DNA of 64,000 nt, taken from IMG/VR virus record IMGVR_UViG_3300048014_000353, positions 74,551-138,550 of that record. One strand, 5' to 3'. Positions 1 through 64,000 of the stretch are shown piece by piece; the stretch's first letter is position 1; each line of letters begins with the position of its first letter. This stretch comes from a virus. The notes below the pieces were generated by a model. That model saw only the letters and a list, made by a program, of their open reading frames with translations, ran no database searches and had not been told where the DNA came from. The position numbers were made by a program, and so were the translations under genes.

Positions 1-1203
1 ACGGAAGCGGGCAAGGGCGGCGGCAACCGCGCCCTCGGCGAAGTGATGGAGCGCGGCGAGGTCGAGCTCCAGCAGTTCGACGCGACGACGCTGGCCGAGA
101 CGCTCAAGCGCGACCTGGTCTCGTGGATCGTACGGCTCAATCGGCCCGACGCGATTCACCTCGTTCCGAACATCGCGATCCACACGGAGAGCGACCCGGA
201 CCCCAAGGCGCTCATCGAGAACGCCGAACGCGTCACGGGGATTGGTGGAGCGGTCGATCTCGACCAGCTGGCTGAGGACACGGGCGTGCCGCTCGTTCCG
301 AACGAGACGGGCAAGCCGCGTCGCTCGTTCAAGAGCGACATGATCAAGCCGGAGCTCGTGCAGGACGACCTGCTCAGCCCTGAAGCCAAGAAACAAGCCG
401 CCGCCGACTCCAAGGCCAAGCTGGCCGCCGCCACGCGCCCTCAAGTCGTTGCGTCCACGCGCTCCAACGGCGTGGACACGGACGACGACCAGGCCGACGA
501 CGGCAAGCGCGACCCGAAGAAGGCCCCGGCCGCGAAACCCAACGCCAAGCCCTCGGGTAAGGTCGCCCCTAAGCCGTCCAAGTCTTCCAAGTCGTCCCCC
601 AAGGACAAGGCCGAGAAGGCGGAGAAGCCTTCGAAGGTCAAGAAGGCGACCGACGGTCTCTCCTGCGAAGAGGTGGCGCAGGCCGATGCCTTTCGGAAGT
701 TCCTCTTGTCGTCGAAGCGCGACGACAAGGAGATGGCGTACGCCGTCTACGAGGAGCTCCTCGAAGATTATCCGCCCGCGGCGCTCGATTGGATCCTTGC
801 CGCGCACTGGGAGGGTCCGATGGAGATCCCGCTCGACCAGATCGACTTCTCCCAGAGGAAGACCTGGCGCGCGGACACCGACGACCTCACGCCCTACCGC
901 GACCGCCTCAACAAGGCGCTGGCGGGCAACGGTCCGCGCAAACCCGTCATCATCGTCAAGACCCCGGGTAATCCGCTCTACCTCATCGTTGACGGCCACC
1001 ACCGGACGCTCGCCTGCCTCCTGGAGGGCGTTCCTGCCTGGGCCTACGTCGCCGAGGTACACGTCGACAACGGCCCGTGGCGCCGGCTGCACGCCGAACA
1101 GAAACGCGGCAGCAGCAAGAACGACACGTCCGTCGTCGGCTCCTCCCACGTCTACAGCCCGGACGGTGATGACGGCCTGCCGGAACACGACGACGAGAGC
1201 TGA
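1..1203 (+). CDS. Portal protein C-terminal part (Mu gp29/DUF935-like), 5'-truncated, fused to a ParB/Srx-like domain
   Basis: Frame open from base 1 (TEAGKGGGNRALGEV...DATTLAETLKRDL...LN...P, DUF935-like); Lys/Pro-rich linker; then KPVIIV...YLIVDGHHRTLA (ParBc motif); directly upstream of protease/capsid genes. Confidence 0.75.
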   Translation, partial: TEAGKGGGNRALGEVMERGEVELQQFDATTLAETLKRDLVSWIVRLNRPDAIHLVPNIAIHTESDPDPKALIENAERVTGIGGAVDLDQLAEDTGVPLVPNETGKPRRSFKSDMIKPELVQDDLLSPEAKKQAAADSKAKLAAATRPQVVASTRSNGVDTDDDQADDGKRDPKKAPAAKPNAKPSGKVAPKPSKSSKSSPKDKAEKAEKPSKVKKATDGLSCEEVAQADAFRKFLLSSKRDDKEMAYAVYEELLEDYPPAALDWILAAHWEGPMEIPLDQIDFSQRKTWRADTDDLTPYRDRLNKALAGNGPRKPVIIVKTPGNPLYLIVDGHHRTLACLLEGVPAWAYVAEVHVDNGPWRRLHAEQKRGSSKNDTSVVGSSHVYSPDGDDGLPEHDDES

Positions 1204-1288
1204 GACCGCGCGCGCCTGAGAACGGCGCGCGCGCCGACTCCGCGCGGGCGCACACGCCCGCCTCACACCCTTCCGAGGACACACGACC

Positions 1289-1720
1289 ATGCAAGTCAAC
1301 AACGTCAACGACGTCGGCATCACGCTCGCCACCGCCTGCCCGCTCTTCTCCGCGCAGATCGCAGCCGGCACCACAGCGGTCGCCGAACAGTCGGTCGGCT
1401 CGGTCGGCCCCGGCCCGCAGCAGGTCGCGATCGGCGCGATCATCCTCCAGCCCACCGGCGCGCTCGCCATCTCGGGCTCGGCGTACATCACGGTCAACGT
1501 CTACAAGCGCACGGCCGGCGGGTCGCAGACGCTCATCGGCACCATGACGACCTTCACCGGTGGCACCGCGCTCGTCGCGTTCACGCCTGTCATGCTGACG
1601 CTCCAGTCGGGCGCGGGCTCGTACCTGTCGCCCGGCGACACGGTCACGATCGCCGTCACCAACACCGGCGCCGCGTCGCAGCCGCAGTTCTCGATCAGCG
1701 GCTTCACGAAGGCCAACTGA
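1289..1720 (+). CDS. Beta-rich hypothetical protein, probable virion/head decoration protein
   Basis: GAGGA RBS; Thr/Gly/Ala-rich; located in head module. Confidence 0.55.
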   Translation: MQVNNVNDVGITLATACPLFSAQIAAGTTAVAEQSVGSVGPGPQQVAIGAIILQPTGALAISGSAYITVNVYKRTAGGSQTLIGTMTTFTGGTALVAFTPVMLTLQSGAGSYLSPGDTVTIAVTNTGAASQPQFSISGFTKAN

Positions 1721-1728
1721 CCCGGCAC

Positions 1729-4293
1729 GTGCCCGCCGTGACGACGAAACCCATCCTGCTCGACCTCGCGCCGAGCGACGTGCACACGCCGTCGTCCATG
1801 GCGACGGTGAGCGCCGCCAAGCCGGGTCTCCTGGCCAAAGCCGCGCTCGCCGTCGTCCACGACGACGGCGGTCGCATCCTCACCGTCGCCCGCCCCGAGC
1901 CGCCTCACGAGATGGCCCTTCCGGGCGGGATGATCGAGGACGGCGAGACCGAGGAAACCGCCGCCGCCCGCGAGCTGACCGAGGAAACCGGCATCAAGGC
2001 CGATGTCCTCGAGCACATCCTCGACACCCGGAGCCCCGTCGACGGCCGCGTCGTCTCGATCTTCCGCGTCACGCGGTGGTCGGGCGAGCCGTCCGCCGCC
2101 GAGGGCAACCCGGTCCAGTGGATGAAGCCGATCGACCTTGTGGCCCAGGCCACCCACTTCCGCCCGACCTTGAGGGAACTCATGCCGCACATCCTCCCCG
2201 AGGGCGAGATGGCCGAGCGCGCGAACCTCATCGACGCCGCCAAGCGCAACGCCCTGGCCGAGTCGAAGTTCGCGCTCCCCGCCCAGCGCAAGTACCCGAT
2301 CGACACGGCCGCCCGCACGCGCAACGCCGCCGCGCGTCTTGAGCAGCAAAGGAAGGCCGGCAAGATCTCCGACGCCGACTACAAGACCGCGCGCGTTCGT
2401 ATCGCCGCCGCCGCGAAGTCGTTCGGCATCGACAGCGAATTCAACGCGCGCGCCGGCTCGCCGCCGGCCGCCGCCGCCAAGCGACCCGCAGGACGCGGGC
2501 GCGGAACCATTCACGTCCGGGCCGACCTGGCTCCCGGGGGAGCTCTCCACGTGCGCCATATGACGACGAGCGAGGACGGCGCGCAGGCCTTCGTCCAACT
2601 GAGTGACGGAAGCATCGGCCTCCGCGACATCCGCGCGATCAAGCAGGGCGACGAGGTCGATCCGGCCACCGCGGGCGTGAAGCTCATCGGCAAAGCCACC
2701 TGGAGCGACGGGACGCCCAAGACCCTCGTGTGGATTCAGGTGGCCGAGTGCGGCGCCTGGCGCGGTCACCCGGCCGGTCCGTTCGAGATGACGCCCAAGA
2801 CGTTCGCCGAGATCAAGGCCAACTTCGACCAGCGCGGTCTCCCGGTCCCCTTCGACTACGAGCACGCGAGCGAGCAGGACGCGACGAGTGGCAGCATCCC
2901 GATCTCGGGCGCGCCCGCGCCGGGCTGGGTCCACAAGCTCGACAACCGCGGCATCGGCGGGCTCTGGGGCCTGGTCGAGTGGCTCGACGCCGCGCGCAAC
3001 GCGATCAAGGAAGGGTCCTACGCCTTCCTGTCGCCTGCCATCCGCTTCGGGTGCAAGCACCCGGTGACGGGGCAGCCCATCGGCGCGCGGCTCACGTCGG
3101 TGGCGCTCACCAACCAGCCGTTCCTGACGTCGCTCGACGACCTTCGCGCGGCGAAGGACGACTCGGCGCGCGAAGCGCTGCTCGCGAAGTCGCCGCTCCT
3201 GTTGAAGGGCTTCGGTGAGAACGTCATCGCCGCCGGCGGCAGCGCGCTCCTCGACCGTATGGTCCATTCCCCGTCGGGGATCCTCCCCAAGATCAAGGCG
3301 GCGCTGAAGCTGCACCCGCTCGCGACGCTGGACGACGTGTCGGGGCATCTCGGCAAGCTCCGCGAGGCCTGCATGTCGGCCGACGCGGGCGGGTCGTACT
3401 GCGGCGAGCCGCTCAGCGACTACTTGGGGCCGCTCACCGACCTCGCGAACCCCGGCCTTGGGGCGACCTACACCAACGTCCTCGACGCGCTCGACGCGTT
3501 CGTGGACGCCGAGATCGAAAAGCACGTCTTCCAAGGCGTGCCCATGCCGGACCCGCCTTCTGCGGCGATGGACGACGACTTTGATGACGGCGGAGGAGAC
3601 CTCTCCGACCGCCCGGAGAAAACCATGTCCGACAAGACCGCCACGACCCTCAAGGACGCTCAGGACGAACTCGCCAAGGTCACCGCCGTCAAGGAGTCGG
3701 TCGAGGCCGAGCGTACGCAGCTCCTCGCCGACAAGCAGACCCTCGCGACGGAGAAGACCAACCTCCTGGCGGACAAGGTCAAGCTCGAAGGCGAGAACTC
3801 GACGCTCACCCTGCAGCTCCGCGACGCGACGCAGAAGGCGACCGAGGCGGGCGAAGCCCTTTCGACTGCGAACGCGTCGATCGCCGCCGCTTCCACTGCG
3901 CTCGTCCTGAAGGACAAGGAGACGCTCGCCGAGGGTGCCGCGCGCATCGTCGCCGACAACGTGCGCCTGGCGAAGGAAGTCGCCGACATCAAGGAGGCGG
4001 GGCTCGTCGCTGCCGTAGACGACGCCTTCGCGGCGTACAGCGAGAGCAAGAAGCTCCGCGCCGAGGACAAGCCCATGATGCTCCGCTCGGCCCGCGCCGA
4101 CCGCGAAGCGTTCGATGCGCTCTACCCGCCGGTCAGCGCCGCGCACCGTCACCTCCTCACGACCGTCGTGACCCCCGAGAAGCGCCCGGAAGTGGAGCAG
4201 GCGGAGGCAAGTGACCCGATCAAGGTCATGAGCGAAACCGGCTGCAATTACGCCGAGGCGCTCGCGCGTATCAACCGCAAGAAGCCCGAATGA
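1729..4293 (+). CDS. Nudix hydrolase + DUF6582-like domain + Mu gpI-like prohead protease + coiled-coil scaffold fusion
   Basis: Nudix box GGMIEDGETEETAAARELTEETG; FALPAQRKYPI motif; WIQV..G.W.GHPAGPF, FDYEH, APAPGW, VEW, Y..LSPA, L.SVALTN.PFL (Mu protease I family); heptad-rich C-terminus. Confidence 0.85.
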   Translation: MPAVTTKPILLDLAPSDVHTPSSMATVSAAKPGLLAKAALAVVHDDGGRILTVARPEPPHEMALPGGMIEDGETEETAAARELTEETGIKADVLEHILDTRSPVDGRVVSIFRVTRWSGEPSAAEGNPVQWMKPIDLVAQATHFRPTLRELMPHILPEGEMAERANLIDAAKRNALAESKFALPAQRKYPIDTAARTRNAAARLEQQRKAGKISDADYKTARVRIAAAAKSFGIDSEFNARAGSPPAAAAKRPAGRGRGTIHVRADLAPGGALHVRHMTTSEDGAQAFVQLSDGSIGLRDIRAIKQGDEVDPATAGVKLIGKATWSDGTPKTLVWIQVAECGAWRGHPAGPFEMTPKTFAEIKANFDQRGLPVPFDYEHASEQDATSGSIPISGAPAPGWVHKLDNRGIGGLWGLVEWLDAARNAIKEGSYAFLSPAIRFGCKHPVTGQPIGARLTSVALTNQPFLTSLDDLRAAKDDSAREALLAKSPLLLKGFGENVIAAGGSALLDRMVHSPSGILPKIKAALKLHPLATLDDVSGHLGKLREACMSADAGGSYCGEPLSDYLGPLTDLANPGLGATYTNVLDALDAFVDAEIEKHVFQGVPMPDPPSAAMDDDFDDGGGDLSDRPEKTMSDKTATTLKDAQDELAKVTAVKESVEAERTQLLADKQTLATEKTNLLADKVKLEGENSTLTLQLRDATQKATEAGEALSTANASIAAASTALVLKDKETLAEGAARIVADNVRLAKEVADIKEAGLVAAVDDAFAAYSESKKLRAEDKPMMLRSARADREAFDALYPPVSAAHRHLLTTVVTPEKRPEVEQAEASDPIKVMSETGCNYAEALARINRKKPE

Positions 4294-5351
4294 TCCTCGT
4301 CCGCGACATCCAAGGGAACCCCCTCTTCTATCTGGAGGGGGATGTCGCGCGCGACAGTAGCGGCAAGCCCGTGGCCGTCGCGGTCGACAAGGACGGTGAG
4401 TCCAGACGGCTCACGAAGCACGCCGCGCGCGTGATGACCGCCACGTCGCCGGAGAGCGTCCTCATGGACCTAGCCCCGGGCGACGTGGTGACGCCGTCAA
4501 CGCAGGACGTCTACGCTATGCCCTTCGGGGACTTCGTCGCCGACCAGGTTAGCCAGGTTCGCTACGTCAAGAACGATCGCGGCGTCTACTACGCCGAGAA
4601 CGTCGCCGATGCGACGAGCCTCGTCATGGCAGTGGCGGCTGCCGACGGGACGCCGAGCGAGATCAACCCGGGCTTTGGCTCCGGATCGTTCAAGACGACA
4701 GGCTACGCGCTTGCGACGCGGCTCTCGCGTTCGCTCGTCAACAACGCCGACTTCGACCTCAAGGCGATCGCGCTCCACCGGCTGATCATCGCGCTCCGGC
4801 TCGGGCGCGAATACCGGCTCGCGCAGCTCCTCACGACCGCCGCGAACTGGGCGACCAAGAACCAGATCACTGCGACCGCGAAGTGGAATGGCGGCATCAC
4901 CGCGAACCCGCTCGCGGACCTTTTCGCCGCGCTCGCCGCTTCCGCGCTCCCCGCCAGCATGGTGGTGATGCCGGAGCTCGCCGCGCAATACTTTTTCCAG
5001 AACGCCAACTCCACCGCCATGCGCGACTACGTGCAGTCGGGCGGTGAGATGCCCAAGGTCGTCTTCGCCCGCGCGAAGTTCACGAGCGCGGGCAACGCAG
5101 CGTACATCTGGGCGCCGACGCTCCCCGCGAACGTCGCGATGGTGCGCTCCACCGACCACTTGCCGACGACGACCACCTACCGGTGGCTCGGCGACGACAA
5201 GTGCAAGGACGGCGAGCGCGCCGAAGGGATGCTCGTGCGGCAATTCTGGAGCAACACCGATGATTCGTACTGGATCATCGCAGCTCACAACGATGCCGAG
5301 CTGATGATCGCACCCACGGTGGGAGCCATCATCACCGGCGCGATGGCGTAA
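4290..5351 (+). CDS. Capsid protein paralog 1 (major capsid E-like)
   Basis: ATGA overlap with protease; RLGREYRLAQLLTTAANW and AKWNGG..ANPLADL align with the 5993 ORF (RLEREYRVASLLTTSGNW, QWDGG..ADPL). Confidence 0.75.
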   Translation: MILVRDIQGNPLFYLEGDVARDSSGKPVAVAVDKDGESRRLTKHAARVMTATSPESVLMDLAPGDVVTPSTQDVYAMPFGDFVADQVSQVRYVKNDRGVYYAENVADATSLVMAVAAADGTPSEINPGFGSGSFKTTGYALATRLSRSLVNNADFDLKAIALHRLIIALRLGREYRLAQLLTTAANWATKNQITATAKWNGGITANPLADLFAALAASALPASMVVMPELAAQYFFQNANSTAMRDYVQSGGEMPKVVFARAKFTSAGNAAYIWAPTLPANVAMVRSTDHLPTTTTYRWLGDDKCKDGERAEGMLVRQFWSNTDDSYWIIAAHNDAELMIAPTVGAIITGAMA

Positions 5352-5516
5352 CCAACCGATAGGGCCGCGCCCGCCACGAATGCGTGGCGCGGGTTTCCAC
5401 AACCACAGGGCGGCCATGCGTGGCCTCCGGACACGTCCTCCCATGCGCGCACTAGGGCGCGCGGAGCGGGCGCGTGCGGGGGACGGGCGCCTTTTTGTCT
5501 CGTCAAGGAGTCCTCC

Positions 5517-5942
5517 ATGTCCGCGACCGATTTCATTTGGGGTGGGCTGCCGATCTTCGGCGCCGACTGGACCGTCAAGAACACGAGCGGCACGGCCATG
5601 ACCTCGGGTCAGACCGTCAAGCTCGACGCCTCCAACCCGCTCTCGGCGGCGCAGGCCGCGCCCGGCGTCGTCCTCACGGCCGCCGTGACGGACTACCCGC
5701 TCGGGGTCCTCATCGAAAACATCCCCGTCGCGTCGTACGGCCGCTGCCGCGTCGAGGGGGGAGCCGTGGCCATCGCCGCCGGCGCGATCTCGGCCGGCGC
5801 CATCGTCGGCCCGTCGGGCGCGACCTCGGGTGACGTCACGACCTACACGGCCGGCGACCCGTCGCTCGGCCAGGCCCTGTCGGCCGCGCTCAACGCCGCC
5901 GACCCCATCGCCGTCCGCATCGCGATCTCCAAGAACGCCTGA
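5517..5942 (+). CDS. Capsid cement/decoration protein (DUF2190-like)
   Basis: AAGGAG RBS; small Ala/Gly-rich; G.A.AIAAGAISAGA.V...G.V, LG.ALSAA..A.D.I.V pattern; next to capsid gene. Confidence 0.7.
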   Translation: MSATDFIWGGLPIFGADWTVKNTSGTAMTSGQTVKLDASNPLSAAQAAPGVVLTAAVTDYPLGVLIENIPVASYGRCRVEGGAVAIAAGAISAGAIVGPSGATSGDVTTYTAGDPSLGQALSAALNAADPIAVRIAISKNA

Positions 5943-5992
5943 GCGCGGGACGCGGTCCTTTTCCACCTTTCACACGTTCGAGGACATTCCGA

Positions 5993-7291
5993 ATGTCGAC
6001 GCAAAAGCTCGTCTCGCTCAAGGACGTCAAGTCCAACAAGATCCAGTATCTCGACCTCGCGAGCGGCGCGCTCTACGCCGATCCGGAGGGTCGCCGCACG
6101 ATCCGTCAGCTCACGCCCACCGAGGTCGTCCTCGGCGACCGCGGGGAGCCGGTCCGTCACCCGAACGGGGATCTGATCCACTGCTCGGAGCTCGCGAACA
6201 TCGCGGTCGAGCACTACGCGCGCGGCATGGCGATCTCGATGGGTCGTTCCGTGCCTTTCGAAGTCACGCGGATGGACGGCTCCACGTCCAAGATGATGTC
6301 GTTGCGTGACGGACGCGTCGTCACCATGGACCTCGGTATCTCCGACGTACACACGGCCGCGACCCTGCCGAACTACGTCGGCGGGTACCACATCGCTGAC
6401 GGGGTCGCGGACATCGCGTCGCCCAGCATCCTCGTGCCGAAGGCCACGGACGTCTACTACACGTGGAACGCGACGTCGGACTTCAACCGGAAGATCCCGA
6501 ACATCACGTCCCCCGGCGGGGCCGTGCCCGAAGTGAACCCCGGCATCGCGAACGCGACCTACAACACGGTCAACTACGCGCTCGGCGGGTTCCTGCCGAC
6601 CGAAGTGCAGTCCAACGCGGACGCGCCCCTTCGCCCCTTCGCGAAGATGACGCAGATCATCGTGGACGGCATCCGGCTCGAGCGCGAGTACCGCGTGGCG
6701 TCGCTGCTCACGACGAGCGGCAACTGGAACAGCAACCTGGTCCAGACCATCGCGGCAGGCGCGCAGTGGGACGGCGGCGCGGCAGCCGACCCGCTCTACG
6801 TGCTGCACAAGGCGATCGAGCAGTCGTACATGGAGGACAACCTCCGGATCATCTGCTCGACGCAGCTGCTCCACGACTTCCTGCGGTCGCCGGCGATCCA
6901 GAAGTACTTCCAGTTCAAGGACAGCGTCGCAGGCGTTCCGTCGGCGCAGGCCGTCGCCGACACCCTGGGCCTCCCGCCCATCTACGCGGCGCAGATGAAG
7001 TACATCACGGGCGGCGCGCTCAACTACGTGTGGGGTTCGTCGGTCCTCCTCGTGCGCGTCCCCAAGGAGACGCCCCCCACGAGCCAGATGGAAGTCGGCA
7101 CGTCGTACACCATGCGGTGGAACGGCGGCGACGCCCCGGACGGCACGGTCTCGGGCGGGCTCCTCGTCCGCACGTACTACGACCAGAAGCGCGGTGGGCG
7201 CGGCGGCACTCAGGTCGTCGTCACGCACAACGACAGCGAGCAGATGACCTCCGGCCTCGTTGGCGGACTCCTGCTCAACGTTCACCAGTGA
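5993..7291 (+). CDS. Major capsid protein (paralog 2)
   Basis: GAGGA RBS; VAD..SP...V....YY..N, YALGGFLP.E, L.RE.RVA.L, W......DP motifs of lambda E/Mu-type capsids. Confidence 0.8.
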   Translation: MSTQKLVSLKDVKSNKIQYLDLASGALYADPEGRRTIRQLTPTEVVLGDRGEPVRHPNGDLIHCSELANIAVEHYARGMAISMGRSVPFEVTRMDGSTSKMMSLRDGRVVTMDLGISDVHTAATLPNYVGGYHIADGVADIASPSILVPKATDVYYTWNATSDFNRKIPNITSPGGAVPEVNPGIANATYNTVNYALGGFLPTEVQSNADAPLRPFAKMTQIIVDGIRLEREYRVASLLTTSGNWNSNLVQTIAAGAQWDGGAAADPLYVLHKAIEQSYMEDNLRIICSTQLLHDFLRSPAIQKYFQFKDSVAGVPSAQAVADTLGLPPIYAAQMKYITGGALNYVWGSSVLLVRVPKETPPTSQMEVGTSYTMRWNGGDAPDGTVSGGLLVRTYYDQKRGGRGGTQVVVTHNDSEQMTSGLVGGLLLNVHQ

Positions 7292-7296
7292 GCCTT

Positions 7297-7400
7297 GTGA
7301 GACGTGACTCGAAAGCGAGGCGCGTCTCACCTCGCTGCTGTACGTCCTGCCGCCTTGAGGTGCGGGACGTACGGCGGCGAGCACCTTCTCTCTCTTTACG
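7297..7400 (+). terminator. Double hairpin after the major capsid gene (terminator or processing site)
   Basis: 10-bp stem 7297-7306/7321-7330 and 20-bp stem 7331-7350/7362-7381, followed by a pyrimidine tract. Confidence 0.6.
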
Positions 7401-7412
7401 AAAGAAAGACGA

Positions 7413-7850
7413 ATGCCTCCCAAGAGCCTCGCTGGTTGGTACAAGCTGAAGAATTGGCTCTTCCGCGGTGGCGTTCATCACGCACCCGGAGATGTCGTGG
7501 AACTCTGCCACGAAGATGCCGAGACGGTGCTGAAGCACGGTACGGCGGAGTCTCACGCGCCCGTCCCGCCCGCGTCCGCCAAGGCCGTGGAGCCCGCGCC
7601 CGAGGCCCCCGCAGCCTCCGACCCGCCGGCGCCTTCGGCCGTGACGAGCGTGTCGATCACCCCCTCCGCACCCGACGCGCAGTCCGGCAAGCGCGGCGGC
7701 CCGCAGGGCCGTCCGTCGCAGGCACCGAAGGCCGACCGGTCTGTGTCCGCCAAGGACGAGAAGCCGGCGGCGAAGGACGACGACAAGTCGCCCGAGGCCG
7801 ACAAGGCCGCGTCATCGGCGCAGGGCACGCTCAGCGCTACCTCCAAGTAA
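7413..7850 (+). CDS. Small head-associated protein (N-terminal NWLFRGGVHHAPGDVVEL domain + low-complexity tail)
   Basis: Position after capsid; short domain resembling that of the 7963 ORF. Confidence 0.55.
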   Translation: MPPKSLAGWYKLKNWLFRGGVHHAPGDVVELCHEDAETVLKHGTAESHAPVPPASAKAVEPAPEAPAASDPPAPSAVTSVSITPSAPDAQSGKRGGPQGRPSQAPKADRSVSAKDEKPAAKDDDKSPEADKAASSAQGTLSATSK

Positions 7851-7962
7851 TTCGCCGCTCCGTACCGGAGCAGCAGCTCGGACCGTGATCGGGAACGTCG
7901 TCCTGGTCCGGGCTTCGTGTGTGCCGTGACGTTTCCGCCCTCGTCTAGGGGCGCCTGCTCCC

Positions 7963-8424
7963 GTGAGACCCGACCCCATGAATTCCACTGCGTCCGAGTC
8001 GCCGAAGAAGCCGAAGAAGGCGAAGAAGTCCCTCGCTACGCCCGCCGCCGCCGCGCCCCCCCCCGCGAAGGCCCCCCCCGGCGTGCGCGTGCTCAAAGAG
8101 GGCAACGGCGTGATGAGCGACGAAGACCGTCTGCTCCGCACCAAGAAGCCGACCGCTGCGGAGCGCAAGCTCGGCGGCCAGTATCGGCTGATTCACGGCA
8201 GCATCGTACTTCCGGTCCCGGAGTCCGAGCGACTTCTGCCGGACGGTACGCTCAACCCGAACGTCCAGACCGTGCGCTACGTGCAGGCCGGCGCCGAGAT
8301 CGAGCTCGACGACGAGGAGGCGGCGCGTCTCGAGGACGCGGGGCTGATCGAGCCCCTGAGCGTGAGCCCCCGCCACAGCCGCCTCGGCAAGGTGTGGAGC
8401 CCGCCGGTCAACCAGCGGATGTGA
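7963..8424 (+). CDS. Small head-associated protein (Lys-rich N-terminus, AGAEIELDDEEAARL..AG.IE domain)
   Basis: Motif typical of small post-capsid phage proteins; ATG at 7978 is an alternative start. Confidence 0.55.
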   Translation: MRPDPMNSTASESPKKPKKAKKSLATPAAAAPPPAKAPPGVRVLKEGNGVMSDEDRLLRTKKPTAAERKLGGQYRLIHGSIVLPVPESERLLPDGTLNPNVQTVRYVQAGAEIELDDEEAARLEDAGLIEPLSVSPRHSRLGKVWSPPVNQRM

Positions 8425-8462
8425 TTCGGCCCGTCCCGTTCCCCTTTCGGAGGTCTTGAGCC

Positions 8463-8957
8463 ATGGCGTCGATCTTCGGCCTCACGGCGACCGACCTCGC
8501 GAACGCGACGAGCAACGACACGTTGCTCGCGTGTACGGACGACTCGACCCCGACGTCGCCCGGGGGGACCGGAACGCCGAACCCCACCATCATCGCGGCT
8601 CTCATCGATCGCGCCGAGCAGGAGGTCATGTCGTGGCTCGTCACCGAGCTCGGCCCGCCTCCGCTCAGTAGTGTGCTCATGGCGCAGCTCGCGGCCGACC
8701 CGTTCCTGAAGTACGCGGCGCTCGAGTACGCCGTCGCGCTCATGTACGACCGGCACCCGGAGTATACACGCACCGGCACCGATCGCAGCGAGCGCATGAA
8801 GCGCGCCGACCAGCGCATGGAGCGCGTGCTCGACGCGCGTCAGCGCCCACCCACGGTCCCCCAACCGCCGGCGAACGTCGGCGGCACGGTCGTGGACAAC
8901 GGGCCGCGCATCTACATCGACAGCGCAAACGGCACAAAAAATGCCGGCGATTACTAG
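8463..8957 (+). CDS. Head-tail adaptor (Mu gp36/DUF1320-like)
   Basis: T..DL......L..CTDD...IIAALI.RA..EV.S.L.....P.PL pattern; synteny. Confidence 0.75.
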   Translation: MASIFGLTATDLANATSNDTLLACTDDSTPTSPGGTGTPNPTIIAALIDRAEQEVMSWLVTELGPPPLSSVLMAQLAADPFLKYAALEYAVALMYDRHPEYTRTGTDRSERMKRADQRMERVLDARQRPPTVPQPPANVGGTVVDNGPRIYIDSANGTKNAGDY

Positions 8958-8966
8958 CCCGCGCGC

Positions 8967-9461
8967 GTGGAGGCTCCGATGACGTCTCCCATCACGATCA
9001 CCATCGAGGGGCCGGAGGAGATCGACCGCGCGTGGAAGTCGGAGTTCGTGCCGCACCTGCGCGTCGCCTGCCTTCGCGCGGCGATGGCGGCGGCGAACGA
9101 AGGCGCCGCGCTCGCCAAGCGCCTGGTGCCCGTGAGCCTCGTGCCGCGCGGTAGCCACCTCCGCGACGTCATCTACGCGCGCATCGTGGACGTCGACGAG
9201 AAGGGGGTAACGACGGAGATCGGTGCGCCGAAGCCGTACGCCATCTTCGTCGAGCAGGGGACCAAGCCCCACACGATCACCGCCAAGAGCGGCAAAGCTC
9301 TCCGGTGGACCGGCCCTGACGGCGCGGTGCACCTGGCCAAGAGCGTCCACCATCCCGGTACGAAGCCGCACCCCTTCATGGGGCCGGCGTACCTGAAGGC
9401 CGAGCGCGCACTCCCGGCCGTCCTCGAGACCGAGATCGAGGCGGTCATCGAACGCTTCTGA
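8967..9461 (+). CDS. HK97 gp10-like neck/tail component
   Basis: YAIFVEQGTKPH...HPGTKPHPFMGPA motif. Confidence 0.8.
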   Translation: MEAPMTSPITITIEGPEEIDRAWKSEFVPHLRVACLRAAMAAANEGAALAKRLVPVSLVPRGSHLRDVIYARIVDVDEKGVTTEIGAPKPYAIFVEQGTKPHTITAKSGKALRWTGPDGAVHLAKSVHHPGTKPHPFMGPAYLKAERALPAVLETEIEAVIERF

Positions 9462-9478
9462 ACGAGGACCATCCGCAC

Positions 9479-9946
9479 ATGCCGCGCTACTCCATCGGCT
9501 TCACCCAGGCGACCGCGCCTTCGACGCTGGCCCCCTGGGCGGTTCTTCGTGCGCCCGCCGGCGGCCGCGTCCTGCGTGTCCGGCAAATCCAAGTCGTGAC
9601 CGCCGCCGCGACGGTCGCCCAGGTCGGTATCGCCTGGGCCGGGGCAACCGTCACCCCGGTCGTCTCGAGCAGTCAGTCTCCGCCGCCGCGCGACCCGCGC
9701 GACGTCGCTGCGACCGCGCTCCTCGACGTGGCGTGGGGCACTGCGCCGCAGCTTCCTTCGGTCCCCGTGTACCTGAAGGAAGCGCTCATCGGCGGCGTAC
9801 AGGGCAACGGCGCGACGTTCCCCTTCGACGAGCCTCTCATTGTGGTGCCGAGCGCGCTGCCGAACGCGACGGGGATGCTGGGCATCTGGAACATGGGCGG
9901 CGGCAACGGGCCCAGCCTGCTCATCAACGTCGACTACGACGAGTGA
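9479..9946 (+). CDS. Hypothetical beta-rich virion protein
   Basis: GAGGA RBS, high-GC3 codon pattern, neck region. Confidence 0.5.
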   Translation: MPRYSIGFTQATAPSTLAPWAVLRAPAGGRVLRVRQIQVVTAAATVAQVGIAWAGATVTPVVSSSQSPPPRDPRDVAATALLDVAWGTAPQLPSVPVYLKEALIGGVQGNGATFPFDEPLIVVPSALPNATGMLGIWNMGGGNGPSLLINVDYDE

Positions 9947-9966
9947 TCTGAAGAGGAACGACGCCC

Positions 9967-11079
9967 ATGATGCTCGGCGACAGCACGTTCCTGACGCCGG
10001 GGCACGTGGAGGGGGCGGAGGCGTCGGCGCTCCACGCGCCCCCGCCGCCCCCCGTCCTCACGTCGCTGGATCTCGGCGCGGACGTCGTCCCCTTCGAGGG
10101 GGTGGCCGAGATCTGGGGGTCGGTCTCGATCCCCACCCAGCCCGCGATCGCCGGGCAGGTGAGCGGCGACGGTCTCCTCAGCATCTACCTCTCGTACCTG
10201 AAGGCGTTCCTCCAGACGGACGGCAACGCGACGGGGGGATGGAGCGCGATCGCGCCCGGTCGCCCCATCGTCAACCGGGTGCGTCCTCACAACCCAAACG
10301 ACTCCGACGCCGAGCCCGACGGCCTGGGATTCGACACCAAGGACCTCCCGGCGCTCTACCTGTGGCGCGGCGGGCAGCACGAGAGCACCAAGGTCGAGTA
10401 CATCGCGGAGGACTGGCAGATCGGCACCGCGATGCTGAAGCTCCTCTGGGTCTTCCCCCTGGGAGTCATCTCGCACCAGCGCGTGCGGCAGTCGTTCGGC
10501 GACGCCGTCGCCAAGGCCATCATCACGGCGATCGAGCTCGGTCGGACGCCGAGTTGGCAGTGGCCCGGGGACCCCGATCCGCTGGCGCCGGCGTTCGGGT
10601 CGTTCGTGCACACGTTCACCAACGTGTTCTCGCTGAACGTCACCGAGTGGAAGCCGGAGTCGGTGGACATCATCATGACCGCCGACGACAAGAGCTCTCG
10701 GCGACTTCGCTACCCGGCGATCGAGGTGACTCTCGAGCTCGTCGAGAACCGCCAGCGCGACGTGCGGCGCTGGAGCGCCCCGTCCGCGCTTCAGCAGACG
10801 TTGACCGGCGGTCGCCCTTCGCTTCCCGCGTGGGCTCCGGGCCAGGTCTACGCGTCGAACGACTTCATCCAGGCGACGCCCGTCGGGTCGAGCACGCCGT
10901 TCGCCTACAAGGCGTACTCGCTCTCGGGAATGGGCGTCACCGGCAACCAGTCCCCCGCGTGGCCGACGGTCGTGGGGGCGACGGTCGCCGACGGCGCGAG
11001 CCTGACCTGGACGTGCAAGGGCGCGGTGCCGCCGTCGGTCATCAGCCGAGTGGGCGAGGGGGGCGTGGCCATCCAATGA
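9967..11079 (+). CDS. Probable tail terminator/completion protein with C-terminal CBM-like module
   Basis: Position before sheath; LPALYLWR motif; C-terminal AW.PG..Y...G.TG...P.WPT.VG.TV.DG...WTC module. Confidence 0.6.
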   Translation: MMLGDSTFLTPGHVEGAEASALHAPPPPPVLTSLDLGADVVPFEGVAEIWGSVSIPTQPAIAGQVSGDGLLSIYLSYLKAFLQTDGNATGGWSAIAPGRPIVNRVRPHNPNDSDAEPDGLGFDTKDLPALYLWRGGQHESTKVEYIAEDWQIGTAMLKLLWVFPLGVISHQRVRQSFGDAVAKAIITAIELGRTPSWQWPGDPDPLAPAFGSFVHTFTNVFSLNVTEWKPESVDIIMTADDKSSRRLRYPAIEVTLELVENRQRDVRRWSAPSALQQTLTGGRPSLPAWAPGQVYASNDFIQATPVGSSTPFAYKAYSLSGMGVTGNQSPAWPTVVGATVADGASLTWTCKGAVPPSVISRVGEGGVAIQ

Positions 11080-11345
11080 TGCACGAGGAAGCCTCCATCT
11101 CCCCGGCCGAGCTCCTGCGCGAGATGCGCGCCTGGTTCCCGCGAATCGAGCGCGGCGCGGCGGTCGACTTGGTGCTGAAGCACGACGAGCTCGGCTTCAC
11201 GCTCTCGGCCGCGCGCGCCGACAACGGCCGCCCCGTGCACGCGAAGACCTTCACCCCCGCGTCGATCGCGGCGTTCCCCCGCCGCCCCTGCGACCACGCA
11301 CGCGACTTCCTGCGCGAGTGCCTCGTCCGCCGGGGGGCCGCATGA
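11076..11345 (+). CDS. Hypothetical protein (MMHEEASISPAELLRE...)
   Basis: ATGA overlaps at both ends (translational coupling). Confidence 0.55.
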   Translation: MMHEEASISPAELLREMRAWFPRIERGAAVDLVLKHDELGFTLSAARADNGRPVHAKTFTPASIAAFPRRPCDHARDFLRECLVRRGAA

Positions 11346-11443
11346 CGTCCATCGATCGGGACCTCGCGCGCTGGACCATGGCGACCATCGCCTTCGGCAC
11401 CGCGTTCTTCGCGTCGGCCGCGTGGCTCTGGCTCACGCAGTAG
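11342..11443 (+). CDS. 33-aa single-TM peptide
   Basis: MTSIDRDLARWTMATIAFGTAFFASAAWLWLTQ; ATGA-coupled. Confidence 0.4.
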   Translation: MTSIDRDLARWTMATIAFGTAFFASAAWLWLTQ

Positions 11444-11600
11444 CGCGCCCGCCCGCCGGTCTTTAGGCCGCGCGCCCGCCCGCGCCTTTCTCGCCGCCGT
11501 CTCGCCGCGGGCGAGAGGCGCGCCTTTCCACTCACGACCTCAGGAGCAGCTGCCCGCCGCGCGAACGCGCGCGCGCGTTGGCCGCGGAGACACGACGCCC

Positions 11601-12311
11601 ATGCCGAAGCTTCCCACGCTCGCCGTGTATGCCAACCCGTGGCACGGCCCGCTCGATCACAACCACCGTGCGTGCTCGGCCGTCCCCTGGGACCCGAGCG
11701 ACAACCCGCAGCGCGTGCACGTGGGCGCCGCTCACCGCATGGTCGGCTCCGGCGAGCAGGCAGAGATCTACTTCGAGTACTCCCAGTACGAGGGGACCGA
11801 CGGCGTCGCGCTGACGCTCCGCAAGGGTCACGAGGGCATCACCCTCCCGGCGACCCGCTACTTCCTCGAAGCCATCCGCAACGGCTCGCTCTGGCCGGCG
11901 GACGAGAAGACCCACAAGCTCGCCTTCGGCAACCTCGCGCACTACCGCCCCGTCGCGGACCGCGCGAAGGAAGCGCCGGGCCACGCGCTCGCCGGTCATA
12001 AGTACCGCACGGGCGAGGACGCCGAGCCCTCGCCGCGCCCCGCCGTGGGTGAAGGGGGCCTCGGTCCGCAGCACGCGCACCGCCTCCTCTCCAGCGTGAA
12101 CACCGTGCACGCCGCGGCGCAGGAGGAGCTCCGCCTCGCCCTCGCCGAGAGCGCCAAGAAGCAGACCGACGAGGTCGAGAAGACGCGCCTCGTGCTCGCC
12201 GACGAGCGCGCGAAGCACGACGCGGCCGATGCCGCGCCGGCGCCGACGCGCATCGCGCTCACGGCCGACGCCCACCCCGATGACACCGCGCACGAAGGAG
12301 GTCACCAGTGA
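11601..12311 (+). CDS. Hypothetical protein upstream of sheath
   Basis: GGAGA RBS; GTGA-coupled to sheath. Confidence 0.55.
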   Translation: MPKLPTLAVYANPWHGPLDHNHRACSAVPWDPSDNPQRVHVGAAHRMVGSGEQAEIYFEYSQYEGTDGVALTLRKGHEGITLPATRYFLEAIRNGSLWPADEKTHKLAFGNLAHYRPVADRAKEAPGHALAGHKYRTGEDAEPSPRPAVGEGGLGPQHAHRLLSSVNTVHAAAQEELRLALAESAKKQTDEVEKTRLVLADERAKHDAADAAPAPTRIALTADAHPDDTAHEGGHQ

Positions 12312-14008
12312 GCCCCCAATTCGTCATCGCTGGCTTCCCCAGCACCGACTTCACCCCTGGCGCGTACGGCAAGGTCTCCTACGGGGGCGGCGCCACCAGC
12401 GCGGCCAGCATCCCGCTGAAGCTCCTGGTCGTCGGCATGAAGGCCTCGAACACGAGCGGCACCTCCGTGCAGGACTCGGAAGTCGACCAGGTCTTCACCG
12501 TCTCGCAGGCCGACACCCTCTACGGCATGGGCGGGCAGATCACCCGCGCCTGCCAGGCCGCGCTCCAGACCCAGGGCGTCAGCGTCTACGGCGCCCCGTG
12601 CGCCGTCCCCGCGAGCCCGACCCAGGCCTCGATCCAGTTCTCCATCGTTGCCGCGCAGACCATCGCCGGCACGCTGACCGTGCGCCTTGGCGGCCTGTCG
12701 GTGCAGTGCGGCGTCGGCTCATCGGACACGGCGACCACCATCGCGACGAACCTCGCGGCCGCCATCAACTCGGTCCTCCGAATGCCGTTCACGGCCACGT
12801 CGTCGGCCGGCATCGTCACCGCGACCTGCATCACGCCCGGCGCCGACGGCAACGCCTACTTGGGCGCGGTGGACGTCACGCAGTGCGCGGGCGTCACCTG
12901 CTCGATGACCGGCACGGTCCGCGCGAACACGACCGCGTACCTCCTCAACGCGCTCGTCTCGCCGGCCACGGCCAACGGGTACTACTACCAGGTCACGACC
13001 GCAGGCACGACCGGCGCAACCGTCCCCACGTTCCCGACGACGATCGGCACGACGGTCAGCGACGGGTCTGCCGTCCTCACGTGCGTCGGCAAGGTCCTCA
13101 CCGGAGGCATCGTGACGGCGTTCGGCGGCGCGGGCGTCGAGAGCGTCGCGAACGTCCTGGCCGTCATCCAGAACCAGCAGTTCGACCGCATCGCGCTCTG
13201 CCAGAACGACGCGACGAACCTGGGGCTCTGGCACACGCAGGTCGATGCGCAGGCCGGCCCGCTCTCCATCATCCTGCAGCACGTCGTGTGCGCGACCAAC
13301 GGCACGCTGGCGACGGCGACCTCCCTCGCGCAGACCACGCTCAACGACCAGCGCTTTCAGGTCATGTGGTACCTGAACGGTGAGACGCACTACTCCGAGA
13401 TGGCGGCGACCTTTGCCGCGATCCGGACGTCGTACGAGCAGACCGATCCGGACCACGCGTACGACAACATGGTCCTGCCGGGCGTCGCCCCGCAGTCCCA
13501 GCGTCCCGACTGGCCCATCCACGCGACGCTCGTGTCGGCGCTCAACAACGGCGTCACCCCCATCGGCACGACCCCGTCGAGCCAGGCGTACGTCGTCCGC
13601 AGCATCACGAGCCACTCGCTCAACGGCACGACGCCCGACTACTCGTGCCTCGACACGTCCGAGTCCGTGGTCGCCGACTACTGCCTGGTCTCGCTGCTCC
13701 TCTACTGGACCAACGTGTTCCTGCCGAGCAACCCGCGCTGCGGCCCGGACCTTCCGGCCAACCAGCCGGCGTACCCGTCGGGGGTCGGCTACCCGACGCT
13801 CTGGAGCAAGGTCGCGACGGCCGTGCTCATCGACTTCGAGAACGGCAGCGTGGGTGGCGCGACCATCCCGCCCATTCTCTACAACGTCGAGGCGAACCCG
13901 GTCGTGTCCTCCTGGGACCCGGTGGCTCAGCGCATCATGAGCGCGGTCACCGTGCATCCGATGCCGAATCAGCATCAAATCGGAGTATCGGTGAGCCAAA
14001 GCCCTTGA
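12308..14008 (+). CDS. Contractile tail sheath protein with inserted CBM-like module
   Basis: F.....PG.Y, LLVVGMK, A..LYG.G, A.NLAAAIN...P.TA, AL.NGVTP, VVRSIT motifs of Mu gpL-type sheaths. Confidence 0.88.
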   Translation: MSPQFVIAGFPSTDFTPGAYGKVSYGGGATSAASIPLKLLVVGMKASNTSGTSVQDSEVDQVFTVSQADTLYGMGGQITRACQAALQTQGVSVYGAPCAVPASPTQASIQFSIVAAQTIAGTLTVRLGGLSVQCGVGSSDTATTIATNLAAAINSVLRMPFTATSSAGIVTATCITPGADGNAYLGAVDVTQCAGVTCSMTGTVRANTTAYLLNALVSPATANGYYYQVTTAGTTGATVPTFPTTIGTTVSDGSAVLTCVGKVLTGGIVTAFGGAGVESVANVLAVIQNQQFDRIALCQNDATNLGLWHTQVDAQAGPLSIILQHVVCATNGTLATATSLAQTTLNDQRFQVMWYLNGETHYSEMAATFAAIRTSYEQTDPDHAYDNMVLPGVAPQSQRPDWPIHATLVSALNNGVTPIGTTPSSQAYVVRSITSHSLNGTTPDYSCLDTSESVVADYCLVSLLLYWTNVFLPSNPRCGPDLPANQPAYPSGVGYPTLWSKVATAVLIDFENGSVGGATIPPILYNVEANPVVSSWDPVAQRIMSAVTVHPMPNQHQIGVSVSQSP

Positions 14009-14174
14009 GTTACGAGTAGTTAGCGCCGCCTCGGCGGCGCTCCTCGCTTTCCCAATCGCGCGGTCCTGAGCCCCTTGCGTCGCCGTCTACGGCGCGAGGG
14101 CGCTCGGGGGTGCGCGCCCACGTCTCCGTCTCTCAGCCCGCGCAGCTCTCGCGCGTCGGCTTCCGCGAGGAACC

Positions 14175-14549
14175 ATGGCGAACATCAAGGTCAAAGCCGC
14201 ATCGATCTTCATCAACAGCAAGAAGGCCGGCACGCTCGAGGGAACGGACTACGAGTACAACTCGGGCGACGAGCCGGTGTTCGGCGACCCGGGCTACGTG
14301 ACGTCGTCCGACGGCGCCATCACGACGCGCGTGACCGCGACCGGCTTCAACCCCGTCCCCGGAAGCGGACTTCTGCTCTTCCAGGCGATGAACAACAAGC
14401 AGGACGTGGACGTGTCGCTCTTCCCCATCGACGGGGGTGTGCACACGATCACCATGCGGCCGCTGACGGGCAAGGCGCAGTCGAGTCACAAGACCGGCAT
14501 GCAGTCGAGCAATTACACGTTCATCGGGGGCCAGCCGAAAATTTCTTAG
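14175..14549 (+). CDS. Tail tube protein, copy 1
   Basis: Follows sheath; MANIKVKAASIFINSKK..LEGT.Y...SGDEPV; paralog of 15433 ORF. Confidence 0.75.
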   Translation: MANIKVKAASIFINSKKAGTLEGTDYEYNSGDEPVFGDPGYVTSSDGAITTRVTATGFNPVPGSGLLLFQAMNNKQDVDVSLFPIDGGVHTITMRPLTGKAQSSHKTGMQSSNYTFIGGQPKIS

Positions 14550-15376
14550 TGACTCGAAAGCTTGGCGCCACGGTATCGGCTGCCACCGGGTGGAAGTATC
14601 GGCGTTGTGATCGCTTCTTCCGGCGTCATTCCGCGAAAAAGGCGGTTGCGGAGCACGTTGGTCGTGGTACCAAGATGCTTCGCCCATTCGGCGAGAGTCA
14701 TCAACTCGCCGTTGACGTCGATCTTGCCGAGCTTCCGTCTCACCGGAATCGTCACGGCATCTTCCTCTGACCAGCCGGTTCGCAGACGTGCCGACACGGT
14801 GATGCGGTCTGTAACGAGTTCATCCGCCCATCCGGCGAGATGTCTCCGCTCACTGTTGACCGTAACGAATCGGTTGTTCGAGCGATTGCGACCCTGCTGC
14901 TTCGGGCTGGCCCAGCAGCAATTCGTTTGAAGGATGCCGCGCGATACGCAGTCGTCGCAGTGGCCGCACGCGTAATTGCCGTCATTGTCGATTCGCTCCA
15001 GCCAGAGTCCTGGATGCGGCTTGATGCCGATATCGAAAGCGAAGTTCTCATAGCCCCACGGCCGTTGCCATCTTGCGCAGACGGAGATGCCTCGAGCCCC
15101 ATACCGTTTGTAGAACGGATGCTCCGGCCGGAAGCAGCGGTCGAGCATTGCTTCCCACGCTTTGTGGGTCGCCCTCCGAAGCGGGTCGAGCTTCTCCACT
15201 CCGCGGTCTGGCAAAGGAGTCGTGTCGCACCAGTAGCAGGCGACCGGAATCGGTGCGCCACCAGGCGTGCAGAAGACCAGAAGCTCGCGGCCACAATCGC
15301 AGCGTGCCAGCCGTGTGTTGCGAATCGAGGAACCGGTCAGGATTTGGAGCATGGGGCCGACGGGCGTAAAGGCCAT
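14546..15376 (-). CDS. Free-standing HNH-type homing endonuclease
   Basis: CDCG; W.AM..RC......YKRYGARGI.VC.RW....F..D.G..P......ERIDNDGNY...NC.WA...QQ.RN; opposite strand, visibly lower GC. Confidence 0.85.
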   Translation of the reverse strand: MAFTPVGPMLQILTGSSIRNTRLARCDCGRELLVFCTPGGAPIPVACYWCDTTPLPDRGVEKLDPLRRATHKAWEAMLDRCFRPEHPFYKRYGARGISVCARWQRPWGYENFAFDIGIKPHPGLWLERIDNDGNYACGHCDDCVSRGILQTNCCWASPKQQGRNRSNNRFVTVNSERRHLAGWADELVTDRITVSARLRTGWSEEDAVTIPVRRKLGKIDVNGELMTLAEWAKHLGTTTNVLRNRLFRGMTPEEAITTPILPPGGSRYRGAKLSSH

Positions 15377-15432
15377 CGGTCCACTCTGGCAGAGCGGTCG
15401 AGTACCGCAATCGGTAAACGGAAGGAGCGGCC

Positions 15433-15858
15433 ATGGCGAACGTCAAGGTCAAGGCCGCCTCCATCTTCCTGAACGGGAAGAAGGTCGGCAACCTGCAAGG
15501 CACCGAGTACGTCGTCGAGAGCGGCGACGAGCCCGTCCTCGACTGGTCCGGCTGGGCCGGCACCACCGACGGCGTCACGACCACGCGCGTGACCGCCTCG
15601 GGGTTCAACCCCGTGCCCGGCGGCGACGTGGACATCTTCGCGCAGATCCTCGCGCACTCCGACATCGACGTCGCGATCTTCCCGATCGACGGCGGCATTC
15701 ACGTCGTGACGATGCGCGCCCTCAACGGCACGGCGTCGTCCAATCACAAATCCGGCTCCCAGGCCTCCAAGTACGTGCTGGTCGGCGGCGCTCCCAAAGT
15801 GCTCGGCCGCCGCAACTCGGCGGGCGCGAGCAACGGCATCTCCAGCAACGGCTCCTGA
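15433..15858 (+). CDS. Tail tube protein, copy 2 (C-terminally extended)
   Basis: AAGGAG RBS; MANVKVKAASIFLNGKK..LQGT.Y...SGDEPV...TTRVTA.GFNPVPG. Confidence 0.75.
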   Translation: MANVKVKAASIFLNGKKVGNLQGTEYVVESGDEPVLDWSGWAGTTDGVTTTRVTASGFNPVPGGDVDIFAQILAHSDIDVAIFPIDGGIHVVTMRALNGTASSNHKSGSQASKYVLVGGAPKVLGRRNSAGASNGISSNGS

Positions 15859-15885
15859 CGCTTCCCCTCCCGCGATAGGACACGG

Positions 15886-16557
15886 ATGAAGTTCGCCATC
15901 GCCCTTCAGGGCAAACGGGCGGAGCGCAAGCTCTCGTTCCCCGTGCCGTCGAACGACGGCACGATGAAGCCACTTGCGTGCGTGTGCGTCCCGCTCACGT
16001 CCACGGAGGAATCCGAAGCGCTCGAGTACGCGATGGCGTTCTCGCGGCGCAAGGGGGTCGAGGCGCCCAAGGTCACCGACCCGCTCTACGACCTCGGGTA
16101 CATGGCGAAGATCGTGTCGATCGCCGTGCGGGATCCGGACGCCGGCGTCCCGGGCGAGCGGCCGCCGACCTTCTCGGACGTCGAGGAGGTCCACTCGCTC
16201 ACGCGCGAGACGGTGACCTACCTCTACACCATCGTGTCCGCGTGGTGCGACGAGTGCTCGCCGCTCCGCCGCACCCTTTCCGACAGCGCGATCTACGCAG
16301 GAATGCGTGCGCTGGCGAGCGAAGGGGATGACGGTGCGCGTTTTTTCGATGGGTTGGGGCCCGCTTTGCAGCGCAACTTCATGCGTATTTTGGCGCGCCA
16401 GCTTCTCAGCTTTCTCGAGCCCAAATCGCCGCCTGGCACGCCGCCAGCGAGCTCGGACACGAAGAGCCCCGCTACGTCGTCGCCCTCACGGCCGCCCAAT
16501 ACAGCGCGTTCAAAGAGCGTGCGTCGGGTGACGCCGAAGGCGACGCGCAAAAGCTGA
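15886..16557 (+). CDS. Tail assembly chaperone (G-like), copy 1
   Basis: Between tube and tape measure; slippery T-TTT-TTC at 16341-16347; low-complexity C-terminus after the site. Confidence 0.7.
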   Translation: MKFAIALQGKRAERKLSFPVPSNDGTMKPLACVCVPLTSTEESEALEYAMAFSRRKGVEAPKVTDPLYDLGYMAKIVSIAVRDPDAGVPGERPPTFSDVEEVHSLTRETVTYLYTIVSAWCDECSPLRRTLSDSAIYAGMRALASEGDDGARFFDGLGPALQRNFMRILARQLLSFLEPKSPPGTPPASSDTKSPATSSPSRPPNTARSKSVRRVTPKATRKS

Positions 16558-16622
16558 AGGACGCGATCGCCGCCCGCGACGCTGACAACGAGATCCCTCT
16601 CGACCGAAGACCCAAACCATGA
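16341..16622 (+). CDS. -1 frameshift extension (GT-like product) of the chaperone
   Basis: -1 frame from the slippery site reads FFRWVGARFAAQLHAYFGAPASQLSRAQIAAW...RRPKP and ends in an ATGA overlap with the next gene. Confidence 0.75.
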   Translation, partial: FFRWVGARFAAQLHAYFGAPASQLSRAQIAAWHAASELGHEEPRYVVALTAAQYSAFKERASGDAEGDAQKLKDAIAARDADNEIPLDRRPKP

Positions 16623-17263
16623 GCGCATTCACCAAGGTCACCGTCCGCAAGCCGGCCCGGACCCTCGTGATCCCGGTGACGATGTTCGCCGACGATTGGT
16701 ACGGCAGGCCCACAGCGTCGATCGCTGTGGGCCTTCGTCTTTTGTCCGAGCACGATCTGGAGGTCGCGACCGCCTGCGCCCACCGCTTCGTCGCGGACAT
16801 GCAGGATCCGGAGCGGCCGGAGAACCGGCTCTACGAGGAGGTCTTCGGTGCGCGCCTCGCCGCCGAGGCGGTCGCCCGCGCCATCTGCGACCCGAACGAC
16901 GTGTCGATGAGCCACTCGGTGTTCCCCGCGAGCGAGGACACCATCCCGACCGCGCTCACGCCGAAAGGCATCGAGCACGTGTGGGCCGCCCTCGAGCGGA
17001 TGCACATCGAGCTCAACCCCGCGCTCCTGCCCATCCGGGACCCGGGCGTGCGGCTGCTGCGCGCGCACCTGCGCGCCGGCTCGCTGGATCGATTGGGAGA
17101 GGCGGGACTCGGCATCCGCAAGCTCCTCACCGTCGTGCTCGAGAAGTTCGTCGAAGCGGCCCCCACGGTCACCGCGGCGGACGTGGACGACGAGGACGCG
17201 GAAGACAGCGGAGAGCCGCTCTCGACCTACGCCGTGACGCTGCATGCAGGAGTGGCTCAGTGA
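16619..17263 (+). CDS. Tail assembly chaperone-like protein, copy 2
   Basis: Motif order parallels the 15886 ORF (LY......A.A..DP.D; LT...I..............P). Confidence 0.55.
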   Translation: MSAFTKVTVRKPARTLVIPVTMFADDWYGRPTASIAVGLRLLSEHDLEVATACAHRFVADMQDPERPENRLYEEVFGARLAAEAVARAICDPNDVSMSHSVFPASEDTIPTALTPKGIEHVWAALERMHIELNPALLPIRDPGVRLLRAHLRAGSLDRLGEAGLGIRKLLTVVLEKFVEAAPTVTAADVDDEDAEDSGEPLSTYAVTLHAGVAQ

Positions 17264-17454
17264 GCGACGCGAACGACTACGAAGAGCGCTTCCCGTACGG
17301 CCTGTATTCGCGGCCGGCGGCGCACGTGGCGGACCGCGCGCCGTTGGATAGGGAGGCCTTCGACCTCTGGCGCCAGGTGGCCGAGAACGGAGGGCTCGTG
17401 CTCTACACGCTCGCTGACGGCGAGGTCGTCGTCTACGCGCAGGAGAGCCGATGA
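17260..17454 (+). CDS. Hypothetical 64-aa protein
   Basis: GTGA/ATGA-coupled; MSDANDYEERFPYGLYSRP... Confidence 0.5.
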   Translation: MSDANDYEERFPYGLYSRPAAHVADRAPLDREAFDLWRQVAENGGLVLYTLADGEVVVYAQESR

Positions 17455-17579
17455 GCCGCGCACGCAAGGCGTGGCGCTGGCTGGCGCTCTGGGTGCTCGG
17501 CCCCGCGTGCCTTCGGCAGCGGGAGCGCTGGGCCCCGAGTCTGCACCGTACGCTGTACGCGGGGCGTGACCGCGCGTGA
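17451..17579 (+). CDS. Hypothetical 42-aa basic peptide
   Basis: Overlap-coupled at both ends. Confidence 0.35.
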   Translation: MSRARKAWRWLALWVLGPACLRQRERWAPSLHRTLYAGRDRA

Positions 17580-17962
17580 GTACGACCGCTCGCATCTTGG
17601 TGGCGGGCGTCCCCTCCGGCGGCAAGACGACCTTCGCGCGGAAGCTCGCGGCGCTCTCCCACGTACCCGTGCGCGCGACCGACGACCTCATCGATCTGGG
17701 ATGGTCGGAGGCCAGTGAGCGCGTCGCGCAGTGGATGACCGAGCCGGGGCCGTGGATCATCGAAGGCGTCGCCGTCGGGCGCGCGCTTCGCAAGTGGTTC
17801 AGTGCCCACCCGACCGGGCGCCCCGCCGACCGCGTGTTCTGGCTGGGGCGTCCCCACGAGAAGCTGACCGATGGCCAGTGCCGAATGGCACGCGGTTGCG
17901 AAACCGTTTTCAAGGAATGCACGCCGGAGCTCCTCGTGCGGGGGGTGCCGATCCTCTACTAA
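17576..17962 (+). CDS. Small P-loop NTPase/nucleotide kinase-like protein
   Basis: ILVAGVPSGGKTT Walker A; WIIEG; adenylate-kinase-like size. Confidence 0.75.
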   Translation: MSTTARILVAGVPSGGKTTFARKLAALSHVPVRATDDLIDLGWSEASERVAQWMTEPGPWIIEGVAVGRALRKWFSAHPTGRPADRVFWLGRPHEKLTDGQCRMARGCETVFKECTPELLVRGVPILY

Positions 17963-20302
17963 ATGGCCGCGACCGTTAGAATTCGGATCGTCGCGAACGT
18001 GGACGCCTCCTTGGCGAACGTGTTCACGCCCCTCACCACCGCGGCGAAGCGTGCGCGCGCCGCCGTGGGCGAAGAGATGGGCGCCGCTGCGGCGGCGGTC
18101 GGTCCGTACCGCACCGCCGCCCAAGGGGCTGCCGCGGCGACGACCGCGATCGCGACGACGGCGAAGCACACACAGACGGCGCTCGGGTCGCTCGCCGATG
18201 GCGCGGGCGAGAAGTTCGCGCATCTCGCGCGCGGCATCAAGGAGCTCCCGGCTGACCTCCGCACCGTGGCCTCGGTCGCGCAGGCGGAGCTGGCGAAGAT
18301 CGAGCGCGCGCAAGCACGCGCGGCGCTCGGACTCGGGCCGCAGCCGGGTGCGGCGTTCGCGCGATCGCTCGGCGGCGGCATCGGTCGCCAGATCGGCGGT
18401 CCGATCGGCAGCGCGCTCGGGCGCGAAGCCGGTAGCGCGCTCGGCGTCGGCGGCATGATCGCGGCGTTCCCGCTCGCGCGCCTCGCCATGGGCGCGGTGT
18501 CGGGCGCGGCGCGTCTCGGCGGGGACCTCATCCAGGGGCTCGGCGTGAACACGGACATCTCGTCGATGTTCGCGCAGCAGAAGAGCCTCGAGAGCCTCGC
18601 GACCAACGTGAGCGCGTTCGGTTACATGCCGAACGATCCACGCAACAGTACGCGCGTCGACTCGCAGGAGCTGGTCCACGAAGCGCGCGCGATCGGCGTC
18701 AGGACCGGCATCGATCCCACCCAGGCGCTGGAAGGCCTCGAGAAGTTCGTCGGCAAGACCGGCGACCTCAAGACCGGCCGCGATGCGCTTGAGGACCTCG
18801 CGCGCCTCTCGAAGGCATCCGGCGCAAACCTCAACCAGATGGTCAGCGCGGCGGGCGACGTCTCGAACGTTCTCGGCGACATCCCAGACAAGGGGAAGGT
18901 CATCTACGACGTGATGAAGCAGGTCGCCGGCGAAGGCAAGACCGGCGCCGTGCTCATCAAAGACCTCGCCACGCAGATGGCGAAGGTCGCGTCGGCCGCG
19001 CAGATGTTCGAGGGCGATCGCTCAAAGAACATCGGCGTCCTCGGCGCCATCGCGCAGGAGGCACGCGGACGCGGCGGCGCGGCGAGCGCCAACCAGGCCG
19101 CGACCGCCGTGCAGGGGTTCACGAACGTCTTCGGCAAGCACGCGCGCGTCGAGGCGTTCAAGGGCTTCGGCGTCGAGCTCCGCGGCAAGACCGGCCAGCT
19201 CCGGGAAGCCGACGACATCATCGTGGACACGCTCAACGCCGCCATGCGTGGCGGAACGAAAATGAGCGGAGGGAAACACTCTCACGCGGTGAAGATCGAC
19301 GGCGGCGTCAAGGAGTACGCGAACAACTGGCGCCAGATGTTCGCCGACGTGAGTTCCCAGCGGGCCGTCGCCGGCTTCAGCGCCACGTACCTCGATGCCT
19401 ACAACGCGTCGAAGGCCAACACGCAACAGGGGCGGATGGAGGAGGCGACTGCCGCGGTCCGCGCGGAGTTCGAGCGCCTCACCTCGTCCGCCATGAGCGA
19501 GAAGGAGGTCCAGGACTCCTTCGCGAAAGCGATGGCCACGAGCGAGAGCCAGGTCACGGTCTTCAACAACCAGATCTCCGACACCGCCGCGAACCTCGAA
19601 AAGGCACTCCTCCCGGCGCTCCTCGAACTCGCGCCCGACCTCGTTCTTCTGGCGCAGGGGGCGGCCGGCGCCGCCGCCGCGCTTCTCGGCGTCAGCCTTC
19701 CGAAGCCGAAGAGCGCCGAAGACCGCGAGCTCGATCGGGACAAGGGCGGCGTGCGCGCGGCCCAGGAGGCACTCGACAAGGTGCAAGCCGCCGACGACGC
19801 GCGTGCGGTCCCCGGTCAGGAGTTCGAGTACGGCAAGGGGCCGATCGCCCCGAACAAGCTGCTCGACCTTCCGCTCCCGGTGAAGCCGACGCCGTTTCCC
19901 GACGAGGTCGCGCGCCAGATCAAAGAGACCGAGGCGCGCGAGTTTGGAGAGCGGACCGAGGGCGAATCGAAGATCGCGGGCGCCCGACAGAAGCTCGCGG
20001 CGCTCGGCGTCCCGGTGGACAAGATCACCGACGACGACCTCCAGAACCTCACCAAGTACGGCTCGTCGGGAATCACCGACGGGATGCACATCGACGCGAC
20101 TCAAGTGCAGGAGGCCTCCAAGCAGATGCAGGAGGGCAAGGCCGAGGTCGCCGACGCGCAGAAGAACATCGACCTCGCCAAGGCGGTCGAGAGCGGCGTC
20201 GTCGCGGCCTTCAACCGCGGCCTCTTCGTGAAGACCGACGCTCCGCCGGTGACCGCACCGGACCCGAACGCCAGCAAGCGTATGCCGGCCGACTCCCAGT
20301 GA
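17963..20302 (+). CDS. Tape measure protein
   Basis: 779 aa Ala/Gly-rich helical; position between chaperones and gp43-like gene. Confidence 0.85.
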   Translation: MAATVRIRIVANVDASLANVFTPLTTAAKRARAAVGEEMGAAAAAVGPYRTAAQGAAAATTAIATTAKHTQTALGSLADGAGEKFAHLARGIKELPADLRTVASVAQAELAKIERAQARAALGLGPQPGAAFARSLGGGIGRQIGGPIGSALGREAGSALGVGGMIAAFPLARLAMGAVSGAARLGGDLIQGLGVNTDISSMFAQQKSLESLATNVSAFGYMPNDPRNSTRVDSQELVHEARAIGVRTGIDPTQALEGLEKFVGKTGDLKTGRDALEDLARLSKASGANLNQMVSAAGDVSNVLGDIPDKGKVIYDVMKQVAGEGKTGAVLIKDLATQMAKVASAAQMFEGDRSKNIGVLGAIAQEARGRGGAASANQAATAVQGFTNVFGKHARVEAFKGFGVELRGKTGQLREADDIIVDTLNAAMRGGTKMSGGKHSHAVKIDGGVKEYANNWRQMFADVSSQRAVAGFSATYLDAYNASKANTQQGRMEEATAAVRAEFERLTSSAMSEKEVQDSFAKAMATSESQVTVFNNQISDTAANLEKALLPALLELAPDLVLLAQGAAGAAAALLGVSLPKPKSAEDRELDRDKGGVRAAQEALDKVQAADDARAVPGQEFEYGKGPIAPNKLLDLPLPVKPTPFPDEVARQIKETEAREFGERTEGESKIAGARQKLAALGVPVDKITDDDLQNLTKYGSSGITDGMHIDATQVQEASKQMQEGKAEVADAQKNIDLAKAVESGVVAAFNRGLFVKTDAPPVTAPDPNASKRMPADSQ

Positions 20303-20317
20303 GGCTGACGTGATCCG

Positions 20318-21259
20318 ATGCCCGGACCTTCCCCGCAGGACAGCCTTCAGCCGTTCTCCTTCGCAGGGAGCATCTTGCCCTGCGAGGACTATGAGGTGGA
20401 GGGCGGTCTGAGGGACCACGTCCACGAATACAGCCACGTGGACGGCGGAGACCCGGAGAAGCTCGGCCGTTCGCTCTACCAGATCACGGCGACCATCAAC
20501 TTTCAGGCGAAGTTGACCCGTTATCCGGGGCTCTGGCCGAACATCCTCAATGCGCTCACGACGATGTGGGAGCAGGGAACGACGTCCACGCTGGTCGTTC
20601 CGTCGATCGGTCCCATCCAAGCCTACGCGCTGAAGTGGAACCGGAAGTGGACCGCGCGCGTTCGAAGCGGCGAGCGCGTCACGCTCCGCTTCCGCGAAGA
20701 CGCCACCAACCTCCCGCTGCCCATCACGGTGAGCCAGCCCTCGCCGGCGTCGATCGCGACGGGCGCGAGCGCGTTGTCGGCCACGCTCGCCCAGGCGCAG
20801 GGTCTCGACACGACAGACACGAACCTGTTCGACCAGCTGCAAACGCTGGTCAACAGCCTCACCGCCGTCACCGACACCGCGTCGCTCTACGGCAACCTCG
20901 TCGCCGCGCGCGTGCAGCAGCTCATCTCGCTCTGCCAGCAGATCGACGCGCTGCCGCATATGCAGTCGCCGCTGAACTGGCCGGTGATGGAGGCTCTCCA
21001 CCAGGTCTGGGGGAGCTCGGTGCAGTACTCGACCGACCTCCAGAGCCAGAACCTCACGCTGTCCTTCTGGACCGTGCCGACCCTCATGACGATCGCCGCC
21101 ATCTCCGTCCGCCTCTACGGCGACTCGAGCCAAGTGCCGAACCTCCTCGCCAACAACACCGGCGCCTTCGCGGACCCCCTGGCCATTCCGGCTGGCACCG
21201 AGATCGCGTACTACCCGTCGGTCGCGAGCCTCGCCCTCAGCAATCGGGTGAGCGGATGA
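20318..21259 (+). CDS. Mu gp43-like DNA circularisation N-terminal domain protein with LysM-like C-terminus
   Basis: PFSF.G..........GG.R.HVHEY...DG...E.LGR....I...F; C-terminal I...LYGD......L..NN. Confidence 0.8.
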   Translation: MPGPSPQDSLQPFSFAGSILPCEDYEVEGGLRDHVHEYSHVDGGDPEKLGRSLYQITATINFQAKLTRYPGLWPNILNALTTMWEQGTTSTLVVPSIGPIQAYALKWNRKWTARVRSGERVTLRFREDATNLPLPITVSQPSPASIATGASALSATLAQAQGLDTTDTNLFDQLQTLVNSLTAVTDTASLYGNLVAARVQQLISLCQQIDALPHMQSPLNWPVMEALHQVWGSSVQYSTDLQSQNLTLSFWTVPTLMTIAAISVRLYGDSSQVPNLLANNTGAFADPLAIPAGTEIAYYPSVASLALSNRVSG

Positions 21260-22548
21260 CGCGCGGGCCGGATGTCGGAGGGATCAACGACCGCGTGCGC
21301 CTGATCCTGGGCGGCGATGAGGTACTCATCGCGGAAGACTGGGACGTGTACGAGGGCGTGCTCGAGACCCCCGGCACGTTCTCCCTCACGCTCGGCGCCA
21401 ACACGCCGTTCGTGGACATGTTCATCCGGCCGCAGCTTCAGAGCCCGTACCCCTACGGCCCAAAGTACCCGCCCGGCGTCCCGTTCGTGCTGGAGGTCGA
21501 TGGCCATCCGCAGATGGCGGGCAAGTACGAGGGGTGGCACTTCGCCGAGGGCGACTCCAACCGCATCACGCTGAAGGGGCGTGACCAGCTGGGGTCGCTC
21601 CTCAAGGCGCACTCCGAGTCTCAGCGGAGCTTCCTCAACGGGACCTACAGCGAGATGGTCCAGTGGGCCATCGACCAGGTCGCCAACGGTCAGCAATACA
21701 CGCTCGTCCAATCGAACGCCGCCTCCCGCCAGATCAAGGCGGGCATTCCGATCTCCGTCATCTCCGAGCCGACGCTCGTGGACGAGGTGAACTCGGGCGC
21801 GACGAGCGGAGGGGAATTCGACGGGACCGACGGCGCGACCGTCGGCGCCGTCGTCACGACCGAGAAGCAAAACCGCATCCACGAGAACCTCCTGCACTTC
21901 TGCCGCAGGCACCTGGATCGCGCGGGGCTGTTTCTTTGGTCGGGCCAGGCGCCCGGGCTCTACATCCTCTCGCAGCCCAACGGGCAGCAGAAGCCGATCT
22001 ACCGCATCACACGGAAGCGCGGCCAAGTTCAGAACTCCAACGTCATCCGGGCGTCGTATTGGTACGACACCTCCGACCGGCATTCGCAGTACACGGTCTA
22101 CGGGCGGGGCGGGGGAGGCGTCGCGGGTCGGAGCAAGGTCCATGAGACCTATACCGACGACGAGATGTACAACTTCTCGCAGCTGCCGGGGAACCTCGGC
22201 TTCAACGAGGAGATCCTCTACCGCGACGTGAACGTCGAGAACCGGCAGCAAGCCGCGTTCTACGGCCTTCGCAAGGCAGCGGAGGAACGTCGGCGCGGCT
22301 GGGGCCTGGTCTACACCGTGCGCGGTCACCGCGCGCCGGGCATCAACCCGGGCGACCCGTGGCCGGTGCTCACGATCGACACGACCATCATGGTCGACGA
22401 CGACGAGTTTGCACTCGGTCCGTCGGACCCGGAGGGCGGGATCTACTACGTCGAGAGCGTGCGGCGCATGCGCCGCCCCGAGACGTGCACGCAGATTCGG
22501 CTCATGCGCATCCGCGACCTCATCTTCGGAACCGGCGGGATTGCCTGA
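21256..22548 (+). CDS. Baseplate hub (Mu gp44/P-like)
   Basis: ATGA overlap; PG.FSL.LG, ITLKGRD..G.L, Y.V.GH motifs; synteny. Confidence 0.8.
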   Translation: MTRGPDVGGINDRVRLILGGDEVLIAEDWDVYEGVLETPGTFSLTLGANTPFVDMFIRPQLQSPYPYGPKYPPGVPFVLEVDGHPQMAGKYEGWHFAEGDSNRITLKGRDQLGSLLKAHSESQRSFLNGTYSEMVQWAIDQVANGQQYTLVQSNAASRQIKAGIPISVISEPTLVDEVNSGATSGGEFDGTDGATVGAVVTTEKQNRIHENLLHFCRRHLDRAGLFLWSGQAPGLYILSQPNGQQKPIYRITRKRGQVQNSNVIRASYWYDTSDRHSQYTVYGRGGGGVAGRSKVHETYTDDEMYNFSQLPGNLGFNEEILYRDVNVENRQQAAFYGLRKAAEERRRGWGLVYTVRGHRAPGINPGDPWPVLTIDTTIMVDDDEFALGPSDPEGGIYYVESVRRMRRPETCTQIRLMRIRDLIFGTGGIA

Positions 22549-23396
22549 TGGCGAACGCATTCGAGTGGGATATCGGCGTCGCGATGCTGACGACGTACGA
22601 CCCCGACGGGTTCGTATCGACGCAGGTGGACGCGCCGGGCGAGAACAACGCGCAGGTTCACTCCTACGAGAACCACTTCCCGTACGGCCTGTACGCGCGC
22701 GCGAGCGACGCGCCGCTCGACGGCAACTCCGCCCCCGACCCGACCAAGAGCCATCAGGTGCTCTACGCGCTCGAAGGGGGGCAAGGCCACTCCTGGCCGA
22801 TGGAGAACCCGAGCATCATCTCGCTGCTGCCGACGCTCCAGCCGGGCGAGTCGCTTTTCTACGGCCCGATGGGCCAGTTCGTTCGCACGACCATCGACGG
22901 CCACATTCTCATGTGGACGCCCGGGACCGGCGGCGGCCCCGACCAAAGCCTGATGTTCGGGCCCGACGGATTCTCGGTGAGCGGCAGCTGGGGGAAGATC
23001 CAGCTCGACGAGAACGGCATCACGCTCCAGACGGCCGCGGGCGCGCGCATCGACCTCGGCGCGGCCGGCGGCATCCCCGCGCCCACGTCGGCCATCGGCA
23101 CGCACATCACGATGCAGGCCGGCGCGATCGACGCGCAATGCACGGGCTTCTCCGCCGGGCCCGACACCTCCGCCGGTGGCATTGCGGCGCCCCTGCCCAA
23201 CGGGATCTTCCTGATGGCGTGGATGCTGTCGGTGAACGCGGCGCTCACGGCCATCGCGAGCACGATTCAGGCGGGGGGCGTCACGTCGATGGGCCCGGCT
23301 CAGTTCCCGACCGCCGCTGCGGTCGTGGCCGCGGTCGCGTCGGTCATCCCCCCGACGCCCGTCACGCTCTACACCAACGCCAACGGGATGTTCTGA
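22548..23396 (+). CDS. Baseplate spike (Mu gp45/gpV-like)
   Basis: TGATG overlap; PYG...R.P, LQPGES..Y motifs; beta-repeat C-terminus. Confidence 0.7.
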   Translation: MANAFEWDIGVAMLTTYDPDGFVSTQVDAPGENNAQVHSYENHFPYGLYARASDAPLDGNSAPDPTKSHQVLYALEGGQGHSWPMENPSIISLLPTLQPGESLFYGPMGQFVRTTIDGHILMWTPGTGGGPDQSLMFGPDGFSVSGSWGKIQLDENGITLQTAAGARIDLGAAGGIPAPTSAIGTHITMQAGAIDAQCTGFSAGPDTSAGGIAAPLPNGIFLMAWMLSVNAALTAIASTIQAGGVTSMGPAQFPTAAAVVAAVASVIPPTPVTLYTNANGMF

Positions 23397-23399
23397 CCG

Positions 23400-23663
23400 A
23401 TGCCGGATCCGCAGCGCTGCATCTCGCCGCCGAGCGTCTCGGTGCCCAGCCTGCCCGGGCCGTTCTCGGCCAAGGCCTCCTTCTCGCTGAGCATCTCCTA
23501 CAACCCAAAGTTCTGCTGCAAGCTCCCGCCGCTGCCCAGCCCCCACATTCCCGTGAACCTGCCGGCGATTCTCATCAATCCGGCCATCACGGTGATCAAG
23601 CAGGTCACGGCCATCATCCAGGCGTTTCTGAACCAGTTGCAGGTTCGTTGCCCGAGGCTCTAA
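23400..23663 (+). CDS. Small Pro/Cys-rich protein (possible spike-associated)
   Basis: Directly after spike gene. Confidence 0.45.
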   Translation: MPDPQRCISPPSVSVPSLPGPFSAKASFSLSISYNPKFCCKLPPLPSPHIPVNLPAILINPAITVIKQVTAIIQAFLNQLQVRCPRL

Positions 23664-23667
23664 CCCC

Positions 23668-24219
23668 ATGGGTGCAGGTATCTTCCCGGCCGGCGTCGGC
23701 CGCGCGGGGTCCAATCCCGTGCAGGCGCCATCGCCGCAGTACACCGCGCCCTTCTACGGCGGCCTCGTCGCCGCGGTCCCGGGAACGTACCCGCTCGTGC
23801 TCGAGTACGTGCCCAGCCCCCAAGGGGGACCCGGCTTCGTGCAGAACACCAACGGCACGCTGAGTGGTGTCCATCCCGTCGACCAGCAGGTCGCGCTCGC
23901 GCTCTTCATCGAGCTCGGCAGCATCCCGAGCGCGCCGGAGATCGGCTCGAAGCTGCGCACGGTCTTGTCGCGCACCGATCCGCAGCAGGCCTACCAGACC
24001 GCGCTCGATGAAGTGAACCGGGCGCTCGCGCTTCTCTACGCCCAGAAGGCCATCACGCTCCTGTCCTTCGCGCTCGACCAGAGCACGCCGGGACGCTCCA
24101 TCCTCGCCATCGGGTACACCAACTTGCTCGACCCTCGCTACAACCCCAACAACCCGGCGCTGAGCAACACGGGAAGCGTGGGCGTGGCGGGGAACCGTAC
24201 GCTGACGGGGAGCGCCTAA
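23668..24219 (+). CDS. Baseplate wedge protein (Mu gp46/gp25-like)
   Basis: HPVDQQV.LAL....GS....P.IGS.L motif; precedes J-like gene. Confidence 0.7.
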   Translation: MGAGIFPAGVGRAGSNPVQAPSPQYTAPFYGGLVAAVPGTYPLVLEYVPSPQGGPGFVQNTNGTLSGVHPVDQQVALALFIELGSIPSAPEIGSKLRTVLSRTDPQQAYQTALDEVNRALALLYAQKAITLLSFALDQSTPGRSILAIGYTNLLDPRYNPNNPALSNTGSVGVAGNRTLTGSA

Positions 24220-25718
24220 TGCCGCTCGACACCCTTCCCGGATCGCTCACCGTCCCCGGCCGAAACCAAGAGCGCGATCGCTACCGCTCCAACTACCTGC
24301 TCCGGAACCCGGGCGTCCCGACCGGGGAGGGGACCCAGGTGTGGATCGACGCGAGCGTGACGGCCGACCAGACGGCGGTCATCTACGCGAACGCGGTCCT
24401 CATCGCCAACAGCGTCACGCGCGCGACCTCCATTGGGCCGCAGCTCGACGCGTGGGCGGCCGCCGCCGGCACGATTCGCCAGCCCGCGGTCGGCGCGAGC
24501 GGCTCGGTCATCATCACGGCGGGGGCGACCGGCACGCAGATCCTGGCCGGCGACGAGCTCACGGTCAACGGCACCCGCTACGAGTGCGCCGCCACGGGCA
24601 CGTACCTCGACGGCGCGAACGTTCCGGTCACCGGAATCGACACAGGCTACGGGACCAACCAGCCCCCGGGCACGGTCCTCACGTGGACCGCGCCCCGACC
24701 GGGGTGCGCCACGACCGCGACTGTCTACGAGCAGGAGGACGGCGACGGGCTCACGGGCGGCGCGCCCGCCGAGACCGACTTCCAGCTCCGGACGCGGCTC
24801 GACAACCTCGCGGCCAACCCGCCGGCGAGCGGCAACGACGCGCAGTACCAGCTCCTCATCGGCACGACGCCGAACGTGGCTGTGCAGCAGCCGTTCACCT
24901 ACCCGTGCATCAAGGGAGCGGGGAGCAAGGGGATCACGGCCACCCTGCGCCCGGCGCAGAGCGGCGCATCGCGCATCCCGAACAGCACGCAGCTGAACGC
25001 CATCGCGTCGTGGTGCAAGGGGCAGATGCCCGCCGACGACGGGATCTTTCTCATCACGCTGGTCGCCAACCCGGTCAACGTGAACATGGAGCTCGCCTGG
25101 ACACCGGGCGCCGGCTCGTGGGCGGACGCCGCGCCCTGGCCTCCGTACGTGTCGGGCGCGCAGATCGCGGTCGATGCCTCGCAGCCCGCGACCGCGACCA
25201 GCTTCTCGCTCACGGGGAACAACGGTACGAACGTCGCCCCCGTCGTCGGGCAGTCCATCGCCATGCTCGACCTGCCAAACCTCGTATTTAGGCAGAAGAA
25301 GATCCTGACGGTGACGGCGTCCGGCACCGACTGGGTCATCACGGTCGATACGACCAACGGGGTCTCCGACACGAGCTACACCCCGTTCGGTGGCCAGATC
25401 GTAGGCCCGTGGAGCACGGCGCTCAACAGCGTCGTGCAGACCGCCGTGGGCTACTTCGACGGCCTCGGACCCGGCGAGATGGTCAACTCCTTCGTCGACC
25501 CGGGCCTGCGCCAGCGCCGCAGCCCGTCGTCCCCCGGCACCTGGCCGAATCAGATCACCAACCGCGTGCTGTCGGCGCTCTTTGACCTCGACGCGATCGA
25601 GGACGTCGCGCTCCTCGACCCCGCGATTCCGTTCGTGGCGCCGTCGGGTAACCCGGGCGTGAGCGCCTATATGAACACGCTCAACAACCTCGCGTTCTTC
25701 GCCGAGGCGCTCACGTGA
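24219..25718 (+). CDS. Baseplate J-like protein (Mu gp47)
   Basis: LD.WA...G..R.PA..ASG.V, G..GN, LTGGA..ETD..LR.R, P.SGN...Y motifs. Confidence 0.88.
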   Translation: MPLDTLPGSLTVPGRNQERDRYRSNYLLRNPGVPTGEGTQVWIDASVTADQTAVIYANAVLIANSVTRATSIGPQLDAWAAAAGTIRQPAVGASGSVIITAGATGTQILAGDELTVNGTRYECAATGTYLDGANVPVTGIDTGYGTNQPPGTVLTWTAPRPGCATTATVYEQEDGDGLTGGAPAETDFQLRTRLDNLAANPPASGNDAQYQLLIGTTPNVAVQQPFTYPCIKGAGSKGITATLRPAQSGASRIPNSTQLNAIASWCKGQMPADDGIFLITLVANPVNVNMELAWTPGAGSWADAAPWPPYVSGAQIAVDASQPATATSFSLTGNNGTNVAPVVGQSIAMLDLPNLVFRQKKILTVTASGTDWVITVDTTNGVSDTSYTPFGGQIVGPWSTALNSVVQTAVGYFDGLGPGEMVNSFVDPGLRQRRSPSSPGTWPNQITNRVLSALFDLDAIEDVALLDPAIPFVAPSGNPGVSAYMNTLNNLAFFAEALT

Positions 25719-26416
25719 GCTTCGCGCAGCTGAGTCCCGGCCTGTCCCCTTGGGACTTGCCGACGGCGCGCCGCCCGATCCTCGCCGACTTCAACAACTG
25801 CCCCGTCCAGAACGACGCGCTCAACCCGCCCATCCCGGGCGCGATGATGACCGCACCGCAGTGGCAGATGACCGACGCCCTGATGGTGGCGCTGGCGCGC
25901 GTCACCCCCAGCGCACGCATCAGCGTGGCCGCAGGCACGACTCCGAAGATCGTTGGGTGCCAGACGGCCGGCAACACCCTGTCGTCGGCCAACTTCGTCG
26001 TCACGCGGAACGCGGCGGGCGACTACTCGATCACCTGGGCCCAGCCCTCGAGCGCGACCACCTGGTCGCCCGCGTCGACGTACGCGACCGGCGCGTTCGT
26101 GCTGCCCCCCCAAGCGACGGGATTTTACTACAAGGCGACGACCGGCGGCACAAGCGCGATCACGCAACCCATCTGGCCGATGGCCGTGGGCGCAACGGTC
26201 ACCGACGGCACCACCACCTGGACGTGCTGGGGCATCGTGAGCTCGCTCCCCACACCGGCGTCCCAGCCGAGCGCGCGGCTCAACGCGCCCGCCGGGCTCA
26301 CGAACCTGAACACGGCCGCGTCGGTGAGCGCCATCAACATCCCAAACGGCGTGCGCGTGACGACCGCGCTGCAGACGCTGCTCGCGGACGTCAACTTCAC
26401 CGTCGATCTCTGGTGA
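25715..26416 (+). CDS. Baseplate/fibre-associated protein, paralog A, with CBM-like module
   Basis: Colinear paralog of the 26424 ORF. Confidence 0.6.
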   Translation: MSFAQLSPGLSPWDLPTARRPILADFNNCPVQNDALNPPIPGAMMTAPQWQMTDALMVALARVTPSARISVAAGTTPKIVGCQTAGNTLSSANFVVTRNAAGDYSITWAQPSSATTWSPASTYATGAFVLPPQATGFYYKATTGGTSAITQPIWPMAVGATVTDGTTTWTCWGIVSSLPTPASQPSARLNAPAGLTNLNTAASVSAINIPNGVRVTTALQTLLADVNFTVDLW

Positions 26417-26423
26417 CCCACCC

Positions 26424-27158
26424 ATGACCACGGCTGTCATCGAATCCAGCCCCGGCATCAGCACGTGGGACGTCCTGCCGACGCCCTACCGCCCCGGGGT
26501 CGCGGACTTCAACGGCGCGGCCCTCACCGACGACCCCGACGCGCCGCCGAACCCGAACGAGTTCCCGACCGCCAACCAGATGAACACCGAGGCGCTGGTG
26601 CTCGTCTCGATCGGCAAGATGGTGCCGAACGCGCGCCTCAGCATTCTCGCCGGCGCGACGCCGTCGATCCTCTACTGCACCGCGGCCGGCAGCAACGTGA
26701 CCGCGTCGAGCTTCGTCGTCACGCGGAACGCCGCGGGCGACTACTCGATCACCTGGGCCCAGCCCTCGGGCACGCTCACGTGGTCCGCCCTCACGGCGTA
26801 CGCGGTCGGCACGTTCGTGCAGCCGACGAGCGCCGCGACGACGGGCTTCTACTACAAGGCGACGGCGATCTCCGGCACCGGCACATCGGGCACGACGCAG
26901 CCCACGTGGCCGACGACGATCGGCGGCACGATCGTGGACAACGCGGGTGCCAATCAGATCACATGGACGTGCATCGGCCCCATCACGCCGATGCCCGCGC
27001 CCGTCGCGCAGCCCGACGCGTACATCAACCTCGCCTCGGGGCTCGATGGCGTGCACGCGTTCTCGATCAGCGCCATCAACATCCCAAACGGCGTGCGCGT
27101 GACGACCGCGCAGGGAAGCGCGCTCACTGACATCAACTTCACCGTGAGCATGTACTAA
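26424..27158 (+). CDS. Baseplate/fibre-associated protein, paralog B, with CBM-like module
   Basis: Shares FVVTRNAAGDYSITWAQPS and SAINIPNGVRVTTA with the 25715 ORF. Confidence 0.6.
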   Translation: MTTAVIESSPGISTWDVLPTPYRPGVADFNGAALTDDPDAPPNPNEFPTANQMNTEALVLVSIGKMVPNARLSILAGATPSILYCTAAGSNVTASSFVVTRNAAGDYSITWAQPSGTLTWSALTAYAVGTFVQPTSAATTGFYYKATAISGTGTSGTTQPTWPTTIGGTIVDNAGANQITWTCIGPITPMPAPVAQPDAYINLASGLDGVHAFSISAINIPNGVRVTTAQGSALTDINFTVSMY

Positions 27159-27161
27159 GCC

Positions 27162-28637
27162 GTGCCGCACTTCCTCTCGGCGTTTACCCCGATGGGGATG
27201 CTCCGCTTGTCCAGCAAGCTGAGCCCCGTCGAGCTCTGGTACAACGCGATCAACGATGCCTACGGCCCCGGCTACAGCCCGGTGGCAGGGTCGCATCAGG
27301 ACGCGAGCAACTACGCCCGCGCGCGCGCCTTCGCCCGCGCCGACGCCGCCGCGCAGCGCGCGGGCAACAACCGCAACGGCGCGACCGCCCTCGAGCTGAT
27401 CCCGCTCCTCGAAGCGGACTACGAGATCTCGCCCGCCGCGACCGCGACCATCACCCAGCGCCAAGCGGCCATCGCCGCCGCCCAGGCGCTGCCGGGGGGG
27501 GCGAGCTTCTCGAACGTCGCCGCCGTACTCGCGTCAGTGCTGGGTACCGACTTCGTGGCGTACCGGCCGCTGGCGACCACGGAGGCGTCAACGTACCCCG
27601 TCTGGCCGGGCGCTACAGCGACGCTGAAGAGCAACCCGACCCTAGGGATGCAGCCCGTCAAGATGTGCGTCTTGACCGAGCCCGTGGGCCAAACCATCCC
27701 CGTCAACGGAGAGCCCACCCTCGTCGGGTACACCGATCTGCAGCCAGCGCCCAAGGGCATCGACGCGAGTGGCAGCCTGCTCGCCCTCTCCGCCTGGGCG
27801 TCGACGACGTCCTACACCACGGGCCAGATCCTCGGTCCGCAGAGCCCCAACGGCTTCGCCTACGTCTGCACGACCGCAGGCACCAGCGGGACGCTCGAGC
27901 CATCGTTCCCGCGCTTCGCGCGTGCCAACGTAACCGATGGTTCGGTCGTCTGGACGTGCATCGGCACGACCCAGAGCGTCGGCGGGTCGCTGCTCGCCTA
28001 CCCGTCTCCGTGGAGCGCTAGCATCCCGGCCCTGGCGGCGATCGTGGTCCAGCCCGACGCGCAGCCCAACGGCCTCGCCTACCAGTGCACGACCGCGGGC
28101 GTCACCGGCGCGACCGAGCCGACGTGGCCCACGGTCGTGGGACAAACCGTCGTCGATGGGACTGCGGTGTGGGAGTGCGTCTCGGTGCTGGCTCCCACGC
28201 CCGGCGAAACGGACCTTGCCGCCGGCGACGTCGTCGTCGTGCAGGGCGAGAACACGTGCCTATCGGAGGTCGTGACCGTGATCGCTACGGTGGGCACCGG
28301 TTCGCAGCGGTACTTCTATGCGCCGTTCCAGTACGCGCACGACGCGGGCGCCACCGTCACGACGATGGACTGGCCCTATGCGTGGTCCACGCAGCGCTTC
28401 GCCTTCGTCGTCGTCTCGGCCGCCGCCGCCGTCGATCCGGTGCGCCGGAATCTCGTACACACGTGGATGCGCAAGCTCGCCCGCGGTGTCTCGCAGTGGG
28501 CCATCGTCCCCGCGGGCGTCCCCATCGGCGGGGCGGGGGAGTCGCTCATTACGCCGTTCGCCTTCGGCACGTCCCCGCTGGGCACGGCGCCCCTCGGCAA
28601 CACGTTCGAGTACTGGCCGACGCAAGCCGGGCGGTGA
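27162..28637 (+). CDS. Mu gp48/YmfQ-like baseplate protein with two CBM-like modules
   Basis: A.ELIP.LE.DY.I.......I.QRQ.A......GG.S pattern; two internal modules. Confidence 0.65.
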   Translation: MPHFLSAFTPMGMLRLSSKLSPVELWYNAINDAYGPGYSPVAGSHQDASNYARARAFARADAAAQRAGNNRNGATALELIPLLEADYEISPAATATITQRQAAIAAAQALPGGASFSNVAAVLASVLGTDFVAYRPLATTEASTYPVWPGATATLKSNPTLGMQPVKMCVLTEPVGQTIPVNGEPTLVGYTDLQPAPKGIDASGSLLALSAWASTTSYTTGQILGPQSPNGFAYVCTTAGTSGTLEPSFPRFARANVTDGSVVWTCIGTTQSVGGSLLAYPSPWSASIPALAAIVVQPDAQPNGLAYQCTTAGVTGATEPTWPTVVGQTVVDGTAVWECVSVLAPTPGETDLAAGDVVVVQGENTCLSEVVTVIATVGTGSQRYFYAPFQYAHDAGATVTTMDWPYAWSTQRFAFVVVSAAAAVDPVRRNLVHTWMRKLARGVSQWAIVPAGVPIGGAGESLITPFAFGTSPLGTAPLGNTFEYWPTQAGR

Positions 28638-28696
28638 ATCGAGCTTGCGGTGCATCCGACTCGGATGCGAGGCATCGGGACCCGGAGGTTTTTCCC

Positions 28697-28978
28697 ATGG
28701 CTGCTTGGGTTCACGACGTTCTCACGTTCATCGCTCGCCGCACGCAAACGCTCGTCTCGGCCGGCAAGCCGCTCCCGATCGCGCAAGCGATGGCGACGGC
28801 CGAAGCCTCCGCCCCTCCGGGGTTTGCGAGCGGCCCCTCCCAGAACGCGCCCTCGTGGTACGGCGAGCACGCGGTCTGCCCCGCTCCCGACTGCGACTGC
28901 GCCATCTCGCGGGCCATGAAGAAGTGCGACCGCAAGCGCGCCCGGCGCCTCGAGCTTGCGCAAAGGAGCGGAGCATGA
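28697..28978 (+). CDS. Hypothetical protein with Cys cluster
   Basis: GGAGG RBS; HAVCPAPDCDC. Confidence 0.5.
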   Translation: MAAWVHDVLTFIARRTQTLVSAGKPLPIAQAMATAEASAPPGFASGPSQNAPSWYGEHAVCPAPDCDCAISRAMKKCDRKRARRLELAQRSGA

Positions 28979-29196
28979 AGGCCCTCGCAAGCCTCGCCGC
29001 CCTCGCGCTCCTCATGTCGATGGCGTGCGGCACTCCAAAGCCTCCCGTCGAGCCGCCCATCGCCGAAACGGTGGCAAAGCCGGCGCCCGGGGCGCCCGAG
29101 CCTGCGGCGGTACCCCGCGCCGCGCCCGCACCGAGCGCCGAACCCCTAGACGCTCCGGCCGAACCGCCCCCCGTCCGGCACGACGGCCGCGGGTAA
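28975..29196 (+). CDS. Small Pro-rich lipoprotein
   Basis: MKALASLAALALLMSMAC lipoprotein signal; ATGA-coupled. Confidence 0.6.
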   Translation: MKALASLAALALLMSMACGTPKPPVEPPIAETVAKPAPGAPEPAAVPRAAPAPSAEPLDAPAEPPPVRHDGRG

Positions 29197-29234
29197 AAGG
29201 CAAGGGGTGGGGGAGGACGGCGCGCGGTCTCCTT

Positions 29235-29870
29235 TCAGTACGGCGAGCCGCCCGCCGCGCAGCACTCAAGCAGCCCGTTGCCGTTCGACCCGACGGTCAC
29301 CTCTTCGCCGTCCGCGAGGGTGCCAACGATGAAGGTGATGCCTCCGTAGATGATGGGGTTGCACGCCGTCTGGGGGATGCCTCCGTCCTCCTCGTAGAGA
29401 CAGCCCCAGGGGTTGGTCCCGCAGGCCGGAGGGTACGCCCCGTTCGCCGACCCCTTCACGCACCGGGCCGCGGCGGCGATGTTCGCGTCGGGCGTGACCG
29501 CGGCGTCGTCCGGCGCGGAGTCCCCCCCTGCCTCAAGCCCTGCGTCCGGAGCCGACTGGCCGTCGAGTCCCGCGTCTGCGCCATCGAGGGGCGCATCGCG
29601 CGCCGCGTCCATCGCCTCCAGCGGGGCGTCGGTCGCGCCCGAGTCCGATGGCGTCGCGTCGACGGGCGGAGCGTCGGCCTGCGCCTCAAGAGGGGCGCCC
29701 CCCGCGTCCTCCGGCGCCGCGTTCACGGTCGCATCCGGCGCGCCTGCGCCGAGGTGCGTCCCCGCGTCAAGCGCCACCTCCTGCGCGATCACGTCCGTCG
29801 TCTTCGACGAGCAGGCTCCCATCACGACCCCGGCCCCCACGACCCCCACCAGCGCCAGCACGATCCGCAT
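29235..29870 (-). CDS. Myxobacterial-type lipoprotein (DAG-rich linker, Cys-rich C-terminal domain)
   Basis: MRIVLALVGVVGAGVVMGAC lipobox; repeated DAG/DA motifs; five Cys in C-terminal domain; antisense to tail operon. Confidence 0.7.
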   Translation of the reverse strand: MRIVLALVGVVGAGVVMGACSSKTTDVIAQEVALDAGTHLGAGAPDATVNAAPEDAGGAPLEAQADAPPVDATPSDSGATDAPLEAMDAARDAPLDGADAGLDGQSAPDAGLEAGGDSAPDDAAVTPDANIAAAARCVKGSANGAYPPACGTNPWGCLYEEDGGIPQTACNPIIYGGITFIVGTLADGEEVTVGSNGNGLLECCAAGGSPY

Positions 29871-29951
29871 GCTTCCCACCATCCGCTGCACCCCGCGACC
29901 ATGCAAGGTGAACGTTCGTGCGGTGGTCGCATGTCGTAAGGACGTGCGCCC

Positions 29952-31955
29952 GTGATCGTCATCACGGGTCACTTCCTGCCGACCTTGCCCGAGTGGTCGG
30001 CGTCCACGGTCTTTGGTCAGCCGAACGTCCAGCCGAGCCCCCCCAACGGCTATTACTACCAGTTTCTCAGCACGGGAACGTCCGGTGCCACGCAGCCCGT
30101 CTGGCCGACGACCACGGGCGCGTCGGTGAACGACGGCACTATGGTCTGGTACTGCCAGGGCTACCTCGCCGCGCAGTTCCAGCTGCAGACGTGGGACCAG
30201 AAGCAGGCGCAATCCGTCAACGGAGACCTCGGCGGATGCTGGGCCCCGTCCACGACGCTCACGATCAGCTCCGCTTCGGGTGGATTTCTTGACGTGACCG
30301 GGCCGACGGTCCTGTCGGGCTATGGCCAGCTCGAGACGCAGAGCAGCGCGCTCGTCTACCTGGACACCGGCGACTTCCCCCAGCTCGCATCGAACCACGC
30401 GGGGCAGTACCGCCGCATCCGTACCGACTGCGCGCTCGCGGTGTCCAACCACCCGCTCAGTCTGCGGCAGGACTTCGCGCTCTCGGGGCTGCGCGCGACG
30501 GCGTGCACGCTGCAGACCTATACGACCGGCCCCGTACTCGGTATCGGCGCCTGGGCGCCGGCGCTCGTGGTGAGCGTGAACAACATCACGCTGTCGGGCG
30601 AGCAGTTCATCGACGGGGTGAGCACGTCGAGCTCGCGCGTGCTCGTGGTCGGCCAGTCCACCGCGAGCCAGAACGGAATCTACACGAGTGGCTCCGGGGC
30701 GTGGACACGCACGAGCGACGCGAACACCGGCGCACTCTTCACCTCCGACAAGTCGATCAACATTCTGTCCGGGGCGGCGTACGCCGGCTCCACCTGGGCG
30801 TATTCGAGCGCCACGACGCCGACCCTCGGCACGTCGGCCGTGTACTTTGCGCTGGCCAACGACCAGTCGGTCATCGTCACGACGACGCCCGTGCAATGGC
30901 AGATGTCCTTGCGGGTGCATGACGGCGCCACGCTCGTAGACGCCGTGCTGTCTTATCTTGCGACCCTCGGCACACCCAAAGCGCGTGTCGTGGCCGTGAG
31001 CGCGCTCGGCGCCGTCACGCCCCTCACGAGCACCTCCGCGGGGGCGGACGTCAACGGATGGGTGACCGCGCCGACCGCGAGCTCCTCGACCATGATGCAA
31101 GCGTGGTCGATTCCCATCGACGGCGGCGCCGCGGGCAACGCCGTCGTGTCGGTCGCCTCCGACACCTATCTCCTGCAGGTGATAGAGGACCAGACCCAGA
31201 CCGCGTACCCGGGAGTGATGCCCGTCTACACGAGCGTCTACGCCGCGACGACGACCGCGATCGATATGGCCAACGCGCCCGCCACCATCGACGGGGTCAC
31301 GCTCACGGTGGGACAACGCGTTCTCATCAAGAACCAGACCGACCCGACGCAAAACGGGGTCTATCTTTACCCCGGCGCGGGCAACTCCTTCGCCTACAAG
31401 GGTGAGGCGCCGATCCCCGTCTGGACGCCCAACACCGCCTACGCGGTGGGCACGAACGTCCAGCCCGGATTCTACAGCTCCGGCGGCCACGTCCTCAGCA
31501 AGTCCAACGGGCTCTACTACCAGTGCACCGCCACGTCGGGCACCGGCACCAGCGCCTCGGCGCCACCGATTTGGCTTACCACCGCGGGGGCCGTCGTCAT
31601 CGACAACCCCGGAGCCAATCAAGTCACTTGGACCTGCGAGGGCGCACTTCCTTCGGGCCTGTACACGCAGACGATCGAGATTCGGACCTACGGCCTGCTC
31701 CAGGGGGCCGTCGTACCGGTGGTCAACGGCGCGACCAACGGCGGCACGCTCTGGCAGTACGGAGGGACGAGCATTACGCCGAGCAGCGTGGGAGCGTTGC
31801 CCGCGTCGCCGTGGGGCACGATCCCGACCGGACTTGTCAGTGGAACGACCTCTGACGTTTCGCAGGTGGGCTCTGGCATCTTCTCAGCACCCGGCAATCT
31901 CTACAACGACGTCGCCGTCGACCACGTCGATATCGCCGACCAGAGGTTCCAGTAA
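29952..31955 (+). CDS. Tail fibre/appendage protein, paralog 1
   Basis: NGD.GG.W.P motif, two CBM-like modules, two NITLSG.Q.IDGV....RVL...Q....NG.Y-type modules. Confidence 0.65.
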   Translation: MIVITGHFLPTLPEWSASTVFGQPNVQPSPPNGYYYQFLSTGTSGATQPVWPTTTGASVNDGTMVWYCQGYLAAQFQLQTWDQKQAQSVNGDLGGCWAPSTTLTISSASGGFLDVTGPTVLSGYGQLETQSSALVYLDTGDFPQLASNHAGQYRRIRTDCALAVSNHPLSLRQDFALSGLRATACTLQTYTTGPVLGIGAWAPALVVSVNNITLSGEQFIDGVSTSSSRVLVVGQSTASQNGIYTSGSGAWTRTSDANTGALFTSDKSINILSGAAYAGSTWAYSSATTPTLGTSAVYFALANDQSVIVTTTPVQWQMSLRVHDGATLVDAVLSYLATLGTPKARVVAVSALGAVTPLTSTSAGADVNGWVTAPTASSSTMMQAWSIPIDGGAAGNAVVSVASDTYLLQVIEDQTQTAYPGVMPVYTSVYAATTTAIDMANAPATIDGVTLTVGQRVLIKNQTDPTQNGVYLYPGAGNSFAYKGEAPIPVWTPNTAYAVGTNVQPGFYSSGGHVLSKSNGLYYQCTATSGTGTSASAPPIWLTTAGAVVIDNPGANQVTWTCEGALPSGLYTQTIEIRTYGLLQGAVVPVVNGATNGGTLWQYGGTSITPSSVGALPASPWGTIPTGLVSGTTSDVSQVGSGIFSAPGNLYNDVAVDHVDIADQRFQ

Positions 31956-32761
31956 TGGCTCACGGTACACGCATCCGCACCGATGCGGCCTGGGCGGTTG
32001 GCTCGCCCTGGCTCGACAGCGAGCGCATCGCGATGGACGCGGCCCTCACGAGCGCGCTCAACGGCGACGGGGGCGGGACCTACACGCCCACGGCCAACCT
32101 CGTCATCGCGGGGGCGGGGCTTCGGCTGCTGGCGACCACGCACACCCTCTCGGGGTCGGGCGCGTACCTGGCCACCTCCATCTCTGGCAACAAGCACCTC
32201 GTCCACGGGGACAGCGACTATTGCGTGCTCGGGTCGGGGCACTCCGGCACGAGTCGCGTCGTCGAAAGTCCCATCACCCGCGCGCGGTACGCTAACGGCT
32301 GGACGACCGGCTCCAGCATGATCGTGTCCACCGAGTACGGGGCGACTGCGCGCATCCCGCTGAACGTCCACGACGGCGCGCAGTTCAGCAGCGTGGCCTT
32401 CAACTTTCTGGTCGCAACGAACACCGGGGAGTGCCCCGACGAGACGCCCGCGCGCTTCGGCGTCTTTGCCAAGGACCAGAACGGCGTCACCTATCCGCTG
32501 AGCGCGTCGATGCCCTACCAGGGGCAGCCGAACTACACGAGCGTGGCCGCTTGGTACAACAGCGGCCTGCCGCAGCAGTTCGTCTACGTCTGCGACGCGT
32601 ACGCAAGCAACCCGTACGTCCTCGTGGACACGTCCCGGTTTACGTACTTCGCCGAGATCGTCGAGGCCTCAAGCGTCGTGCAGGCCGACTTCCTGGGAGC
32701 GACATGGTTCCAGGACATCCAGTCCGGGTTCGAGAACATCCCCAACCTCGCGCCGCAATAA
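31955..32761 (+). CDS. Tail fibre/appendage protein, paralog 2
   Basis: LNGDGGGTYTP and VHDGA motifs shared with neighbours. Confidence 0.6.
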   Translation: MAHGTRIRTDAAWAVGSPWLDSERIAMDAALTSALNGDGGGTYTPTANLVIAGAGLRLLATTHTLSGSGAYLATSISGNKHLVHGDSDYCVLGSGHSGTSRVVESPITRARYANGWTTGSSMIVSTEYGATARIPLNVHDGAQFSSVAFNFLVATNTGECPDETPARFGVFAKDQNGVTYPLSASMPYQGQPNYTSVAAWYNSGLPQQFVYVCDAYASNPYVLVDTSRFTYFAEIVEASSVVQADFLGATWFQDIQSGFENIPNLAPQ

Positions 32762-32764
32762 GCT

Positions 32765-33973
32765 ATGCCGCACAACGACTTCGTTCGACCCGACGGCCAG
32801 TGGCCGCTCGAGACGGTTCCCACTCCGGGTGACGCGCGCGCGCTCGACGTGGCCCAATACCAAGCCGTCAACGGCGACGCGGGCGGCACCTGGTCCCCCG
32901 CGACAGCCATCTCTCTAGGAGGGCGCGGACTCGCCCTCACCGGCGGCCTGCACCAGATCGCCGGCGGCGTGCGCACGCAGGAAAGGGGCCGCGTGGTCCT
33001 CGGGCACAGCGACTTTCCGACATTCAAGACCGCCGCGTCGCGCGTGCTCACCGTTCCGCTGCTCGACTACGGGCTCTATTCCTTTCCCGACCAGGTCCCC
33101 GCACCCTCGATGGTGCAGCTCGCCCGGTCGCTTTCGCCGCCGGGCACCATCTTCTCGTCGTCCTCGCTGCAGTCGGCGGTCTTTCCGATCGATAAGCGTT
33201 ACATGCACAACGGCGCCACGCTGGCCTCGGCGCTCATCGCGATTGCGATCGGTCAGTCGCATGCGGTCGTGCCCGCGACACAGCCACAGGCGCTCGTTCT
33301 CCGCGACGACTTCATCGTGGGGTCGGCATGCTTTCCGTTCGTAGCGGGCGCGAACTACAGCCTCCAAGAGTACGTCGTTCCGCCCACGCCGAACGGGTAC
33401 TTCTACTCGGTCACCACGGGGGGTACGGCGGGCGCCGCGCCCGGCTCGTGGCCGACGACGTACGGGACGACCATCAACTCCGGGCCGGTGATGTTCACGT
33501 GCGATGGGCCCACGTGGTCCGGCGCCTACGCGAGCTTTGCCGATCCGCACGGGTGGGCGCCCACCGCGAGCGCCCAGGCCGGGCGACTCATCCAGCCGAG
33601 CCCCGCCACCGGGCAGTTCTTCGTCTGCACCGAGACCGGCACGACCGGAACGACGCAGCCCACCTGGCCCACCGCGTACCTGTCAGAGGTGAGCGACAAT
33701 ACGACGACCTGGCAAAACCTTGGGTCGATGCTTCCGATTCTGAGCGGGCAGATGGGGGCCGGAAGCGCCGCCGCTTACTTCAATGGCGGCGTCGCGCAGT
33801 CGTTCAGTCTCGCAGCCGTGACCGGGGGCCCGTCGCTCATCGACACGACCAAGTTCTCCTACGCGCTGCTCGTGGTCGACGAAAACGGCACGAACGCGTT
33901 TCTACCGAGCCTCAACATCCTCATCGCGGCCCAGCTCACCTACACGGGAATCGCAGACATGCGATTCGAGTGA
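32765..33973 (+). CDS. Tail fibre/appendage protein, paralog 3
   Basis: VNGDAGGTWSP and HNGA motifs; two CBM-like modules. Confidence 0.6.
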   Translation: MPHNDFVRPDGQWPLETVPTPGDARALDVAQYQAVNGDAGGTWSPATAISLGGRGLALTGGLHQIAGGVRTQERGRVVLGHSDFPTFKTAASRVLTVPLLDYGLYSFPDQVPAPSMVQLARSLSPPGTIFSSSSLQSAVFPIDKRYMHNGATLASALIAIAIGQSHAVVPATQPQALVLRDDFIVGSACFPFVAGANYSLQEYVVPPTPNGYFYSVTTGGTAGAAPGSWPTTYGTTINSGPVMFTCDGPTWSGAYASFADPHGWAPTASAQAGRLIQPSPATGQFFVCTETGTTGTTQPTWPTAYLSEVSDNTTTWQNLGSMLPILSGQMGAGSAAAYFNGGVAQSFSLAAVTGGPSLIDTTKFSYALLVVDENGTNAFLPSLNILIAAQLTYTGIADMRFE

Positions 33974-33979
33974 ACCCCA

Positions 33980-35350
33980 GTGCCGACGCCCCCCTACGCT
34001 CAACTCCAGGTTCAGATCAACGGAGGCTCCTACCAGCCGTCGGGGATTGTGACCGTGGCCGCAGCCCAGGTCATCACACTCTCGGCCGCGAGCACGGTCG
34101 GCGTGCGAACATGGCTGTGGGAGATCTACGACTACCCCATCGGCTTCTCCCTGCCGACAGGCTGGTCGTACGAGAACGGCGCAGGTAGCGCGATGCAGTA
34201 CGCGGGGGGGGCCAACCCTCCGACGTTCACGATCCCCACGCTCGGGAGCACGACGTGGGGCAAGTTCATGCTCCGCCTACGGGTCAACGGCAACCCGCTG
34301 CAGTACCAGTCGTCGGGGACGCAGAACACCGGCTTCACCCCGCAGCTGACCGACGAGTCCACGTGCCTCAGCCTGTTGTCGGCCAACGGATTCGAAGGCC
34401 TGGGGTTCGGCGAGAGCACGCAGGGCGATGTGCTCCGCTCCTGGGCAGGCACGATCATGCGCCTCGCGCGCGCGATCACGCTCGCGGGCGGCAGCTTCAC
34501 CGCCGCCGGTGACCTTTCGGGCACGAGCGCCAATCAGACCGTCGTGGGGCTCAACACCGTACCTCTGAACACCGCGGACACGTCGGGCGCGCAGTCCGAG
34601 GTGTGGATCTACGACACGTCCAACAGCAAGATGAACCTGCGGCAGGCGACGACCGATGACCTCGGCGCCGCGTTCTCGCCGACCCTTGCGAGCACGACGG
34701 GCGGATCGGGCGTCGTGCAGATCGGCACGTCCTGGCAGCCGACGGTGACACCGAACCCGCTCACGAATGCCTCGGGCATCTCGGGCTGCACGCTGCAGGA
34801 CAACGTCGGCAACAGCCAGTCGGTGAGCTCCGGAGGAGCGCTCGCAGCGCCCATCTCGGGCGGGATCTACACGAGCGCGAACACGGCGAGCATCAATACG
34901 CCGGGCACCTCGATCTCGCTCACGGTCACCGAGACCAAGGGGGGCGTCACACGGACGACCAACCCGGTCACCGAGACCTACGAGGCGCTCGCGTTTGCAG
35001 GGCACGGCGCGTCCACGACCGCGACGGGGCTCACGCAGTCGGGCGGGAACGCGACGGTCACCGGCCCGGCGGCGGCGCTCGCGGGCGTCTTGCTCGCGTC
35101 GCTCACGGGGAGCTCGGCGCCGTTCGGGTCGATCACGCCGTACAACGACTATCTCTGGCTCGCGTGGCACTCGAGCTTCGGCTCGACGCACATCATCAAG
35201 GACGCGCTCAGCGGGGGGTTTCAGATCGACATGCAGGCGCCGACGTCGTTCACGACCACGACGTCTACGGGCGTGTCCTGCACCTACTACGTCGCCCGGT
35301 CTACGAACAACCTCGGCACGACCGCGATCGAACCGTACTTCTCCACCTGA
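33980..35350 (+). CDS. Beta-rich virion/fibre-like protein
   Basis: Thr/Ser/Gly-rich; AGDLSGT fibre-type motif. Confidence 0.55.
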   Translation: MPTPPYAQLQVQINGGSYQPSGIVTVAAAQVITLSAASTVGVRTWLWEIYDYPIGFSLPTGWSYENGAGSAMQYAGGANPPTFTIPTLGSTTWGKFMLRLRVNGNPLQYQSSGTQNTGFTPQLTDESTCLSLLSANGFEGLGFGESTQGDVLRSWAGTIMRLARAITLAGGSFTAAGDLSGTSANQTVVGLNTVPLNTADTSGAQSEVWIYDTSNSKMNLRQATTDDLGAAFSPTLASTTGGSGVVQIGTSWQPTVTPNPLTNASGISGCTLQDNVGNSQSVSSGGALAAPISGGIYTSANTASINTPGTSISLTVTETKGGVTRTTNPVTETYEALAFAGHGASTTATGLTQSGGNATVTGPAAALAGVLLASLTGSSAPFGSITPYNDYLWLAWHSSFGSTHIIKDALSGGFQIDMQAPTSFTTTTSTGVSCTYYVARSTNNLGTTAIEPYFST

Positions 35351-35359
35351 GGCGGGCAC

Positions 35360-35821
35360 ATGAAATTGTCGATCGGAAAGCTCGACGCCCACGGCGTCGC
35401 GAGCTGCGGCCACACCTTGTCCTCGGAGGACCCAGTCCTGTCGTTCGAGCACGGCGGGGAGGTGGGGTACGTATGCATGCGCCGCGAGTGCTACCGCCTC
35501 TTCGTGGAGGCTGACGCACGCGTCGACGCCGCGGGCGACGGCCTACGCACGAAGGCGGAAGCAGCGGCTTCCGCGGCCATTGCGGAGAAGCGCGCGGAGT
35601 GGAACGACGCCGAGGACAACGCGGCGCGGGCAGCCGAGCTCGCGGACAAGGCGGCGGAGGAGGCCAAGTGGTCCCTCTCCCTCACGAAGCGGCGCGCCGC
35701 CGTTCACGCCCGCACGGCCTCTGACCGGGCCAAGGCGCAACTCGCTCACCACCGCGCGCATGAGCGCACGCCCGCGTTCCACGGCGCGATTGTCTGGGCG
35801 CTCGTCGCGAGGGACGCATGA
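35360..35821 (+). CDS. Hypothetical protein (Cys-containing N-terminus, Ala-rich coiled coil)
   Basis: ATGA-coupled to next gene. Confidence 0.5.
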   Translation: MKLSIGKLDAHGVASCGHTLSSEDPVLSFEHGGEVGYVCMRRECYRLFVEADARVDAAGDGLRTKAEAAASAAIAEKRAEWNDAEDNAARAAELADKAAEEAKWSLSLTKRRAAVHARTASDRAKAQLAHHRAHERTPAFHGAIVWALVARDA

Positions 35822-37143
35822 CGATCAACATCACAGGCACGCTCGTCCCGGCCTCCGCGACGTTTGGGATCGCCAACGCGAGCGACCTCGTCGGGGGCTT
35901 TGCGTCCTACGCGAGCCCGAGCGCGATCGGCGCCATCGCGTCCGGGCGCCTCATCCTCGGCCAAGAAGCGTACGACCAGTCCACCGGCATTCTCTACCAG
36001 CTGACGAGCCTTACGCCCGGCGGCGGCTTCGCCAACGGGACGTGGATCCCGCTCGTCATTCCGAACGGCGGCGCGTGGTCGCCGGGCGTAGCGACGGTCG
36101 CGACCGCGAACATCACCCTCTCCGGTGAGCAGACGATCAACGGCGTCACGACGTCGGCGTCGCGCGTGCTCGTCGTGGGGCAGAATTCGACGGCGGCCAA
36201 CGGCCTCTACACGACCGGAACAGGCGCGTGGACATACACGAGCGACGCGAACGTCGCGTCCGACTACATCCTCGGCAAGCAGGTCGCGGTTCTCGGCGGC
36301 ACCTACGCCGGCACGATCTACGTCTGCAACGCGGTCCCGGCCACACTTGGCACGAACCCCGTCACGTTCGTCGCCAACGGCACGGGCGGCACCAGCTTCA
36401 ACGCGGCAAGCCCGCCCCCCATCGGCAACGTCGCCCCCAGCACGGCCTTCTTCTCGCAGCTCACGCTGAGTGGCCCTGGTCTTTGGGCCAGCGGCGTCGC
36501 GCCGCTCGACGGATTTGTCTCCGCGGCCGTCACCGACTCCGGTACGGCGACCACGCTTTCGGCCACGCAGTACAACGTCCGCACGATCGCGCTCACCGGG
36601 GCCTTGACGGCCGTGCGGACCGTCATCATCCCCACGCAGACCTCGTCGTCGTACGTGCCGTGGTGGTGGTTTCGAAACGCCTCCACGGGCGGATTTAGCA
36701 TCACGATCTCCATCGGGTCGGGCGCGACCGTGTCGCTCGCGTCGGGCCAGACGGCGATGTGCTGGACCGACGGCACGAACGTATACATCTCGGGCGGTGG
36801 TGCGGGCGGTAACACGCTCGTTGGCACGGCGAAGACCGCGGCGTTCACGGCTTCCGCCGGCAACGATTACAAGATCAACACGACCGGCGGGACCTTCACC
36901 GGCACGATGCCGGCGGTCACCGACGGCGCGATCATCTCGTTCATCGACACCGAAGCGAGCTGCGGATCGTCCGCATTCAGCGTGACGGCCGCGGGCACGG
37001 ACAAGGTGATGAGCCCCGCGACGATGACGCTCTCGAGCGCCGGCGGCACGGTCGTCTGCTTGAACCGCAACTCGCAGTCGGTCCAGTACGAGGGAATCGT
37101 GTCCGCGACGCTTGGCAACTACTGGTACCCGAGGAGCAACTGA
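35818..37143 (+). CDS. Tail fibre-like protein
   Basis: ATANITLSGEQTINGV....RVLV.GQ....NG.Y module; ALTGALT and TFTGTMPA repeats. Confidence 0.65.
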   Translation: MTINITGTLVPASATFGIANASDLVGGFASYASPSAIGAIASGRLILGQEAYDQSTGILYQLTSLTPGGGFANGTWIPLVIPNGGAWSPGVATVATANITLSGEQTINGVTTSASRVLVVGQNSTAANGLYTTGTGAWTYTSDANVASDYILGKQVAVLGGTYAGTIYVCNAVPATLGTNPVTFVANGTGGTSFNAASPPPIGNVAPSTAFFSQLTLSGPGLWASGVAPLDGFVSAAVTDSGTATTLSATQYNVRTIALTGALTAVRTVIIPTQTSSSYVPWWWFRNASTGGFSITISIGSGATVSLASGQTAMCWTDGTNVYISGGGAGGNTLVGTAKTAAFTASAGNDYKINTTGGTFTGTMPAVTDGAIISFIDTEASCGSSAFSVTAAGTDKVMSPATMTLSSAGGTVVCLNRNSQSVQYEGIVSATLGNYWYPRSN

Positions 37144-37937
37144 TGCAACGCGTTGGACTCTACATCGTCATCGCGTGGGTCACGTGTGCGTCGATCCTCC
37201 TCTGCGTTCTTGGGCGTTGGGCATGGGTGACCGACCAGCGCGTGCAGGGCGCCGGCGCGGAGCCTCCGTGGCGCCTCGGGTCACGTCCAGACCCGACGGG
37301 GAACGGCTTCGTAACGACCGTGGGCGGCGAGCTCGCGGCGGCCGGACGAAACATCGGTGCGGCCGACCTCGACGCGGCGCTTGCCTCGCCTCCGTGCGTG
37401 GGGTGCTCGGTGGCCAACAGCGTCGCGGCGACCTCCTTGTCGGTCGACGCCGGCGTCACGACCTGCGCGAGCTCGAACGCGCCCGTTCAGGACACCTGCG
37501 GGTGGTCGGCGATCACGACGGCCGGCTGGACCCTCGTGGACCAACAGGTCGCTCCGCCCGCGAACACCTACCAGACTTGGAACACCAAGGTCACCCTCGG
37601 TGAAACGACGACCGGCGGGAACGTGACCGGCAACCACTTCGACTCTTTCATCACGTTCACTGCATTCACGCTTGTGGACGGCGGCACCTACCTCGTTCCG
37701 CAGGGCGGCGCGGCGACACCCACCAAGGTGGCGAGCTTGTCCGTGGTTTCGGGCACGGGCTGCGCGGGCTGCGTCTACGGGACCGGGTGCACGTGCGGCA
37801 ATACGACGGGGCTCTTCACCTACGAGGCCATCGTGGACGGCGGATACATCCAGCTGCAGGTCGAGCAAGCAACCTACGACGCGAGCAGCAACTACTATGC
37901 TCGGGCGTCGGTAGACACTCCGGTGCTGCTGCCGTGA
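37143..37937 (+). CDS. Membrane-anchored or secreted Cys-containing protein
   Basis: N-terminal hydrophobic helix; DAG/DGG motifs. Confidence 0.55.
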   Translation: MQRVGLYIVIAWVTCASILLCVLGRWAWVTDQRVQGAGAEPPWRLGSRPDPTGNGFVTTVGGELAAAGRNIGAADLDAALASPPCVGCSVANSVAATSLSVDAGVTTCASSNAPVQDTCGWSAITTAGWTLVDQQVAPPANTYQTWNTKVTLGETTTGGNVTGNHFDSFITFTAFTLVDGGTYLVPQGGAATPTKVASLSVVSGTGCAGCVYGTGCTCGNTTGLFTYEAIVDGGYIQLQVEQATYDASSNYYARASVDTPVLLP

Positions 37938-40231
37938 GTACGCGAAGCCTCAGGGCGGCATGGGCAGCGCTCCTTACCCTCCTAGGTCTCTTCGGGGCGG
38001 GGGCGGCCGCGGGAGTCGTGTGCGAAGCGACGGCGCCCGCGGTCCACCCCCACGTCGTCCTCGAGCGGGCACACGACCAGCGCCGCGGCTATCGCGTCCT
38101 CGCGAGCGCGATCGACGTCTTCGTTCCGAAGGCGCAAGCGTTTCCGTACGGCACGATGATCCAGCCCGCGGCCACGGCGATGAACGTGACCTCGTTGAGC
38201 AGCGTGCTCAACACGGGAGGCAGCTCCTACGGTCTGGGCACGAGCATCGGGTGCCCGGTCACCGCGACCCTGTACCAGAACGGTTCGATCGTTCTTTCCG
38301 GACTCACCGTCGTCGCGTGCACGTCCACCACGTTCCAGCTCACGATTCCGCCCTTGGCGGCGGGACTCTACGACCTGTTCTTTGCGGGTGCGGGGGGCAG
38401 CTGGGTCTTCAATCCAGGCCAGCTCTCCGTTACGACGGCGAACAACCCTTCGACGATCGTGGGCGCCATTCTTCGCGCCGACTGGCCCGCGAAGTCGAAC
38501 TACTGCGGCGGCACCTCCGCGTGCACGACGACCGGCCAGACGATCACCTCCATCGTCGATACGAGCGGCAACGGCAACACGTGCGTCCCGGTGGGGTCGC
38601 CCACTGTGGACATGAATTCGCCGTACTCGCGGATGCCCAACATCCAGACGATGGCGTTCTCGGCGGCATCGTCTCAGTATTGCTCGGTCTCGTCGTTCAG
38701 CCTCGGGACGACGAACAAGCTCTACGTGATGGGCGCGTATTTCGTGCGCGGCACCACGGGCGCGAACCAGGCCCTCTCCGCCACGGCTTCCGGCGGACAG
38801 GAATTCTACGTCGCCGGGAGCACTGGCTACGCGGCCGCCTACAATAACGGCGGCGGGCTCACGCTCACCGATTCCTCGGCGAGCCGCTACAGCACGAACA
38901 TCGTCTACTACGGCGGCGTCGACGCGTCGGGTTCGAACTACGTCCCGCTGCTCAACGTGAACGCGACCGGCGCGCTCACGACGAGTGGCGGCTCCTCCCC
39001 TTCGATCCCAAATAACTCCGCTTTCGCGATGGGCGCGGTTCCAGGCGGCGGCTCGTATTTCAACGGGGAGATCTGCGAAGAGATCGTGATGAACGCGGCG
39101 CCGACGTCGACGCAGCTTTCGCAGCTCTATTCGTACTTCAACGGGTCTTGCGGCATGGTCGGTCCCCCCGTGTTCGTAGGGATGACGACCGTCCAAGCCC
39201 TGACCGCGAACGCGCCGGCCAACATCGCGGTGACCGGAGTAATGGGAACGCCCACGGTCGCCGCGAACATCGGCGGCACCTCGACGCCGCTCACGGTGGT
39301 GGCGAGCGGAAGCACGTGGATCCAAGTGCAGGTCCCGAGCACGGCCGTCGGGACGTACGACATCACGGTGACCAACCCGATCGGAGCCGGCGCGACACAA
39401 GCGAACGCCATGTCTGTGAGCGCGGGGACGCCGACCCCCGAGATGTGTCTCGGAGCGAACCTCATCGCATGGTCCGAGGGGGTTCCAACCTGCAACGGGA
39501 GTCCATGCCTCGGGGGTAGCCTTGTCTCGGCGTGGCCCGACCTCTCTCAGTTGGGCAACACGTGGGTCCAAGCGACGGGGGCTGACCAACCCCTGGTCAA
39601 CAGCCTCGCCGACTCGAACTTCAACGGGTATCCCTCGCTGTCATTCGGCGGTTCGCCGCAGCAGATGCAGATCGCGAGCTGGACGATCCCCGGCACTCCG
39701 ACGGCGACCTACGCCTGGATGGTGGCTCGGCTTGGGTCCCTAGGGATTCAGGTGCTCTTCGACTTCGCGATCGCCGGGAGCGTCCAGGTCCAATACAACA
39801 CGTCGGCCGGCGTACGCGAGGTCTACAACTCGACGACCGCTCCGTACGGCATCCTTACGACCGCGCTGACTCACTTCCTCGTGGGGCGTACGTCGGGGAC
39901 GGGGACAGCGACGCTCGGGATGAACGTCGACAACGGTACCGAAGCCACCAACACGGTGTCGGCCACGCCGGCCTACGGATCGCCAAGCACGAGCTACCTA
40001 GGGTCGAGCGGGGGCTCCAACTACGGGACGTTCACGATCGCGATGATCGCCGTCTCGGGCGGCACGTCGCCGAACATTTCGTGCATGAACACGTACGTCC
40101 AGAAGTTCGGAGCGGGGCTCAACATATCCGGCGAGCGCCCCGCGAACGACAATGGGCGATTCGTCGCGATGGGACTGGCCGCACTCGCCGTTGCGGTTCG
40201 TCGAAGGAAGGCGGTGAAGCGTGCAGCCTGA
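37934..40231 (+). CDS. Surface protein, (IPT/TIG + LamG-like) x2, with signal peptide and C-terminal TM-RRRK anchor
   Basis: GTG start by GTGA overlap; two TIG-like repeats (QLTIPPLAAGLYDL; QVQVPSTAVGTYDITVTNP); two D.S..GN domains; C-terminus FVAMGLAALAVAVRRRK. Confidence 0.6.
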   Translation: MSTRSLRAAWAALLTLLGLFGAGAAAGVVCEATAPAVHPHVVLERAHDQRRGYRVLASAIDVFVPKAQAFPYGTMIQPAATAMNVTSLSSVLNTGGSSYGLGTSIGCPVTATLYQNGSIVLSGLTVVACTSTTFQLTIPPLAAGLYDLFFAGAGGSWVFNPGQLSVTTANNPSTIVGAILRADWPAKSNYCGGTSACTTTGQTITSIVDTSGNGNTCVPVGSPTVDMNSPYSRMPNIQTMAFSAASSQYCSVSSFSLGTTNKLYVMGAYFVRGTTGANQALSATASGGQEFYVAGSTGYAAAYNNGGGLTLTDSSASRYSTNIVYYGGVDASGSNYVPLLNVNATGALTTSGGSSPSIPNNSAFAMGAVPGGGSYFNGEICEEIVMNAAPTSTQLSQLYSYFNGSCGMVGPPVFVGMTTVQALTANAPANIAVTGVMGTPTVAANIGGTSTPLTVVASGSTWIQVQVPSTAVGTYDITVTNPIGAGATQANAMSVSAGTPTPEMCLGANLIAWSEGVPTCNGSPCLGGSLVSAWPDLSQLGNTWVQATGADQPLVNSLADSNFNGYPSLSFGGSPQQMQIASWTIPGTPTATYAWMVARLGSLGIQVLFDFAIAGSVQVQYNTSAGVREVYNSTTAPYGILTTALTHFLVGRTSGTGTATLGMNVDNGTEATNTVSATPAYGSPSTSYLGSSGGSNYGTFTIAMIAVSGGTSPNISCMNTYVQKFGAGLNISGERPANDNGRFVAMGLAALAVAVRRRKAVKRAA

Positions 40232-40853
40232 GAAGAGACGAGCGGTCATCGCGGCGTGTGCCGGACTCCTACTGGTTCTTAGTACGGTCGTTCTCGTGCT
40301 GACTACGCGCGACGCCAAACCGAACGCCGAAGCGGGAGGCCCGGTGCGCGTTGCGGAGACGTACCGCACTGGACTCGACGCCGGAGCGGACGTCTCCCAC
40401 TACATCCTATTTCAGACGGATGCGGGATCGATCGGCGGAGCGGCGCTGGCCCTTCTCCGTCGCGCCGACCTCGATCTCATCCCCGAGGGGGGCATCCCAT
40501 CCTACCTCCCAGACGGGACGATCGATCCCTCGCATCCGACGCTGCACGAACTGGACATCCTCGCGAACTGCTACGTCCCAGGGGAGTACGCGATCGTCCT
40601 GCGGACCAACCAGTTGCGAAACGACCTCGCATGGGCTCAAGCGCTACTCGCGCGCTGCCAGGGCATCGTGGACGCCGGACAGGCAACCGGCAACGAGGCG
40701 GCGTGCCTCGCGGTGGTCACGGCGACCGTGACGCTGACACTCCCCGCGCGCTGGGCAGCGGACGGTGGTGCGTGCTGGTGGTGGCCGACCGACGGGGGGG
40801 TCCCAATGCCGCCCCCACTCCCCGCCGACCTCTACGACGGTGCGACGCCCTAG
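40221..40853 (+). CDS. Membrane-anchored protein
   Basis: N-terminal TM; DAG/DGG motifs. Confidence 0.55.
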   Translation: MQPEKRRAVIAACAGLLLVLSTVVLVLTTRDAKPNAEAGGPVRVAETYRTGLDAGADVSHYILFQTDAGSIGGAALALLRRADLDLIPEGGIPSYLPDGTIDPSHPTLHELDILANCYVPGEYAIVLRTNQLRNDLAWAQALLARCQGIVDAGQATGNEAACLAVVTATVTLTLPARWAADGGACWWWPTDGGVPMPPPLPADLYDGATP

Positions 40854-40925
40854 GGGGCACCAGAACGCGAGGAGGTCATTGGTCTTTGTCATCGCCTTGA
40901 GTCCGCGTCGTGAGGCGGAGCCAAC

Positions 40926-41537
40926 ATGAACGAAGTCGAACGTGACGCGGCGATCGCTGCACTTCCCGAGATCCTCGATCACCTCAAGACCATCAAAGCC
41001 AACACCACACTCACCGCGGAAGAGGTCAAGCGCCACGGCGCACGTCTTACCCATCTGGAGGAGGACGTGCAGGGCCTGAGGGCCAGCGTGACCACGCTCG
41101 AGCAGGAGGTCCGCGCGGGCGTGAACCTTTCCAATGCGGTCGAGGCACCCACCGCGGTGGAGCCGTTGCCCTCACCGCTCCCGCCGACATCGGCGGTCCT
41201 GGCCCCGATGCGCGCTCCAAGCCGCAGCGTCACGAGCGAGGTGCGGGAGAGCCTCCGCGCGACCGAGATGGAGACCAAGGCGCAGACGCCGATGCTCCGT
41301 CAGATCCTCACCGGTCAGCAGGGGTCCAATGCTCGTCAGGCCGTGAGCGTGTTCGTGGGCATGACCCTCGCGGTCGCCGTTGCGAACCTCGTCACCTGGT
41401 GCCAGCCGGCGATGCCTGCGTCGCCCTTCCGGCAGAACCCCCCGCAGGTGGCTCCCGCGCCGCGCACGTACGCGCCGCCGCCCGCCGAACTGCCCGCGCC
41501 CGCGCCCATTCCGCTGCCGTCACCGCCCACGCGGTGA
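40926..41537 (+). CDS. Coiled-coil + TM protein (possible lysis accessory)
   Basis: Heptads LTHLEEDVQGLRASVTTLEQEV; TM AVSVFVGMTLAVAVANLV; Pro-rich tail. Confidence 0.5.
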   Translation: MNEVERDAAIAALPEILDHLKTIKANTTLTAEEVKRHGARLTHLEEDVQGLRASVTTLEQEVRAGVNLSNAVEAPTAVEPLPSPLPPTSAVLAPMRAPSRSVTSEVRESLRATEMETKAQTPMLRQILTGQQGSNARQAVSVFVGMTLAVAVANLVTWCQPAMPASPFRQNPPQVAPAPRTYAPPPAELPAPAPIPLPSPPTR

Positions 41538-41601
41538 GGTCTCGTCGCGCGCTCCGTCGAGCGCGCGTCGCGTCTCCGTAACCCGAACCAAGGACAACCC
41601 C

Positions 41602-42381
41602 ATGCTCCGAACGAACGCTGTGCGCGTGCGTGACGCCGCCGTGCGTCTTTTGCCGAACCGTAGCGAGATCTCGCTCACGGTGATGAGCTTCCTGGCGCTC
41701 TCGACCATGATCATCTTCAGCCGTGTGGCCTTCGCGCAGCAGGTGGCGCCGCCCGCCGCCCTCGCGACCGGCACGCCGATCATGCTCTGGGCGAGCGTCG
41801 CCGGCATCCTCGTGCACGCGGCCATGAGCCTCGTGGCCCCCGGCACCCCCACGCCGTGGAATCTCCCGGCCAGCACGCGCTTTTACCTCGGCGCGGCGCT
41901 CAGCGCACTGTCGGGGCTCGCGAGCCTCCTGCAGACCGGCGCCACGGTCCAGAGCGCGCTCCTCACGTCGCTCGGAACCCTCATCGCCGCGCTCGTCGCC
42001 CACGCCCCGCAGCTCGCCGCGAAGGACGAGCCCCGTCCGGGCAACGGTGGCGGCGGTACGCTCGGCGCGCTCAGCGCGGGTGCGCTCCTGGCGGCAGTCG
42101 CGATCGGCGCTTCGGGGTGCACGGCGGCGCAGTCGGCCAACGACCAGAAGACCGCCAACTCGGTCCTCTCGGGGCTCCAGCAGGCGTGCGTCGACGCCGA
42201 GATGCTCGCGCCAGTCCTCGATCCGTCGCTCTCCGCGACGGACCTCGCCACGATCAAGACCACGTGCGGACTCGAGGCCTTCGCCGACAGCGTCATTCAG
42301 CAAGCCGAAGCCCTCTTCGCCGCTCAGCCCGCCGTCGCCGCGCAGATGAAGAAGGTCGCGGCCGCCAAGGCCCACAAGTGA
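41602..42381 (+). CDS. Multi-TM holin-like membrane protein with internal lipobox-like motif
   Basis: AAGGA RBS; 4-5 hydrophobic segments; LLAAVAIGASGC then soluble helical tail. Confidence 0.5.
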   Translation: MLRTNAVRVRDAAVRLLPNRSEISLTVMSFLALSTMIIFSRVAFAQQVAPPAALATGTPIMLWASVAGILVHAAMSLVAPGTPTPWNLPASTRFYLGAALSALSGLASLLQTGATVQSALLTSLGTLIAALVAHAPQLAAKDEPRPGNGGGGTLGALSAGALLAAVAIGASGCTAAQSANDQKTANSVLSGLQQACVDAEMLAPVLDPSLSATDLATIKTTCGLEAFADSVIQQAEALFAAQPAVAAQMKKVAAAKAHK

Positions 42382-42671
42382 ACCGCCCCCTGTCGGACGC
42401 GTGGTTCGTCCTTGGCGCGCTCGTCGCTCTCTCGCCGGTGCTCTTCGCGTGCGGGGGCGAGAAGTGGCTGCCGGCGGACACGGCGAGCGCGACGGTCGCC
42501 GTGCGCGCCGAAGTGCGCGTCGAGGAGATCTGCGCGGCCGACGGGGGCTCGTGTGACCCGGCCCTGGTGCGCGCGCTCGTGCGCATGCCGCTCTGCGAGC
42601 ACGCCTCGATGCTCGCGCACCACGGGCAGACGGTCCCCGACTTGCGAGGTGTCGCGTGCCAGCCGAAATGA
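42378..42671 (+). CDS. Lipoprotein (o-spanin-like position)
   Basis: GTGA-coupled; LGALVALSPVLFAC lipobox; four further Cys. Confidence 0.55.
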   Translation: MNRPLSDAWFVLGALVALSPVLFACGGEKWLPADTASATVAVRAEVRVEEICAADGGSCDPALVRALVRMPLCEHASMLAHHGQTVPDLRGVACQPK

Positions 42672-42943
42672 GATTCGACGAGAGCGTCGTCGCCCAGCAC
42701 TTCGCCGAGCTCTCGACGCTCACGGGCATGACGCAGCAGGAGTTCGCGGACTTCGAACGGCTCTTGCCCGCCGATCAGGCGCTCGTCGTCGAGGGCATGC
42801 GCGTGCAGGTGTGGACCCGCGGAGGCGCAAGCGCGCTGCCGAGGATTCTCGCCATCTTGCAGGTCTTGGCGACGGTCGCGGGCGTGGTGACGGGCGTGAG
42901 CGGAGCCATCAGTGCGGTCAACGCGCTCCGAGGGGTGCTCTAG
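42668..42943 (+). CDS. Hypothetical protein with hydrophobic C-terminus
   Basis: ATGA-coupled start at 42668. Confidence 0.5.
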   Translation: MRFDESVVAQHFAELSTLTGMTQQEFADFERLLPADQALVVEGMRVQVWTRGGASALPRILAILQVLATVAGVVTGVSGAISAVNALRGVL

Positions 42944-43309
42944 ATGAAGCTGAAACCCGTCCGATCCACCTACGGCGATCCCTACGGTCACTCGTTCTAC
43001 TGCCCCGGGTGCAAGGAGTCGCACACGATTCCGACCGTGGGGGATCATGCCTGGGGATTCAACGGCGACGTTGAGACCCCGACGTTCACCCCCTCGATTC
43101 GCGTGTCGTACACGTACGGCGCCGAGCGCATCGAGGTCGTCTGCCACTCGTTCGTCGAGAGCGGCAAGATTCGTTTCCTTCACGACTGCACGCACGCGTT
43201 GCGGGGGCAGACCGTGGAGCTCCCGCAATGGGACGAGAGCCAGTTCGAGGGCGGCCCCGACGAGGGACCGCGCGCCCTCGCGCTGAAGGCTCTCCTCGCA
43301 GATCAATGA
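42944..43309 (+). CDS. DUF6527-like Cys/His protein
   Basis: FYCPGC...H.I......W.FNGD...PTFTPSI......CHSFV..GKI.FL.DCTH.L.GQTV.LP. Confidence 0.75.
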   Translation: MKLKPVRSTYGDPYGHSFYCPGCKESHTIPTVGDHAWGFNGDVETPTFTPSIRVSYTYGAERIEVVCHSFVESGKIRFLHDCTHALRGQTVELPQWDESQFEGGPDEGPRALALKALLADQ

Positions 43310-43327
43310 CCTTCCGGAGATTGACCC

Positions 43328-43852
43328 ATGGGTGACTTTCGACTCGAAGTAGACGCGACCGGCGGACACGGATGCGACCGCGACGCCCATGAAGGGGAAA
43401 TCGTCCGCGCGTGTGGCCGGCAGGGGTGCCCCGACTGCGAATTCCGGCGCTTCCTCGCGCAGCCGACGGTGATCGGCACGCTCCGCAGCGCCAAGCTCGT
43501 GCACTGGCCGGGGCAGACCTGTGAGGTCGTCGACGAGTACAGGCCGGTCTACTACGTCGGCAGCTCCTCGCCGTACATCGAAGCGCGGCGCGTGAAAGGC
43601 TCGTTCAAAGCGCCGCCTGCCCCGGCGCCGTCCCCCGAGGTTCCCCCGCCGGACGTCATCGCCGAACCGGTGAGCGCCCAGCCGCTCGAGACCGCGCCGA
43701 CCGACCCATCGCCGGCGCTCCTTGCCGAAGCGGCCCCCGCGGCGGCCCCCGCGCTCAACGGAGATGAGACCGGCAACTCTGCGCCGGGCGTCGCGATCGT
43801 CATCGCTGACGCCGCACTCCCCGCTCCTGAGGAGCCCAAGCCGTCGCCGTGA
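43328..43852 (+). CDS. Hypothetical protein (Cys cluster + Pro/Ala tail)
   Basis: GGHGCDR...C....CPDC; VHWPG. Confidence 0.55.
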   Translation: MGDFRLEVDATGGHGCDRDAHEGEIVRACGRQGCPDCEFRRFLAQPTVIGTLRSAKLVHWPGQTCEVVDEYRPVYYVGSSSPYIEARRVKGSFKAPPAPAPSPEVPPPDVIAEPVSAQPLETAPTDPSPALLAEAAPAAAPALNGDETGNSAPGVAIVIADAALPAPEEPKPSP

Positions 43853-44182
43853 GCTGGAGCTGCGTCCTTGTGGACGTGACGCGCAAGACGCCGGAGGAGC
43901 GCATGCGGCTCCCGGTCGGAGCGATGTACTTCGCGCCCTGGCTTCTTGCGCGGCAGTCCGGTCTTTCCCGACAGTACCTGCGCGATTGGATGGGCAAGCG
44001 CGCCCCCATCGTGCTCTGCCTGCCGGGTGCGGGGCTTCACTGCCTGGATCGGGAGTGGTATCCGTACGTCACTCGGCATCGGCCAGCGCCCCGAAGGCGG
44101 GTGGCTCTATCACGGCTGGCTGAAGGCCGGCGTCCTGTCCGACGACCTCGACGGGCGTACCTATCCGCCGCGTGTCGATTGA
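43849..44182 (+). pseudogene. Possibly frameshifted hypothetical gene
   Basis: Protein-like N-part (...PIVLCLPG.GLHCLD) and C-part (YHGWLKAGVLSDDLDGRTYP) are in different frames. Confidence 0.4.
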
Positions 44183-44247
44183 GTACCGATTGCGGGCCCC
44201 TGGTCGAATCGGGTTAGGTGAGCGTGGAGAGGGACACGCTCACCCCC

Positions 44248-44391
44248 ATGTTCGACTTCCCGGATTCGGAGGGGGCACGCACGGAGACACGCGCGCACAT
44301 GCGCGGCCTGGCGCGCGCGAGCGTGTGGGCCGTCGTCGGTCTTGTTCTCGCTCTCGCGCTCTACGCCTTCCTCTCCCGAGGGACCCCATGA
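44248..44391 (+). CDS. 47-aa single-TM protein
   Basis: SVWAVVGLVLALALYAFL; ATGA-coupled to protease. Confidence 0.5.
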   Translation: MFDFPDSEGARTETRAHMRGLARASVWAVVGLVLALALYAFLSRGTP

Positions 44392-45320
44392 CGACTGCCG
44401 CATACGAAGCGATCTCCCGCCAGCACGCCGCCGGCGTGACCCACATCAACGGCCGTGGTCTTGGAGGACGCCCCGACCATGCGTCGCGCGCGCCGATGTA
44501 CGGCGCGGCGCGCACGCTCATCGGCGACTCGCCAGCCCCCAACGGGAGCGCGTCGCTCGCGCGGTACGAATGCGCCTGCCTCGACCAGGGGCAGACGGGG
44601 AGCTGCACGGGGCACGGAACCGTCCAGGCGCTCGCCTGTTCGCGCGCACTCTCGTTCGTGGCGTCGCCCAACGGGATCTACTGCGGCATCCGGTGCGAGG
44701 AGCGGACTCCGGGCCCCAACGGCGTCCTTCCGCCGCTCACGGACTCGGGCGGGATGCCCGCCGACATCGTGACCGTGCTGCAGAAGATCGGGGTGCGCCC
44801 GATCCAGGCGCCAACCGCCGACGGGCGCTACAGCGACGTCGATCCGGCCACGGTCAACAACGAGCCGGAGCTCAACGATCTCGCTACCGCAGCGATGACG
44901 GTCGAGACTGGCGCGTACCTCATCGACTTCACGGCGCCGAACGCGTCCGACCAGATCGCCGCCGCGCTCGACGCCGGCTACGCGATCGGCATCGCAGTCT
45001 TCGTGGACTCGGCGTTCGAAGCGTGGGGGTCCAACTGGACCCCGACGACCGCGCCGGTCAACGACGTGAACCTCAATGACCCGAACGGCGGGGGGCACTG
45101 GATGTGCCTCAACGAGTACACGTCCATCAACGGCGTGCGCGTGTTCGCGGGGATCAATTCGTGGTCGACCAGCTGGGGCGCACCCGCGATGGTCGATCCG
45201 GCAAACTGCCCGAACGCGGGCGGTCACTACCGCGTGACCGAGGCATGGCTCCTGAAAGCCTGCGCCCAGGCGGTCATCTTCCAGTTCGGCGCGGTCGCGT
45301 CGAAGAAAGCGGCGGTCTGA
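44388..45320 (+). CDS. Papain-like cysteine protease (C1 family)
   Basis: DQGQTGSCTGHG (Gln/Cys), GGGHWMCL (His), INSWSTSWG (Asn). Confidence 0.88.
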   Translation: MTTAAYEAISRQHAAGVTHINGRGLGGRPDHASRAPMYGAARTLIGDSPAPNGSASLARYECACLDQGQTGSCTGHGTVQALACSRALSFVASPNGIYCGIRCEERTPGPNGVLPPLTDSGGMPADIVTVLQKIGVRPIQAPTADGRYSDVDPATVNNEPELNDLATAAMTVETGAYLIDFTAPNASDQIAAALDAGYAIGIAVFVDSAFEAWGSNWTPTTAPVNDVNLNDPNGGGHWMCLNEYTSINGVRVFAGINSWSTSWGAPAMVDPANCPNAGGHYRVTEAWLLKACAQAVIFQFGAVASKKAAV

Positions 45321-45628
45321 TGCGAACGCTCCTCGCTCTCCTTTGCGCGGCCGCCACCATCGCGTGCTGCAAGCCGACTCCAACGACGCTCGCGGGCCCC
45401 GCGGCCGCAGGCGACGGCGGCCCGACGCCCGCGTCGTTCGCCGATGAGGGCACGGCCGTGTGCGCGCATCTCTCGGCCATCGGGTGCGCGATGCCAGCGA
45501 CCTGCGTGCAGGTGTTCCACGACGACCAGGGGAAGCTCACGGACTTCAAGCCCGCGTGCCTCCTGGCCGCCGCGACGCCCGCCGCCGCGAACGCGTGCGG
45601 AACCCTTCGCTGTCCGGTGACCCCATGA
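45320..45628 (+). CDS. Cys-rich lipoprotein
   Basis: MRTLLALLCAAATIAC; C.HL..IGC motif. Confidence 0.65.
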   Translation: MRTLLALLCAAATIACCKPTPTTLAGPAAAGDGGPTPASFADEGTAVCAHLSAIGCAMPATCVQVFHDDQGKLTDFKPACLLAAATPAAANACGTLRCPVTP

Positions 45629-45963
45629 AGTATCTCTCGTTCGACTACCTGATCGTCGCCCTCTGCGGGGCGCTCTTTGCCGCGATCGCGCTCACCCCCG
45701 GGTGCAGCGCGAGCTTCAATGGCGCGGCGACGGCCGCCGCTCCGGGGGACTGCGGCGGGCACATGACGTGCGGCAGCTTTTGCTGCACGGAGGCCGAGGA
45801 CGGCGCGACGGACTGGGAGTGCGGCGGAACCTGGCCCGAGTGCAAGGCCGGCACGTGCTGCTACACGGGCGAGGGTGCCGTCGGCCCCGGCGACCACAGC
45901 GCGACCTTCGGCGGCGCGCGCGCGCCGGTGAGCCGCGTCGTTCCGTTGACGGCGCGAAGGTAG
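45625..45963 (+). CDS. Cys-rich lipoprotein
   Basis: Hydrophobic leader ending LTPGC; eight further Cys. Confidence 0.65.
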   Translation: MKYLSFDYLIVALCGALFAAIALTPGCSASFNGAATAAAPGDCGGHMTCGSFCCTEAEDGATDWECGGTWPECKAGTCCYTGEGAVGPGDHSATFGGARAPVSRVVPLTARR

Positions 45964-45969
45964 GCGCGC

Positions 45970-46164
45970 GTGACGCACACGGTGGCCTTTCTCTTCATCC
46001 TGGGCGCGTGCCTCGCGGCGTGCGCCGAGTTCTCGGACGCGGCCGACATCCCGTGCTCCGACGAGCCGGGCATGGTCCAGGACCATGCGACATGCCTTCC
46101 GGAGAAGTTCGCGGCGCCACGGCCGCACGTCGCGCCCACGGACGCAGGGAAGGGCGCGCGATGA
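45970..46164 (+). CDS. Small lipoprotein
   Basis: VAFLFILGACLAAC lipobox. Confidence 0.55.
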   Translation: MTHTVAFLFILGACLAACAEFSDAADIPCSDEPGMVQDHATCLPEKFAAPRPHVAPTDAGKGAR

Positions 46165-46346
46165 CGACCCATCGGCGGCTCACCTACTGCGACTTCAGGA
46201 CGCTTGCCGAGGGGCGCCGTCGGCAGCGCAACGAGGACGTATCGCTTCTGCGGTTGCGGGCGGAAGAGAGTTCGCCGCTTGTGCGCGACCTCCTCAACTC
46301 TCTCGCCGACGAGATCGTCGCGCGTGCGGAGAAAGCCGGCGCATGA
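46161..46346 (+). CDS. Hypothetical protein
   Basis: ATGA-coupled chain. Confidence 0.45.
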   Translation: MTTHRRLTYCDFRTLAEGRRRQRNEDVSLLRLRAEESSPLVRDLLNSLADEIVARAEKAGA

Positions 46347-46546
46347 GTCTCCGGATGGATCGCCGTTCCGTCTCGCGCGCGTCGCCCGAGGCGCTCCGGC
46401 GACTGGCGAGCTTCATCGGCGTCGCGTCGCGCGCGTGCGACTGCGACCGCTGCCACGCGCGCTTGGCCGAGCTCGTGGTGCGTAAGCTCGACGCCATCGA
46501 GCGGGTCGAGGTCACGCGCAAGAGCCGGCGCGAGGTCGCCGCATGA
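46343..46546 (+). CDS. Hypothetical protein with CDCDRC motif
   Basis: ATGA-coupled chain. Confidence 0.45.
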   Translation: MSLRMDRRSVSRASPEALRRLASFIGVASRACDCDRCHARLAELVVRKLDAIERVEVTRKSRREVAA

Positions 46547-46998
46547 GGAACGACCCGATGGGTGAACGCGACATCGTCGATCTGCTCGCGAAGCACGAGG
46601 GGCGAGCCCGACCCGCGCTCGGGCCGCCGCGCACCACGATGGCGCAGATCGACGCGGCCCTCGCGCGCGCCCACGCGGCCGAGGCCGCGCGCCTCCGTCG
46701 GCACGAGGCCGAGGACGCGGCCACGCGCGCGCGCGAGGCGAGCACGGTGCCCACGCCCGTCGAGCCCGCGCCTCGCCCGGCCCTTCCGCGCGTGCCCCGT
46801 CGGCCGAAGGCGGAAGCCGCGCCGAAGCCCGAGCGCGAAGCCCGAACGCCGACGGCCCCCGAGGGAAGCCGGCTCGCGCAGGTGCAGGCGCGGGTGGAAG
46901 AGTTGGCGGCCGCCACGGCGCAAGCGGCACGGCGCAAGAAACTTCAGGAGGGGATCCAGGCGCAGCGCGCGCGCCTGTTGCGCAAAGCGGGCTGCTAG
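46543..46998 (+). CDS. Hypothetical Ala/Arg-rich helical protein
   Basis: ATGA-coupled chain. Confidence 0.45.
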   Translation: MRNDPMGERDIVDLLAKHEGRARPALGPPRTTMAQIDAALARAHAAEAARLRRHEAEDAATRAREASTVPTPVEPAPRPALPRVPRRPKAEAAPKPEREARTPTAPEGSRLAQVQARVEELAAATAQAARRKKLQEGIQAQRARLLRKAGC

Positions 46999-47078
46999 CC
47001 GCAGCGGACACGCCGAGGCGCGACGTCACGGTTCTTGGAGCGAGGAGACCCACCCTGTCCGTACCCCTTGGGAAGCCG

Positions 47079-47456
47079 ATGATCCTCACCTGCCTGCGTC
47101 ACCGGACTGCGTCGTGCGACCCCGCGAACAGCTCCATCTGGGAGATGGACGTCCGACGCGGCATTCATCCCCCGCGGCCGATCATCATCGCGCGCATCGT
47201 GCTCGGCAGCGCACTTCCCATCGACGTCGAGATCCCCATCTGCACCTCGCGCGTTCCGCGCAAGCTCTCGTGGCCGATCCAGTTCGTCGCGAACGGAACC
47301 TGGCGCATCGCGCTCGCCCGCTACGGCCATGACCTCCGTGAGCTCACCGAGCCCATGGAGTTCGATGATCGCCTTCCCATCGGGAGCCTCGATCTCCTTT
47401 GCTGCCCGCCCGACGTGCAGAACGATCTGCTGGGCATCGACGAGCTGCCGCTATGA
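47079..47456 (+). CDS. Hypothetical protein
   Basis: ATGA-coupled to gmk. Confidence 0.45.
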   Translation: MILTCLRHRTASCDPANSSIWEMDVRRGIHPPRPIIIARIVLGSALPIDVEIPICTSRVPRKLSWPIQFVANGTWRIALARYGHDLRELTEPMEFDDRLPIGSLDLLCCPPDVQNDLLGIDELPL

Positions 47457-48085
47457 CCGACCCGCTCCTCGTGTGCCTCGTGGGCCCGAGTGGGGTAGGG
47501 AAGAGCACGCTCGCGCAGCGCCTTCTCGCGGAGCGACCGGACTTCACCCGAAAGATCTCCCACACGTCCCGCAAGCCGCGCGGCTCCGAAGTGCGCGACG
47601 TGGACTACCACTTCGTGACGCGCGAGGCGTTCCTGGCGGACGTGCACGCGGGTCACTTTCTCGAGCACTCGAACGTCTACGACAACCTGTACGGAACGAG
47701 CCGCTCGGAAGTCGCGCGCGCCGTCGGCACGGGGAAGCGCGGCCTCGTGCTCGAGCTCGACGCCTATGGCGCGTCGCAGATGCGAGCGAGCGCGCCCGCG
47801 AGCACGGTCGTGGTCTTCATCCTCCCTCCATCGCTGGAGACGCTCGGGCTTCGCCTCCGGCAGCGAGCCACCGAGGACACGGCGACGATCGAGCGGCGCA
47901 CCGCGGACGCCCGCGCCGAGATCGTCTTGGTCGATTCCGTCGCGGACTACGTGATCGTCAACGACGACGCCGCGAGAGCCGGCAAGACGCTCTCGGCCCT
48001 CGTGGAGGCCGAGCTCCTCAAACGCACGAGCCCTGCCTGGGGCGACATGGCCGCACGTCTTCTGAGGAACGGAGCCATCGCTTGA
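47453..48085 (+). CDS. gmk: Guanylate kinase
   Basis: GPSGVGKST; SHTSRKPRGSEV..VDYHFV; FLEH..VY.N.YGT; VFILPPS. Confidence 0.9.
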   Translation: MTDPLLVCLVGPSGVGKSTLAQRLLAERPDFTRKISHTSRKPRGSEVRDVDYHFVTREAFLADVHAGHFLEHSNVYDNLYGTSRSEVARAVGTGKRGLVLELDAYGASQMRASAPASTVVVFILPPSLETLGLRLRQRATEDTATIERRTADARAEIVLVDSVADYVIVNDDAARAGKTLSALVEAELLKRTSPAWGDMAARLLRNGAIA

Positions 48086-48447
48086 AGCTCGCCATTCTCG
48101 AAAGCCCCTTCGCAGGCAACACCCGTCGGAACAAGGCCTACGCGCGCGCGTGCCTCACTGACAGTCTCCGTCGCGGCGAGGCCCCACTGGCATCCAACAT
48201 CTTGTACACGCAGACCGGCGTGCTGAACGACACCGATCCGGGCGAGCGACGGCTCGGCATGGAAGCCGGCTTCGCGTGGGGGAAGGTCGCCGACCTCGTC
48301 GTCTTCTACGTCGACTTCGGCTGGAGCGCCGGGATGAACGAGGGACTCCGGCGCGCGCGCGAGCGCAACGCACACGTGCGGACCCGGACGCTCGGCGGCC
48401 CGTGGAGCGCGCTCGCCCCTTCGGACGCCCACTTCTCGGCAGGCTGA
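48082..48447 (+). CDS. DUF7768-like phage protein (deoxyribosyltransferase-like fold)
   Basis: ILESPFAG..RRN.AYARAC..DSL.RGEAP.AS..LY.Q..VL.D....ER..G...G..W...AD.V.FY.D.G.S.GM. Confidence 0.7.
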   Translation: MKLAILESPFAGNTRRNKAYARACLTDSLRRGEAPLASNILYTQTGVLNDTDPGERRLGMEAGFAWGKVADLVVFYVDFGWSAGMNEGLRRARERNAHVRTRTLGGPWSALAPSDAHFSAG

Positions 48448-48477
48448 TCCACCCAAAAGCTGAAGGAGGCACACGGC

Positions 48478-48975
48478 ATGGCGCGCGAGCTTCTCGTCAA
48501 GGATGCGGTGGTGGTCGAGCCCGTCACGCGCGTACGCCGTCGTCGCGTCATGCCGAAGGTGCCGAAGTTCTACGGCGAGAAGCCTCTCTACTGGTGGAGC
48601 TTCGATGCCCCCGAAGGGGAGTGGCACTACGGCTTTGCCCACGGCGAGACGATTCAGCAGGTGATGGGGATCACGTCCCCGATCTGGGCGGTGACGACGC
48701 ATGACCTGCGGTGGGTCCTGTTCGACGAGGTCCTCCTCGAGCCCGACCGGCGCAGGCACCTGCAAAACCTCTTTTGGCACGAGACCAACCACGTGCTGCC
48801 GTTCGGGATGCTCCATCAGCACGCGATCGCGCGCCTGTTGGGCGGCCGTCGAAACGAAGAGGGCTGGTGCGACCACCTCGCGATGGCGTCGATGCCTCTG
48901 TTCGACGCGAAGGTCATTCGTCTCCCGCCGTTGCCACGTCCGAAACGGATCGCCGACTGGAGGGCCGCCGTATGA
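48478..48975 (+). CDS. Hypothetical protein with HExxH motif
   Basis: FWHETNH...EE.WCD. Confidence 0.5.
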   Translation: MARELLVKDAVVVEPVTRVRRRRVMPKVPKFYGEKPLYWWSFDAPEGEWHYGFAHGETIQQVMGITSPIWAVTTHDLRWVLFDEVLLEPDRRRHLQNLFWHETNHVLPFGMLHQHAIARLLGGRRNEEGWCDHLAMASMPLFDAKVIRLPPLPRPKRIADWRAAV

Positions 48976-50420
48976 ACCCGCACTGGACCGAAGCTGAGCT
49001 CCGCCGCCTCAAGGAATCGCTCCGCGGCTGCCGCACGAAGGACGAAGCGACCATCGCAGCGCAGCGCATCCGGCGCGGCATCACCGCGACCGCGCTCGAC
49101 ATGGTGTGCACGAAGAAGTTCGGCCGCACCCTCACGCGAATTCTCTACGATAACATCAACGGACGGTCGGAGGCACCGGCCGCGCCGGAGCTCGGCCCCA
49201 CGACCCACGACACCGAGCGCGAGATGCGCGCGGTGCGCGTGCCCGCGGTCGAGGTGAGGCGCGCGGAGCCCGCGCCGTTGCCGAAGGTCATCGTGCAGCC
49301 GGAGGACTTCGAGATCCCGGTCGAGGCCGAGGGGTTCGAGGACCTCGCGGCGAACGCACCCGCCGACGCGACCCGGGCGCTCAACGCGCTTTCGGAGGAT
49401 GTGCCGACCGATGCGCGCCAGAGCGAGGCGCCGCTCACGGACCTCGAGCGGCATCGCCTCGTGCGATCGGTCTCGGAGCTCACCGCCGCCCGCAAGCGGC
49501 TCGTGGCCGAGCTGGCCGATAAGGAGGAGCAGATCTCCATCCTCTCGGGCCTGAAGGCCGCGCCGCCGGCGAAGATCGTCGCGCCCCAAGGGCGAGGGGA
49601 GGGGCGCCAGCGCCTCGCGGTGCCGGTGATGCTTCTCTCTGACTGGCACGTCGAGGAGCCGGTCGACCCCGAGAGCGTCTCCGGTCTCAATACCTACAAT
49701 CTCGACATCGCCGACGCGTGCATCACCAAGTGCGCCGAAGCGTTCGAGTGGCTCGTGCGTGACCCGCGCTTCGACATGCGCACGGCCATTGTCGCGATCA
49801 TCGGCGATCTTTACTCAGGCTACATCCACACGGAGCTGGTCGAGAGCAACTTCCTGTCGCCGGTGCAGGCGGTCGTGTGGCTGCAGGAGCGGATCGAGCG
49901 AATGCTCCGTCGCATCCTGGCGACGACCGACTTCGAGCGCATCATCGTTCCCTGCAACGACGGGAATCACGGGCGCCTCACGGACAAGATCCGCGTCTCG
50001 ACCCGCACCGCCAACAGCCTCGAGTGGTTGCTCTACAAGACGCTCGCCGCGCGCTTTCAGGACGAGCCGCGGATCGAGTTCCACATCGCCGATGGCGAGT
50101 ACAACTACATCGACGTCTTCGACCAGACGTACTGCTTCTTTCACGGCGACTCGGTGCGGTACATGGGCGGCGTCGGCGGCCTCCTCATCCCGATGAAGCG
50201 CGGGCTCAACGAGCTGCGCAAGTACCGGAAGGTGGATCACTTCGCCTTCGGGCACTTCCACCAGCGCATCGACATTCCGGAAATGTCCGGAAACGGCTCG
50301 ATGATCGGGATCAACGCCTACGCGATGCGGCTCAAGGTCACTCCCGAGCCGCGCCAGCAGTCGTTCTTCCTCATCGATGACCAGCGCGGGAAATGCCAGA
50401 GCACGCCGATCTGGCTGTGA
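48972..50420 (+). CDS. Calcineurin-like metallophosphoesterase with N-terminal extension
   Basis: SDWH, GD, GNHG, FHGD, GHFH motifs in order. Confidence 0.85.
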   Translation: MNPHWTEAELRRLKESLRGCRTKDEATIAAQRIRRGITATALDMVCTKKFGRTLTRILYDNINGRSEAPAAPELGPTTHDTEREMRAVRVPAVEVRRAEPAPLPKVIVQPEDFEIPVEAEGFEDLAANAPADATRALNALSEDVPTDARQSEAPLTDLERHRLVRSVSELTAARKRLVAELADKEEQISILSGLKAAPPAKIVAPQGRGEGRQRLAVPVMLLSDWHVEEPVDPESVSGLNTYNLDIADACITKCAEAFEWLVRDPRFDMRTAIVAIIGDLYSGYIHTELVESNFLSPVQAVVWLQERIERMLRRILATTDFERIIVPCNDGNHGRLTDKIRVSTRTANSLEWLLYKTLAARFQDEPRIEFHIADGEYNYIDVFDQTYCFFHGDSVRYMGGVGGLLIPMKRGLNELRKYRKVDHFAFGHFHQRIDIPEMSGNGSMIGINAYAMRLKVTPEPRQQSFFLIDDQRGKCQSTPIWL

Positions 50421-50446
50421 CGTTCGACTCAGGAGGAGGCACGACC

Positions 50447-50947
50447 ATGGAGAAGAAACTCGGCGCACTCCAAGGGATGCTCGACCGCGCGCGGCTCGCG
50501 CTTGCCCACCGCGCCGGCGTCCCTGCCGAACGCCTCCGTCACACCATCCGCGAGCTCCAGACGCTCGCGGACTTTATCAAGGACCATCCGGAAGACAGGA
50601 CGGTGGAGCGCATCTACGTCCTCGCCGAGCGCGTCGGGGACCTGCATGCGCGCGTGCGGGAGTGGGCGACGGAGAACCGGGTCTACTACCCGTCCATCGA
50701 CAGCTCTCCGACGGTGCCCACGCTCTCGAGCGCGGAGATCCAGAGGGCGATCGCCGCCATGCCCAAGGGCGCGTCCGAGCCCCCGCCGGCCGTGAGCGCG
50801 CAGATCATCGAGGCCATCCGCGGCCCCGAGGACTCGTGCCATGACCACGACGGCTTCGCCGACGGCACCGACGCGCGCGACTCGGCCCCCCCGAGCGCGC
50901 CGACCTTGCCGCGCCTCGACGACCCCGAGGAAGACGAGCCGGCGTGA
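50447..50947 (+). CDS. Hypothetical protein
   Basis: AGGAGG RBS. Confidence 0.55.
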   Translation: MEKKLGALQGMLDRARLALAHRAGVPAERLRHTIRELQTLADFIKDHPEDRTVERIYVLAERVGDLHARVREWATENRVYYPSIDSSPTVPTLSSAEIQRAIAAMPKGASEPPPAVSAQIIEAIRGPEDSCHDHDGFADGTDARDSAPPSAPTLPRLDDPEEDEPA

Positions 50948-51002
50948 AACGCTTGCGGCGCGTCCGACTCGCATGCGAGGCAATCAACACGCGGGAGTAG
51001 CC

Positions 51003-51584
51003 ATGGCCACGAAGAAGAAGCGCACGATCCTTCCCGCCGAGAACGCAGCCCTGCGCGCTGAAAACGCGCGCCTGAGGGACGAGAACCTGGGCCTGAGGTT
51101 CGCGCTCGAGCTTACGCAGAAGATGGCGTCGGCCGCGGCAGCTGCATCGCTTCCGTCGATCGGAATGTCGGCGCCCGTGCCCCCGATGCCGCCCGTGCCC
51201 ATCTGCACCCACGACTTCCCGTCGCACATGGTCGGCCCGAGCCCGTGCCGAAAGTGCGTGATGTGGCCCTACCCGCTGGAAGTCACGTGCTACCCGGAGC
51301 CCTATTCGATCTCGGGTGACGGCGTCGCTGCGTTCGTTCTGCGCGACGCCGTCATGGGCACGCTCACCACGAACCCCGACGGCACGACCACGTTCGAAGA
51401 CAACAGGGGCAACGTCACGCACGGCGTGTCGCCGCTTCTGAAGGGGGGCGCGGCGCTTTCGGACCACGGCCTCGTCGTCGGCGGCCCGCAGCGCCCGAAC
51501 GTGCACGTCGGCGGCAACGAGTCTCTGATCGGCGTGCTCGCGGCGCAGTCGAGCAGCTTTGTCGGGGTTGGGAGTTCGCACTGA
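51003..51584 (+). CDS. Hypothetical protein (coiled coil + Cys cluster)
   Basis: GGAG RBS; TGATG-coupled to endolysin. Confidence 0.5.
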   Translation: MATKKKRTILPAENAALRAENARLRDENLGLRFALELTQKMASAAAAASLPSIGMSAPVPPMPPVPICTHDFPSHMVGPSPCRKCVMWPYPLEVTCYPEPYSISGDGVAAFVLRDAVMGTLTTNPDGTTTFEDNRGNVTHGVSPLLKGGAALSDHGLVVGGPQRPNVHVGGNESLIGVLAAQSSSFVGVGSSH

Positions 51585-52309
51585 TGCCCGTCCTCGGCAT
51601 CGACGTCGGCGTCGACCAGGGCACCCTCGGCCTCGGCGCGTGGCAGAAGATCCGGTCGGAGAACATCGTCTTCGCGTTCCTCCGGTGCATGGAGGGGCTC
51701 GACCCGGTCGATTCGACCTACGCCGGGAACGTGACCAGCGCGCTGTCCGCCGGCATCGTCGTGGGGGCGTACTTCGTCCTTCACCCGTGGCTCGACGTCG
51801 CCAGCCAGGTGCGCGCGTGGTTCGCGGCGGCAAAGGGCATCGGCGCCTCGTACCGAGACCTCGCGCCCGTCATCGACATCGAGCTCGATCACGACGGCGC
51901 GCGCGCGATGACCCCCGCGCAGATCCTGGCGGCGCTCATCCTCTGCGCGAAGACGATGGACGCGGCCTGGGGACGACCGCCAACGATCTACACGTACCCG
52001 GATTTCGAGAAGCGAGACATCCTCGGAGGGGGGGACGCGACGCCGCTCGCGGCGTACCCGCTCTGGCTCGCCGCCTACCAGGCAAGCCCTCCGGCGAAGG
52101 CCCCTCTGCCGTGGGCGACGATTACGTTCTGGCAGGAGTCGGGGGGGAACAAGTACCGGACCCCGATCGGCACCCCGTGCGACCAGGACGTGTTCCTGGG
52201 GGACGAGGCGGCCTTCGCGGCGTTCCTCGCGCCGCCGCGCCCCATTCCCAACCCGCTCGCGGGGATCCCGGTGCCCGGCATCGACCCCGACGCGGAACGC
52301 GACGCGTGA
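51584..52309 (+). CDS. GH25 muramidase (endolysin)
   Basis: GIDV...QG...W, FAF.R..EG, GAYF, P..DIE, P.IYT, LWLA.Y, WQ....G...D.D.F. Confidence 0.85.
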   Translation: MPVLGIDVGVDQGTLGLGAWQKIRSENIVFAFLRCMEGLDPVDSTYAGNVTSALSAGIVVGAYFVLHPWLDVASQVRAWFAAAKGIGASYRDLAPVIDIELDHDGARAMTPAQILAALILCAKTMDAAWGRPPTIYTYPDFEKRDILGGGDATPLAAYPLWLAAYQASPPAKAPLPWATITFWQESGGNKYRTPIGTPCDQDVFLGDEAAFAAFLAPPRPIPNPLAGIPVPGIDPDAERDA

Positions 52310-52338
52310 ACGAAGCCGGACCTACCCGAAGGAGACCC

Positions 52339-52557
52339 ATGCCCCACAAGATCAACCTGAAGAACGTATTCCGGCACCACCCGCCGACCCTCGAGCAGAT
52401 TCCCAAGTACGAGGCCGTGCGCGCGGGCGCGCTCGCGTTCGCGGAGGTCATCGAGGCGACCACCCCGGACGGTCCGGACAAGAGCGCTGCGATTCGCCTC
52501 GTGCGCGAGGCCATGATGACGGCCAACGCCGGCATCGCGCTCGACGGGCAGCTCTGA
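52339..52557 (+). CDS. Acb2/Tad1-like helical-hairpin protein (candidate signalling-nucleotide sponge)
   Basis: AAGGAG RBS; F.HH.P..EQ..KYE..R......A..I....P...DKS.AI....EA.M.ANA.IA pattern. Confidence 0.6.
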   Translation: MPHKINLKNVFRHHPPTLEQIPKYEAVRAGALAFAEVIEATTPDGPDKSAAIRLVREAMMTANAGIALDGQL

Positions 52558-52572
52558 GGGCGCAACAGGGTC

Positions 52573-52815
52573 ATGCCGAAAGACCTGGTTGCGCGACTCT
52601 TCGCGGAAGTGCGGCCGAATCTACCGAAGGGGTTCGTCCCCTCCGTCGCGGTCGTGTGCCCCTTCTGCGAGGGACTCGGCCGGGAGTGCATCTACATCTT
52701 CGGCGAGATGCGCGGGGACATCGTCCTCTGCCATAGCGAGCCGACGTGCTGCGAGTTCCGCGACCGCGAACCGGACGACTTTATGGAGGCGGCGCGCTTT
52801 CGGATGACGTCGTAA
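52573..52815 (+). CDS. Small Cys-rich protein
   Basis: CPFC, C...P.C..F motifs. Confidence 0.5.
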   Translation: MPKDLVARLFAEVRPNLPKGFVPSVAVVCPFCEGLGRECIYIFGEMRGDIVLCHSEPTCCEFRDREPDDFMEAARFRMTS

Positions 52816-52934
52816 GGACGCGGTTGCGCGCGCGAACGACTATGCCGTCGTCCGGCGCGCTGTACCGAGAACGAGCGTCATCAGCGCGGATGTCCTCGCC
52901 GGTCTTTGACCGCGCGGCTTCTTAGACTTCGGCC

Positions 52935-52977
52935 AAGGCCACCGGTCCCGCGAGGGATCGGTGGCCTTTCGTCGTTT
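52935..52977 (+). terminator. Hairpin with TTTCGTCGTTT tail (copy 1)
   Basis: 15-bp stem 52935-52949/52954-52968, GCGA tetraloop. Confidence 0.7.
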
Positions 52978-53229
52978 GTGGACGTGAAGGAGACAGTCTT
53001 CTTGCTAGCGCGACTCGTAAGCAAGTCGTACGGTGGCATCGTGATGACTCGCTCAGCCGCCGCCACGTCGATTGAATCGCTGCTGCATTCCGCAGCGGCG
53101 ATGGCGTGCGTCCGCCTTTCGAGCGATCGCCAGACGCCCAAGGCGTATCCCACCTTCGGAAGCTGGTCGATCAATCCGGAGGTGGGGCAAACGTAGGGCG
53201 GCATTCGGAGTAGAGCGATAGCTCGAAAC
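52978..53229 (+). ncRNA. Candidate structured ncRNA preceding the tRNA array
   Basis: No convincing ORF; stems 53077-53086/53092-53101 and 53149-53160/53175-53186 with G-U pairs; bounded by two related hairpins. Confidence 0.45.
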
Positions 53230-53268
53230 AAGGCCGCCCGGAGAGATCCGAGGCGGCTTTCGTCGTTT
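53230..53268 (+). terminator. Hairpin with TTTCGTCGTTT tail (copy 2)
   Basis: Stem 53230-53241/53248-53260. Confidence 0.6.
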
Positions 53269-53270
53269 CT

Positions 53271-53354
53271 GGGGTGCGATGGCGGGTGGCTCCCGCAGGC
53301 CGGCTGTAACCCGGTCGCCAAGGCTAGTGGTTCGAATCCACCGACACCCCACCA
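53271..53354 (+). tRNA. tRNA-Tyr(GTA)
   Basis: GCCGG-CTGTAAC-CCGGT anticodon arm, long variable arm, encoded CCA. Confidence 0.85.
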
Positions 53355-53397
53355 GCAAAGAGGACCAGGTGAAACAGGGACCAAAGCACGAAAGCGA

Positions 53398-53469
53398 GGG
53401 ACGTTAGCACCAAGGTGGTGCGGCCGGCTTTTACCCGGCACGAGGCGTGTTCGATTCACGTGCGTCCCA
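53398..53469 (+). tRNA. tRNA-Lys(TTT)
   Basis: GCCGG-CTTTTAC-CCGGC; acceptor GGGACGT/GCGTCCC. Confidence 0.85.
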
Positions 53470-53479
53470 CGACTCCAAC

Positions 53480-53551
53480 GGGAGGTTGGCATCCAGGTGA
53501 CGCAGCGCTCTCTTACAGCGACAGAGCCGGGTTCGAGTCCCGGGCCTCCCA
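53480..53551 (+). tRNA. tRNA-Lys(CTT)
   Basis: CGCT-CTCTTAC-AGCG; canonical T arm. Confidence 0.8.
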
Positions 53552-53564
53552 CGAAGTGAAGTGC

Positions 53565-53635
53565 ACCGGTCTCGTCCAAAGGCAGGACAGCAGATTCTGG
53601 ATCTGAGAATTGGGGTTCGAGTCCCTAGACCGGTA
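53565..53635 (+). tRNA. tRNA-Gln(CTG)
   Basis: CAGA-TTCTGGA-TCTG; D stem GTCC/GGAC. Confidence 0.85.
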
Positions 53636-53782
53636 CTGCGGGCAACGACTCCACGTTGACAAGTTGACCCCCGTTCGTTGACAACCTGAACGACCCCCGA
53701 CGGCGCGCGCTCCCCCGAGTTCGCGCGGCAGTCCCGGTCGACGTTCATTCGGGCCGGTAGCCATCGTGGCGCGGCCCTTCAT

Positions 53783-53856
53783 TGCGACGAAGCTCAATGG
53801 CGAGCAGCAGACTGTTAGCCTGTCGGAACAGGGTTCGATTCCCTGCGTCGCAGCCA
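53783..53856 (+). tRNA. tRNA-Asn(GTT)
   Basis: Loop CTGTTAG; G73 + CCA. Confidence 0.85.
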
Positions 53857-53857
53857 T

Positions 53858-53929
53858 GCCGGTTGGGCCCGATGGTAGGGCACCCCTTTCGTAAAGGGGT
53901 CGCAACGTGTTCGATTCACGTAACCGGCT
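53858..53929 (+). tRNA. tRNA-Thr(CGT)
   Basis: CCCCT-TTCGTAA-AGGGG. Confidence 0.85.
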
Positions 53930-53985
53930 CTGGGAGTAGGCCGCTCGCGTGGGTGACTCCTCGCGTGCGCGCTGACGCCCGCCAT

Positions 53986-54058
53986 GCTCCCATCGACTTC
54001 TGGTGAGGTCGCGCGCCTCTCACGCGCGCCAGGCACGGTTCGAATCAGGCGGGGAGTG
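53986..54058 (+). tRNA. tRNA-Glu(CTC), T stem degenerate
   Basis: CGCGC-CTCTCAC-GCGCG; T stem poorly paired. Confidence 0.55.
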
Positions 54059-54064
54059 CAACGC

Positions 54065-54137
54065 GCCCGCATAGCGCATCTGGTGAGGCCACCCGCCCTT
54101 CAAGCGGGCCAGACGAGTTCGATCCTCGTTGCGGGTA
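54065..54137 (+). tRNA. tRNA-Glu(TTC), C33
   Basis: CCCGC-CCTTCAA-GCGGG. Confidence 0.8.
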
Positions 54138-54144
54138 CTATTTT

Positions 54145-54219
54145 GCCTGCTGAGCTAGTGCGGTCATTCAGCGCTCGTTTGAAGAACGAGAGAACCCCGT
54201 CCGACTCGGGGAGCAGGCA
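54145..54219 (+). tRNA. tRNA-Phe(GAA), C55
   Basis: CTCGT-TTGAAGA-ACGAG; T loop TCCGACT. Confidence 0.8.
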
Positions 54220-54223
54220 CTAT

Positions 54224-54295
54224 CGGAGTGGTGGGCGATGGACGCCCGCTTGGTTCGGGACCAAGACCCCGCAGGTTCGATTCCTGTCGCTCCGA
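54224..54295 (+). tRNA. tRNA-Pro(CGG)
   Basis: CTTGG-TTCGGGA-CCAAG; C1-G72, A73. Confidence 0.85.
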
Positions 54296-54300
54296 CTCAT

Positions 54301-54373
54301 GGTGCTCGAAGCCATCTGGTGATGGTGATCGGCTGTGAACCGATCCAGGCGGGTTCGATCCCCGTCGGGCACC
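54301..54373 (+). tRNA. tRNA-His(GTG)
   Basis: ATCGG-CTGTGAA-CCGAT; G-1:C73. Confidence 0.85.
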
Positions 54374-54396
54374 CTACTCCTTTCGAGGAGACGAAT

Positions 54397-54467
54397 GCTT
54401 CGTGACGCGACAGGGTCGCGGCTCGGTTGTCTCCCGAGTGAGACCGGTTCGAGTCCGGTACGAAGCG
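54397..54467 (+). tRNA. tRNA-Asp(GTC)
   Basis: CTCGG-TTGTCTC-CCGAG; G73. Confidence 0.8.
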
Positions 54468-54498
54468 CTGGCTGGCGAGCGGGTCTCGCAAGCTTCTT

Positions 54499-54566
54499 AG
54501 GTCTGAGCGTGGGACGCGACGTGGTCTCCAAAACCACGAAAGAAGGTTCGAGTCCTTCCAGATCTG
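54499..54566 (+). tRNA. tRNA-Trp(CCA), short D arm
   Basis: GTGGT-CTCCAAA-ACCAC; G73. Confidence 0.75.
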
Positions 54567-54631
54567 CCGGGCTCTCGCGGCGCTCCGTGGGACTCGTCTC
54601 TAGGTTGACACGCCTATGGGCCCATCACTTC

Positions 54632-54702
54632 GGGCTGTTCGTCCAGCGGGAGGACACCGCGTCGGCAATGCGGGAACGCCGGTTCGAATCCGGCACGGTC
54701 CA
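54632..54702 (+). tRNA. tRNA-Ala(GGC), C33
   Basis: CCGCG-TCGGCAA-TGCGG; G3-U70. Confidence 0.85.
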
Positions 54703-54711
54703 CGATTCTAC

Positions 54712-54780
54712 GGGCTTGTCTGAGAGGTCAGGTCTCTCGTTCGCATCGAGCGATACGGGGTGCGACTCCCCGCAGGTCCA
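54712..54780 (+). tRNA. tRNA-Ala(CGC), G55
   Basis: CTCG-TTCGCAT-CGAG; G3-U70; T loop TGCGACT. Confidence 0.75.
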
Positions 54781-54784
54781 CCTT

Positions 54785-54855
54785 GGGGGTGTAGCTCAGC
54801 GGGAGAGCACTCGGTTTGCACCCGAGGGACGAGAGTTCGATTCTCTCCACTTCCA
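54785..54855 (+). tRNA. tRNA-Ala(TGC)
   Basis: CTCGG-TTTGCAC-CCGAG; G3-U70. Confidence 0.9.
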
Positions 54856-54933
54856 CACGGTCATCGAGGAGACCGTTAGCCTACCACGCAAGTGGTCACC
54901 CGTAGCACGGGTTTGGTAAGGGGCCCTCGCCAT

Positions 54934-55004
54934 GCCGCGTCTCCTAGTGGGCGACATCCCTCGGTACGGGAAGTCGGACGGTGCGATTCCGTCACGCGGC
55001 TCCA
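54934..55004 (+). tRNA. tRNA-Thr(GGT), C33, G55
   Basis: TCCC-TCGGTAC-GGGA; encoded CCA. Confidence 0.75.
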
Positions 55005-55005
55005 C

Positions 55006-55073
55006 GCCGGCGGCTGTGGAGCAGAGAGGGATTTGTAGCTCATCTCGAACCGGTCCGACTCCGGTGGCCGGCT
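55006..55073 (+). tRNA. Degenerate tRNA-Thr(TGT)
   Basis: Acceptor and T arm (ACCGG-TCCGACT-CCGGT) present; anticodon stem mismatched, D arm reduced. Confidence 0.4.
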
Positions 55074-55082
55074 CTGATTCTT

Positions 55083-55151
55083 GCGGGTGAGCCCAAGGTG
55101 GGACGTTCGCCTTCCAAGCGAAACGACCGAGTTCGAATCTCGGCATCCGCT
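55083..55151 (+). tRNA. tRNA-Gly(TCC)
   Basis: TTCGC-CTTCCAA-GCGAA; U73. Confidence 0.85.
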
Positions 55152-55358
55152 CTACTCGATGGCGTGCCGCGCCGAGTGCGCCAGTTTCAGTCGTTCGAGT
55201 TGATCGTCGCCGACGGGGTTCCCGCTGGATAGGCCGTTCGACATGAGCGGCAGCGGCTCTTTGCAGACACCGCAAGCCGTTGGTGCGCGGCGGAGGATGC
55301 CGATCGTCTTGATCTCTTCACCGCGAGCGCAGCCATCGCACACGAGCGTCCATCTCAT
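55152..55358 (-). CDS. Small zinc-ribbon protein antisense within the tRNA array
   Basis: MRWTLVCDGC...TACGVC; two CxxC motifs. Confidence 0.55.
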   Translation of the reverse strand: MRWTLVCDGCARGEEIKTIGILRRAPTACGVCKEPLPLMSNGLSSGNPVGDDQLERLKLAHSARHAIE

Positions 55359-55375
55359 CGTCGAAACGGTACCAT

Positions 55376-55449
55376 GCGGGTGCAGCTCGAAGGTCGAGCA
55401 GATCGTCGCCAACGATCAGGCGCGGGTTCAATTCCAGCCATCCGCTCCA
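55376..55449 (+). tRNA. tRNA-Gly(GCC), C33
   Basis: GATCG-TCGCCAA-CGATC; U73 + CCA. Confidence 0.8.
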
Positions 55450-55450
55450 C

Positions 55451-55522
55451 GTCGTGGACTGCGAGCGCAGATCGCCGGCTGCAACCCGGCGCGCGAGGGC
55501 GCGACTCCCTCCCACGACTCCA
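55451..55522 (+). tRNA. tRNA-Cys(GCA), C54/G55
   Basis: GCCGG-CTGCAAC-CCGGC; U73 + CCA; T loop CGCGACT. Confidence 0.75.
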
Positions 55523-55523
55523 T

Positions 55524-55557
55524 ATCGAGATCCCGATGCCCTCATCGAGATCCCGAT
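55524..55557. repeat. Tandem 14-bp direct repeat ATCGAGATCCCGAT, each an ATCG-N6-CGAT palindrome
   Basis: Exact copies at 55524-55537 and 55544-55557. Confidence 0.8.
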
Positions 55558-55561
55558 AGAC

Positions 55562-55636
55562 GCGCTCGTCCTGGCGGATCCAGGCTCTCGCCTTCTAAGC
55601 GAGTTCGCGACGGTCCGACTCCGTCCGGGCGCTCCA
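55562..55636 (+). tRNA. tRNA-Arg(TCT), C55
   Basis: CTCGC-CTTCTAA-GCGAG; encoded CCA. Confidence 0.8.
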
Positions 55637-55801
55637 TCCGAGGACCTTCGCTGGCAGCGTGCGTGAGCCCAAAGGAGCGTGACACGGCCGCTCACACGTA
55701 CGCCGGGCTGTCCAAAGAGTCGGGACACGCGGTGCCTCCCCACGGGCACCGCCCCCGTGAGTAGGCGCGGCCGGGCGAAGGGCCGAACGCCGAAGTCAAT
55801 T

Positions 55802-55872
55802 CTCCTCGTCCGGGCGGACCCCGGGCGCTCCCTCCGAAGGAGCAATCCACCGTTCGACTCGGTGCGAGGAGA
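55802..55872 (+). tRNA. tRNA-Arg(CCG)
   Basis: GCTCC-CTCCGAA-GGAGC. Confidence 0.8.
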
Positions 55873-55891
55873 CCGCCGCGCGAGCGGCCAT

Positions 55892-55962
55892 GCCCCCGTC
55901 CTGGCGGATCCAGGCAGCGGTCTACGAAACCGCTCGTCGGAGTTCGACTCTCCGCGGGGGCT
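55892..55962 (+). tRNA. tRNA-Arg(ACG)
   Basis: GCGGT-CTACGAA-ACCGC. Confidence 0.85.
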
Positions 55963-55963
55963 C

Positions 55964-56036
55964 TGTAGGGAGGGTGGTCTTAGTCCCAACCGAGGCTCAT
56001 AACCTCGGCTTCGCCGGTGCAACACGGCCCCTGCAA
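55964..56036 (+). tRNA. tRNA-Met(CAT), T arm atypical
   Basis: CGAGG-CTCATAA-CCTCG; T loop TGCAACA. Confidence 0.65.
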
Positions 56037-56037
56037 C

Positions 56038-56105
56038 CGCAGCACGCCTCGGAGGCGCGCGAGCCCCATAAGCTCGCCGACCCGGTTCGACTCCGGGTGC
56101 TGCGA
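56038..56105 (+). tRNA. tRNA(CAT), Ile2 or Met, C33, short D arm
   Basis: CGAGC-CCCATAA-GCTCG. Confidence 0.7.
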
Positions 56106-56111
56106 CGACGT

Positions 56112-56187
56112 GCCGGCCTCGCGCTCTAGTGAGCACCGCCGCCTTACAAGCGGATGAAGGCGAGTGCGATCCTCGCGGCCGGTACCA
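56112..56187 (+). tRNA. tRNA-Val(TAC), G55
   Basis: CCGC-CTTACAA-GCGG; A73 + CCA. Confidence 0.8.
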
Positions 56188-56194
56188 AATCTTT

Positions 56195-56267
56195 GCGGAG
56201 CTCGTCCTCTGGCGAGGGCACCACGTCGACAACGTGGTTCAGGCGAGTTCGATCCTCGCGCTCCGCA
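56195..56267 (+). tRNA. tRNA-Val(GAC), C33
   Basis: CCACG-TCGACAA-CGTGG. Confidence 0.85.
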
Positions 56268-56279
56268 CCGCTTTTTCAC

Positions 56280-56351
56280 CCGGCCGGACTGGCGGGTCGC
56301 CTTGCGCTCTCTGATACGGAGCGCGGCCGCGTTCGAGTCGCGGCGGCCGGA
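56280..56351 (+). tRNA. tRNA-Ile(GAT)
   Basis: GCTCT-CTGATAC-GGAGC. Confidence 0.8.
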
Positions 56352-56423
56352 CCCATTCACGCCAAGAAACGACTCCACGGAGACGATCCCCATGCTGCTC
56401 AGGCGAAGGAAACGGTGACGACC

Positions 56424-56966
56424 ATGCTGGCCAACCCCTGTCTCGTGCTCACGCCGCGAATGATCCCCCACGAAGCCGTCTCGCTCGAGCGCGCGATCTG
56501 CCTGGCGTACCTGCGCAAGGTGGACGTGCTCGAAGTCTACGAGGCCGTCGTGCATTCGCCGTCGCTCGAGATGCAGGTGCCAGCCGTCGTCCGCCTGACG
56601 AGCAAGGCCATGCCGCATGAGATGCGGGATGTGAAGTTCTCCCGCCCGCGCGTCTACCAGCGCGACGGGCACCGGTGCCAGTACTGCGGCGTGAAGAAGC
56701 GCGCGTCCGAGCTCAACTACGACCACGTGATCCCTCGTTCCAAGGGCGGCCCGACGAACTGGACGAACATCGTGACGAGCTGCCTCGTCTGCAACGGGCG
56801 TAAGGGCGGCCGGACACCGAAAGAGGCGGGGATGCGTCTCCTTCGAAAGCCACGCGCGCCGGAGAGTCTCCCGCTCGTCGGCCTGGTCGCGCTCCCGAGC
56901 GACGTTCCCGAGCTCTGGCTTCCGTACCTCGAAGGTCATTCATCCCGCGTGGCGATGACCGCGTGA
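56424..56966 (+). CDS. McrA-like HNH endonuclease inside the tRNA array
   Basis: AAGGA RBS; RD...CQYCG...DHVIPRSKGG...W.NIV..C..CN..KG.RTP.EAGM.L. Confidence 0.9.
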   Translation: MLANPCLVLTPRMIPHEAVSLERAICLAYLRKVDVLEVYEAVVHSPSLEMQVPAVVRLTSKAMPHEMRDVKFSRPRVYQRDGHRCQYCGVKKRASELNYDHVIPRSKGGPTNWTNIVTSCLVCNGRKGGRTPKEAGMRLLRKPRAPESLPLVGLVALPSDVPELWLPYLEGHSSRVAMTA

Positions 56967-57081
56967 AGCTTGCCTGCCGCTACCCGCCGGAAGAGCGCGC
57001 GTGGACCATGCCGCGCGGCCACCGCAGGTCAATCAGCCATTCCCGGCGCATGGCGCGGAACACCGGGGCTCTCATCTCTTT

Positions 57082-57163
57082 GGAGGGTGAAGTGGCATGG
57101 GGCCACGCTGGCTTCGAAACCCAGGGACCTTCACGGGTAGGCGTTCGATTCGTCCACCCTCCG
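57082..57163 (+). tRNA. tRNA-Ser(CGA)
   Basis: Loop TTCGAAA, long variable arm, G73. Confidence 0.8.
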
Positions 57164-57261
57164 CTACCTTCGTCGTGCCGCAGCATGGCCGGGATGAGAC
57201 GCCCCGGCGGGACAAACCGCGTTCGAACGAACGATGTGAGGTCCGCACGACGCGGAGACTT

Positions 57262-57344
57262 GGAAGACGAACCCGCCAGGGGCGGGGACCGATTGCTAAT
57301 CGGCACGTGGGGCAACCCATCCTGTTCGAGTCAGGCGTCTTCCG
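57262..57344 (+). tRNA. tRNA-Ser(GCT)
   Basis: CCGA-TTGCTAA-TCGG; variable arm GTGGG-GCAA-CCCAT. Confidence 0.85.
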
Positions 57345-57345
57345 C

Positions 57346-57414
57346 TCCGGTACCCCGTGGACGGGAACGTGGCCTTTGAAGCCGCGGACGAGAGTTCGAA
57401 CCTCTCTACCGGTA
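57346..57414 (+). tRNA. tRNA-Gln(TTG)
   Basis: GTGGC-CTTTGAA-GCCGC. Confidence 0.75.
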
Positions 57415-57415
57415 C

Positions 57416-57499
57416 CCGATCGTGGTGGAACAGCAGACACGGCGCGCTGAGAACGCGTGCCCCCCTAGGGGCGTGAGGGTGCGATTCCCTCCGATCGGA
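57416..57499 (+). tRNA. tRNA-Leu(GAG), G55
   Basis: GCGCG-CTGAGAA-CGCGT; long variable arm. Confidence 0.8.
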
Positions 57500-57509
57500 C
57501 GACTCTCTT

Positions 57510-57594
57510 GCTCGGGTGTCGGAAAAGGTAGACGAGCGACGTTCAGACCGTCGTGCCCCTCGTGGGCGTGCTGGTTCGAGTCCAGCCCTGAGCA
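57510..57594 (+). tRNA. tRNA-Leu(CAG)
   Basis: CGACG-TTCAGAC-CGTCG; long variable arm. Confidence 0.9.
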
Positions 57595-57609
57595 CTTCTC
57601 ACTTCTCTG

Positions 57610-57694
57610 GCCGCGGTGGTTGGAACGGCAGACACGCGCAGTTCAAACCTGCGTGCCTTCGGGCGTGCGGGTTCAAGTCCCGCCCGCGGCACCA
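57610..57694 (+). tRNA. tRNA-Leu(CAA)
   Basis: CGCAG-TTCAAAC-CTGCG; encoded CCA. Confidence 0.9.
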
Positions 57695-57927
57695 CGACTC
57701 CACGTCCCGAATGAACCGCGCTACGCTTCCGGTAGGCCCGGCGCCGGATTCACGATCACGAGAAGCGCTCGCCGTGCCACGCGCATCGGCGGACACCTTG
57801 GCGGCGAGGAGAAGGCGCTCGCGTGCCGGCGCAACCGGCGACGTCTTCGCCAGGACCTCCGCGAGCACGGCGAGGACGCCCTGCTCGAGCCGGCGCTCTG
57901 GACCGACTGGGACGTCATCTAAGAATC

Positions 57928-57970
57928 AAGGCCCGTCTCCGCTTGCGCGTGGGCGGGCCTTTCGTCATTT
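57928..57970. terminator. Hairpin with TTTCGTCATTT tail (copy 3), between convergent units
   Basis: Stem AAGGCCCGTC/GGCGGGCCTT. Confidence 0.7.
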
Positions 57971-58180
57971 GGGGGCCGGGTCGCTCGTCGGCAAAGCGTT
58001 CGCAGTGGCCTCGGCCTCCGCCTCCTCGCGCGCCTCGAGCTCGAAGTGCGCGATCGCCGGGCCGAGGAGACCGCGCGCCGCCTCCGCCGTGTCCGTGACG
58101 CCGCCGGTGACCATCTGCGCGTAGAGGTGTCGGAGCTGGCCGAGATGGAAGGCCGTCGAGTGGCGATGGCCGTCGATCAT
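57965..58180 (-). CDS. Hypothetical protein downstream of hicB
   Basis: Overlap-coupled to hicB. Confidence 0.45.
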   Translation of the reverse strand: MIDGHRHSTAFHLGQLRHLYAQMVTGGVTDTAEAARGLLGPAIAHFELEAREEAEAEATANALPTSDPAPK

Positions 58181-58767
58181 TTCCGGGTATCTAGTGAGGT
58201 CAAGGCAAAGGAGTCGGTCTTGGTATCCCGTCCGCCCTCCGACTTACGATTGCCGTCACGGATGACTTTGCCTGCTCGCGTGACATTCATGTCGAGCATG
58301 TCCAAGTCCGTCATTCGCGTCGGCGCCAACGCCTTTGCGGGCCGCGGCAACGGGCGAGTTCGTCCGGACTTTTTCGGCTTTGCGTCGAGAATCATGCCCG
58401 ACTGGAGGTCCGTCAAAAAGGCACGTACCGTCGTGCGGCTGAGGCCCTCGGCGATCCACGTCACGAAGAGTTGATTCAGCGAGACCCCTTCCGCCGACGA
58501 GACCGCCGACGCCCGCGCGTGCAGCGTCTTGGGCATGCGGAGCGCAAACTTGCCGGAGTAGTCCACCGCATCGATGTCGGACTCGGGCACGGGACGCCCG
58601 TGGGCCTTGAGCGATTCGACCATGAGCTTGCCGGCGATCTCGATCTCTTTGACCGCCTCCTCCATCGTGTCGCCGTGCGCCGCGAGCGTGTCGAACGCAG
58701 GCGCACGCGCGATGAAGACTTCGTCCAGGGCACTCCAGCTGACGAATACGCGATAGGGGAACATCAC
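58177..58767 (-). CDS. hicB: HicB-family antitoxin with RHH domain and C-terminal extension
   Basis: Y...V.WS..D..FIA..P.......HGDT.EEA..E; YSGKF.LRMP..LH......A..EGVSLNQ. Confidence 0.88.
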   Translation of the reverse strand: MMFPYRVFVSWSALDEVFIARAPAFDTLAAHGDTMEEAVKEIEIAGKLMVESLKAHGRPVPESDIDAVDYSGKFALRMPKTLHARASAVSSAEGVSLNQLFVTWIAEGLSRTTVRAFLTDLQSGMILDAKPKKSGRTRPLPRPAKALAPTRMTDLDMLDMNVTRAGKVIRDGNRKSEGGRDTKTDSFALTSLDTRK

Positions 58768-59015
58768 TTCACCTCCAGATTGTGGTCGTCCACGATGTCG
58801 AGAACCTGCACGACCTGGTACCTCTTGGCCATTCCGTTGTTGCCCGACTGCACGTTCACCGTGGGCGCCGTGTCGTGCACGTAGATCGTGTGTGAGGTCC
58901 CATTTTTCCGATCGAACCTGTAGCCGAGGGCTTCGAGAAGCCGCACTAGTTCGGAGAAGCGCACGCCGGCCGGGTTGTTCCGGATCGCGTCGAGCAGCTT
59001 TCTCTTCTTGGACAT
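58764..59015 (-). CDS. hicA: HicA-family RNase toxin
   Basis: NNP..VRF.EL..LLE..G.......GSH..Y...........AK.YQV.QV. Confidence 0.88.
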   Translation of the reverse strand: MSKKRKLLDAIRNNPAGVRFSELVRLLEALGYRFDRKNGTSHTIYVHDTAPTVNVQSGNNGMAKRYQVVQVLDIVDDHNLEVK

Positions 59016-59019
59016 GGGG

Positions 59020-59049
59020 TCATTATGATGTCGCCCGCGATATTGTCAA
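59020..59049 (-). promoter_or_regulatory. Sigma70-like hicAB promoter with overlapping palindrome
   Basis: Minus-strand TTGACA (59049-59044), 16 nt, CATAAT (59027-59022); TCAT-T-ATGA palindrome at 59020-59028. Confidence 0.6.
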
Positions 59050-59113
59050 GGAAGGGCGGAGCGAAAGAGTACCGACGGTGACTAGATTACTAGTCGGTGC
59101 TACGACCTCCGCC

Positions 59114-59719
59114 ATGGTTCAAGTCACCACCCTAGTTGCCCTTCTCATCGGCTTCGTTCGTGGCCACGGCTACGAGCCTTCCGTCGAGGACGTGGCCCGC
59201 TACGATCGCCTTGCCCACGCCATTGAGACCGTCGTAACCGACCCGTTCGAGTCGCTTCCGTTCGAGGGCCCGGGGCGCCGCGAGGCGAGCGCCGTGCTCT
59301 TCACCGCCATCGCTGCGCACGAGAGCTACGGGCGCGCCGACGTCCTCGACTGCCGCGTCATGGGGGACCACGGGCGCGCGGCCGGCGCGTTCCAGGTGCA
59401 GCGCGGCGTTCACTGGGAGCGCCACTCGAAGGCGGAGATCTGCTCCAGTCTTGAGCTCCAGACCCGCATCGCGCTCCACGCGATGATGCTCGACCGCCTG
59501 ACCACGCGCGGCTGGGAGGCGGCCGTCCACGCGTACGCGACCGGCTCGCCGCACCTCGAGACCCCGGGGGCGCGCGGCATCGCGCAGACGTTCCGCAGCT
59601 TCGTGCGGGAGACGGGGCTGAAGGTGCGGCTCGGGTGGGCGGACGCGGTCGAGGAGCCGGAGGCGCTGCGCGTGGTGCCGGCTCCGAGCTCCGAGACGGC
59701 GTCGGCGGACGAGGGGTGA
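59114..59719 (+). CDS. Secreted lysozyme-like (SLT-like) protein
   Basis: Hydrophobic N-terminus; AIAAHES, GD.GRAAG.FQ motifs. Confidence 0.55.
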   Translation: MVQVTTLVALLIGFVRGHGYEPSVEDVARYDRLAHAIETVVTDPFESLPFEGPGRREASAVLFTAIAAHESYGRADVLDCRVMGDHGRAAGAFQVQRGVHWERHSKAEICSSLELQTRIALHAMMLDRLTTRGWEAAVHAYATGSPHLETPGARGIAQTFRSFVRETGLKVRLGWADAVEEPEALRVVPAPSSETASADEG

Positions 59720-59726
59720 GGCGACC

Positions 59727-60047
59727 ATGACGTCTGGCAAGCCGAAGCCGAAGTGCGACCGTTGCGGCGGCACGCTCGTGAAAGGTGAGGTTTACAACGG
59801 CGGCGGTGGCCGTCGCCTCTGCTGCGCCTGTGGGACGAACGAGAACAGCCCGCTCGTGAGGTATGTCAAAAGCCGTCTCGCGTACCGCGCGTTCGCTCTC
59901 TGGTGGGATGAGGTGGAGCCCTGTCCGACGGGGGCGGCTTCAGCCAAGGAAGCGTGGACGATGCTCCCGCCCTCCCATCAGCGCGCGTGGAGGAGCGTCG
60001 TGCGCTTGGTATGGAAGGAATGTCGCGCTTCCCACCCGGAGGCCTGA
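59727..60047 (+). CDS. Zinc-finger protein
   Basis: CDRCG...CCACG. Confidence 0.5.
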   Translation: MTSGKPKPKCDRCGGTLVKGEVYNGGGGRRLCCACGTNENSPLVRYVKSRLAYRAFALWWDEVEPCPTGAASAKEAWTMLPPSHQRAWRSVVRLVWKECRASHPEA

Positions 60048-60055
60048 GGACCGCC

Positions 60056-60763
60056 ATGCTGTACATCCTCCACACCTCCGACACGCACGGGTGGGACATC
60101 ACGCAGATCCCGCTCGACGCCCAAAACAGCGAGCACGGCGTACGCATCGACGTCGTCGTGCACTCGGGCGACTTCCAGCCGACCAAGGGCCGCCGCGTGG
60201 GCGAGCGCATCCGGCCCGTCGCCGAGGTCCGCTACCAGGATCGGTGGATGCGAAAGAACGCGCCGAAGATCGCGGCGTGGCTCGACGGACGCCCGTTCGT
60301 CTTCGTGCCGGGCAACCACGACTTCTACAACCCGACCGCCGACCTCGCGCTCGCCGGCGCGAACGTCGTGTGGCTTCGGAACGGAAGTGCATCGGTCGCG
60401 GGGATCCGTTTCTCCGGCTACCGATTCATCCCGTACATCGAAGGGGAATGGTGCGGCGAGCTCCCGGAGAGCGACATCGCCAAGCACGCCAAGGAGATCG
60501 AGGACTGCGACGTCCTCGTCACCCACGCGCCTCCGCACGGCGTGCTCGACCGGGACAGCGGTCGGCACTTCGGGAGCTCGGCGCTCGCGAACGAGTACCT
60601 CTACAACCGCGAGGGACGACGTCTGCCGAAGGTGTGGCTCTGCGGCCACGTCCATCCGCACGGGGGCGAGCAGGCGCAACTCACTTTCGGGGGGATCCTG
60701 GTCGTGAACTCGGCCAAGACATGGCAGGTGATCGGGATCAAGCCTTCGGAAGTGGCACCTTGA
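60056..60763 (+). CDS. Metallophosphoesterase
   Basis: SDTHG, HSGDF, PGNHD, THAPP, CGHVH. Confidence 0.88.
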   Translation: MLYILHTSDTHGWDITQIPLDAQNSEHGVRIDVVVHSGDFQPTKGRRVGERIRPVAEVRYQDRWMRKNAPKIAAWLDGRPFVFVPGNHDFYNPTADLALAGANVVWLRNGSASVAGIRFSGYRFIPYIEGEWCGELPESDIAKHAKEIEDCDVLVTHAPPHGVLDRDSGRHFGSSALANEYLYNREGRRLPKVWLCGHVHPHGGEQAQLTFGGILVVNSAKTWQVIGIKPSEVAP

Positions 60764-60819
60764 TCATATTCTTGCGCCGTCGATGTTCACGAGCGAGGTC
60801 TCGAACTCGTAGGCGGCGG

Positions 60820-61059
60820 TCACGAGCTCTTTTCTTTCTGCGAGGTCAATGCTTTGTCCTCGGCATCTTCAGAGATCGTCATCCGTACATGGTTGACGAT
60901 CTCCCCCACGGACACCGCGAAGAGAAGAAGGGAACTGAAGAACGATAGGCAGCCGAGGAGCGTGTCTTTCTGAAAGTCATCTTTCAGGTTGGAGAACTTG
61001 CTGACTGCGCAGAGCAGAAGCACCCCGCAGACGAAGTCTCGTCGGATGGCTTGCTTCAC
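60820..61059 (-). CDS. Two-TM membrane mini-protein
   Basis: GTGA-coupled start; two hydrophobic segments. Confidence 0.5.
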   Translation of the reverse strand: MKQAIRRDFVCGVLLLCAVSKFSNLKDDFQKDTLLGCLSFFSSLLLFAVSVGEIVNHVRMTISEDAEDKALTSQKEKSS

Positions 61060-61148
61060 TTGCGCACTCCTCCGCCGCTCGGCGGCGTCTCTTTCCTGAT
61101 CGGGGTCAGCTTCTTGCGGCGGTCCTGTTCGTCGAACAGCTCCGTCAT
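61056..61148 (-). CDS. 30-aa peptide ending LTPIRKETPPSGGGVRK (possibly a relic)
   Basis: Carries the repeat in the LTP frame; stop overlaps next start. Confidence 0.35.
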   Translation of the reverse strand: MTELFDEQDRRKKLTPIRKETPPSGGGVRK

Positions 61149-61190
61149 TCGGTCGCCTATCCCACGGAGGCCCGTGGCTCGGTGAGGTCT

Positions 61191-61376
61191 TCACTCATCG
61201 CCATTCCTTTCGGTCGTGTCGGACCGCTCCGGGGTCAGCTTCCCGATGATCTTCAGACACACACGACAACTCACTTTTGAGCGGTCCGTGGTCAGGTCGA
61301 GGATGGCGCCGTCGTGCATCCTGCACACGTTCATACCGTCCTTCTTTCTGGTCCAATGGGTCACGTATCTGCGCAT
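61191..61376 (-). CDS. Cys/His mini-protein ending LTPERSDTTERNGDE
   Basis: THW...VC...VSC.VC; repeat near 3' end. Confidence 0.6.
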   Translation of the reverse strand: MRRYVTHWTRKKDGMNVCRMHDGAILDLTTDRSKVSCRVCLKIIGKLTPERSDTTERNGDE

Positions 61377-61385
61377 CGTGGTCGC

Positions 61386-61712
61386 TCACGTTCGTTTCGG
61401 GGTCAGCGCCTCTGGAGTGCGAGAGCACTCGCACTCGGGACCGGTTGCGCCATCTCCGAACCCGAGGTCTATACGCGCAGTGCAACCGTGACCAGCGACG
61501 TGATCCGACCACGGATGCGCGCAACGTGGGCACTCGGTCGGTTTATCCTGGTCTTTAGGGGTCAGTTCCTCTTCCGGTGTTTTGACACCCGACAGGAAAG
61601 CTTCCACCGCCATCGCGGTACCGAGGATCCGATCCGGGTCTCGGCTCGCCTCTGCTGCGTGCATCTCCTTCGCGAGATCACGAATGCACGTCATGTACTG
61701 CTCTCGGTTCAT
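61386..61712 (-). CDS. Fused two-cassette protein (helical part + CPRCAH..DH...C Cys domain)
   Basis: Internal LTPKDQ and terminal LTPKRT. Confidence 0.6.
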   Translation of the reverse strand: MNREQYMTCIRDLAKEMHAAEASRDPDRILGTAMAVEAFLSGVKTPEEELTPKDQDKPTECPRCAHPWSDHVAGHGCTARIDLGFGDGATGPECECSRTPEALTPKRT

Positions 61713-61714
61713 AG

Positions 61715-62095
61715 TCACTCCGTCTCTTGGCGCTTCGGGGTCACCGTTTTCGTTCGCCAAACCACCCCGCATCCAAGGCACGTCCACGTACCCGGAGGAA
61801 GTCGCTTGGCTGCGTCGATGTCTCCGCCTCCGCACGTTGGGCATTTGTTCGATAGGACCGGCTCAAGGTGCTCGCCGGCCTCGATGGCATCGGCGAGATA
61901 GTCGATCCCTTTTTCAACATCGAAGGTCCGCATCCACCCAACGATCGCGGAACGCTCCGTACACACGTCGCAGTGGCCAAGCGATGCGAGCATACCGTGC
62001 GAGCACCGAGGCAACTCGGCGCAGGCGGCGCACGGTGGCGGACCACTTCCGTCGATGGTTGTTGCCGTGTTGATACAGGTGTGCGGCTTCGACAT
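61715..62095 (-). CDS. Cys-rich zinc-binding protein ending VTPKRQETE
   Basis: Multiple CxxC; GAGGA RBS. Confidence 0.65.
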   Translation of the reverse strand: MSKPHTCINTATTIDGSGPPPCAACAELPRCSHGMLASLGHCDVCTERSAIVGWMRTFDVEKGIDYLADAIEAGEHLEPVLSNKCPTCGGGDIDAAKRLPPGTWTCLGCGVVWRTKTVTPKRQETE

Positions 62096-62096
62096 T

Positions 62097-62273
62097 CTAC
62101 TTCCTCTCAGGCGTCCGCTGGTCTTTAGGGGTCATCACATTTCGATCACGCAGGCGGTTGATGCCGCAGATTACGCGGTGGGTCTCCGTGCACTTCGCGC
62201 ATGTCCTGTACTTGCAGCGCGGACACGTCGTGCGCCGTGGCACCCACTGATCGCATCGGTCGCAGAGTGTCAT
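62097..62273 (-). CDS. 58-aa zinc-finger mini-protein ending MTPKDQRTPERK
   Basis: MTLCDRC...CPRC...CAKC..H..IC (read by hand, absent from ORF track). Confidence 0.65.
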   Translation of the reverse strand: MTLCDRCDQWVPRRTTCPRCKYRTCAKCTETHRVICGINRLRDRNVMTPKDQRTPERK

Positions 62274-62434
62274 TTCGCCCTAGCTAGGCAGTCCTCTTCG
62301 GACTCGTCATGGTCGTGATCGCGCTCGTAAGCGATGCACTCGCAGTCGTCCTCCGTGCACGCCGTGGACCCAGGGTGCGCGGCGTCGTGCCCGTGCTCCT
62401 CCGGTGCGTGTCCGCATGTGCAAGCCTCATTCAT
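62270..62434 (-). CDS. 54-aa Cys/His acidic mini-protein
   Basis: MNEACTCGHAPEEH...C..DDCECIAY (read by hand); overlap-coupled. Confidence 0.65.
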   Translation of the reverse strand: MNEACTCGHAPEEHGHDAAHPGSTACTEDDCECIAYERDHDHDESEEDCLARAK

Positions 62435-62729
62435 CTCCGCCGCTTTCCGGTGCCGAGGTTCGTTTCGGGGTCACGAAACCAGGGACGTTGAGCACCCGAA
62501 TCCAGTGTCCCTCTCGCACTTGGTCCGAGTGACACGCGCAGTTGACGCTAGGGTCACATCCGTAGCCTTCTTCGGGAGTACCGAGGCGATGGCAGGCGCG
62601 ATACGCACCCTTCCACTCTCGCATCTCGTACAGGTGTCCCGTCTGCACCCGAAGCCACACTTCGCCTTCTTGAGGCAGAGCGACCTCGGTGTAGTGGGAT
62701 GCGTTCGTCTCTACGAGGATGCGAGCCAT
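62427..62729 (-). CDS. Mini-protein ending VTPKRTSAPESGGDE
   Basis: AGGAG RBS, start MARILVET. Confidence 0.6.
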   Translation of the reverse strand: MARILVETNASHYTEVALPQEGEVWLRVQTGHLYEMREWKGAYRACHRLGTPEEGYGCDPSVNCACHSDQVREGHWIRVLNVPGFVTPKRTSAPESGGDE

Positions 62730-62733
62730 GTCG

Positions 62734-62928
62734 TCACTTCTCCTGTCCGTCTTGGCGCCGCTTCGGGGTCGGCTTATTGGCGCGCTCGTCCTCGCGAATG
62801 TGTCGCTCCCAAGCCTCAAGTTGTCGCGCTACCCAACTGAAGCACACCCGATGTAGCTCCGTGCCCTTCTTAGGAGCACCGTCGATCCCATCGAGCAGGG
62901 CCTGAGCGAACCGCGTAGCTTCCAGCAT
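62734..62928 (-). CDS. Helical mini-protein ending PTPKRRQDGQEK
   Basis: AAGGAG RBS. Confidence 0.6.
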   Translation of the reverse strand: MLEATRFAQALLDGIDGAPKKGTELHRVCFSWVARQLEAWERHIREDERANKPTPKRRQDGQEK

Positions 62929-62963
62929 ATCTCACTCCTTCCCAGGCGCGTCTTGGCGCTTAG

Positions 62964-64000
62964 GAGCCCGTTCGAAATTATCGATCCTTTGATGGAAATA
63001 GGGGGCCTGCGCGGGTGGTTGCTCGTGCAGGATGCTCGCGGTGGACGCAGTTCGGGCGAAGTACGCGCGGCTGCGCGGCGTGATGGACGAGCGCGTGACG
63101 CGTCTGTGGGCTGCGGCGGAGGCTGAGGCGATCGGATACGGCGGAATCGCGGCGGTGGTCGAGGCGACGGGGATCAGCAAGTCGAGGGTGCGCGCTGGTC
63201 TGCGGGAGCTGTTGGAATATGCGACGGATCCACCGACGACTGCACCGCGTGCACAACGAGTTCGGCGCCCTGGGGCTGGGCGACCTCTGCTTGAGAAGCT
63301 CGACCCGACGTTGGTGCCGGATCTGGAATCGCTCGTCGAGCCGGTGACGCGAGGCGATCCGGAGTCGCCACTTCGTTGGACGTGCAAGAGCAAGGACAAG
63401 CTGGCCGCCGAGCTGCAGGCGATGGGGCACAAGGTGAGCGCGACCAAAGTAGGCCTGCTGCTCCACGACTTGGAATACAGCCTCCAGGTTGTGCGCAAGA
63501 CGCGCGAGGGCGGCCAGTCACCGGACCGCAACGCCCAGTTCGAGCACATCAACCGCACGGCGAAAGCGTTCATGAAACGCGGCCAGCCCGTGGTCTCGGT
63601 CGATACGAAAAAGAAGGAATTAGTGGGCGATTTCAAGAACGCAGGGCACGAGTGGCACCCGAAGGGGTCGCCGGAACCTGTCCGCGTTCACGACTTCATC
63701 GATCGCGATCTTGGCAAGGTGATCCCCTATGGCATCTACGACACCACTCGCAACGAGGCGTGGGTCAGCGTAGGGGTCGATCACGACACGGCGGAGTTCG
63801 CGGTCGCTACTCTCGAGCGCTGGTGGCGTGAGATGGGCAAGAAGGCCTACCCGGATGCCACCGAGCTGCTGGTCACGGCGGATGGCGGCGGCAGCAACGC
63901 CCCGCGCTCACGACTGTGGCGCGTCGAATTGCAGCGTTTCGCGGACGCAACAGGCCTCCGCGTAAGCGTCTGTCACTTTCCGCCGGGGACCAGTAAGTGG
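62964..64000 (+). mobile_element. ISAzo13-family insertion sequence, left part
   Basis: Left end GAGCCCGTTCGAAATT after TAG; transposase downstream. Confidence 0.8.
63032..64000 (+). CDS. ISAzo13-family DDE transposase (3'-truncated by window)
   Basis: DER..RLWAA.EA...GYGG; RGDPESPL.WT.KS; DRNAQF..IN; SVDTKKKELVG.FKN.G; VGVDHDT.EFAV; ADGGGSN; HFPPGTSKW. Confidence 0.92.
   Translation, partial: MLAVDAVRAKYARLRGVMDERVTRLWAAAEAEAIGYGGIAAVVEATGISKSRVRAGLRELLEYATDPPTTAPRAQRVRRPGAGRPLLEKLDPTLVPDLESLVEPVTRGDPESPLRWTCKSKDKLAAELQAMGHKVSATKVGLLLHDLEYSLQVVRKTREGGQSPDRNAQFEHINRTAKAFMKRGQPVVSVDTKKKELVGDFKNAGHEWHPKGSPEPVRVHDFIDRDLGKVIPYGIYDTTRNEAWVSVGVDHDTAEFAVATLERWWREMGKKAYPDATELLVTADGGGSNAPRSRLWRVELQRFADATGLRVSVCHFPPGTSKW

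Follow-up and report, generated by a model that had tools for sequence, protein, structure and literature searches.

The tRNA array of this large, uncultured soil/peat phage is located at 53271–57694 on the plus strand of the window, the 64,000-nucleotide stretch of DNA analyzed here, which forms the last 64 kb of a 138,550-bp IMG/VR virus record. The record is ~82% complete and the phage genome is at least 138.5 kb. ARAGORN with default settings identified 29 tRNA genes, all on the plus strand between these coordinates, and no tRNA genes outside the array in the whole record. The relaxed setting -ps85 added four genes inside the array, Ala(CGC), Thr(GGU), Val(UAC) and Ser(GCU), and -ps75 added two more, Thr(UGU) at 55003–55072 and a Cys-like gene at 55451–55522. 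The array is therefore composed of 34 credible tRNA genes and one doubtful gene covering 20/20 amino acids, which confirms the near-complete array of the original prediction (~35 tRNA genes for 20 amino acids in 4.4 kb). Its groupings (two each of Lys, Glu, Gly, Val, Ser and CAT, three each of Ala, Arg and Leu) were all correct, and CCA is encoded after the discriminator in exactly eight genes, the number given there: Tyr, Asn, Thr-GGU, Gly-GCC, Cys, Arg-UCU, Val-UAC and Leu-CAA. C34 is present in 13 genes. An intact HNH endonuclease ORF, absent from the original prediction, is also encoded inside the tRNA cluster. The features of the locus are as follows:

53118..53272, +, structured ~150-nt leader abutting the first tRNA: 12-bp hairpin, then terminator-like hairpin and U-rich tract
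53271..53354, +, tRNA-Tyr(GUA), long variable arm, CCA encoded (ARAGORN)
53398..53470, +, tRNA-Lys(UUU) (ARAGORN, Rfam)
53480..53552, +, tRNA-Lys(CUU) (ARAGORN, Rfam); L063 orthologue 93% identical
53565..53636, +, tRNA-Gln(CUG) (ARAGORN, Rfam)
53783..53856, +, tRNA-Asn(GUU), CCA encoded (ARAGORN, Rfam)
53858..53930, +, tRNA-Thr(CGU) (ARAGORN, Rfam)
53986..54059, +, tRNA-Glu(CUC) (ARAGORN)
54065..54138, +, tRNA-Glu(UUC), C33 (ARAGORN, Rfam)
54145..54220, +, tRNA-Phe(GAA), T-loop UCCGACU (C55) (ARAGORN)
54224..54296, +, tRNA-Pro(CGG), sole Pro isoacceptor (ARAGORN, Rfam)
54301..54374, +, tRNA-His(GUG), encoded G-1 opposite C73 (ARAGORN, Rfam)
54397..54468, +, tRNA-Asp(GUC) (ARAGORN)
54499..54568, +, tRNA-Trp(CCA) (ARAGORN)
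54632..54703, +, tRNA-Ala(GGC), G3:U70, C33 (ARAGORN, Rfam)
54712..54782, +, tRNA-Ala(CGC), G3:U70, T-loop UGCGACU (G55) (ARAGORN relaxed only; weak tRNA-like Rfam matches at 54712–54783)
54785..54856, +, tRNA-Ala(UGC), G3:U70, most canonical gene (66.7 bits; ARAGORN, Rfam)
54857..54933, +, conserved structured spacer, not a tRNA; 75% identity to L063:4745-4830
54934..55004, +, tRNA-Thr(GGU), C33, G55, CCA encoded (ARAGORN relaxed)
55003..55072, +, tRNA-Thr(UGU)-like, probably decayed (ARAGORN -ps75 only)
55083..55152, +, tRNA-Gly(UCC) (ARAGORN, Rfam)
55376..55449, +, tRNA-Gly(GCC), C33, CCA encoded (ARAGORN, Rfam)
55451..55522, +, tRNA-Cys(GCA), 4-nt D-loop, T-loop CGCGACU, U73, CCA encoded (ARAGORN -ps75, fold, orthologues)
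55562..55636, +, tRNA-Arg(UCU), C55, CCA encoded (ARAGORN)
55802..55874, +, tRNA-Arg(CCG) (ARAGORN)
55892..55963, +, tRNA-Arg(ACG) (ARAGORN)
55964..56036, +, CAU tRNA no. 1, Met elongator-like (ARAGORN); no C1xA72 mismatch, no triple G-C at the anticodon stem
56038..56105, +, CAU tRNA no. 2, C33, mini D-loop; clean MFE cloverleaf, z -3.25
56112..56187, +, tRNA-Val(UAC), G55 with AG D-loop, CCA encoded (ARAGORN relaxed)
56195..56269, +, tRNA-Val(GAC), C33, also C33 in the L055 orthologue (ARAGORN)
56284..56353, +, tRNA-Ile(GAU) (ARAGORN)
56424..56966, +, HNH endonuclease gene, 180 aa (Pfam, phrog matches)
57082..57164, +, tRNA-Ser(CGA), long variable arm (ARAGORN, Rfam)
57262..57345, +, tRNA-Ser(GCU), long variable arm (ARAGORN relaxed)
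57346..57416, +, tRNA-Gln(UUG) (ARAGORN)
57416..57500, +, tRNA-Leu(GAG), G55 with AG D-loop (ARAGORN, Rfam)
57510..57595, +, tRNA-Leu(CAG) (ARAGORN, Rfam)
57610..57694, +, tRNA-Leu(CAA), CCA encoded, last in the array (ARAGORN, Rfam)

Scores against the Rfam tRNA model are low, with only ~17 matches reaching threshold and several genes giving no tRNA-model match, indicating that the array tRNAs are strongly diverged. The Cys(GCA) gene is real as judged by its predicted structure and its relatives: the de novo fold is a cloverleaf with the GCA anticodon in a 7-nt loop, and 19 of 21 pairs have changed in a compensatory manner when the gene is aligned with its orthologues in related arrays. The Thr(UGU) copy is the doubtful gene due to its poor anticodon stem and fold z-score of -0.9; its counterpart in the syntenic contig L063 is intact, and the present copy is probably decayed. 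For the second CAU tRNA, the MFE fold favors the register 56038..56105 over the 56032–56106 given by ARAGORN. The leader (MFE -77.1 kcal/mol, z -5.7) is 78% identical to L063:3012-3167, directly upstream of the tRNA-Tyr of the L063 array. The spacer at 54857..54933 matched no Rfam family, and in the two-sequence alignment with L063, 4 of its 18 predicted pairs are compensatory.

Comparison of array synteny, proposed as a check in the original prediction, revealed that the order of the tRNA genes is conserved, recurring almost unchanged in at least nine further contigs of viral or metagenome origin. The longest common subsequence (LCS) with the window is 27/31, 24/31, 19/24 and 17/27 genes for IMG/VR contigs and 28/33, 22/26, 18/23, 17/22 and 10/10 for metagenome contigs, against a shuffled maximum of 11–13 (LCS of 17–28 genes in nine contigs). 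The backbones of these contigs lack the capsid family of the window and have few proteins in common, and even for L063, which carries the closest array, homology is confined to the leader and array. Phages with related capsid genes carry just 0–2 tRNAs, and the GC content of phages with related arrays ranges from 0.58 to 0.67. Based on these sequence comparisons, the array is a member of an old family with conserved order in otherwise unrelated large, high-GC phages.

The array closes the late arm, following the lysis genes on the same strand. The structural module is of the full myovirus type, encoding a Mu-like gpI protease, Baseplate J, an 854-aa protein and a terminase, and the phage further encodes DnaB, SNF2, ParB, a sigma factor and a tyrosine integrase. 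The carrier is a large myovirus-like phage genome rather than an ICE, and tRNA arrays this large are expected in such a setting; this agrees with the earlier statement that such arrays are typical of large lytic phages, but not with the accompanying view that the setting is unusual. Relatives of the capsid are restricted to Polyangiaceae, Myxococcales and Sorangium MAGs and Pendulispora, and the HNH protein of the array has its best cultured match in Myxococcus phage Mx1. The myxobacterial origin suggested by the original prediction is thus plausible, and the host is probably a Polyangiaceae-type myxobacterium.

The HNH gene product exhibits homology to Pfam HNH_5 (8.9e-15), HNH (1.2e-13) and phrog_16726 (3.5e-31), and the catalytic motif C-x2-C ... 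DHV ... N ... C-x2-C-N is conserved in three orthologues. The gene is flanked by the Ile and Ser tRNA genes in the window and in L063, L068 and L082, and identity among syntenic arrays is 44–59%; a shared slot at this divergence looks like long co-inheritance and not recent invasion, within a set of syntenic arrays that were all found through the HNH gene, such that arrays lacking it could not appear. By analogy with SegB in the T4 tRNA region, the nuclease most likely aids persistence and spread of the array through homing, and a homing nuclease that keeps a tRNA region has precedent (PMC2330249).

Array orthologues are merely 61–67% identical, yet the cloverleaf is still kept. Identity elements are retained (G3:U70 in 3/3 Ala tRNAs, G-1:C73 in His, U73 in Cys), as are the long variable arms of the Leu, Ser and Tyr tRNAs. 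Positions regarded as invariant are broken in many of the array tRNAs, including C33, G55 with A18, A54 with U58, and non-U8. C33 is found in 6/35 array genes and in 53/535 loops across related arrays. At the elbow, G55 co-varies with A18 (p 2.7e-18) and A54 with U58 (p 5.8e-19). Structural selection on the array tRNAs is evident from the retained cloverleaf and identity elements, the compensatory changes in the Cys alignment and the elbow co-variation. Six isoacceptors have been lost relative to L063 and one gene of the present array has decayed, which indicates that selection has not been uniformly strong.

The array set is predicted to read 95% of the 30,493 phage codon occurrences, 79% by Watson-Crick pairing, and the codons left unread coincide exactly with those decoded by the six extra genes of L063. 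Codon fractions within amino acids correlate closely between the phage and a Polyangiaceae MAG (r 0.993, including an unusual CUC > CUG preference), a MAG possibly binned partly on composition, and r is 0.97 with another Myxococcota genome. This match leaves no codon gap for the array to fill and favors a back-up or replacement pool. We consider it reasonably probable, at approximately 0.6, that this is a genuine phage tRNA array (34 credible genes plus a decayed copy, with an HNH gene residing among them) of an old array family in a large myovirus-like phage, acting as a nearly self-sufficient spare tRNA pool; the near self-sufficiency follows from the ~95% of codon occurrences that are readable. 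The replacement pool proposed in the original prediction is not a new idea, having been published for other phages (PMC10264068, PMC11555353). It fits the near-complete decoding, the codon usage matching that of the host-like MAG, the RNA-repair genes and the off-consensus anticodon loops.

Under the spare-pool reading, the array genes would be transcribed on the plus strand as one or a few precursors and cut by host RNases. A host CCA-adding enzyme would complete the 27 genes without CCA, and is invoked because no phage CCA enzyme was found; likewise, no polynucleotide kinase or RtcB was found in the ~82% complete record. Charging would be carried out by host synthetases, for which the identity marks are kept. 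The pool could then sustain late translation if the host's own tRNAs ran low, whether through tRNA-cleaving defence nucleases or through host shut-off. Such nucleases may act poorly on the phage copies because of their off-consensus elbows and anticodon loops, with C33 in six genes. Phage tRNAs that counter tRNA-targeting defences have precedent (PMC10264068, PMC11555353, PMC12409363). The RNA-repair genes of the phage encode an Rnl5-type RNA ligase (PF09414, 3.1e-27; PHA02142 OB domain; Naegleria Rnl5 structure, 1e-8) and an RlaP nucleotidyltransferase; in G010, an RlaP homologue lies ~4 kb from the syntenic array. A calcineurin-like metallophosphoesterase is encoded at 59954–60763. Several observations count against the spare-pool reading: no kinase, RtcB or CCA enzyme was found, six isoacceptors have been lost and one gene has decayed, the terminator-like hairpin of the leader immediately precedes the first tRNA gene, no sigma-70-type promoter was detected, and the integrase and ParB suggest a temperate life style. 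Large tRNA arrays are less common in temperate phages.

The classical account of phage tRNAs is codon compensation, whereby tRNAs for codons used more by the phage than by the host speed late protein synthesis. The array follows the late and lysis genes and shares their strand, and its set is rich in C34 and G34 isoacceptors matching the GC3-rich codons of the phage. Both features agree with this account, but the r of 0.993 makes it quite improbable, as does the provision of tRNAs for the commonest and rarest codons alike (AGA is 2% of Arg, UUG 5% of Leu and GCA 6% of Ala) while the common CCC and UCC codons are without an array tRNA. Codon usage so close to that of one host type likewise renders very unlikely an insurance of host range, in which efficient translation would be secured in several hosts with different tRNA pools, as the near-complete set and the 0.58 to 0.67 GC span of phages with related arrays might otherwise suggest. 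A requirement for the tRNAs in establishing or maintaining lysogeny, as in some mycobacteriophages (PMC10865867), or as attachment sites, would suit a genome encoding a tyrosine integrase and ParB; with the integrase ~124 kb away and 35 genes far exceeding the need, such a role is highly improbable.

Alternatively, the array may be a selfish cassette that the HNH nuclease drives into co-infecting phages with little benefit to them, many of its genes drifting to pseudogenes. The same ordered array and HNH gene in backbones with almost no other common genes, the capsid relatives with 0–2 tRNAs, the homology to L063 that stops at the leader and array, the six lost genes and one decayed gene, and the many genes that score poorly against the Rfam model would all be explained. 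This is nevertheless unlikely, given that cloverleaf and identity elements are kept at ~35–40% divergence with many compensatory and tertiary co-variations, and that the HNH gene occupies the same slot in all syntenic arrays while diverged to 44–59% identity. An extension of the spare-pool reading, tentative and on balance doubtful, is that the tRNAs of the family are off-consensus by design while remaining fully functional, the reference here being the tRNA consensus. C33 would stand in for U33, A18-G55 for G18-psi55 and A54-U58 for T54-A58, with U8 often lost; co-variation would keep the L-shape while marks for host anticodon nucleases and modification enzymes (TruB, TrmA, ThiI) are removed. 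Such a set would amount to a spare decoding system that resists nucleases, works independently of modification and travels among unrelated phages as a 4–5 kb cassette with the HNH gene and structured leader.

Known anti-defence phage tRNAs include those of T5 against retron/PtuAB and PARIS and anticodon-loop variants of mycobacteriophages (PMC11555353, PMC12409363, PMC10264068). The array copies could similarly replace nuclease-cut host tRNAs and have deviating anticodon loops, here relative to the consensus, but the present deviations (C33, G55/A18, A54/U58, non-U8) are not those described in these papers, within the literature searched. Compared with T4-type tRNA repair by Pnkp and RNA ligase, the phage has the RNA ligase; for end healing, the ~82% complete record yielded only the calcineurin-like metallophosphoesterase and RlaP, with no kinase identified. 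The T4 (SegB) and T5 (HNH homing endonucleases) tRNA regions also contain a free-standing nuclease gene inside the tRNA cluster, and homing with co-conversion has been proposed for preferential cluster inheritance (PMC2330249). SegB is a GIY-YIG enzyme, whereas the present nuclease is an HNH protein whose gene keeps a single slot in every syntenic array, with homing putative. Myxococcus phage Mx1, a large contractile-tailed myxophage of 169.6 kb with 22 tRNA genes (PMC10720576), shares the abundance of tRNAs and encodes, between two tRNA-Leu genes, an HNH protein 44% identical to that of the array; its tRNAs are more scattered, and no capsid similarity was found between the two phages. The GC content of Mx1 (55.5%, versus 69% for its host) makes codon compensation plausible in that phage.

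Among the closest known systems is the tRNA array unit, or L-array, which by definition contains 20 or more tRNA genes with two or more per kb (Tran et al. 2016, as quoted in PMC5966550). Within 4,424 bp, the present array holds 29 genes by the default settings and up to 35 by the relaxed ones, or 6.6–7.9 per kb, all on the plus strand and compatible with an operon. L-arrays with an HNH endonuclease are known in mycobacteriophages, plasmids and bacteria (PMC5966550; PMC8421152; PMC6409571). Both have co-oriented tRNA genes exceeding two per kb, an isotype order conserved among unrelated replicons, which here (LCS of 17–28 genes) implies horizontal spread, and an HNH endonuclease as the commonest protein gene inside. 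L-array tRNAs are not near-duplicates of those that the host itself encodes; comparison of the array tRNAs with 301 Myxococcota genomes, scoring two candidates per genome, gave partial matches of 75–93% over 40–90 nt. The present family differs in belonging to soil/peat phages linked to Myxococcota rather than to Actinobacteria or Cyanobacteria.

The tRNA array spans 53271–57694 of the window, where ARAGORN at default settings identified 29 tRNA genes, all on the + strand, and no further tRNA gene in the rest of the 138,550-bp record. The -ps85 threshold brought in Ala(CGC), Thr(GGU), Val(UAC) and Ser(GCU), and the -ps75 threshold brought in Thr(UGU) and a Cys-like gene, for a total of 34 credible genes and one doubtful gene covering 20 of 20 amino acids. 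Eight genes encode CCA and 13 carry C34. The ARAGORN check therefore bears out the original prediction of about 35 tRNA genes for all amino acids, eight of them with CCA and many with C34. The Rfam tRNA model gave low scores on the array (30–67 bits) and did not match several genes, which indicates that these tRNAs are strongly diverged. Three features are referred to individually:

55451–55522, + strand, tRNA-Cys, de novo fold a cloverleaf
56038–56105, + strand, second CAU tRNA in a better register, minimum-energy fold a clean cloverleaf (z −3.25)
56424–56966, + strand, HNH endonuclease gene (180 aa) between the Ile and Ser genes

The tRNA-Cys features the anticodon loop CUGCAAC, U73 and an encoded CCA. 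When aligned with eight Cys genes from syntenic or related phages, both-sided changes keep pairing in 19 of 21 pairs, and the U73-CCA 3′ end is present in all nine sequences. The nearest orthologue (L063:5201–5272, in the closest related array) exhibits compensatory differences in the D and anticodon stems. ARAGORN had the second CAU tRNA overlap the first by 7 nt, which the clean cloverleaf in the better register shows to be an artefact. An initiator assignment is unsupported for either CAU gene because neither has the bacterial initiator marks, and a lysidine-dependent Ile2 role is unsupported because AUA is nearly unused (4 codons). The anticodon stem of Thr(UGU) is poor, and this gene is probably decaying. 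ARAGORN also reported two tRNA-like genes with a CUA (amber) anticodon, one in a related array fragment (L060:1832–1900, − strand) and one in the left arm of the phage record at 33130–33224, the latter at a relaxed threshold only.

Consistent, though indirect, support for predicted function of the array genes comes from identity marks and co-variation. G3:U70 is kept in all three Ala genes, His has an encoded G-1 opposite C73, U73 is kept in Cys, and Leu, Ser and Tyr have long variable arms. Cloverleaf pairing is retained across strongly diverged array orthologues. Within a set of 539 unique tRNAs from related arrays (the window array and loci L055–L142), G55 is associated with A18: where the T-loop has G55, the D-loop tends to carry AG in place of GG (13/18 versus 5/499, p 2.7e-18). 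Similarly, U58 is found in 11 of 17 A54 T-loops versus 0 of 514 others (p 5.8e-19). In the window paralogue pairs Leu-GAG/Leu-CAG and Val-UAC/Val-GAC, the switch from GG to AG is coupled to that from U55 to G55. Such D-loop/T-loop co-variation is not expected of decaying pseudogenes. The 17 tRNAs with C55 T-loops (UCCGA) retain the D-loop GG, and U8 is replaced in 161 of the 539 tRNAs. U33 is near-universal in tRNAs; C33 takes its place in six genes of the window and, over the related arrays, in 53 of 535 loops, chiefly Val, Ile, Glu and Ala, and a literature search found no paper on C33 in phage tRNAs. That the family represents a co-varying, off-consensus tRNA set that is nuclease-resistant and modification-independent is a speculative reading of these sequences, which we consider rather unlikely. 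The family is rich in tRNAs with co-varying breaks at "invariant" positions, which could reveal features read by defence nucleases and modification enzymes, and the off-consensus tRNAs could serve as natural scaffolds for orthogonal tRNAs.

The window forms the final 64 kb of a linear IMG/VR virus record with a CheckV completeness of 82%. It bears a myovirus morphogenesis module that includes Baseplate J and a fusion of NUDIX with a Mu-like gpI protease, and guanylate kinase and GH25 lysin genes closely precede the array. Left-arm genes code for a tyrosine integrase, RNA ligase, sigma factor, helicase, DnaB, SNF2, ParB and RlaP nucleotidyltransferase. This full set of phage structural and replication genes led us to reject an ICE or plasmid; the replicon is that of a large and possibly temperate phage, and the unusual setting described in the original prediction is therefore not supported. 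Extensive tRNA arrays in phages are well known. Type I-E Cascade genes (Cas7/CT1975, 3e-104; Cse1, 5e-80) are located outside the window at 13895–17011 of the record (L051). Genes 3′ of the array encode a HicB-like antitoxin (58177–58767, − strand), a calcineurin-like metallophosphoesterase (59954–60763) and an ISAzo13-family DDE transposase (63032–64000) that runs past the contig end.

Capsid homologues that are named or placed in a genome belong only to Polyangiaceae, Myxococcales and Sorangium MAGs and to Pendulispora. A homologue with 58% identity (P0009) is encoded on a 201-kb contig, and the best match among cultured phages has 22% identity, with no close capsid found there. Megablast of 20 kb of the window against INPHARED phages gave no match, and single-protein scans for related loci with the GH25 lysin or the capsid protein found nothing; the capsid relatives were reached only through an alignment of capsid homologues.

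The 35 anticodons of the array can read 95% of 30,493 phage codons, 79% via Watson-Crick pairing. Codons without a reader are CCC/CCU/CCA, UCC/UCU/UCA, CUA, UUA and AUA. L063, the nearest related array, comprises about 41 genes including Pro(GGG), Pro(UGG), Ser(GGA), Ser(UGA), Leu(UAA) and Arg(CCU), and since these fill most of the gaps, the ancestral set was probably complete. The phage shows no visible codon gap to compensate, as its codon fractions are nearly identical to those in contigs from the Polyangiaceae MAG with the nearest genomic capsid relative (r 0.993; 0.97 with another Myxococcota genome). Because the array also serves the commonest and rarest codons alike, these comparisons favour a role in tRNA supply or replacement over codon compensation, and the likeness in codon usage to the putative host makes this phage a good natural case for such a role and against codon compensation. 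A replacement pool, as originally proposed, is a reasonable reading of the sequence and is already published in general form, either as phage tRNAs that counter tRNA-cleaving defences (PMC10264068, PMC11555353, PMC12409363) or as a means of keeping translation going once the host is shut off (discussed in PMC11025619).

Genes for an Rnl5-type RNA ligase and an RlaP nucleotidyltransferase (6537–7499 and 28200–29501 of the record; L051, L052) would fit an RNA-damage theme. In G010, an otherwise unrelated phage, a RlaP homologue lies beside a 557-aa protein (phrog_1735) at 20428–23144, approximately 4 kb from a syntenic tRNA array. Searches of the 82% complete record found no end-healing kinase, CCA-adding enzyme, RtcB, peptidyl-tRNA hydrolase or TROVE/Ro60 protein.

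Directly upstream of tRNA-Tyr is a strongly structured element of approximately 150 nt (53118–53272, z −5.7) that is 78% identical to L063:3012–3167. It is composed of a 12-bp hairpin (CCCACCUUCGGA / UCCGGAGGUGGG), a terminator-like hairpin and finally TTTCGTCGTTTCT, and is a candidate small RNA or array leader. A second, similar hairpin, along with TTTCGTCGTTTGT, is found at about 52935–52985. Inside the array, a structured non-tRNA spacer (54857–54933) is conserved at L063:4745–4830 and matches no Rfam family; of its 18 predicted pairs, 4 show compensatory change from one copy to the other. A sigma-70 scan predicted no + strand promoter in the array. Of just six TTGACA hexamers in the 64-kb window, three are located on the + strand in array spacers (53656, 53678 and 54605) and are possible −35 boxes, with no convincing −10 element found beside them on reading the sequence.

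Related arrays were found using the HNH protein (alignment A2) as a marker. Its closest IMG/VR homologues are nearly all co-oriented inside arrays of 2–38 tRNA genes on large phage contigs; more distant ones are not placed in this way. Among metagenome contigs, tRNAs are present at 48 of 80 HNH loci, and 501 of these 504 tRNAs are co-oriented with the HNH gene. Two Myxococcota MAGs contain small contigs with fragments of similar arrays. Nine contigs have nearly the gene order of the window:

Gene-order LCS with the window / genes in contig (shuffled maximum 11–13, for IMG/VR contigs)
IMG/VR: L082, 27/31; L063, 24/31; L068, 19/24; L088, 17/27
Metagenome: L186, 28/33; L183, 22/26; L194, 18/23; L189, 17/22; L184, 10/10

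The phages bearing syntenic arrays lack the capsid family of the window, and the proteins they share with this phage are scattered and weakly similar (22/132). Conversely, phages of approximately 98 kb that have the structural module in common with this one carry 0–2 tRNAs, and homology with L063 is confined to 53146–57685, the leader and array. Orthologous tRNAs have a mean identity of 61–67% (maximum 93%) and the HNH proteins 44–59%, which indicates an old array architecture combined with different backbones. No recent transfer was seen among the arrays compared. L063 is the closest relative that the searches returned, with HNH identity of at most 59% and a tRNA mean of 67%, too distant for tracing recent homing events. 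Metagenome contigs gave no exact match to a 28-mer from tRNA-Cys, and in viral contigs a degenerate T-arm pattern matched nothing but unrelated arrays. Recent capture from the host is disfavoured, as no near-identical tRNA was found among the two candidates scored in each of 301 Myxococcota genomes.

All five copies of the 9-mer ACGACTCCA in the 138.5-kb record fall inside the array (53469, 53645, 55514, 56369 and 57694, + strand), against an expectation of 0.6 for the window. One copy forms the 3′ end of tRNA-Cys, another follows the last tRNA, and one lies in an imperfect palindrome a short way upstream of the HNH start. The 9-mer is a candidate recognition site for the HNH enzyme or may be left from recombination.

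To our knowledge, Mx1 is the only myxobacterial phage described with many tRNAs, and the array adds a clean example from this poorly sampled host group. Recurrence of this gene order, HNH gene included, in unrelated backbones provides a defined family for studying array movement. The Ile-HNH-Ser placement is common to the window, L063, L068 and L082. In Myxococcus phage Mx1, which has 22 tRNAs (PMC10720576), the best cultured match to this HNH lies between two tRNA-Leu genes. A homing nuclease promotes inheritance of the tRNA region in T4 (PMC2330249), and mycobacteriophages, plasmids and bacteria are known to carry horizontally spread arrays that preserve isotype order and contain an HNH gene (PMC5966550, PMC8421152).

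Follow-up and report, generated by a model that had tools for sequence, protein, structure and literature searches.

The U-turn uridine, U33, is regarded as invariant in elongator tRNAs. C33 has been listed for eukaryotic initiators only (Grosjean and Westhof 2016, PMC5041475); the eukaryotic cytoplasmic initiator tRNA-Met that carries it is functional and has a CAU anticodon, which is also R35-Y36 (purine at position 35, pyrimidine at 36). Among phage-encoded tRNAs, anticodon loops lying one or a few bases off the host isoacceptor are known from nuclease-insensitive tRNAs, as in the T5 tRNA-Lys that faces AriB of PARIS (Burman et al. 2024, PMC11464382), and anticodon-loop mutations in large arrays have been described for cluster C1 mycobacteriophages (van den Berg et al. 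2023, PMC10264068). The locus described here resembles both; however, position 33 is unmentioned in the two reports (the eLife text contains neither "U33" nor "C33"), whereas our locus changes the U-turn nucleotide itself. A literature search for C33 phage tRNAs found no paper on them.

The window analyzed here is a stretch of 64,000 nucleotides (positions 74,551 to 138,550 of IMG/VR record IMGVR_UViG_3300048014_000353) belonging to a 138-kb record of an uncultured myovirus from peat with 68% GC. On its plus strand, some 35 tRNA genes form a co-oriented array (53271..57694; ARAGORN, Rfam) with all 20 amino-acid specificities and an HNH endonuclease gene inside it (56424..56966, plus strand; phrog_16726, E 3.5e-31). 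Large phage and mobile-element arrays, including those of cluster C1 mycobacteriophages and the arrays G045, L337, L361, and G081:C911, are likewise dense, co-oriented, and near-complete in their isoacceptor sets. A short way downstream of the array are genes for a HicB-like protein and a metallophosphoesterase. Ro60 (TROVE) and RtcB, looked for across the phage record, are not present. Capsid relatives of the phage occur in Polyangiaceae and Sorangium MAGs, the closest at 58 to 62% identity; judging by these relatives in Myxococcota MAGs alone, the host probably belongs to the myxobacteria/Polyangia (Myxococcota).

Position 33 in the tRNA array

The anticodon loops were taken from ARAGORN and from direct reading of the sequence. 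C33 is present in 6 of the roughly 35 array tRNAs (17%), all on the plus strand, and these are the very six named by the original prediction. tRNA-Glu(UUC) (54065..54138) has the loop CCTTCAA with C33 at 54098 and scores 35.5 bits with RF00005; tRNA-Ala(GGC) (54632..54703; 52.4 bits) has TCGGCAA with C33 at 54663; and tRNA-Gly(GCC) (55376..55449; 43.7 bits) has TCGCCAA with C33 at 55407. These three exceed the RF00005 gathering threshold of 29 bits. The other three were also called by ARAGORN: tRNA-Thr(GGU) (54934..55004; loop TCGGTAC, C33 at 54962), found only with -ps80, has the T-loop TGCGATT, an encoded CCA, and a cloverleaf MFE fold with z of -2.4; tRNA-Val(GAC) (56195..56269; loop TCGACAA, C33 at 56227) has a fold z of -4.4; and a second CAU tRNA-like gene (56032..56106, better 56039-56105; loop CCCATAA, C33 at 56066) has a fold z of -3.0, although its acceptor and D arms are weak and, as called, it overlaps the first CAU gene. 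Even at E<=10, the Rfam tRNA model matched none of Val-GAC, Thr-GGU, and the two CAU genes. In contrast to the eukaryotic initiator, five of the six C33 genes (those for Ala, Val, Thr, Gly, and Glu) encode elongators, and the second CAU gene (stem GCGAGC/GCUCGC) lacks the initiator hallmark, an anticodon stem closed by three G-C pairs in a row.

U33 is kept in Tyr, Asn, Phe, His, Asp, Cys, Ser-GCU, Ile-GAU, and Leu-GAG. Among these, tRNA-Cys(GCA) (55453..55527, plus strand; loop CTGCAAC, T-loop CGCGACT) was read by hand; it is missed with ARAGORN defaults and coincides with a Tymo_tRNA-like match at 55454-55533. tRNA-Leu(GAG) (57416..57500, plus strand; ARAGORN; loop CTGAGAA, U33 at 57448) is the sole family-box G34 tRNA with U33. 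Thus, the predicted division of the G34 tRNAs was confirmed by ARAGORN and direct reading, with C33 in 4 of 5 family-box but none of 8 split-box members (Fisher one-sided p=0.007, for a partition picked post hoc). The four C33 G34 tRNAs correspond to the codons GCC, GGC, GUC, and ACC, which together with their U-ending partners make up about 17% of phage codons. Other "invariant" uridines are also changed in the array (non-U8 in 6/21, non-U55 in 5/31), and just 2 of 111 other phage arrays hold at least six C33 genes. RNA run X20 gave chiefly short mismatched pieces from other organisms and one 155-nt metatranscriptome contig identical across 55112-55266, for which DNA carry-over is a possible source.

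C33 in same-order arrays, host-type tRNAs, and other phages

Close relatives of the array were sought in several ways. In GenBank phages, blastn with the array matched just 60 to 85 nt at a time, at tRNA level, and a search of IMG/VR with the exonuclease and the major capsid protein found no close relative; the 80 loci flanking exonuclease homologues had 2 tRNAs in total, and the 26 capsid-relative records had zero tRNA arrays. The pattern of Gly-GCC T-arm plus Cys loop found no homologous array in viral and metagenome contigs, and a viral scan with the Leu-GAG anticodon arm, allowing U33 or C33, found no match. Of the array's 31-mers, 30 to 80% occur in certain moss and peat studies. Four arrays nevertheless have the gene order of the window (G045, L337, L361, and G081:C911; LCS z, in falling order, 9.1, 8.6, 6.3, and 5.5). 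Their tRNAs are about 65 to 70% identical to those of the window, which is background level, and the identity of window tRNAs to those of the first sample does not exceed 77%, so that orthology is read from gene order alone. In contrast to the window, these arrays have U33 at every comparable gene (16/16), and they bear C33 of their own elsewhere, in Ala-CGC, Val-UAC, and Leu-UAA. That homologous arrays might have U33 was named in the original prediction as a result that would count against it, and to a large extent this is what the four arrays show. Because arrays of the same gene order retain U33, we conclude that the C33 change is lineage-specific.

The host-type tRNAs of Polyangiaceae and Sorangium MAGs have both U33 and U8 in 47 of 47. 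These MAGs contain Gly-GCC, Thr-GGU, and Val-GAC, as does the phage. Position 33 is the sole difference between the Gly loops (TCGCCAA in the phage versus TTGCCAA), while the Thr (TCGGTAC versus TTGGTAA) and Val loops (TCGACAA versus TTGACAC) differ at positions 33 and 38. GC pressure alone was rejected as a cause, because host-type tRNAs are canonical in equally GC-rich genomes and C33 also occurs in low-GC phages.

We then considered 1,985 tRNAs from the 111 other phage arrays, related arrays among them being only partly independent. C33 occurs in 3.5% of these tRNAs (high-GC arrays 7.5% versus 2.2%). Its rate is 6.9% in R35-Y36 anticodons versus 2.2 to 2.4% in the three remaining classes, and the R35-Y36 carriers (Ala, Val, Thr, and Ile) number 35 against 17.1 expected by within-array permutation (p<5e-5). 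This excess persists within G34 (16 versus 5.2), within family boxes, within split boxes, in three GC strata, in single-C33 arrays, and in each scan separately; the rule was spotted and tested in one sample and replicates in both halves of it. In the window itself the R35-Y36 contrast is marginal (4/11 versus 2/24, p=0.06). C33 is retained in orthologues 69 to 81% identical, namely Thr-CGU, Ile-GAU, and Ala-CGC of one pair (G004/L145) and Thr-GGU of a trio (L147/L383/L323). The rule has exceptions on both sides, as CAU tRNAs are R35-Y36 yet have C33 in only 3/139, and the C33 of Gly-GCC is without parallel in other arrays (0/42).

Alternative explanations of C33

An artefact, whether a sequencing or assembly error or a misregistered anticodon loop, must be weighed because the record is one metagenome assembly. 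Contigs of the independent peat runs X12, X13, and X14, which come from different studies, are unchanged at all the C33 sites they cover (Ala-GGC and Val-GAC in X12, Gly-GCC in X13 and X14), and this agreement excludes assembly error. A loop shifted by one base was rejected as well, since it would place a pyrimidine at 37 in place of the purine and conflict with the identity elements of the acceptor stem; an artefact is therefore extremely improbable. It is also very unlikely that the C33 genes are nontranslating decoys or decaying pseudogenes. The numerous array members deviating at U8 and U55, the missing Rfam matches of Val-GAC, Thr-GGU, and both CAU genes, and the poor acceptor and D arms of the second CAU gene would fit such a fate; however, all six C33 genes fold into cloverleaves with a 7-nt anticodon loop in ARAGORN drawings and MFE folds, the second CAU gene being the weakest, and they are not more degenerate than their U33 neighbors. 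Their identity elements agree with the anticodons by the established rules of E. coli tRNA identity: G3:U70 in Ala-GGC, A73 in Val-GAC, G1-C72 and C2-G71 in Thr-GGU, and G1-C72, C2-G71, G3-C70, and U73 with an encoded CCA in Gly-GCC. A natural variant has a compensatory G-C to C-G swap in the Trp anticodon stem, and the array covers all 20 specificities with a gene order retained between very distant phages. The earlier judgment that C33 is not random decay is supported by these intact stems, identity elements, and the compensatory Trp change, as well as by the uniform U33 of host-type tRNAs and the survey, in which position 33 changes nearly always to C (69 C versus 3 A).

The division between family and split boxes has been read in two ways. 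One holds that the C33 tRNAs are wobble-relaxed decoders, allowed only in 4-fold boxes, where misreading of the third base is silent. The window pattern favors it, and so does the pooled, uncorrected excess in the survey (G34 family 9/128 versus split 12/549, p=0.009), but this excess is gone within GC strata (p of about 0.25 each) and under within-array permutation (9 versus 6.0, p=0.13). With R35-Y36 fixed, there is no effect of box type (24 observed versus 22.7 expected; 9 versus 11.2). Moreover, the most frequent carrier in other phages is Ile-GAU of a split box (8/70), C33 is found there also in Lys-UUU, Glu, His, and Tyr, and in the window, Glu-UUC and CAU, two of the six C33 genes, belong to split boxes. 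The larger sample has thus largely refuted the wobble-relaxed reading, whose truth we consider quite improbable; the original claim of tolerance only where misreading is silent is not supported. Across the 111 arrays C33 proved to be largely independent of codon box, the second outcome that the original prediction had named as counting against it, although the pattern within the window stands. The other reading is that C33 was positively selected, so that the heavily used G34 family-box tRNAs of the phage escape a host nuclease or modification enzyme that reads U33 and unmodified G34. It draws on the same 4/5 versus 0/8 division, on the ~17% of codons these tRNAs serve with their U-ending partners, on the Gly-GCC loop that equals the host type save at position 33, and on the HicB-like and metallophosphoesterase genes just downstream. 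Resistance of a phage tRNA to a host tRNase is established for T5 tRNA-Lys against PARIS (PMC11464382) and has been proposed more broadly (PMC10264068). In addition, one contig of run X12 has T>C at 57448, position 33 of Leu-GAG, at a depth of 4.2 of 10.2; the fifth family-box tRNA would thereby hint at a lineage-specific push, with a chance of about 0.01 for T>C at that predicted site (6 T>C among ~800 T in 4.6 kb). However, this variant is a single contig with a depth below 5, same-order arrays retain U33, codon-box type is without effect across phages, Glu-UUC and CAU lie outside the pattern, and the host nuclease is hypothetical. Gamma-toxin cuts a C33 stem-loop as it does the wild type, so U33C need not block an anticodon nuclease (PMC2275089). 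We regard nuclease evasion as possible but rather unlikely. A bolder combination, which is at present speculative and which we think unlikely, is that all family-box G34 tRNAs are converting U33 to C33 (four fixed, Leu-GAG polymorphic in a peat strain) because of a Polyangia anticodon nuclease or modification enzyme that reads U33 beside unmodified G34, while R35-Y36 is, separately, a general structural law of U33 dispensability visible only in phage tRNAs. If true, about one-sixth of the phage's codons would be read by tRNAs for which it brings its own resistant copies.

Structural tolerance of C33

Our best reading of the whole, to which we give about an even chance, is that the six genes are working tRNAs of a large high-GC phage in which a lineage-specific C33 is tolerated by the tRNA structure. 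In this phage lineage, cytidine would have taken the place of the U-turn uridine in six tRNAs, and across phages C33 seems to settle mostly in R35-Y36 tRNAs (Ala NGC, Val NAC, Thr NGU, and Ile GAU). In R35-Y36 loops, residue 33 makes the extra contacts 33(O2')...R35(N7) and 33(O2)...Y36(C5) (Grosjean and Westhof 2016, PMC5041475). A cytidine retains both and loses only the N3-H...phosphate-36 bond, and we infer that these extra contacts are the reason why C33 is tolerated. Phage tRNAs may also be less constrained than host tRNAs, and the T>C pressure of a 68% GC genome may have aided fixation.

Ala-GGC, Val-GAC, Thr-GGU, and CAU fit the R35-Y36 rule, whereas Gly-GCC and Glu-UUC, both with Y35, do not. 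The concentration of C33 in family-box G34 tRNAs is mostly a by-product of this rule, because R35-Y36 anticodons make up three of the five in the family-box G34 set, whereas seven of the eight in the split-box set belong to other classes. The T>C change of Leu-GAG in run X12, with R35-R36, suits the originally predicted division better than the R35-Y36 rule.

In phage arrays, elongators can carry C33 at 3 to 15%, and the base at 33 is constrained: C33 tracks the second and third anticodon bases in a manner that agrees with the known U-turn contacts. About half of the window array escapes standard covariance models, and R35-Y36 is a rule that can be tested and applied in designing tRNAs and in annotating those of phages. 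Changes in the anticodon loops of phage tRNAs should not be read as counter-defense before structural tolerance has been allowed for.

C33 in the tRNA array and its authenticity

The tRNA array (window 53271-57694, + strand) contains about 35 co-oriented tRNA genes that cover 20 of 20 amino acids. ARAGORN yielded 29 tRNAs by default and 32 on the + strand at a relaxed setting; tRNA-Thr(GGU) (54934-55004, +) was called at -ps80, a Thr-UGU-like gene at -ps70, and tRNA-Cys(GCA) (55453-55527, +) was identified by hand reading of the sequence. The Rfam tRNA model detects only about half of the array, missing Val-GAC, Thr-GGU and both CAU genes. As called, the two CAU genes (55964-56106) overlap by 7 nt; for the second, boundaries of 56039-56105 give a better fold, in which the acceptor has 5 bp and the T stem 6 bp.

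By checking coordinates, we found that the base 5' of the anticodon, normally the U-turn nucleotide U33, is C in Glu-UUC, Ala-GGC, Thr-GGU, Gly-GCC, Val-GAC and the second CAU gene, while U33 is kept in Leu-GAG and all eight split-box tRNAs with G at the first anticodon position (G34). The original prediction, that C33 is concentrated in family-box G34 tRNAs with well-paired stems, was right in its counts (4/5 family-box versus 0/8 split-box, Fisher p=0.007 for a partition picked post hoc) and in its structures: the six C33 genes fold as cloverleaves, the second CAU gene being the weakest, and their acceptor-stem identity elements fit the anticodons. Other "invariant" uridines are also substituted. 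Six of 21 genes lack U8 (Asn, Thr-CGU, Phe, His and Gly-GCC have A, G or C there), and 5 of 31 T-loops lack U55; instead of TTCGA, Ala-CGC, Thr-GGU, Val-UAC and Leu-GAG have TGCGA and Phe and Arg-UCU have TCCGA, so that position 55 is G or C. A sequencing or assembly artefact was rejected, as contigs from three independent peat DNA runs, aligned to the array, agree at every C33 site covered.

One of these runs, X12, represents a variant strain that differs at 24 sites over 4.6 kb, several of these differences being shared by a second run, X14. In its tRNA-Trp anticodon stem a paired change from G-C to C-G (G>C and C>G at 54523 and 54535) keeps the base pair, indicating selection on structure; close by, a T>C change at 54525 would break the pair that closes the loop. 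X12 also carries G>T at 55836, which switches a tRNA-Arg anticodon from CCG to CCU within one amino acid, and two more changes in the same gene (55849, 55863). Finally, T>C at 57448 falls on position 33 of Leu-GAG, the sole family-box G34 tRNA with U33 in the window; seen in a single contig at depth 4.2 of 10.2, it is a lead.

Genomic setting and probable host

An HNH endonuclease gene (56424-56966, +) lies within the array between Ile-GAU and Ser-CGA, a HicB-family antitoxin-like gene (58177-58767, -) and a calcineurin-type metallophosphoesterase gene (59954-60763, +) just downstream, and a guanylate kinase gene at 47399-48085. Five copies of the 9-mer ACGACTCCA are present (53469, 53645, 55514, 56369, 57694; 0.6 expected by chance), each on the + strand and within the array or at its end, mostly directly 3' of a tRNA or tRNA block; the 9-mer may serve as a signal for processing or be associated with promoters. 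Within the array, the spacers at 53637-53782, 54857-54933, 55153-55375, 55637-55801 and 57165-57261 (77-223 nt) gave no tRNA call and no Rfam match. One contig of the X20 metatranscriptome is identical to 55112-55266, a stretch that runs from the end of Gly-UCC into the 223-nt spacer.

The virus record is 138,550 bp long, of which the window is 74551-138550, and is 82% complete (CheckV, IMG/VR virus record); GC is 62-72% along the window and about 68% overall. Genes for a major head protein, a tail sheath and baseplate proteins identify it as a myovirus. Among 5.8 billion proteins, no relative of the capsid protein exceeded 62% identity. Those relatives that are named belong to a Polyangiaceae MAG and Pendulispora, and 4/4 matches in species-representative genomes fall in Myxococcota MAGs (Polyangiaceae, Myxococcales, Sorangium), so the host is probably a member of Polyangia. 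Near-identical sequence is present in moss and peat metagenomes of many studies. All 47 tRNAs from Polyangiaceae and Sorangium MAGs have U33, U8 and standard T-loops; therefore, high GC alone does not erode these positions. The phage loops of Gly-GCC, Thr-GGU and Val-GAC match those of the host-type tRNAs apart from position 33 and, in two of them, position 38.

Distribution of C33 among phage arrays

Because no close relative was found in the collections searched, homologous arrays were sought by anticodon order against shuffled controls. Four matched far above the controls: G045 (L122+L123, G045:C1:217500-246500) in a 406-kb IMG/VR record (z 9.1), the 3.2-kb contig G081:C911 (L249) from the bin of a Sorangium MAG (z 8.6), L337, which comes from a 298-kb record (z 6.3), and L361 (z 5.5). 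The conserved order spans about 15-20 genes (Tyr, Lys, Lys, Gln, Asn, Thr, Glu, Glu, Phe, Pro ... Ala, Thr, Gly, Gly, Cys, Arg ... Met, Val, Leu x3), and the tRNA sequences have only background identity to those of the window, thus the shared order is old. All 16 genes matching the window's C33 genes have U33, and the C33 genes of these arrays are others (Ala-CGC, Val-UAC, Leu-UAA), which marks the window's C33 set as lineage-specific. At the place of the window's Arg tRNAs, ARAGORN calls a gene with an amber-reading CUA anticodon in G081:C911 (reverse strand, 1303-1371); this gene could be a suppressor tRNA or a false call.

Two IMG/VR scans for adjacent T-arms, together with two arrays reached via an exonuclease homologue, gave 2,404 non-redundant tRNAs, of which 1,985, in 111 arrays with at least 8 genes, were analysed. 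C33 occurs in 69 (3.5%), and its frequency is 7.5% where array GC is 58% or higher and 2.2% where it is lower. It is absent from 73 arrays, and just two carry six C33 genes. The substitute at position 33 is nearly always C (69 C versus 3 A). Pooled G34 tRNAs showed a family-box excess (9/128 versus 12/549, p=0.009) that is confounded by GC and disappeared under within-array permutation (9 observed versus 6.0 expected, p=0.13). Instead, anticodons with purine 35 and pyrimidine 36 (R35-Y36) have C33 at 6.9%, compared with 2.2-2.4% in each of the three other classes (35 observed versus 17.1 expected within arrays, p<5e-5), a rule that was noticed in, and tested on, one and the same sample, in which related arrays are not fully independent. 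The excess persists within G34 (16 versus 5.2), within family as well as split boxes, in three GC strata, in single-C33 arrays, after dropping known related arrays and in each scan separately. Once R35-Y36 is fixed, codon-box type has no effect across the 111 arrays, and the predicted family-box rule falls away. The most frequent carriers are Ala-CGC, Val-GAC, Thr-GGU, Thr-CGU, Ile-GAU, Ala-GGC and Val-UAC; Gly-GCC has C33 in 0/42.

Structural basis and evolutionary origin

Cytidine possesses O2 and O2' and lacks N3-H. U33 makes constant contacts (N3-H to the phosphate of residue 36, stacking on phosphate 35) and variable ones (O2' to N7 of purine 35, O2 to C5 of pyrimidine 36) (Grosjean and Westhof, PMC5041475). 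Owing to this atom set of cytidine, an R35-Y36 loop would be the only case where C33 retains two of three specific contacts, and we infer that this retention fits both the R35-Y36 statistics and the near-exclusive choice of C. The R35-Y36 rule would also explain the family-box pattern in the window, because Val-GAC, Ala-GGC and Thr-GGU are R35-Y36 and the only such split-box G34 anticodon is Ile-GAU, in other phages the most frequent C33 carrier.

A full-text literature search turned up no publication on C33 in tRNAs of phages, and position 33 is absent from the van den Berg paper on phage tRNAs (PMC10264068). Either drift, under looser constraint combined with T>C pressure, or selection against a host enzyme may have fixed C33. 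The candidate position-33 polymorphism of Leu-GAG, the heavy use of codons read by C33 tRNAs and the known case of T5 tRNA-Lys against PARIS (PMC11464382) speak for selection in this lineage; however, the same-order arrays carry U33, no candidate nuclease was found, and one studied anticodon nuclease cleaves C33 and U33 loops equally well (PMC2275089). C33 is kept in Thr-CGU, Ile-GAU and Ala-CGC across a pair of arrays with 73% identity, and in Thr-GGU across three arrays. Judging from these genes, some lineages maintain C33 over long divergence, which is compatible with function.

Follow-up and report, generated by a model that had tools for sequence, protein, structure and literature searches.

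Whether phage mosaicism arises from exchange at short conserved linkers, or from random illegitimate joins that are then sorted by selection, is an old question. The locus described here is a compact natural case of it, with a visible linker of about 10 bases that lies inside coding sequence. In the window, by which we mean the whole 64-kb stretch of DNA that was analyzed, the short DNA word TGACCCCGAA separates nine tiny unrelated genes in a row, and this one word recurs where genes meet, where domains meet, and where relatives differ. What is conserved in this word, and what does it do?

The phage and the setting of the array

The window belongs to a record of 138,550 nt (82% complete) from a large, uncultured phage of moss and peat. 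Its head genes (portal and protease) are Mu-like and it also encodes a Baseplate_J protein and a GH25 lysin, so the genome is not of the T4 type (Tevenvirinae-like). Among cultured phages no close relative was found: there was no DNA-level match, and the capsid protein reached no more than 22% identity. No relatives of the capsid protein or of the metallophosphoesterase that flanks the array were found in the collections of viral and genome contigs.

The array is neighbored by this metallophosphoesterase gene (59954-60763, plus strand, convergent with the array gene g9), by hicAB, and by an insertion sequence (IS) of the ISAzo13 family (62964-64000, plus strand; PF07592, E 8.9e-105), the transposase ORF of which (63032-64000) is cut off by the end of the record. 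The IS sits in a copy of the repeat and interrupts the array on its upstream side. Its junction at 62963/62964 was placed by contigs from other public runs: some, of high depth, begin at 62959-62962 and correspond to the IS, and others track the array to 62963/62964 and then diverge from the window sequence. A 7717-nt Logan contig crosses the IS site and extends 3.5 kb further.

Nine mini-genes and the word between them

All nine genes are encoded on the minus strand. From the upstream end they are g1 (62734-62928), an ORFan of 64 aa with the tail PTPKRRQDGQEK; g2 (62427-62729), a Cys/His-rich ORFan of 100 aa with the tail VTPKRTSAPESGGDE; g3 (62270-62434; 54 aa), which shows the pattern CxCGH..H..CxC, lacks the repeat, and has a stop that overlaps the start of g4 (ATGA); g4 (62097-62273; 58 aa), which is zinc-ribbon-like with four Cys and has the tail MTPKDQRTPERK; g5 (61715-62095; 126 aa), made up of residues 1-79, a zinc ribbon at residues 80-117, and the tail VTPKRQETE; g6 (61386-61712; 108 aa), in which repeat copy 5 connects residues 1-50, the N module, with residues 58-102, the Cys/His C module; g7 (61191-61376; 61 aa, or 48 aa if read from a better-placed ATG at 61337), with the tail LTPERSDTTERNGDE; g8 (61056-61148; 30 aa), with the tail LTPIRKETPPSGGGVRK and a stop that overlaps the start of g9 (GTGA); and g9 (60820-61059; 79 aa), the last gene of the array. 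Most of the cargo is rich in Cys and His, and two hydrophobic segments are present in g9, in agreement with a preliminary description of this locus, which had spoken of Cys/His or transmembrane mini-proteins. None of the array genes had a Pfam or PHROG match above the cut-off. Among the structure rows of the Protein Atlas only residues 80-119 of g5 align to zinc-ribbon proteins, which is a lead only, and Atlas look-ups of g2 and g5 brought up nothing more than viral clusters without a name and some weak leads to zinc ribbons.

The core of the repeat, YGACCCC(G/T)A, occurs in eight co-oriented copies on the minus strand within 1.7 kb (61098-62771), where minus-strand copies had been described before; the first base of YGACCCC lies at 62771, 62473, 62134, 61743, 61564, 61405, 61237, and 61108. 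These copies read CGACCCCGAAG (copy 1, 62761-62771), TGACCCCGAAA (copy 2, 62463-62473, and copy 6, 61395-61405), TGACCCCTAAA (copy 3, 62124-62134, and copy 5, 61554-61564), TGACCCCGAAG (copy 4, 61733-61743), TGACCCCGGAG (copy 7, 61227-61237), and TGACCCCGATC (copy 8, 61098-61108). A search for TGACCCCKAAR with at most one mismatch found nine matches in the window against 2.76 expected, a number reached by none of 100 shuffles, and seven of the nine are on the minus strand within 61227-62771. Of the six strict cores in the whole record, five lie in the array. Within sub-families the core extends to 12-17 identical bases, and the exact pairs of 16-17 bp noted earlier were recovered: 17 nt are shared by copies 3 and 5 (62118-62134 and 61548-61564) and 16 nt by copies 2 and 6 (62458-62473 and 61390-61405). 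Along the array the core sub-types are interleaved, in the order C, C, A, B, C, B, A.

Two further copies had been proposed at the edges of the array. The truncated one, at 62952, is a remnant upstream of g1 (62949-62963, minus strand) that was cut by the IS and retains only the post-core leader, CTAAGCGCCAAGACG, which matches the leaders that follow copies 1 (62771) and 4 (61743). The degenerate one, at 60841, corresponds to a weak look-alike in the tail of g9 (TGACCTCGCAG, 60838-60848, minus strand), which with a match of 7/10 is indistinguishable from chance and may be just that.

All eight copies read xTG-ACC-CCN, that is, Leu, Val, Met, or Pro followed by Thr-Pro, in the tails of their respective ORFs, and the common reading frame near the 3' ends of the genes is thereby borne out. 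Seven of the eight cores stand 29-89 nt upstream of the next start (42, 39, 39, 31, 29 or 68, 89, and 49 nt), mostly at 29-49 nt; the eighth, copy 5, is internal to g6 and is followed by neither a stop nor a start. The distance of 30-50 nt given previously is therefore right for most units, but it can be as large as 89 nt and does not apply to the copy inside g6. The leaders do not close all three frames before the next start, as the third frame often enters the downstream gene.

DNA word or peptide tag

A shared reading frame raises the possibility that conservation acts on a peptide at the C-terminus, (L/V/M)-T-P-K/R followed by charged residues, with which the mini-proteins would be tagged for phosphorylation, degradation, cleavage by a protease, or packaging. 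Both the position of all eight window copies in one frame close to the C-terminus and the retention of "TP" in relatives speak for such a tag. The codons, however, speak against it. At the core Thr is encoded by ACC in eight of eight copies, as compared with a usage of 40% in the structural genes of the phage, and Leu by CTG in four of four, as compared with 22%; Lys is encoded by AAA in four of six, a codon with a usage of 7% in structural genes and 41% in array genes. Since the core codons, synonymous positions included, are invariant against the codon usage of the phage, it is the DNA that is conserved. Likewise, the codon ahead of Thr always ends in TG or CG although it may specify L, V, M, or P; the positions after TP are free to change between relatives (K, E, R, N, or I), and g3 has no such tail. 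Finally, in a 1.8-kb metagenome contig (L029) a different upstream gene reads this core and leader in another frame, as RDPEAPRR... We consider a peptide tag quite improbable on these grounds; the "TPK tail" arises incidentally, when the leader of the next unit is translated.

Breakpoints and fusions at or next to the core

The g2 unit is the only part that L029 and the record have in common, with an identity of about 91% (positions 647-939 of L029). The shared block runs from GACCCCGAA to the next GTGACCCCG, and beyond it the two sequences are unalignable. Homology starts at copy 1, the 5' edge of the g2 unit, and stops at copy 2, its 3' edge; both of its limits fall at a core, which fixes the breakpoints to within about 10 nt. 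Core and leader are conserved upstream of g2 in both L029 and the window, and the leader travels with the downstream gene. Judged by eye, the ORF that follows the array in L029 resembles the start of a tyrosine recombinase; it had no Pfam match.

For both g7 and g5, variants among public proteins part from the window sequence directly past "LTP". The g7 variant P0030 is 98% identical through ...KLTP and then has a different tail, and the g5 relative P0018 comprises residues 1-79 only, ending in LTPNRQEENEP where g5 continues into its zinc ribbon. An aconitase-like protein of 421 aa (P0031) in the cluster of the g7 variant was discarded as a clustering artefact. The comparison across relatives that the preliminary description had called for places breakpoints at the repeat at both ends of the g2 unit in DNA, and in g7 and g5 in protein.

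Fusions are found at the same word or beside it. The N module of g6 (residues 1-50) constitutes a family of stand-alone proteins of 55-68 aa, and its C module (residues 58-102) is found behind other N-termini in P0002 and P0021. Judged by these separate occurrences, g6 is an in-frame fusion at copy 5 (61564), as had been supposed from the lack of a stop at 61548. The protein P0006, encoded by a public contig, equals g4 plus g5 exactly, joined in frame after a deletion of 13 nt between GAAG repeats, although this contig is of low coverage and metagenomic and the fusion could be an assembly error. No joint within the array is listed for the assembled contigs of public runs.

Searches for comparable arrays were also conducted. 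Exact 17-mer and 18-mer scans of genome and viral contigs yielded single chance matches or none, and a gapped pattern of two cores was found at 46 loci in viral contigs, which is about the number expected by chance. Among its multi-copy matches, one consisted of paralogues starting with MTPNAD (L052) and another of PDPEA within a single ORF (L066), neither of them a core array, and the remaining multi-copy loci, which included tandem repeats, were rejected as well. Alignments of g2, g5, and the N module of g6 against genome and viral contigs retrieved no relatives; those of g5 and g7 in IMG/VR (L016-L028, L077, and L078) are distant and without the core array.

How the units may be exchanged

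We judge it fairly probable that the locus is a hyperplastic array of accessory genes in which gene- or domain-sized units are exchanged by short-homology recombination at the core. Each unit would consist of a short direct-repeat core, a leader of 20-40 nt with a ribosome site, and an ORF; with the preceding ORF still open at the core, core and leader would be translated as a Thr-Pro-Lys or charged tail. The cores would be the only sequence common to otherwise unrelated units. Short-homology or microhomology exchange within them, by phage or host functions, may take place between co-infecting relatives and would swap, insert, or delete whole units, and small deletions in a leader that remove the stop and the start would join neighboring units into fusion proteins. 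In this way the array shows a route for phages to weld small proteins into larger ones. Some points weigh against this explanation. A core of 10 nt is short for homologous recombination; the exchange might instead depend on a dedicated enzyme, or the pattern on selection alone. A search of the 82%-complete record for single-strand annealing proteins (RecT and ERF) was negative. The one frame shared by all copies is not demanded by pure shuffling at the DNA level, but it is explicable, since core-to-core exchange between arrays would preserve the frame. The fairly regular spacing between core and start also fits a role in expression, and L029 is the one comparison at the DNA level, the other breakpoints being read from protein tails.

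Among these points, the spacing of 29-49 nt in most units also speaks for the idea that the core primarily acts in cis on expression from within the leader (as a site of RNA processing, of ribosome standby or enhancement, or of binding by a phage regulator) and that recombination there is a side effect, as at a PeSL promoter/terminator. The strict one-way orientation, the conservation at the nucleotide level, and the fact that core and leader remain with the downstream gene in L029 are in accordance with it. Nevertheless, no sigma-70-like promoter sites were detected in 60600-63050, nor any minus-strand terminator-like sites; RNA folds of the nine junctions revealed no consistent or common hairpin, and Rfam gave no match at the core. 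The word is nearly absent from the other 136 kb and hence is not a general signal of the phage, and one copy stands inside g6 with no start after it. An expression signal thus appears possible but unlikely. Descent without shuffling, by which an ancestral mini-gene was tandemly duplicated and the tails are remnants left after the bodies diverged, would account for the several zinc-ribbon-like units and for the CxC(G/A)H...H...CxC shared by g3 and the C module of g6. We find it scarcely credible, as the bodies are for the most part of unrelated types (helical, zinc-ribbon, membrane) and yet cores of 10-17 nt are identical, the sub-types are interleaved rather than adjacent, and neighbors are replaced in relatives.

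A specialized enzyme is a further candidate. The core could be the recognition site of a dedicated phage recombination system that moves gene- or domain-sized units in register, which we regard as distinctly unlikely; were it true, such a system would shuffle accessory genes and build in-frame fusions, a phage "exon-shuffling" on a 10-nt coding word. The preliminary description had proposed an integron-like or microhomology-driven cassette system. In the integron-like version, a site-specific recombinase would read the core and excise and insert units as circles. The precision of the L029 breakpoints, the recombinase-like ORF after the array in that contig, and the single tyrosine recombinase encoded in the record can be cited for it, yet the Pfam result for that ORF was negative, and the recombinase of the record (the sole PF00589 match in 138.5 kb, at record positions 4355-4918) has the look of an ordinary phage integrase and is separated from the array by about 130 kb. 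No recombinase was found within about 10 kb of the array in the sequenced flanks, the DNA beyond the IS not being in the record. Moreover, the repeat is a direct word of 10-17 nt without hairpin architecture, and its core has no inverted-repeat partner of the attC type. The search of the rest of the genome suggested at the time thus returned one further exact core and a recombinase too far off to be a neighbor, and we hold an integron-like mechanism to be very improbable. What stands of the cassette proposal are the breakpoints at the core (g2, g7, and g5) and the fusions (g6 and g4-g5), and its microhomology-driven variant, close to the short-homology recombination favored here, fits best. 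The linker question lends itself to testing, either with inverse PCR or by comparing strains in metagenomes of moss and peat.

Comparison with known systems

Integron attC sites are imperfect inverted repeats of 57-141 bp that fold single-stranded and are recombined by the adjacent IntI, and the integron platform comprises the IntI tyrosine recombinase, attI, and the Pc promoter beside the array. The units described here resemble integron cassettes in being co-oriented, mostly single-gene, and without promoters of their own, with one edge repeat each; on the other hand, attC architecture, hairpin folding, and an adjacent IntI are all absent.

Cluster K mycobacteriophages carry start-associated sequences (SAS/ESAS), of which the 13-bp SAS, GGGATAGGAGCCC, contains the Shine-Dalgarno sequence (AGGAG), is placed 3-7 bp from the start, and occurs across half the genome (PMC3203893). 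As in that system, an asymmetric short repeat of one orientation precedes many unrelated small genes outside the structural part of a phage genome of high GC content, and in both the function of the repeat is unproven. Unlike SAS, the core stands 29-89 nt (mostly 29-49 nt) upstream, lacks a Shine-Dalgarno sequence, and is limited to one 2-kb array.

The preliminary description could name no described system that matches, but one does in kind. Promoter-early stem-loop (PeSL) elements mediate gene shuffling in T4-type phages; they are intergenic, combine a strong sigma-70-like promoter with a terminator stem-loop, and give rise to mini-circles that were shown by inverse PCR (PMC2839356, PMC4122927). 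In both cases short repeats flank small ORFan genes in hyperplastic regions, the repeat moves with the gene that it precedes, and relatives differ by insertion, deletion, or replacement of units at the repeats, as seen here for g2, g7, and g5. The repeat of the present array differs in being a word of 10-17 nt without promoter, terminator, or hairpin, in lying inside the preceding ORF and being translated, and in joining domain-sized modules into fusion proteins as well. PeSLs already show the same principle of repeat-bounded shuffling, and from this comparison the array is most likely PeSL-like in kind, with a coding, hairpin-less linker and short-homology recombination.

Genomic setting of the mini-gene array

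The window is the final 64 kb of one 138,550-nt virus record, classed as linear in IMG/VR and estimated by CheckV to be 82% complete. Public runs containing this stretch derived from moss and peat metagenomes, and no close cultured phage relative was found. Genes on the plus strand of the window encode a Mu-type portal remnant, a DNA-circulation-like protein, Baseplate_J, a GH25 lysin, and a single 854-aa ORF (1729-4290) in which NUDIX, DUF6582 and Mu-like prophage protease/scaffold domains are fused, an unusual combination for a head-maturation protein. Beyond the structural genes, on the array side, lies an HNH nuclease. ARAGORN placed 29 tRNA genes, all in one orientation, within 4.4 kb (53271-57694) between the lysis genes and the minus-strand hicA/hicB toxin-antitoxin pair (58177-59015; HicA_toxin E 1.7e-07, HicB E 1.6e-08), versus about 35 in the earlier reading from sequence only. 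Toward the record end follow a metallophosphoesterase gene, the minus-strand array and an ISAzo13-family transposase gene, the last in the window and truncated by the record end, and GC drops from about 68% to 62% across the final 4 kb.

Repeat cores and the units they delimit

Nine closely packed small ORFs (g1-g9; 64, 100, 54, 58, 126, 108, 61, 30 and 79 aa) run on the minus strand from 62928 to 60820. They contain eight copies of a core, YGACCCC(G/T)A, on the same strand (62771, 62473, 62134, 61743, 61564, 61405, 61237 and 61108), all read as xTG-ACC-CCN in the containing ORF. Re-reading of this strand bore out the repeat copies, frame and positions reported in the preliminary description. 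With one mismatch permitted, the 11-mer occurs nine times in the window versus 2.76 expected, seven of these within the array; in the full record, the strict word has five copies in the array and one outside. Within sub-families, identity extends past the core: two copies share a 17-mer exactly, two others a 16-mer, and three continue with AAGCG(GCG)CCAAGA. For seven of the eight copies the distance to the next start is 29-89 nt, in most cases 29-49 nt; the eighth is internal to g6. A copy is lacking in g3, which overlaps g4 by ATGA, and the two form one unit. A possible micro-ORF of 13 codons (MSEDLTEPRASVG, 61148-61237, minus strand) lies between g7 and g8. It has a good ribosome site; its start codon overlaps the stop of g7 and keeps the core-to-start distance usual in the array.

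The stretch directly upstream of g1 matches the leaders (core-to-start stretches) behind two other cores, its own core being replaced by the end of the insertion sequence, so that the insertion point falls exactly within a repeat copy. Contigs of other runs were of two types: some start at 62959-62962 in the insertion sequence at high depth, and others track the array to 62963/62964 and then diverge from the window, one of them for a further 3.5 kb. The continuation of the latter indicates that the array extends further in strains free of the element. In the four runs examined, the element (62959-64000) had 5-20x the phage depth, and one contig links 64000 back to 62959, which may reflect a tandem or circular form.

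Exchange and fusion of units

As the preliminary description had proposed, relatives differ by units bounded at the repeat, seen at the DNA level in L029 alone and at the protein level in the remaining comparisons. The similarity of L029 (a 1782-nt contig from a JGI metagenome) to the record is confined to its positions 647-939 (window 62758-62466), with about 91% identity from GACCCCGAA through the next GTGACCCCG and random-level similarity on both sides. The genes upstream and downstream of this g2 unit differ in L029, and its next junction carries another CGACCCCAAG word 28 nt ahead of a start. Among public proteins, P0030, encoded on a contig of 15.6 kb, agrees with g7 at 98% identity through ...KLTP and then reads RGREKP where g7 reads ERSDTTERNGDE. 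P0018 matches g5 residues 1-79 (61% identity overall, the first 50 residues nearly identical) and terminates in LTPNRQEENEP, whereas g5 continues with a 40-residue zinc ribbon and its own VTPKRQETE tail. These comparisons argue that whole units are replaced at the core. Four adjacent small genes on another IMG/VR contig (L052, 540-1005, 70% GC), starting with ATGACCCC(T/G)(A/G)ACG... (MTPNAD), were rejected as a related array; they are paralogues of one another, conserved at their 5' ends and unrelated to the array.

Exhaustive HMMER searches assigned g6 residues 1-50 to a family whose members are stand-alone proteins of 55-68 aa; residues 58-102 recur in P0002 and P0021, preceded there by other N-terminal parts. 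Since its halves are separate elsewhere, g6 is a fusion joined at its internal core, in support of the earlier suggestion that two modules had fused at the stop-less copy. P0006 (181 aa, public contig) equals exactly g4 plus g5 after deletion of 13 nt between two GAAG words, which takes out stop, spacer and start; adjacent units thus appear to be welded by small deletions in the leader.

A DNA word rather than a peptide tag

Codon usage at the cores is far from that of the large structural genes: Thr is ACC in 8/8 cases (versus 40%) and Leu is CTG in 4/4 (versus 22%). The Lys bias (AAA in 4/6 versus 7%) weighs less because the array genes (60820-62928) as a whole already use AAA for 41% of their lysines. 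The residue preceding Thr is L, V, M or P, with the final two bases of its codon constant. In L029 the core and leader also precede the g2 homologue, but the different upstream gene reads them as RDPEAPRR..., its stop overlapping the g2 start. Taken together, the codon bias, the variable residue before Thr and the other frame in L029 indicate that the Thr-Pro-Lys-like C-terminal end ("TPK tail") is the translated leader of the next unit. Codon invariance and the RDPEAPRR frame led us to discard a shared tag as its meaning, and a peptide tag is an unlikely explanation of the array. The AAA excess and the lower GC of the array genes (62% versus 68% in structural genes) would fit a foreign or fast-turnover origin of the units; a tRNA-Lys(UUU) is also encoded by the phage.

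Possible mechanism and relation to known systems

The explanation we favor, and consider rather probable, is that the cores act as the sole homology between otherwise unrelated units, and that recombination inside them, during co-infection or with prophages, would shift whole units. Simple paralogy of the units is unlikely; repeat sub-types interleave along the array rather than adjoin. A second role of the core in expression of the downstream gene is compatible with the core-to-start spacing, but the near-absence of the core from the remainder of the phage and the copy inside g6 speak against a general expression signal, and we regard such a role as doubtful. Within the array, neither a sigma-70-like promoter nor a minus-strand terminator was found.

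A dedicated site-specific system is likewise unlikely, and the preliminary comparison to integrons did not hold: there was no hairpin common to the junctions, no inverted-repeat partner of the core and no recombinase near the array in the DNA of the record, so the array lacks what defines an integron. No Rfam family matched. The sole tyrosine recombinase of the record sits about 130 kb from the array, and neither RecT nor ERF was found in the available record DNA (82% complete). Right behind the last array gene of L029, an ORF (1493-1780) truncated by the contig end resembles, by eye, the first part of a tyrosine recombinase; Pfam gave no match for this ORF.

Recombination at the cores as the sole homology would follow a principle already demonstrated experimentally for promoter-early stem-loop elements (PeSLs) in T4-type phages, and the form described here is a variant of it. 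What distinguishes the array is a word of 10-17 nt that is itself part of an ORF, about 40 nt ahead of the following start, and that joins domains as well as genes; the phage carrying it is GC-rich and has a Mu-like head.
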